This document shows, in pieces, positions 1-20,000 of a stretch of 20,000 nt of DNA. The notes below the pieces were generated by a model. It did not search any database. It worked only from the letters and a program-made list of their open reading frames with translations, and was not told the DNA's origin. The first letter of the stretch is position 1; each line of letters begins with the position of its first letter. The DNA comes from Moniliella sp. 'wahieum'. Lineage: Eukaryota. The position numbers were made by a program, and so were the translations under genes. The stretch spans positions 303,657-323,656 of the forward strand of contig RSEE01000079.1 in the NCBI GenBank assembly GCA_003971905.1. Reading direction: 5' to 3'.

Positions 1-1
1 G

Positions 2-27
2 TCAGGCCTCACATGTCACATGTCACA
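2..27. repeat. Compound array TCAGGCC (TCACATG)2 TCACA
   Basis: Read directly from the sequence. Confidence 0.9.
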
Positions 28-725
28 GCGAGGCCTGAGCGGAATTGCGGCCACCAACCACATCCATTCGGCAACTCTGACGCCGGTGGCTTGGCACCCA
101 GCATCCCCAACAGCATCCCCTCAGTGCCCTCTAATTATTGTGGCTACAACAGCTCAGGACCGGGGTGCGGAAGCACAGGAACAGTGTCTGCCCAAGTGGC
201 CATCAGTCCTCTGCATGCCTCGCTCAGCACTCTGGTAGCACATCCGACCATCGCTGGTGCCGGTGAGCCGAGCGGAGAAGAAAGGCCGGAGGCGCTGGGG
301 GGGCATCAGGTGCATCAGGCCTTGGCCTTATTAGACCGTAGGAACTTTCCGTCGCAGCGAGCACAGTAAGATTGTTCCAGCAGAATAGGCCATTTCTCGG
401 GTTGTGACATGTGATCGGTCATAGATCTGTTTGGTGTGTATAGCCCGTTGTGGCAACTTGAAGCTTGAAGTTTGATGCGCGGGACCACCGGACCCTTCTG
501 GGCTATTTCGATTTCAACGCTGGCGAAGAATCGCCAGATATAGCCAAAATGCTATCGGTTGAACGTTGAACCTCAACAACGCTCAACCAACTCGTTGAAG
601 GTTGAGGCCGTTGAACGTTGAGGTTTGTCCGTTGACATCAACGTTTACCGTCAACGCAACGGTTGAGGACATTGAGGCGTTTCTGAGCCACCCGGTGGCT
701 CGTGCTTTGGCCAATGTCCCTGTAT

Positions 726-1588
726 TGTCACGGGGCGGGCCCACCAGGGGGCACACCCGGGGTTTGGGGGTAATACGATCCCTTAGGCGACGGTAGCCGT
801 CGACTCACGGTAGTTTCGGGCTCAGGCTAGTTGGTGAATCCGAGCGGAGATAGGGACGAGGAGAGGCCTTTGGTGGGGCGGCTGCACGTGTGGCAAGGCT
901 GCGTCTGCACCGGCTTGGGCCGTAGTAACGTGTCTGAAGCCTCCGGGACTTAGGGACGGGAGGGCAGGCAGAGGGGGACAAACACTGCCTCGACTGAGAC
1001 TGAATAGATACTGGAAATCGACGCGGCCAAAGGAGGGCTCGCGCGACTGGACTGACGGATTGCTGGAGGACGAGGTCGGAGGAAAAGTCACGCTAACAAG
1101 AAGAGGCTGCCTGTACTGGATCAATTGGCTGGAAAACGGGCAGGAGTCGGACAGGATAGGCGGGAAAGGACGAGAATGGAGGGTAGACGAGAATGGAAGG
1201 TGGGGGAAAGGATCCCCATCAACCACAGGGGTACAGGCAAGATCAAAAGGGAAACGGATACAAGAGGGGTTAGAAATGAAAAGACACGTCAAAGCGGGTT
1301 GGTGGTCGCAGGCGCGACCGAAAGGAAAAGGAAACAGGGACGGAGCCGACAGAGTCGTCGCAACGACACTGGAAGCTCAGTGGCCTTATTTAGGTCAGCC
1401 GTCTTGGACTTAATAGGCGGGGGCGCCTATTGTCGCGCGGACGCATGGCCCTTCGGACCAAGGTACCTAATTTAGCCAACCATCATCACACTTGGTTTTG
1501 GCCTGCGGAGCGCGCTCTACTGGGCATGTGCAGAGCAGGCGGGCCTTGGCTTGGGTCGGGCCGTCTCGGGTCCACCGCAGCCGTAACA
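726..1588 (-). mobile_element. Candidate solo LTR (863 bp), related to 3466-3816
   Basis: Ends TGTCACGG...CCGTAACA. It shares GGGG.ACACCCGGGG(G)TTT.GGGGTA and ACTCACGG.AG with the reverse complement of 3466-3816. The minus strand has a TATA-like CTATTAAG followed by a pyrimidine-rich tract. No TSD (TGTAT vs CATTT). Confidence 0.5.
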
Positions 1589-2676
1589 CATTTCCTCCTC
1601 AGGCCTAGGAGTTCCGTTTTCTTCTCTCTCCTGTTTTTCCTTTTGTAGTTGGGCAGCTTAGCCCCTGGTGGAGACTCGCTGTTTGATGTTCCTCTTTACT
1701 ATGGCGTTGCTGGCTGGCTTAGTTCACACCACCACCAGTACGATTGCATCACCCTCGAGGACCATCCGGACTCCAGGGCTCATCAGTTGATCAACCCCCG
1801 AAGTTTGAGGCTTGAACGGTTGAATCCAGGAAGGAGAGTATCGCAAGTAATTCACCGAAGGGAACCGGGCTTGGGCTATACCGGTGCCACTATACTACTA
1901 CTATATACCCCCAGTGTTACTATATTATGGGGGTCTGATGCTGAGGCGGAACAAACTGTCTGGAGTCGTGAGGTGGAGAGGAAAGGGCGTGAGATGGATT
2001 TGTTGGTACATCGATGGAGACGGACTGGAGGTGTCTGCTATACCTCAGAAGGGGAAAAGGGGGCACAGCGAGAGATACACACAGGATCTCCCAACGGATA
2101 TAGGAACCACGACATCGTGCCCATACGGGCCTACTAGTGGGCTAAGGGCCCCTGGCACGGAGCGATGAGTCTAACAGCTACCTCCGCATCAGTGCGAAAT
2201 GATGAGAGCATCGGAGGGGGTGTTGCCAATGTGTGGGCGGATCCCTGTAACTAGAGTACAAATTGAAGCTGTGTATCCGTTACAAATACGAAGACAAGTG
2301 GGACCAAGCGCGCCAGGACTACATAAGAGCCTGGAACACCTCAGTACGAGAGAAAGTATGTGACGGACGGCAAAGGGAAGAGGTACTAAAAACATGTCAA
2401 CACATATATTGTGTGCTACACTACTTAGTTAGTCGGTCGCTTTGTGCTTCGTTATAAAACCGACAGGCCGGTCGACTCTTCCGCGTCTGTGGGCGATAGT
2501 TTTTTTCAACACACCTTTTATAATTGGCGTAGACAATGATCCGGCTATACGTTCTTGTCCCTAGTATATACAGTCCGGTTCATGCACGTTCATGATATGT
2601 ATAGTTTCTGACTATTCTCCTCGTTCTGTTGAACTGTGGGCTCCCGTTAGCCCGCCTTCACTTTTCCGAAGTTGTA

Positions 2677-2935
2677 AGCCAAAACTTTTGCTCCAAAACG
2701 GCCAGTGCCCGTACAATATTGTCGCACTTTTTTCTTATTTGTTACGCGAGGAACGGGGGGGCACGCACAGAACTGTGTTTCATTGGAGAACAAGCTGGTC
2801 CTCTGGTTGTCCATGAGCTCGAGACACTTATGGAGGTTGGCATTGAGAAAAAAACGAAGTGTAGTTGAACGCATTGCAGTGATGCTCAACCAACACATTG
2901 GGACCATCCGCCTCATGGTTGAGGTTCTTGAATAG
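2677..2935 (-). pseudogene. Degenerate coding relic with a diverged paralog at ~12507-12755
   Basis: Colinear shared words: AAGCCAA, GCACTTT, ATTTG, GAGGAACGG, GAACTG, GAGCTCGAG, GTTGAACG, CAACCAA, ATTGGG, GAGGTTCTTGA. Minus-strand peptide PFLA*QIRKKC aligns with PFLTKQIKRKC. Confidence 0.45.
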
Positions 2936-3465
2936 ATCTTGCCAACACTCCTCTTCTATATCACAATGTCGATGATCCTCGCCCTCAGCCTTCCGACCAA
3001 CAGCTGAACCGTGGTAAAAAACCGGTGTAAACTCTTTTCCACACCGTGCGGATGAGAGTCTGTTGTATCAACGAAATTGTGGTGATAACTGAAAGGATAG
3101 CCGCCTCACATGCGTGAGGCAGAGCTTATACAGGTACTATGCACGGACGGCCGCATCTACCTAGTTATATATACGGAAGTACTGGAAAATGTGTGCTATT
3201 AGTATTTTCACGCTGCCTTAATCTGTTGTGTGGACTGCGTGACATTGTGACACCTAAGGCTGGCCTAATCCGACGCCACACAAGTGATTTGTTAGGACGG
3301 GTTTCCTTTGCTGATAGTCCCAATAACTGAGGAACAGTTGAAAAAATCATCCTGGTCTCTGTGTCTACATGTGTTGTTGGGGCGAACCGTGAAATGATTA
3401 AGAGATACTGTGAATTTCCCCGGATTTTCCCCAAGGGAGAGCAACCCCTCCAACTATGTATCGGT

Positions 3466-3816
3466 TGTGACGGGCGAACGCTGGCTGACGAGCCGGCAGA
3501 GCGCGCCGATCCCCTGTCCAGTCCTCAGGCTCTTGTATTCGTGCGAGCTAACGTTGGGAGGCAGGCCAACGGAGCTCTTACCCTCGCCCAAGTCCCAGAA
3601 GAGGCGAACATTGGCTGGCGGGCCAACAGCGCCTCTACCTCCTCCGTTTCCCTGCTCCCAAGATGGCTTTGGCTCGCACCCCCGACGTTCGAAGGAAGGA
3701 GGGGCGTGCCGAGCATCCAAGTACCCAATCCCTGTTCCAAGTCTGGTCTGCCGTGAGTAAACTTTAGGATCTCCAAGGCATTGTACCCCTAAACCCCCGG
3801 GTGTCCCCCTTTGACA
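3466..3816 (+). mobile_element. Candidate solo LTR (351 bp)
   Basis: TGTGACGG...TTTGACA ends, flanked by TCGGT and TAGGT (5-bp TSD with one mismatch). Three imperfect internal repeats start at ~3477, ~3550 and ~3607. The 3' part resembles the reverse complement of 726-815. Confidence 0.6.
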
Positions 3817-4310
3817 TAGGTTCTCTTGTCTGGGATTCATGCCTAGAGAAACTCCTGATTCCCATTGTGCCTGACCCCGGCTTTCTCATTGTGCTGTTGT
3901 ACCAATAATGGTATTATGGTCTCCTCTCATCAGCACCACATTTACCCAATAACTGTTCCAGAGATAGTGTGTGCCCGCCCCCTCCATACACTATGCAGGG
4001 CATTATTTTTTCCCTCCAAGACTCATCAGAGTCCGGCCTCATGGACAACCAAATCTCTATTCTGTAACCATATCATTGACAGAGCATAAGGCTGGTACAA
4101 AGAGACGTTGAGACTAAACCGATCCGTTCATCGAACCGGCGAGTGTTGCTTGTTAATAGCGCCAACCCCATTTAGAGAACCAAGGGAAGACCCTCAGGCC
4201 TGAGCCTCAGGTGCTAAAAGAGACCACCCTTTTACTTGACGTAAAATCTGACGGCAGCATGCCACCTGGCACCTTTAGTGCACCCGCATGCAGTGTATGG
4301 CTGAGAAAAT

Positions 4311-4611
4311 TCCTCCAGCGTGGAACGGTGGACCGGTGAACGGTCGCTACAGTGGCGATGATGGAACCATCGCTCACGTACCCACTCTGTTCTTCTCTCC
4401 GTCTCCCTCCCCCCCTCTATCTACCAGTCCGTTGAGGACTCCGCTGAATGAACGGCACCTAGCACTTCCCCTAATAGCCCGCGGTGGCGACGGTAGCGAC
4501 GACGGAACCGTGGAACAGTGGTGGCCACGGTGGCAACCGTGGCCCGCGCCCAGCACAACAAGCTGGGACGAAGCCCCAGCAGACCGGGCCGTAGGCCCGG
4601 TGGCCTCCTAG
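4311..4611 (+). mobile_element. Non-autonomous Helitron-like element, copy A
   Basis: Two GC-rich hairpins (4562-4580 and ACCGGGCC-GTA-GGCCCGGT at 4583-4601), then CTAG (4608-4611) followed by T. The 5' motif TCCAGCGTGGAAYGGTGG is shared with copy B. The 5' boundary is approximate. Confidence 0.65.
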
Positions 4612-5740
4612 TATATATTTTTCAGGCCTCTAAGGCCTCACTCATCCTAAACTGACGAAGGATTCTCCTCCACACCCTCTTCCTTAAAAAAACTTCATGG
4701 AGAATTGCCGATTGCCATTCTTCCACTGCAGCACGTCTTTTTGACGGTCATTATTCCTCTCTGGTGTCCCTTTTTGTTGCTACCACCCGACCCACTGTTG
4801 CAATGGTGACTAGATTCACCGGTCCCGTTAAGCTCTTTCGGCCTCACAGCCTCCGAGGCTCCGCGGGCTCCGAAGTTTGGTAGCCCGTGTGTATAGCCTG
4901 GTAAGCTAGCGACCAATATAGTAGTTGTTCTGGAGTCCTACTCTCGTCCTCCCGTTTGCCACCAAAAAGTCCCCATCTCTGACCCGCAATCGGTCGTCTA
5001 ATAATAAACACTGTCCTATACGCTCAGCATTCATTGCGGTCTCCATTATCCGAGCGAGTGGATCGGGACGTCGCTGCACCTCTGTGTGATCTTCATTCTT
5101 ATTCTTCCGCATATCGACAGCAATATCTTGACCCCTCGCTGAGCAGATAATCGATCATTCTCGCATACAGACGGCCATGACATGCATGACATGATTGAGG
5201 CATGATGCACATGATAATGCATGAATGTGAACGTCAAAATACTTGGACCACATCATTTTATGCGCCTCTCAACAGGATTATGTTATAGTAACTTTTGGCT
5301 GTTCAAAGTAATGCGTTCTCCCGACTCGTTTACCTGCAGCCTTCATTCCCTTACGCCACCATGCATAAATCTCGCTGATGATGCACTGATGCAGGGTGTA
5401 AGAAAACCACCGATGAAAGTAATAAAACCTGCAGAGAGCCGTCATCGCGTCATAATCGATTCGATCTCCCTCATTCCGGCCTCATTCCTCTGCTCGCTCG
5501 CGCACTCAGGCCTGTGCCTCAGGCCTCATCCCGATCGTTAACAACCAGAATAGGGCATCCAACAGCAACGATGGCTAAGTAGTTTATACGAATCCGTACA
5601 ACATTTGTAAAACGGATAGGAGAGGGAGCATATGGCACGAATGCTAGCAAGAAATGTGTTCTCATATGTGTTGGTATTAATAGAAAAGGTCAGTTTCTTT
5701 TCCGAAAACAAAAATGGGATAACATGGTCGAAACATGGTT

Positions 5741-5855
5741 CATAGCTAATCGAAATGCTGGTTACAAGGTTCGGATAGATATGTGAGTACTACGTACAAA
5801 ATTCAAGGTGGGCAAGGCCCACAAGATTGTGCGCAAGAAATTTCGATTAGCTATG
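5741..5855. mobile_element. MITE-like element, copy 1 (115 bp)
   Basis: Perfect terminal inverted repeat CATAGCTAATCGAAAT...ATTTCGATTAGCTATG, non-coding, with a near-identical copy at 7682-7798. Confidence 0.8.
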
Positions 5856-7023
5856 AGTTATGATCCCTCCCCCCCTCCCGGTGCCTTCATCAACATCCCA
5901 TAGTACCCGCCTCCATCATGCATCACTTTCGCCTTCACCCCTTTCGATCAGCTCATGTCGCCCTTCCCCGTGTTTCATTTCGAGCATGTTAAACACGGTC
6001 TTCCTTTCGGTAACCGGTAAACGGTAAACGCCATTAGTATGCAGTACTTGCAATACCGTCACACGTCATGCATCATGTGCGACATGTGACATCACACGTC
6101 ACTGTCCCTGGTCATTTATTTCCATCACACGGCGCGGTGGTGGTTCCGCATATATCACGCCACGACGAGAAATGTCATTAAGGTCGGGTGAAATACAAAG
6201 CCAAGAATTGTGGACTGCAAGTGATGGTTGAAAGCGCATTCCAGCATGTGTCGGACTATAATACAGTAGACGCGCATAACCCTACTAATTGTATTGTCCA
6301 CATCTGAGGCCAACATTGGCTGTCATTTTATTTACTTTTCGCTGCACCCGCGATTCTGGCAAATATCCACCGTCTTGCATTCGTGACAGGGAAACTCTGC
6401 GCTTACCAGAAGCGCCTGACCATTGGTGTCCTCGATCCTACAGGATACCCCAACCTCCACAGACTGTTTCGGGCCTGTGATGCATGATGCATTGATGAAG
6501 CCTGAGGCCGACGGTGAGGCCGTGGGGTCTGGGGCCTGAGTCATGTGACACAGTACTCCATAATATAATGCCACGCTATACGCACAAAAAAGTCAGGTGT
6601 CTACAGCTCCCGCGGTGGAAATCCATCTGGTATCTATAAACATCATATTGCCTTCCGTCTATAGCTCCGATCAATCTTTAGTTCCGACACCGAAAAATGA
6701 GGATATGTCCTGGAAGCATGACATCTTGGGTACATGTGGCATGTGATATACGACTCTACTAACTAATATTCTACTTGAAGCTTGATTAGAAAGTACCAAG
6801 TATAGCGAAGTCACTAGTCACTAGTTGTTACTAGCCGTGGTTGCTATCACATGCCATTAAAAGCGTCATTGTGTGGGGAAACGACGACCAGTTACATGTT
6901 ACGACAGCGGCCACCGTCAGGTAACGGTCGGCCTTTGGCCATACTATCACTGGTATCACCATAGTTTGCATAATCACTATCATTTAATCTCGGATCCTCA
7001 GACTACACCTGCTGCACAGGACT

Positions 7024-7047
7024 TCAAGCTTCAAGCTTCAAGCTTCA
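7024..7047. repeat. (TCAAGCT)3 TCA tandem array
   Basis: Read directly from the sequence. Confidence 0.95.
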
Positions 7048-7186
7048 CAGTAACTAGTAACAGTTAAAATAGCCACAATGATAGTCAGGAGTTAGTCCAG
7101 CTTCAAGCTCTTCAAGCTTCCAGCCTCAAGGTAGTCAGTAGAGTCAGCGATATTTATTTTTGTCCCTGTTGAGAACGTGTTGAACT

Positions 7187-7231
7187 TCAAGCTTCAAGCT
7201 TCAAGCTTCAACGTTGAACGTTGAACGTTGA
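7187..7231. repeat. Compound 7-bp tandem array (TCAAGCT)3 TCA (ACGTTGA)3
   Basis: Read directly from the sequence. It is the clearest example of the window-wide TCA/TGA + 4-bp-palindrome repeat class. Confidence 0.95.
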
Positions 7232-7681
7232 CCCCCGTGACCGCGTGACCCGGGGGCGGGTTACGCGTTGCGGGTTTTGCCTGCGGTATAAGATTACTTA
7301 AATTAACGTTTTTAACCCCAAAGCGACATGTGAGTCTCCGGTGCTTCCCTGAGCCCGAGGCCTGAGCTCTTGAGATCTGGTATGGCATTCGTGCATCATT
7401 AATCATTAATCATTTTTCATGCTCAAGACAGGGACAAAGAAAGGCTCTGCTCCTATTACCGGAGGGCTCACTCATCCGAGACGTGTGTGCTGCTATTATA
7501 TCCTAGTTCGTGCCAGCTCCCAATCCACAGGAGAGACCAGCGAATGAGTTCGGCCGCAGGTCTGGACCCTCTGGCTCCCGCCATTCGCTTCCAAACCGGA
7601 TGTAGCGCGACCCCGTACGAATGAGCGTGGCACACATGTGCGCGATCGATGAACTACATGATGAACCATAGTATATCTACA

Positions 7682-7798
7682 CATAGCTAATCGAAAATGC
7701 TGGTTACAAGGTTCGGGATAGATATGTGAGTACTACGTACAAAATTCAAGGTGGGCAAGGCCCACAAGATTGTGCGCAAGAAATTTCGATTAGCTGTG
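7682..7798. mobile_element. MITE-like element, copy 2 (117 bp, same orientation)
   Basis: Differs from copy 1 by two homopolymer +1 indels and one substitution in the right TIR. Similarity stops at the TIR ends. Flanked by CA on both sides. Confidence 0.8.
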
Positions 7799-8074
7799 CA
7801 GGATCTGAGATCTGAAGTTGTTATAGCTGTAGTTAGTAGTTAGTGGTTGCTAGTTATTAGTTACTATAGTTACCCTAGTTACCCGAAGTACCACCACTAT
7901 ACTTCCTTTGGTAGCTATAGTTGGGTCTTAGGCGTTGGGAGGTCTGTGGCAAAGGCACCTGAGCCTGAGGGTGACCGGCGACATCGGATGCCATGCATCA
8001 TGCACCATGCACCATGCACCATGCAGTTTCATGTGACGACGGTGACCGCTGATATTATGACAGAGCGGTGACAA

Positions 8075-8112
8075 TCACATGTCACATGTCATCATGCATC
8101 ATACATCATGCA
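8075..8112. repeat. Compound array (TCACATG)2 TCA TCATGCA TCATACA TCATGCA
   Basis: Read directly from the sequence. Confidence 0.9.
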
Positions 8113-8843
8113 TCCTGTGACCTGTGACGTGGTGATCCATTCTGGCGTACCATGTACCACAGCAAACGTTTATAGCACTTGGTACCTTGGTAGCCATCCG
8201 CGATTCTTGCGCTCTGATGGTGCCTGTCACAAATGTCAGGCCCTGAAGCCCCGAGGCCTGACTGGGAGCCTCAGGCCTGTAGCCTCAGGCCTCAGGCCGG
8301 TCAAGCTTGCTTCAAGCTTCCAGCTTCAATGCATCGAGACTGCGTGCGCATCACAACGAAGTATCCAGCAAACGGAGAGAAGGGTATTCTCTACGCTCAG
8401 GCTGTGCGTGAGATCTCAGGCTGAAGCTGACGCGCTGACGTTCAGCGTTCAAGTGATTTACCTGTGAGGTCTGAGACTCAGAGCTATGCCAGGCCCCAGG
8501 AGAAGAGCAGACTACTTGGAACCAGTGACTAGTGACTAGTGAAGCTAGTGATCGAGTGATCCCAACGGATGTGGACTCACGCATCACGCATCATGCATCA
8601 TGATTATATTGACAAGTGCGAGATCTGAGAGAGCGCTAGCACTTTGGGGGACCAATCGATGACCCTGATCATACGGTCTAAGACGGTCTAATGATTTTGT
8701 GATATACCTGGCAGCAGTGTAAAAGGAATAGGAGGCAATCTGACTGAGAACTCTGACAGAACACACAGATATCATCTCTGTGCAAGTGCCCGTGCCCACA
8801 TCATCTAAAACGCTATCCACCGTTTTTCCGTCTCTAGCGAACA

Positions 8844-8850
8844 TATATAA
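8844..8850 (+). promoter_or_regulatory. Candidate TATA box of the zinc-finger gene
   Basis: TATATAA followed by a CT-rich tract (~8895-9070), about 330 bp upstream of the finger exon. This is a typical fungal core-promoter layout. Confidence 0.4.
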
Positions 8851-9173
8851 GGGCGCCTCGTCTGCTTCTATAGGAGACACTCACGCCGTTGCAACCCTTT
8901 CTTGCCTTCCTCTCCTTGCAGCCAGGCCTATTACCTCCATCACTCTCTCTCGGAGGCATAGGGTGCCCACAGACACACCCACTCTCTCCACGTCACTTGT
9001 CTCATCCTCCTGCGTCTTCGCCTGCTGCTTCACCAAATCTGCACCATTTCCGGCTTCCCCCCTTTTTCACTACATTCAGTCTCTAGCGCTCACCAATACG
9101 CACTTTTGCATCATTCATCTTCGCAAGATCGCCACAGACTCCCGAGACCATTGTACCTTGCCCCCCCCGAGCC

Positions 9174-9525
9174 AATGAGCACCACTTCCTCGGCGTGTTC
9201 ACTGCGCCTACCTATCCAAATCCTTCGTCAAATTACACGGCTTCGCCCGAGACGCGTGCGAGTGATGGGGATCAAGAGGAGTCACGAGTTTTTACTTGCA
9301 CTGTCTGTTTTCGCAACTTTAACCGACTCCTCCACCTTCAGCGTCACGAGTACATTCATTCGGACTTGAAGCCTTTCAAATGCCCTTGGTGTCCTAAGGT
9401 AAGTGAATAAATCGCTGGTGTGGTGCTATCCTAGAACTAACGTAAGATATTCTCATCTGAAGTCATTCACACGTCAAGACTCCTTGGTCCGTCATGCGCG
9501 CTTGCACTGCAAAAAAAAGGTGTAA
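9174..9525 (+). CDS. C2H2 zinc-finger transcription factor, two tandem fingers; exons ~9174-9398 and 9463 onward, start codon unresolved
   Basis: Finger 1 is FTCTVCFRNFNRLLHLQRHEYIH, the linker is SDLKPF, and finger 2 is CPWCPK/SFTRQDSLVRHARLH. Finger 2 is joined in frame by removing intron 9399-9462 (GTAAGT...CTAAC...AAG). The nearest ATG (9175) is out of frame. Confidence 0.85.
9399..9462 (+). other. Spliceosomal intron in the zinc-finger gene (64 nt)
   Basis: GTAAGT donor, CTAAC branch site, AG acceptor. Splicing restores a canonical C2H2 finger. Confidence 0.85.
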
Positions 9526-10332
9526 GCTTGTGTCGAAAGCCCTACACAAGCACAAAGGTACGTCTGCTTTTGCATGAACCCTGGTCCCTTTAAGAACCCG
9601 AACCTGAGCGCTGACCACGTTCGCAACTTTACAGCGTGTATGAACTGCTCTGACTTAGAGCAATGTTCACGATGTGCTGGTATAACCGCCGCCCTACTGT
9701 CAAGAAAAAAATATCCCGAGTACTTACTCTCCCGATCATTTCCTCAACGCCTACCGTTGCACCAGCCCGATACAATGCCCTCCAACAGGGATATACTCCA
9801 CCACGGTTTACCGTTCGATGTAGACGCAATAACCCGGCCCCCCATTCATTTACAGACTTGCAGGCTTATCCTATTACGCGCCTTGAATCTGCAGCATCAC
9901 GATCGGGCATGAGTGCGTTGTCCTCTTGTACTTATTTGTGGGTTTATCATATCCAGCTGCAGACTGACTCTTCCTTATTTTACTAGTGACTGTGCCCCTC
10001 TTGAGTCCAGAAGAAAACGGAGGTCCTTCGAGCATGAAGTCTATCATTTCAACGAAGAACGACCTCTCCTCTGTTCCGGAGGGAAGCCTTGACTCCGTCC
10101 CTTCTGCAACAGGTACTCGTACATGCCGTCTCAATTCTCGTCTCGACCCTTCCGGGAGCATTGGCTTCAACTTCGCCCCACTACTCATGCGCAAGAGTCG
10201 CGGGATTCCATTTCCCGGTTGGGTTGTGAGACAGTTCATCCATCTCCTGGCACCCCCACTTCTACCCAAATAGGGAACCCTTTGGATTTGTCCTCTGGTG
10301 AAGGCAGAGCAGCTCAATGCCACCTGGACTGA
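9521..10332 (+). pseudogene. Disrupted downstream part of the zinc-finger gene with a degenerate Zn(II)2Cys6-like motif
   Basis: A 1-nt shift at the A8 run (9511-9518) links finger 2 to ...KHKACMNCSDLEQCSRC. A further acceptor with CTGAC branch ends at ~9986. Ser/Pro-rich frames follow, with shifts and stops. Confidence 0.45.
9558..9634 (+). other. Probable second intron (77 nt)
   Basis: GTACGT donor, GCTGAC branch site, TTTACAG acceptor. The spliced product reads HK-ACMNC. Confidence 0.65.
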
Positions 10333-10848
10333 TTGACGAATCGGAGAGGTGCGTACAAGGCATGTTAATGGACATGCTCCGTACTTGTGAGGTCATGGAA
10401 CGCTCTCTTCGTTCCAAAACCCCGTCTGGTCTCCCTGGCATGGTTACCGAGGAGTTTATATGAACTAAAGAATCCATGCATAGCATTTCCTTCGGGACCG
10501 TGACAAATAATAGTTGATCACAGCTTCACCCGCCTTCTGTTTTGAAGCAGATGAAAGACGACGAATTCCTAGCTGTGTACTATCCTTTTGTTATCACTAT
10601 CCTTCTGTTATCGATTATCAAAAAAAGTTTTGTCGATCTCACAACATGTGTGGTTGTTCTGTTCTCCATGTTTCTGTGCATTCTGATCATAAAAATTCCT
10701 ATTACCCGCTCTGCTGACGCTCGCTGAACGCTGGGGATAGGAAACGCTAGCCCACATCTATCAGCTCCCTCGCAATGAGGGGGACGGATACATGTACAGA
10801 TCTGTATTATTATGGAGATCGCGGTGAGGCTGAGGACTGAATTCAACA

Positions 10849-10873
10849 TTCAGTACGTTCAGTACGTTCAGTA
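10849..10873. repeat. 9-bp tandem repeat (TTCAGTACG) x2.8
   Basis: Read directly from the sequence. The unit contains TCA+GTAC. Confidence 0.85.
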
Positions 10874-11373
10874 GTGGTGACTGAGGAGACTAAGGCCTCA
10901 ACTGAGGGCTGAGGGTACTGAACTGAGAGACCTCAGAGCCTCACAGAAGGCTTCAATGGCCGCTGTCGGCGGCAACCGCTCGTTCCCATAACCCTAACGC
11001 ACAACACCTTAACCACGCGCTCTGGGGGGTTGCGTTGTCTTCTTCGAAAAGTCCCTGTGAAACCCCCGCATCCGTTACTCGTTACTTCTTTTCGCAGAGC
11101 CGCTCTCATGGTGACCTGTGACATGTGACAGACATCAGGCATATGACATGTGACTTACAAAAGTTGGACATTTTTGACATATGGCACAGTCACTATTAGT
11201 CACTGGATGTGACATGTGACATGCGACAATGTCACAGGCCATCGATGCCAGTATAGACGCATATATACTGTGGCATCTCCATATTACGATGGGAAACGCC
11301 TGTGCACTTTTTACATCAGCTGCCCCGTGCCACGTTCCCAACCACCCGCAGCCAGAGTATCGGTGATATTATT

Positions 11374-11546
11374 TCCCTCTCCAGCGTAGAAGGGTTCCAG
11401 CGTGGAATGGTGGCTACGATGGCGACGGGGGAACGGTGGCTAAGGTGTGGCGAAGGTGGACCGGTGGCAAGGTGGCGACGGCGCACCAAGCACCAAGCTG
11501 GGGCGAAGCCCCAGCTGACCGGGCCGTTGGCCCGGTGGTCTTCTAG
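11374..11546 (+). mobile_element. Non-autonomous Helitron-like element, copy B
   Basis: Perfect hairpins AGCTGGGGC-GAA-GCCCCAGCT (11496-11516) and ACCGGGCC-GTT-GGCCCGGT (11518-11536), then CTAG (11543-11546) followed by T. The 5' boundary is approximate. Confidence 0.7.
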
Positions 11547-12506
11547 TCACCATATAATGCTTTCCAATTGCTCTGGTCCTGCACAGAGAGTGTATATTTC
11601 ACTGCAACCCAGAGCCCAACATGCAGCCAGCTTCGTATTATGGGGCTCCACAGCAGGTGTTGCTCATTCTGTCTATCAACAGTTTGGTATACACCCCTTT
11701 ATTAATAGCATCCTTTGTACCTGATTCCCTCAGGCTGTAGTCCACGTCCATTCCGGATTCCCCATGAAGGGTGGAAGAGTGCTTTGGATGCTGGGCGCTG
11801 ATCGGTATTCATATTCTTTCGATATTCAGGCTACATGAGAGTGGTTGTGTTGACTGTGGTCCTCTGGTCCTACAGTCGGTAGACCAGTTCGCCTCGGTTC
11901 CGCTGCTTCCACGCCGCGAGTATCGTCCCAGCGTGGCACTGCACCTGTTGCCTGTGCATTCTCTCCTGTAGTCTCACTGGTCTGTGCCTAGTCCGAGATG
12001 CCCCTGCACCCAGACCCATGTCTTGCTTCAAGATCCATCACCTTTTCTCCTCGGGCCTCATCGGCACCGGTCACCCCTTCTTCCCATCCGGCTCCCTAGG
12101 CCAACAAATGTTGCCTTAGGCCTTAGTCCTGAAGCTATTATAACCCTTATATACCAACAGAGGGAAGAGATCGGAGAAGCCATCACACGAGGAACAAGGC
12201 GCAGTGATGAGCTAGTGATGAGATAGAGAGAGACATGAAGGGTCAAGGAAATCTAGAACAGTAGGGTGTTACGCGCAATCGACGAGTATGTGTCTGTGAC
12301 TCGTCGCCACCCCGAAGCGGCTGTGTACTATCACTCGGGGATCCCCGGATACGCTTTCTGGCCTTCTCAACCGTCGCGTCTCGCCCTCTTCCTCCGGAGC
12401 CGACTCATTGTGTCCCGGATGGAGCCCACGATCTTGAAGATTGACTTCCGGCCAGCCTTAGTTAGCCAACGGGGGTCAAACAGTTGGATTGGGTGCGGGG
12501 GTGCAA

Positions 12507-12755
12507 AAGCCAATATGTGCTCAAGCCATGCCAACAGTCCCCACGTGCACTTTCTTTTAATTTGCTTCGTGAGGAACGGCACACACCGAACTGGAGACAA
12601 ATATGGGCCTGCCTTTTGGTGAGCTCGAGGCGCTTTTGGCTGTTGCTGACATATCAAAAGGGAAGCCATCAAGCTCAAGCTTCAAGTGTCACATGTCATC
12701 GTTGAACGTTGAACCAACCAACCAAACATATTGGGTTGAGAGGTTCTTGAGTATT
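12507..12755 (-). pseudogene. Second copy of the degenerate coding relic at 2677-2935
   Basis: Same colinear words in the same orientation. KRLELT corresponds to KCLELM, and LAWLEH to LAVLEQ. Confidence 0.45.
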
Positions 12756-13065
12756 AGCTCCTTCTGACTCTTCTCCCACACATCTTCCTTTTCTTGGCTC
12801 TGCCGTCACTACCTGATGGCGGTTCAAGCTAAATGATCTCGCGGTGAGAGGATAGATACTATAGGTTTTCCACATCTTTTAGTTCAGATCCATATGCGAT
12901 ATATATATATATAGGTGGTAAAGTAGTTGATCATATATTAGGCCCGGTGTGGGTGCTGGGACACCATTCCCTCGTCTACCGTTTCCCTGTCCACCGTTCC
13001 TCTGTCCCCCGTTGACCTGGCCTGGGAGCGCTGCGCCATGGACTACACGGAGCGTATGATATACA

Positions 13066-13117
13066 CTGGGGGACCACCGGGGGTCTACGGGCCGGTCCGC
13101 TGGGGCTTCGGCCCAGT
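13066..13117 (-). mobile_element. Degenerate Helitron-like 3' end, copy C (inverted)
   Basis: Reverse complement ACTGGGCCGAAGCCCCAGCGGACCGGCCCGTAGACCCCCGGTGGTCCCCCAG-T matches the ends of copies A and B, but the terminus is CCAG. It probably extends towards ~13250. Confidence 0.6.
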
Positions 13118-13361
13118 CTGTCCTTATGTGCTGATGGCGACGGTTCACGGCCATACTCTTCCCTCCGCTCGTCTACGTGTTGGGCGACCGTCTCCACCGT
13201 ACCACACCCTAAAACCGTCTAAAGACCCACAAACGCGTTCTACCTCTCTTGGGTTAGTTGATGGAAACGGATGTGGTGCGGGCGCCGGAGGGTCCTGCTC
13301 TGCTGGTGGCCCCATGATTTACTATTTCGGGTTTGGTGCCAACAAGCGCAGCGTGAAAAGG

Positions 13362-14330
13362 TCATCTTCGGCATTCGAACGAGTGCCAAAAAATGAGGGC
13401 GCAGAAGTGATCAGGCGGCAGACTGGTGCCGGCAAAAACGATAAGAGACGCCCGACAACACAAACCCCTACATAATTGTCCCATCCATCCAGCAGAGTTT
13501 GAGCAAAAAGTTGGTGCTTGCTTCAAAGGGGAATCGAACCCTGTCACATCGATGTCTAAGGGCAAAGCGGCCGTAATGGCAACGATGTAGTATACCACTA
13601 ACCCATTGAAGCTATACGTTGGGGAAATGGTATAGTAAATTCCCCCTACATGCAATGAACTGTGTTGCAACATGTCGGTGTTTTCAATTGGTAAAACATC
13701 TTTCGCATAAGGCTCGCAATGATCCAAGAGAGTACGCGGAGCAGGTAAAAAGCCATTCTCTCTTTGTATTTTCAGGTTTGTCTTCCAGTGGTTTTGATAG
13801 AAACCCACATCCTCCATTCTCTCCTTCAGCACAAAAACCAAAAAGAAAAGCTAACATCTCTTTCTCGTGGGTCTCGTTGTCGCCAACATTGAACCCAATA
13901 TCCTAGCGCGTCCTGGCTAATGAGGACCTGCATAAGGAATGACTGAGGCCTGAGGGCCTGGGATGAGAGGCCACACTAGGCGTTGTCGGGCCCAAACGCT
14001 CCCTGACAACAATGGCGTATGTAATGGTTCCATTGGAGCTCTTTATAGGGGGGCGTTGTGCCTGTGCTCAATTTTACGGTTGTTGACAGAAGGTTAGAAC
14101 AGACGAGACGGACACTCTATGCGCGCCATTGGCTCTCTTCCCTCATCTCCTCGTCTTTTGCCGCCCAAGACTCCTCCTGTCTTTTTTTGTCCTTTTTGTC
14201 AGCGACTAACGCTTGTGTGGCTTCACTTCTCTCTCCTACATAAGGATTGTCCGTTTCCGCCTCTTCTACTTCTTAGTTGCCTCCTCGGGCCCTCCTAGCT
14301 GTTGATCCCTATAAACATGAATAAAGCAAA
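13362..14330 (-). pseudogene. Possible degraded gene of unknown function
   Basis: 159-aa protein-like ORF (13362-13841), plus an upstream charged segment (EEAETDNPYVGERSEATQALVADKKDKKRQEESWAAKDEEMREE) near an acceptor-like TTTATAG. No recognisable domain. Confidence 0.25.
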
Positions 14331-16308
14331 TGTCGTCGGATATGGGGGGCGGTGAACGAGCTTAAAAGCTTGTCAAATACAATGAAGATGGAGGATTGTT
14401 TCCTTGGTGGTACAATAATACAGCCTGGGATGTATTACCTCTTTTTATGTAGTCAGTGCCGACGGTTCACCCGCCCTGAACAAGCATCATATGCATCATG
14501 CAACAAGCATAACATTATGTATCTTGCTTGTGTATATACTTAGCTCTCATAGGGACACAGAAGAGTACACAGACCCAATACACCCCCTTGATGAGTTTGA
14601 AGCTTGCTTCAAGACTTACATTTTAAGTGGCTACTATAGTGACTAGAGCGATCTGACTGCCTCGGTTCTCGTATCTCAGATTCTCCAAATCTCAGATGTG
14701 AGGCCTGAGGTCTCACCATAGTACATTAGAGGCACGACCATAGGCTGTGCAACTAATGTCTCTCAGCCGCTTAATACCGGACTTTTGTTCCGAATTATAT
14801 AACCCTACTGAACTGAGTAGGATACCACACGGCGGCAGGTTACCGATTACCGGTTATCGATGATCGATGAGTGAGCTTGACGCTTGAAAAGGACATAAAT
14901 ACACGATGCCTGAGCCTCACTAGTCACTAGTTTCATTAGTCACTCGGGTCAGGGCCTAGACCAGCTGAGATCTGGGAGTCGGCTCAGAAACTCGGCTTTC
15001 TTGCACACAGGTGGTCGTTCGTAGGGAATCAAGTGAATCATTAATCATTAGACGTCGGTGCGCCTTACAGTTATTGACATGTTGACACGAGACAAAAAAG
15101 GACAAAGAGGCCGAGAGCTGAGGTCGGAGAGGCACAAGTGTGAGTCATATATACATGAATGTGCCGGAGAATTGCCAGTCGTTCATCGATCATCGATCAT
15201 CTAGTAAAACACTGTGGAAGTTGCCTTCCGTGTCAGCTTTACATGATATGCCGCCGGGCCGTGTCTTCTCGGCTCGGCTTTTTCTTCGGCTGCTTCGGGT
15301 TGCTGTGCAATATAGCACGGGTGGGACTTCGCGCAGGCTCATCAAGTAAAGTACGTCAACCACACGCCACTAGCAGTCGGCTTAGCACACATTCGGCGGG
15401 ACCAGTGGTAAGACCGAACAACAGAGTGAACGAGGCGTTTGTGCACCGTGGCGAAAACTGACGTTGAACCACAAAACTAAGGCAGGAGTACACATATCTC
15501 ACCGTAATGCGTGGTGTCAACTGTATCACTCGTATAGTACTGAATATGCCAAGGTGGATATAAGGTGGATAACGACGAGGTGGAAACTTCGCCCCCAGTC
15601 TACGGATGAGATACCATTATCTCTTCCGCCAGAGGGAGGGGGGGAAGGGCAACAGAATGAGAGCAGTATACGGTTGAGTCGGCTTCAGCAGACCATTGGG
15701 CAAAGCAGAACTATGAGCTGCGCCCCCCCCTTCCACTGATGGAGGAAACTAGCCAGCTACAACTTGTCTCTCACACTGAGATGCATGACATTTTTCTAGT
15801 AAGCGAATGAAGGAAGGGAATTGCTTTGGATTCCGATAACCATGGTATTCATTCAGGATATTCAGGCTGCATATGTAATGATGCCTTATATCCAGAAAAA
15901 AGGAGAAGCAATCATTAATCACACAGTAAATAATGAGTAATGAGAGACACAAACACAATGGGTCAAGCTAGTAGGGTCACCAGTCAAGGAAGATCTTGAA
16001 CAGGGTCATATACGCGCAGCCGGTGTGTATCTGTGTGTGACCCATCATGAGGCGACACTCCTTTCCTGTCATCCCACCCTATCAACTATCTGGCTCCCCT
16101 GTTTGGAACTCAGCATTCATCACATATTTCGTTTCGCTCCTATCTGCTCTCCTCCTTCTGTACTAATGGCTCTTTCTCAATTGTCCCATCCCCTATTATA
16201 AACCACCAACATGTATACTGTGGAGAGCACCTGTTGCTGTTCCCTATGGAGGGAAGGGGGAATACCGGACAAATGATACCCACACGAGTAGGTCGTAGCC
16301 TCTATGGT

Positions 16309-16624
16309 TGTTCGACATGAATGGCAAAGGAAAGCCAAGTGCCGACTGAAGAGACGCCCGGGGGTCACGATGAGGGTTTCGAAGGGATGCGCCAGATGGG
16401 AGGACAAAGGGAGTGTCACAGGCCTAGCTAGCGATGCTGACGATGATGGATGGAGATGGCATTCAAGAGCTAAGGAGAGCTAGAGCTATGGGCCTTGATA
16501 GGCTCCTGGCCTGGAGGCCAGTGGAAACCCGTGGAAGGACCGGAACTCACTGCCCCGGTGCATTGTGTGCATCGGGCCACGTGTCACTGAAGGCCGATGG
16601 GCTCTAGACCACTGGTGGTCAACA
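16309..16624 (-). repeat. Probable 3' LTR of the copia element (~316 bp)
   Basis: On the minus strand it starts TGTTGAC directly after the PPT and ends GTCGAACA (TG...CA with a short imperfect terminal inverted repeat). The left boundary is inferred because the 5' LTR is not in the window. Confidence 0.65.
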
Positions 16625-19600
16625 CCCCCACTGGCCAGAGGTCTCGGTGGCACGGTGGAAGGTTGTAACGTCCTCAAGCTTGAGGCGAGGCAAGTTGGCC
16701 AGGAGTGAGACCTTAGTGGCTGGTTTGGTGAGGATGTCGGCCGGGTTCTCGTTTCCAGCAATGTGCGCGATTTTGACTTCGCCCGAGTCGACATGCTGGC
16801 GTACGTTGTGGTACCGGATGTTCAGCTCACGTAGTTTGCCCGTGCTGCCTACTTTTTCGGCTAAGGCAAGTGCCGCCATGTTGTCGCAGTACCAGTGTAT
16901 GGCTCGTCTCAGTCTCAGTGATGGCACCGAGCTCCACTAAGATGTTTTTGACATAGTTCGCATCAATGAGGCCCTCATATCCCGCCGTATATTCGGCCGC
17001 AGCAGTGTTGGTGACGCTCTTGGGTTGACGCACGCTCCTCCAGGACACTGGAACTCCGTAGACGAAAGCAGGCATCCCGACGTGGAACGCCATTGGTCAG
17101 GGTCTCCAGCCAGGTCGGCATCCGTGTATAGCGCGAGAGCGGGTGCGTCAGGCTCGGGTGTTAGTTGGAGACCGTAGCCCTTGGTACCGTAGAGGTACGG
17201 AGGAAGTTTGTAGCCGCAGCGCGGTGGGCCTTGGAGGGATCGGCAGTTGCTCGGCTTAGAGCTGAGATGCCGAACAGCGCATCAGGGCGGCACATGCGGG
17301 CAGCCCACAACCCAGATCCTACTTTGGCTTGGTAGTCGCGTCTCTCGGCGGGCAGTGCTGGCGGTTCGGGTCGGTGCGCGCGGGGATCATCTTGCTGGGG
17401 TGGAGGAGGCCCATAACCAGGGGTGGCGGAACCTCATGTTTGGCAATGGATTCCTCAATGAATTTTGGCTGGCTGAGGTACAGTTTCCCGTTTATGGTGT
17501 CGTACTGGCAGCCAAGATGGTAGTGTAGGGGGCCGTTTCCCCGCACCTCGATATGGGTGTTGATCTCAGTGAGGAAGGAATCGTAGCGTGAGTGAGACGT
17601 GCAGGCGATGAGAAGATCGTCGGTGTGCACGGCAAGGAGGACCGGGTCGCCTTTACGGGGTCGGATGAACAAGCACGGCTCAGCCAGAGATTGTACAAAA
17701 CCCATGTCTCCGCGGAGCAAGTCACGGATGATACCGCCCAGTTTGCGCCGGATTGGTGGAGGCCATATAGGCTTTTCCGGGACGCCAGACCTTGCCTTTT
17801 CCCTCGGGAAAGAATGGGGGTGGGCGGAGGTACACTTTTTCCGTGAGGGGAGCGTTCAAATAGGCAGAGTGCACATCAGCGGTGAAGAGGTGGAGGCCGA
17901 ACTTTCCAGCAAGTGCGATAAGGCTGAGGATGGCAGGAGTGCACACGGCAGGGGCGAATGTTTGTCCCCATGTGTCAGCATCCTGCTGGTGGCCCCGGCA
18001 ACGAGACGGGCTCGGTAGCGTAGGAAATTTCCGTCCGCGTCCGTTTTGGTGTTGATGCGCCACAGACCAATCAGCAGCTGCGCGTCTGGAGGGGGCGGTG
18101 ACGACTTCGAATGTGCCGTAGCGGGCTAGGGTGTCGATTTCCGTGCGCATCGCCTCCAGCACTGGTTCGAATGAGGGGTGTTGATTGGAGGCCCTTCATG
18201 TCTTGGGTGCAACAGGTACTCCGTCCTTGGTGAGCTGGATGCGCTCGTGCGGCCCTGGCTCGCTAAGGGCGATCATCGCCTTGTATTCAGGCGGATGGAG
18301 ACCGTCGCTGTACGCGGGCAGGGCAGTGTCGGGCAGTGGGAAGCGTAGGCCGATCGCAGGACTACGACTACCGTCAGGGAGGGGAACCGGAGGCAGCGCG
18401 GCAGCGTGTGCGTGGAAGTCACCATCATGAGGGTCGTCCGCTACGGGGAGCTGTGCCCAGTCAAGGTCAAAACGGCGCTGGTGGGTCCGGGCGGGGTACC
18501 GTCTGGTGGTGGGGTGGTTGGATGGGTGTCGTTTTGTCTTGCGATGGTCGCGTCAGTATCAGTGTTGATTCTCGGTGGTGTGTTGGGATTTGCACTTCAA
18601 TTTTGTTCATTTTTTCTTCTCCCTTTTGGTTTCTGTGTCAGTCATAGTTCTGTCAGGCAGGGGTTGAGCGGGGAAGCGAGATACGTCAGGCGGAAGCGGT
18701 CGGGGAAAACCTCGTGATATTGGCGCTGGTCCACTTGTATGGTTTTGCCCATTGGGATCGGAACGTGCCCATGGACGGGTCGTACCAGCCCAGCGCCAAC
18801 CCTTTGTACCTCGACCTGCGTCGTACCCGACGAGCATGGCTTCGACAGCCCGCTGACTGAGCTTATGGTCACGTTGGTCCTGGCCAGGTGAAGGTACGCC
18901 AAGGATCCGAAGGCGTGCATTGGCAGCGGTGGGGGTGACCCCTTGTACAGCTCAGCCCGAGATTGTGTGCCCTGGCGTGGAGATGTCGGTGGCATGAGTT
19001 GTGCGTCCAGCACCCTGCCAGCAAGGCATCCTGCCACCAGTTTGATGTCGGGAGGCCCGAGGCGATGATGAGTTGCGCGCGCGCGTGGTGATTGCCTGGA
19101 TGGCTCGCTCGGCCACCCCATTTGATTGACTTTGGCCTGGTATGGTGGTTTCCGTCGTGATACCTTCGGATTCAAGGAACGGACGGAGTGCGCTGGTGAG
19201 CTCGGGGGCATTGTCTGTCTTCAAGATGCGAAGCAACGGTCCTTTCCGATGCGTTGCTCGCGGGTGATGAGTTTTTTCAGCTCCGCCGTGGCTTGTCCTT
19301 TCGTCTTTAGGGGAACAGCGAAGGTGTAACGGCTCCAGTCATCAACCGCGACCAGGGCGTATCCATGTCCCATGCCAGTGATGCGAGGGAGGTCGACTAC
19401 GTCGGCGTGCAGTACTTCGAAAGGACGTTCCGAATGCGGCGGCCGTGGCGCGAAGGGTGGCTGGGCGCTTTGGCCAGAGCTTTTGTGCAGGTGGGACAAT
19501 GCCAGAAGGGGCGGATGCGTCGGATTTGGGCAGGGCTGACGCGGAGGCTCGCTCGCGCGTTGGCGGTTAGTGTCGGGAGTAGGTCTAGCGCGGCGTGGTT

Positions 19601-20000
19601 GTACTGTTGGTGAACGTACATGACGTGCTCGATGGTGTTGGCTGCGGTGTGTTGGGTGGCGACGGCAGCTTGGGCCGCGTGTTCGTTGTGGGTGTCGGTT
19701 TCGGGACGATGTTCAGCTTGTATGAGGAATCCGCGATTTGGTGATATTTGCCATGCTTGTCATTTAACCAGATATCTTTTCGGTGGGGGGCGACCAGGAT
19801 GCGTGGCCTGCGTCACTTATTTGCGCTACGCTCGTGAGATTGCTTGCTATGCCGGGGACGTATAGACTGCCGGGTAGGTCTACATGGATACATTTGCCGT
19901 CGGTACACTTGATACCGATGCTACATGTTCCGCGTCCACTGGCTTTAATATGTTTTCCATCAGCGATTTCGATTGAGCGGTTGCTGGGCTTGAGGGTTTT
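16619..20000 (-). pseudogene. pol: Copia pol polyprotein, frameshifted (protease C-terminus, HHCC/integrase, reverse transcriptase, RNase H)
   Basis: Protease region IEIADGKHIKASGRG...LYVPGIASNLTSVAQISDAG (~19800-20000). Integrase: HQQYNH...CPTC, PFEVLHADV, YALVAVDDWSRY, ILKTDNAPE, QSNGVAERA. RT: AMRTEIDTLARYGTFEVV, ADVHSAYLNAPL, GFVQSLAEPCLF, LAVHTDDLLI. RNase H: LYTDADLAG, VSWRSVRQ, AAEYTA, YCDNMAALALA, IRYHNVRQ, ENPADILTKP. The motifs are spread over many ORF fragments in different frames. Confidence 0.93.
16625..16632 (-). other. Polypurine tract (plus-strand primer site) of the copia element
   Basis: Minus-strand AGTGGGGG sits immediately before TGTTGA. The pol frame ends GGG TGT TGA across this junction. 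Confidence 0.7.

Follow-up and report, generated by a model that had tools for sequence, protein, structure and literature searches.

The 7-base micro-repeats examined here are real, and they are probably footprints left by the excision of a cut-and-paste DNA transposon absent from the window. By the window we mean the whole stretch analysed, 20,000 nt of Moniliella sp. 'wahieum' (GCA_003971905.1, contig RSEE01000079.1, positions 303,657-323,656, forward strand). The event behind the repeats duplicates exactly 7 bp around T-N-A, with C or G (S) favoured at the central position and no constraint on the outer four bases, and the joint between the two copies bears 0-3 P nucleotides, the reverse complement of the adjoining copy end. 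As such, the scars would record the manner in which an unseen element cuts DNA.

Period-7 arrays and their ends

Exact tandem duplications of at least two copies number 27 at period 5, 12 at period 6, 31 at period 7, none at period 8, four at period 9 and none at periods 10-12 across the 20 kb, while simple arithmetic gives a chance expectation of about one period-7 duplication per 20 kb of random sequence. In some rotation, 21 of the 31 period-7 units are interrupted palindromes (NNN-x-N'N'N'), centred on TCA or TGA in 20 and on TTA in one, which bears out the preliminary description of tandem 7-mers built from TCA or TGA and a palindromic 4-mer. The enrichment of NN-TSA-N'N' that it had proposed testing against a Markov background was also found: under an order-3 model, NN-TCA-N'N' occurs 66 times against 23.8 expected and NN-TGA-N'N' 49 times against 24.8, and none of the 14 other centres of NN-x-N'N' is enriched. 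The motif N4-TSA-N4 occurs 21 times with a palindromic N4 (0.28 expected) and stays at chance level with a non-palindromic one (4 observed, 2.84 expected). Two TSA triplets around a palindromic N4 share their central base 46 times (0.88 expected) and differ in it four times (1.06 expected); each pair was scored at its own position, which means that a long array supplies several of the 50.

The 20 kb hold about 53 scar loci, a density far above that known to us for transposon scars and a point against a transposon origin, and none lies in the 3.4-kb copia element of the window. The outer dinucleotide takes at least 10 different forms, with no common half-site. Lag-7 autocorrelation is raised in three islands, 6400-8700 (0.354), 10800-11300 (0.324) and 14500-15300 (0.324), and is about 0.25-0.29 elsewhere. 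Within the window the islands have no homology to one another apart from the arrays themselves, and therefore the arrays do not belong to one dispersed repeat family, an origin that would have told against a single process. Next to the islands lie a tRNA gene and a fragment of a zinc-finger gene.

Arrays had previously been placed at 2, 9, 459, 560, 4194 (C then G), 6811, 7024, 7187, 7211 (found as 7208/7215), 7396, 7802, 8075, 8092, 8285, 8526, about 8590, 11210, 12703, 14857 (found as 14861), 14917, about 15038 and 15183, and all of these hold. At 8301 alone the array is present but imperfect (TRF 8309-8329, 85% matches). Arrays and scars with a T-S-A centre are as follows (window coordinates, unstranded).

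9..27, array of TGTCACA, 19 nt, ends (5,0)
403..414, single-event scar TGTGA-CA-TGTGA (5+2+5), ends (0,5)
457..470, two exact copies of CTTGAAG, ends (0,0)
558..571, two exact copies of GTTGAAC, ends (0,0)
609..621, scar of GTTGAAC, 13 nt, ends (1,5)
5516..5528, scar of CCTCAGG, 13 nt, ends (1,5)
5914..5925, scar CATCA-TG-CATCA, ends (0,5)
6066..6077, scar TCATG-CA-TCATG, mirror form, ends (5,0)
6081..6092, period-7 run of TGTGACA, 12 nt, ends (4,1), off-phase, possibly decayed
6478..6492, array of CATGATG, 15 nt, third copy broken by a 1-nt insertion
6774..6785, scar CTTGA-AG-CTTGA, ends (0,5)
6809..6825, array of AGTCACT, 17 nt, ends (0,3)
7022..7047, array, 3 x CTTCAAG + CTTCA, 26 nt, ends (0,5)
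7185..7211, array, 3 x CTTCAAG + CTTCAA, 27 nt, ends (0,6), in phase with the adjoining array 7210..7231
7210..7231, array of GTTGAAC, 22 nt, right end remainder 5
7395..7414, array of AATCATT, 20 nt, ends (6,0)
7802..7815, array of TCTGAGA, 14 nt, ends (2,5)
7992..8004, run of CATCATG, 13 nt, next to the derived CCATGCA array 7999-8025
8075..8091, array of TGTCACA, 17 nt, ends (5,5), neither fitting the simple model
8090..8102, run of CATCATG, 13 nt, ends (0,6)
8282..8298, array of CCTCAGG, 17 nt
8309..8320, run of CTTCAAG, 12 nt, within the imperfect array
8524..8542, array, 2 x AGTGACT + AGTGA, 19 nt, ends (0,5)
8588..8602, array, 2 x CATCATG, 15 nt, ends (1,0)
11117..11130, two exact copies of TGTGACA, ends (0,0)
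11207..11223, array of TGTGACA, 17 nt, one substitution in the third copy
12675..12686, scar TCAAG-CT-TCAAG, mirror form, ends (5,0)
12687..12698, scar TGTCA-CA-TGTCA, ends (0,5)
12700..12714, array, 2 x GTTGAAC, 15 nt, ends (1,0)
13943..13955, scar of CCTGAGG, 13 nt, ends (6,0)
14491..14502, run of CATCATG, 12 nt, off-phase
14699..14710, scar TGAGG-CC-TGAGG, mirror form, ends (5,0)
14856..14870, array of GATGATC, 15 nt, right end remainder 5
14917..14931, array of AGTCACT, 15 nt, left end remainder 5
15036..15050, array, 2 x AATCATT, 15 nt, ends (0,1)
15183..15201, array of GATCATC, 19 nt, ends (5,0)
15910..15921, scar AATCA-TT-AATCA, ends (0,5)

Five further loci are centred on T-A-A or T-T-A.

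6008..6020, scar of GGTAACC, T-A-A centre, 13 nt, ends (1,5)
6891..6902, run of TGTTACA, T-T-A centre, 12 nt
7049..7061, run of AGTAACT, T-A-A centre, 13 nt, ends (0,6)
10608..10619, scar TTATC-GA-TTATC, T-T-A centre, ends (5,0)
12113..12126, array of CCTTAGG, T-T-A centre, 14 nt

The arrays show polarity, the derived palindromic units giving way to a half-unit NN-TSA and then to two unrelated bases. Among the 74 ends of the 37 T-S-A runs of at least 12 nt, 26 fall at a unit border and 21 directly after TSA, that is, 47/74 against an expected 2/7 (p = 4.6e-10). Of the two bases that come next, the outer one matches the palindrome at only three of the 21 after-TSA ends, which argues for an original non-palindromic target over decayed units; the palindromy arises from the process, and the target itself is non-palindromic. 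Moreover, adjacent TSA pairs agree in their central base in 46 of 50 cases, which indicates that copying is direct and not inverted.

Spacer footprints and P nucleotides

Beyond the tandem arrays, nine loci hold a non-palindromic, T-N-A-centred 7-mer as a direct repeat with a 1- or 2-nt spacer, and two more have a 3-nt spacer, the division of which is our own reading (window coordinates, unstranded).

7236..7250, +8 footprint CGTGACC-G-CGTGACC, full 7-bp duplication plus one P nucleotide
8426..8440, +8 footprint GCTGACG-C-GCTGACG, 1-nt spacer C
8547..8561, +8 footprint AGTGATC-G-AGTGATC, G complementary to the left copy's last base
304..319, +9 footprint CATCAGG-TG-CATCAGG, TG the reverse complement of the right copy's initial CA
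5176..5191, +9 footprint CATGACA-TG-CATGACA, 2-nt spacer TG
7101..7116, +9 footprint CTTCAAG-CT-CTTCAAG, CT the reverse complement of the left copy's terminal AG
7868..7883, +9 footprint AGTTACC-CT-AGTTACC, T-T-A centre, 2-nt spacer CT
10857..10872, +9 footprint GTTCAGT-AC-GTTCAGT, within the period-9 array 10849-10873
15851..15866, +9 footprint ATTCAGG-AT-ATTCAGG, 2-nt spacer AT
2578..2594, +10 footprint GTTCATG-CAC-GTTCATG, CA read as left-copy P, C as right-copy P
11188..11204, +10 footprint AGTCACT-ATT-AGTCACT, outer A and T read as 1-nt P per side, middle T unexplained

In all nine loci (3/3 with a 1-nt and 6/6 with a 2-nt spacer among the T-N-A-centred 7-mer repeats of the window), the spacer equals the reverse complement of a 7-mer end next to it. 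By chance, about 0.2 such loci would be expected, at about 0.1 per spacer class, and about 7/8 of 2-nt spacers would not be P-type.

A proposed transposon excision model

Cut-and-paste transposons that form hairpins on the flanks classically leave such a footprint on excision, a 7-bp direct duplication whose joint bears P nucleotides. Insertion would proceed through a 7-bp staggered cut at nnTNAnn, with S favoured over W at N. On excision, each flank would be sealed into a hairpin precisely at the element-flank border, and a host nuclease would open these hairpins 1-3 nt away from the tip. End joining with both copies whole would then give the +8, +9 or +10 scars. In the most frequent scar, +7, one copy would be shortened by 2 nt at its end while its partner gained 2 P nt, as though two 4-nt overhangs had aligned in register and one had been retained. 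In place of nnTSA-yy there would then be a perfect NN-TSA-N'N' unit and, after it, the original NN-TSA-yy. The palindromic 4-mer is thus read as two flank bases plus two P nucleotides from off-centre opening of a flank hairpin. A new insertion in a perfect unit would leave two identical, self-complementary overhangs; since these ligate cleanly with one extra unit, arrays could lengthen unit by unit like a ratchet, and slippage may extend them too. TSATSA, predicted if both overhangs are lost, is not in excess (18 observed, 18.6 expected), and the +11 product predicted if both are kept does not occur in the window. The change of central base at 7208 is not covered by this simple scheme, which also does not derive the row of unlike units lying in phase along 12675-12714.

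That a single process makes the micro-repeats, as first proposed, is supported. A 7-bp target-site duplication (TSD) or excision footprint, one of three candidates offered for that process, is favoured by the data, although the palindromic 4-mer is neither target nor TSD. An element between such 7-bp duplications, of the kind that the preliminary description had suggested seeking, was not found in the 21 sources scanned (the window, an 18-locus metagenome group, L030 and L021). A candidate at 8470-14696 with TGTGAGG flanks was rejected, as its alignment shows no terminal inverted repeats.

Such a target, with hairpin closure exactly at the element border, is consistent with Mutator-like (MULE), Transib and RAG chemistry and inconsistent with that of hAT elements. 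Flanking-DNA hairpins are described for hAT, Transib, RAG and the MULE Muta1 (43+43 nt for the Muta1 hairpin), opened by host enzymes and end-joined into footprints (PMC5499845). P-nucleotide palindromes appear in yeast Ac/Ds footprints (PMC5873905), and 7-bp TSDs are given for fungal hAT7 and Kyakuja elements (PMC12730594).

Alternative explanations and metagenome scars

It is possible, if unlikely, that a transposase-like or RAG-like nuclease with no lasting mobile element, either a domesticated enzyme or abortive hit-and-run integration of short end fragments, is responsible, at nnTSAnn sites, for both the 7-bp staggered events and the flank hairpins. Scars would then build up with no element family to find, which agrees with the fruitless scan and with the very high scar density and regional clustering, and the chemistry read from sequence is identical to that of a transposon. 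However, absence of an element from a window of just 20 kb is weak evidence. To make a 7-bp duplication, as far as we know, two ends must be joined to the target by strand transfer and then removed, and we know of no described element-free system that does this. Ordinary repeat instability, in which quasi-palindromic heptamers form slipped hairpins and lengthen through replication slippage or flap ligation and the palindromic units are simply those that grow, is a quite improbable source. Derived non-palindromic units are multi-copy too (e.g., CCATGCA x 3.9 at 7999-8025), so some slippage-like growth after seeding is probable, but slippage cannot supply the first copy, for which chance offers about one exact duplication. 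Nor does it account for the fixed T-N-A centre, the polarity of the ends and their unrelated 2-nt tail, or P-type spacers in 9/9 loci between non-palindromic 7-mers.

A further candidate in the preliminary description, a 4-bp palindromic TSD with a 3-nt TCA/TGA remnant on the model of the Tc1/mariner TA-CWG-TA scar, is very improbable together with its mirror form, a 3-bp TSA duplication with 2+2 nt inverted-repeat tips. The mirror form would explain the palindromic N4, as inverted-repeat tips are complementary, and the constant central base, but it requires about 10 element families that differ in their tips and have a common target. The first form predicts runs of 4+7k bases with both ends inside N4, phase (2,2), and its mirror 3+7k, phase (5,5); these occur in 0/37 and 1/37 runs of at least 12 nt, and once each among 45 runs of at least 11 nt, the sole (2,2) run being an 11-mer at 7099. 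Non-palindromic N4 repeats around TSA at chance level and the complete 7-bp direct repeats at +8 and +9 loci also speak against both. The last candidate had been nick, hairpin or template-switch repair next to TCA/TGA: hairpins are indeed involved, but fold-back or template-switch copying is rejected because it would invert the central base. Selected sequence, be it clustered binding sites of a dimeric protein or sub-terminal repeats of one dispersed element, is a highly doubtful origin; the neighbouring gene fragment and tRNA gene would suit it, but the variety of outer dinucleotides and the lack of homology outside the arrays do not, and binding sites leave no room for P-type spacers or polar ends. 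An assembly or amplification artefact is scarcely credible, given that other records supply several independent metagenome contigs with scars of the same type, and we know of no sequencing error mode that yields 7-bp duplications with complementary junction bases.

P-type scars occur at only one of four spacer loci in the 18-locus metagenome group, a weak replication. Other contigs, unrelated in sequence to the window, carry P-type scars as well: one is in L021, four lie within 621 bp of L120 and four in L026, the latter identical in L048, which appears to be the same sequence, and L057 holds two with 3-nt P tracts.

Heptamer excess and direct copying of units

Exact tandem duplications of at least two copies numbered 31 with period 7 in the window, against 12 with period 6, none with period 8 and four with period 9. 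Interrupted-palindrome units were found in 21 of the 31 period-7 duplications, 20 of them centred on TCA or TGA and one on TTA. Written as NN-TSA-N'N' (S being C or G), such units exceed the expectation of an order-3 Markov model for both central triplets (66 observed against 23.8 expected for NN-TCA-N'N', and 49 against 24.8 for NN-TGA-N'N'); under the same model, none of the 14 other centres was enriched in the window. The outer dinucleotides take at least 10 different forms. Positions 3 and 5 of the duplicated 7-mer are T and A, which makes the target symmetric, and this T-N-A phase was present in 61 of 78 period-7 runs of at least 12 nt. The arrays located in the preliminary description all held on recheck, that at 8301 alone being imperfect.

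Autocorrelation at lag 7 is raised in islands at 6400-8700, 10800-11300 and 14500-15300, among which no homology was found beyond the arrays themselves. Since the islands have no common sequence outside the arrays, they are not copies of a single dispersed repeat, and an origin from one such family is rejected.

Adjacent TSA triplets around a palindromic 4-mer were scored position by position, and the central base was the same in 46 pairs (0.88 expected) and different in 4 (1.06 expected). The unchanged central base indicates that the units are direct copies. Copying by fold-back, template switch or a hairpin would instead complement the central base, and is rejected on these counts. Repair next to TCA or TGA through nicks and hairpins or through template switching had been proposed in the preliminary description; the participation of hairpins is retained from that proposal, while the remainder gives way to direct copying. 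A second proposal, in which a 4-bp target-site duplication (TSD) is joined to a 3-nt remnant of the element end, is rejected because non-palindromic 4-mers on both sides of TSA (N4-TSA-N4) occur 4 times against 2.84 expected; with palindromic 4-mers, the same arrangement was observed 21 times against 0.28 expected.

The ends of the runs are polar. When T-S-A runs of at least 12 nt were phased on the NN-TSA-N'N' unit (37 runs, 74 ends), 26 ends lay at the unit border and 21 right after TSA, so that 47 of 74 ends occupied two of the seven possible phases (2/7 expected, p = 4.6e-10). Microsatellites formed by slippage would accept any unit and end in any phase, and neither the restricted T-N-A centre nor this distribution of ends is of that kind; slippage may nevertheless contribute to array growth, as derived units such as CCATGCA x 3.9 exist. 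Run lengths follow 5+7k (11 runs of 12 nt, five of 13, three of 19, and single runs of 20, 26 and 27), and a locus typically consists of (N1N2-TSA-N2'N1')k followed by N1N2-TSA and two further bases. At the ends lying right after TSA, the outermost of the two trailing bases fits the palindrome in 3/21 cases, which is chance level, and decay of exact 14-mers is accordingly rejected as the origin of the 12-mers. Trailing bases at chance level indicate that the terminal non-palindromic 7-mer is the original target and that the palindromic units are products, so that no enzyme demanding palindromy at free-base positions is needed. Given the polar ends and the complementary spacers described below, recognition of a palindromic target was dropped in favour of P nucleotides, that is, junction bases that are the reverse complement of the adjoining copy end.

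A separate row of in-phase heptamers at 14840-14870 reads GGTTACC, GATTACC, GGTTATC and GATGATC. Between its two palindromic units it includes the single-arm intermediates of both kinds, as though halves had been swapped.

Spacer loci and the proposed formation of the scars

Heptamers having T and A at positions 3 and 5 were also searched for as direct repeats across a short spacer, for which about 0.1 loci are expected by chance in each spacer class.

Direct 7-mer repeats separated by a spacer of 1 nt (n = 3) or 2 nt (n = 6) in the window
7236, 7-mer repeat with 1-nt spacer
8426, 7-mer repeat with 1-nt spacer
8547, 7-mer repeat with 1-nt spacer
304, 7-mer repeat with 2-nt spacer
5176, 7-mer repeat with 2-nt spacer
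7101, 7-mer repeat with 2-nt spacer
7868, 7-mer repeat with 2-nt spacer
10857, 7-mer repeat with 2-nt spacer
15851, 7-mer repeat with 2-nt spacer

The 7-mers repeated at these loci are mostly non-palindromic (CATCAGG, AGTGATC and ATTCAGG, for example), and in 9/9 loci the spacer reads as the reverse complement of a neighbouring copy end, whereas about 12% of random 2-nt spacers would be of this type. The copy keeps its terminal base, and the complement of that base follows directly, as in AGTGATC, G, AGTGATC. In the 5+2+5 scars, the 2-nt spacer obeys the same rule as the spacers of scars with a net gain of 8 or 9 bases (+8 and +9). We read the 3-nt spacer at 2578 as two parts, of which 2 nt complement the left copy and 1 nt complements the right. 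At 4194, 7208, 8409 and 16674 there are also perfect palindromes of 10 bp with the form TSA-N4-TS'A (4 observed against 1.06 expected), which could be scars with longer P tracts.

Complementary spacers in combination with a direct duplication of fixed length correspond to a textbook cut-and-paste footprint with hairpin-sealed flanks. We therefore consider it likely that the heptamer arrays and the spacer loci are transposon excision footprints. Target-site duplication or excision footprints had been among the origins first proposed for the arrays, and that proposal is upheld with a correction of mechanism, as the palindromes consist of flank bases and P nucleotides. What the scars contain is 7 duplicated bp around a T-N-A centre, preferably with C or G in the middle, together with P nucleotides of 1-3 nt; the hairpins would have been closed exactly at the border between element and flank.

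The commonest scar, with a net gain of 7 bases (+7), would read N1N2-TSA, N2'N1', N1N2-TSA-y1y2, the last 2 nt having been lost from one copy and 2 P nucleotides gained by the other. Such a product would arise if both hairpins were opened 2 nt off the tip, leaving two 4-nt self-complementary overhangs in register, one of which survives repair. At a target that is already palindromic, the two overhangs would be identical and cohesive and would yield a clean additional unit. Repair of this kind would explain the exact 14-mers at 457, 558 and 11117, as well as array growth by one unit per cycle. A 5-bp TSD with 2 P nucleotides yields the same +7 product, but it fails on the full 7-mer repeats of the spacer loci, and a TSD of 8 bp minus 1 was dropped after being worked by hand against the arrays and spacer loci. 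Against the footprint reading, the minor products predicted by our scheme, TSATSA and a +11 scar, were not enriched in the window. Some arrays also depart from the simple scheme; examples are the one at 7208, where the central base switches, that at 8075-8091, at both of its ends, and the series of unlike units at 12675-12714.

Comparison with known transposons and search for an element

The window (about 52% G+C over 20 kb) looks like gene-poor fungal DNA. It contains about 53 scar loci, a very high density that counts against the footprint reading, and none of them lies in the 16-20 kb portion that holds a copia-type element. As this 3.4-kb element is free of scars, the scars may point to preferred landing zones. 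A search for Pfam domains in 86 and later 27 ORFs returned the copia domains, a C2H2 finger and a sub-threshold CxC3 match, and nothing else.

Genes and retroelement in the window
9087-9407, C2H2 zinc-finger exon, followed by an intron with GTAAGT and CTAAC signals
13519-13612, minus strand, tRNA gene with intron (Rfam, 41.8 bits)
about 16600-20000, minus strand, degenerate, frameshifted copia-type retroelement with Pol_BBD, rve and RVT_2 domains in several frames

ARAGORN reported no tRNA in the window, although Rfam matched one at 13519-13612. The copia element has 58-60% G+C, and AT-biased mutation is not evident in it.

No element family with the matching TSD length and target was found in the window and 20 metagenome loci, although at 20 kb plus about 130 kb this is weak evidence. 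Scans for inverted-repeat elements with flanking repeats of 2-10 bp or of 7 bp returned matches of array against array only, and a candidate element at 8470-14696 failed on alignment. No MULE domain occurred in the 86 ORFs, and the window gave no protein signal of MULE or Transib. Among proteins, the only hint in the window is a weak match to the KDZ-associated cysteine cluster CxC3, in a 100-residue frame at 16180-16479 on the minus strand (E = 0.0064; 16.7 bits against a cut-off of 26.6); it is not significant across the 86 frames scanned and has no adjacent KDZ domain.

Other repeats were observed in the same DNA. A miniature inverted-repeat element of about 115 bp is present in two copies with 97% identity (5741-5855 and 7682-7798); its 15-bp terminal repeats start CATAGCTAATCGAAA and a 7-bp flanking repeat is absent. 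Moving its ends 4 nt inward places it between TA flanks, which would suggest a MITE of Tc1/mariner type. A second family (4483-4612, 11409-11547 and, inverted, 13059-13150) has 75-85% identity and ends in two neighbouring GC-rich hairpins preceded by GGTGGCGA-like short repeats. Its copies at 11.4 kb and 13.1 kb oppose each other like the arms of a foldback element, and no Rfam family matched these repeats at gathering score.

According to the account of Muta1 excision in PMC5499845, flanking DNA is sealed as hairpins when hAT, Transib, RAG and the MULE Muta1 excise. Footprints of the hAT element Ac/Ds, including those in Candida albicans and budding yeast, are described as keeping both TSD copies after the host opens the flank hairpins, with palindromic stretches of P nucleotides inserted at the joints and repair by end joining (PMC5873905). 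The window scars resemble these footprints in retaining both copies and in their palindromic P nucleotides. However, hAT palindromes are described as centring on the complement of the element-adjacent base, an odd hairpin in which that base is changed (PMC5873905), whereas the window scars keep the terminal base and place its complement directly after it, an even hairpin. The even P palindromes at the spacer loci thus argue against hAT chemistry. A hairpin closed at the element border would be shared with Mutator-like elements, as the Muta1 hairpin is described as containing both 43-nt flank strands (43+43) with the break at the border (PMC5499845). The same source gives more than 90% of Muta1 excisions in yeast as precise, a difference from the window scars.

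In general, TSDs are usually 8 bp in hAT elements, usually 8-10 bp in MULEs and 5 bp in Transib, and RAG coding joints carry P nucleotides. The 7-bp duplication differs from that of MULEs, whose domain is also missing from the ORFs, and the full 7-bp repeats in +8 and +9 scars separate the scars from Transib or RAG-like systems. P-element scars retain inverted-repeat remnants, which were not seen in the window scars, where the junction bases are flank-derived. The Tc1/mariner footprint TA-CWG-TA is a 7-bp interrupted palindrome formed from paired overhangs with a central mismatch at the repaired donor site; its outer TA is the TSD and its centre comes from the element, whereas in the window scars all seven bases are target DNA and the palindromic portion is a copy of flank sequence.

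According to PMC12730594, the clade of CACTA, Mirage, Chapaev and Transib has TSDs of 2-5 bp, and hAT7 (rust fungi) and Kyakuja (Laccaria) are fungal DNA transposons reported with 7-bp TSDs. Within the hAT superfamily, the 7 bp of the window scars fits hAT7 only. Both share the duplication length of the window scars; hAT7 is set apart by hAT chemistry, and Kyakuja was compared by TSD length. Kyakuja (KDZ) is recognized by a 7-bp TSD, CA..TG termini and a KDZ transposase with CxC; the length fits, the CxC3 match in the window lies below the cut-off, and a KDZ domain occurs in one of the metagenome contigs. Galileo, of the P superfamily, is described with a 7-bp TSD of consensus GTANTAC, an interrupted palindrome around a free central base (PMC4168063). 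The length and the interrupted-palindrome form are alike, but the centre is A-N-T there and T-S-A here, and palindromy is a consensus preference there and manufactured at each site here.

The window scars behave as the footprint of a flank-hairpin transposon and cannot be assigned to a superfamily. The chemistry of MULE and Transib fits where their usual TSD lengths do not, the Galileo motif differs and hAT chemistry fails. It is possible, if rather doubtful, that they derive from an undescribed fungal transposon lineage with a 7-bp TSD at nnTSAnn, border hairpins and a footprint ratchet, or alternatively from a domesticated enzyme of the same chemistry with no element left. In such a ratchet, the scars themselves would create perfect sites for re-insertion and clean repair and would seed microsatellites. 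Cycles of insertion and excision would write heptamer arrays and A-NNNN-T 6-bp palindromes into gene-poor DNA at a density above 2 scars per kb.

This kind of footprint is already known, and it is the combination that is new to us: a 7-bp T-S-A target, border hairpins, a dominant +7 scar that makes palindromes, array growth and very high density. The literature searched, one collection that is no proof of the combination being unpublished, held no description of it, nor anything relevant on fungal heptanucleotide or palindromic repeats. Scars can reveal the TSD length, target motif, hairpin position and opening offset of a transposon that is itself unseen, and these features define what to seek in the full genome. 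They also give a concrete origin to heptanucleotide micro-repeats and short palindromes that would otherwise be classed as odd microsatellites. If the density holds genome-wide, insertion-excision cycling would be a major local source of new sequence in the lineage.

Recurrence in metagenome contigs

When metagenome contigs were scanned for one heptamer present in three copies, 121 loci were recovered, none of which had homology to the window outside the array. Most contain the seed array only, and several have the full syndrome. One of 621 bp (L120) carries four P-type scars with spacers of 1, 1, 2 and 3 nt together with two arrays. In another (L057), two scars carry P tracts of 3 nt, and there are also two runs of 12 nt and two arrays of 20 nt in the expected phase. 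A single 19-nt array with ends (0,5), given as left and right remainders, accompanies one +8 scar in L021. Four +8 scars are present in L026, and the identical four recur in L048, which looks like the same sequence. In 18 loci with a common contig-name prefix (119.7 kb), the T-S-A palindrome type accounts for 7/24 period-7 duplications other than the seed (about 1.4% expected), and only 1/4 spacer loci is P-type. Fungal-type genes on these contigs include an NLR with ankyrin repeats, a polyketide synthase and a KDZ transposase domain.

Recurrence in metagenome contigs indicates that the scars are not an artefact of a single assembly. The same scars in unrelated environmental contigs also suggest that the element, or its chemistry, is widespread in fungi.

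Further repeats were observed on the metagenome contigs. In L056 (positions 1290-1853 and 4040-4800), which has one seed array, the KDZ transposase domain (E = 1.9e-17) is accompanied by 73-bp units in tandem. One 172-bp inverted-repeat element, probably from another organism, occurs on two contigs (L020, 9560-9745, and L031, 3444-3629) between 7-bp direct repeats of TAATTTA, which is an interrupted palindrome. An element of about 340 bp at 1510-1849 of L080 has 31-bp terminal inverted repeats (29/31 matching) that start CATGATGG, and is nested in a larger imperfect inverted repeat.
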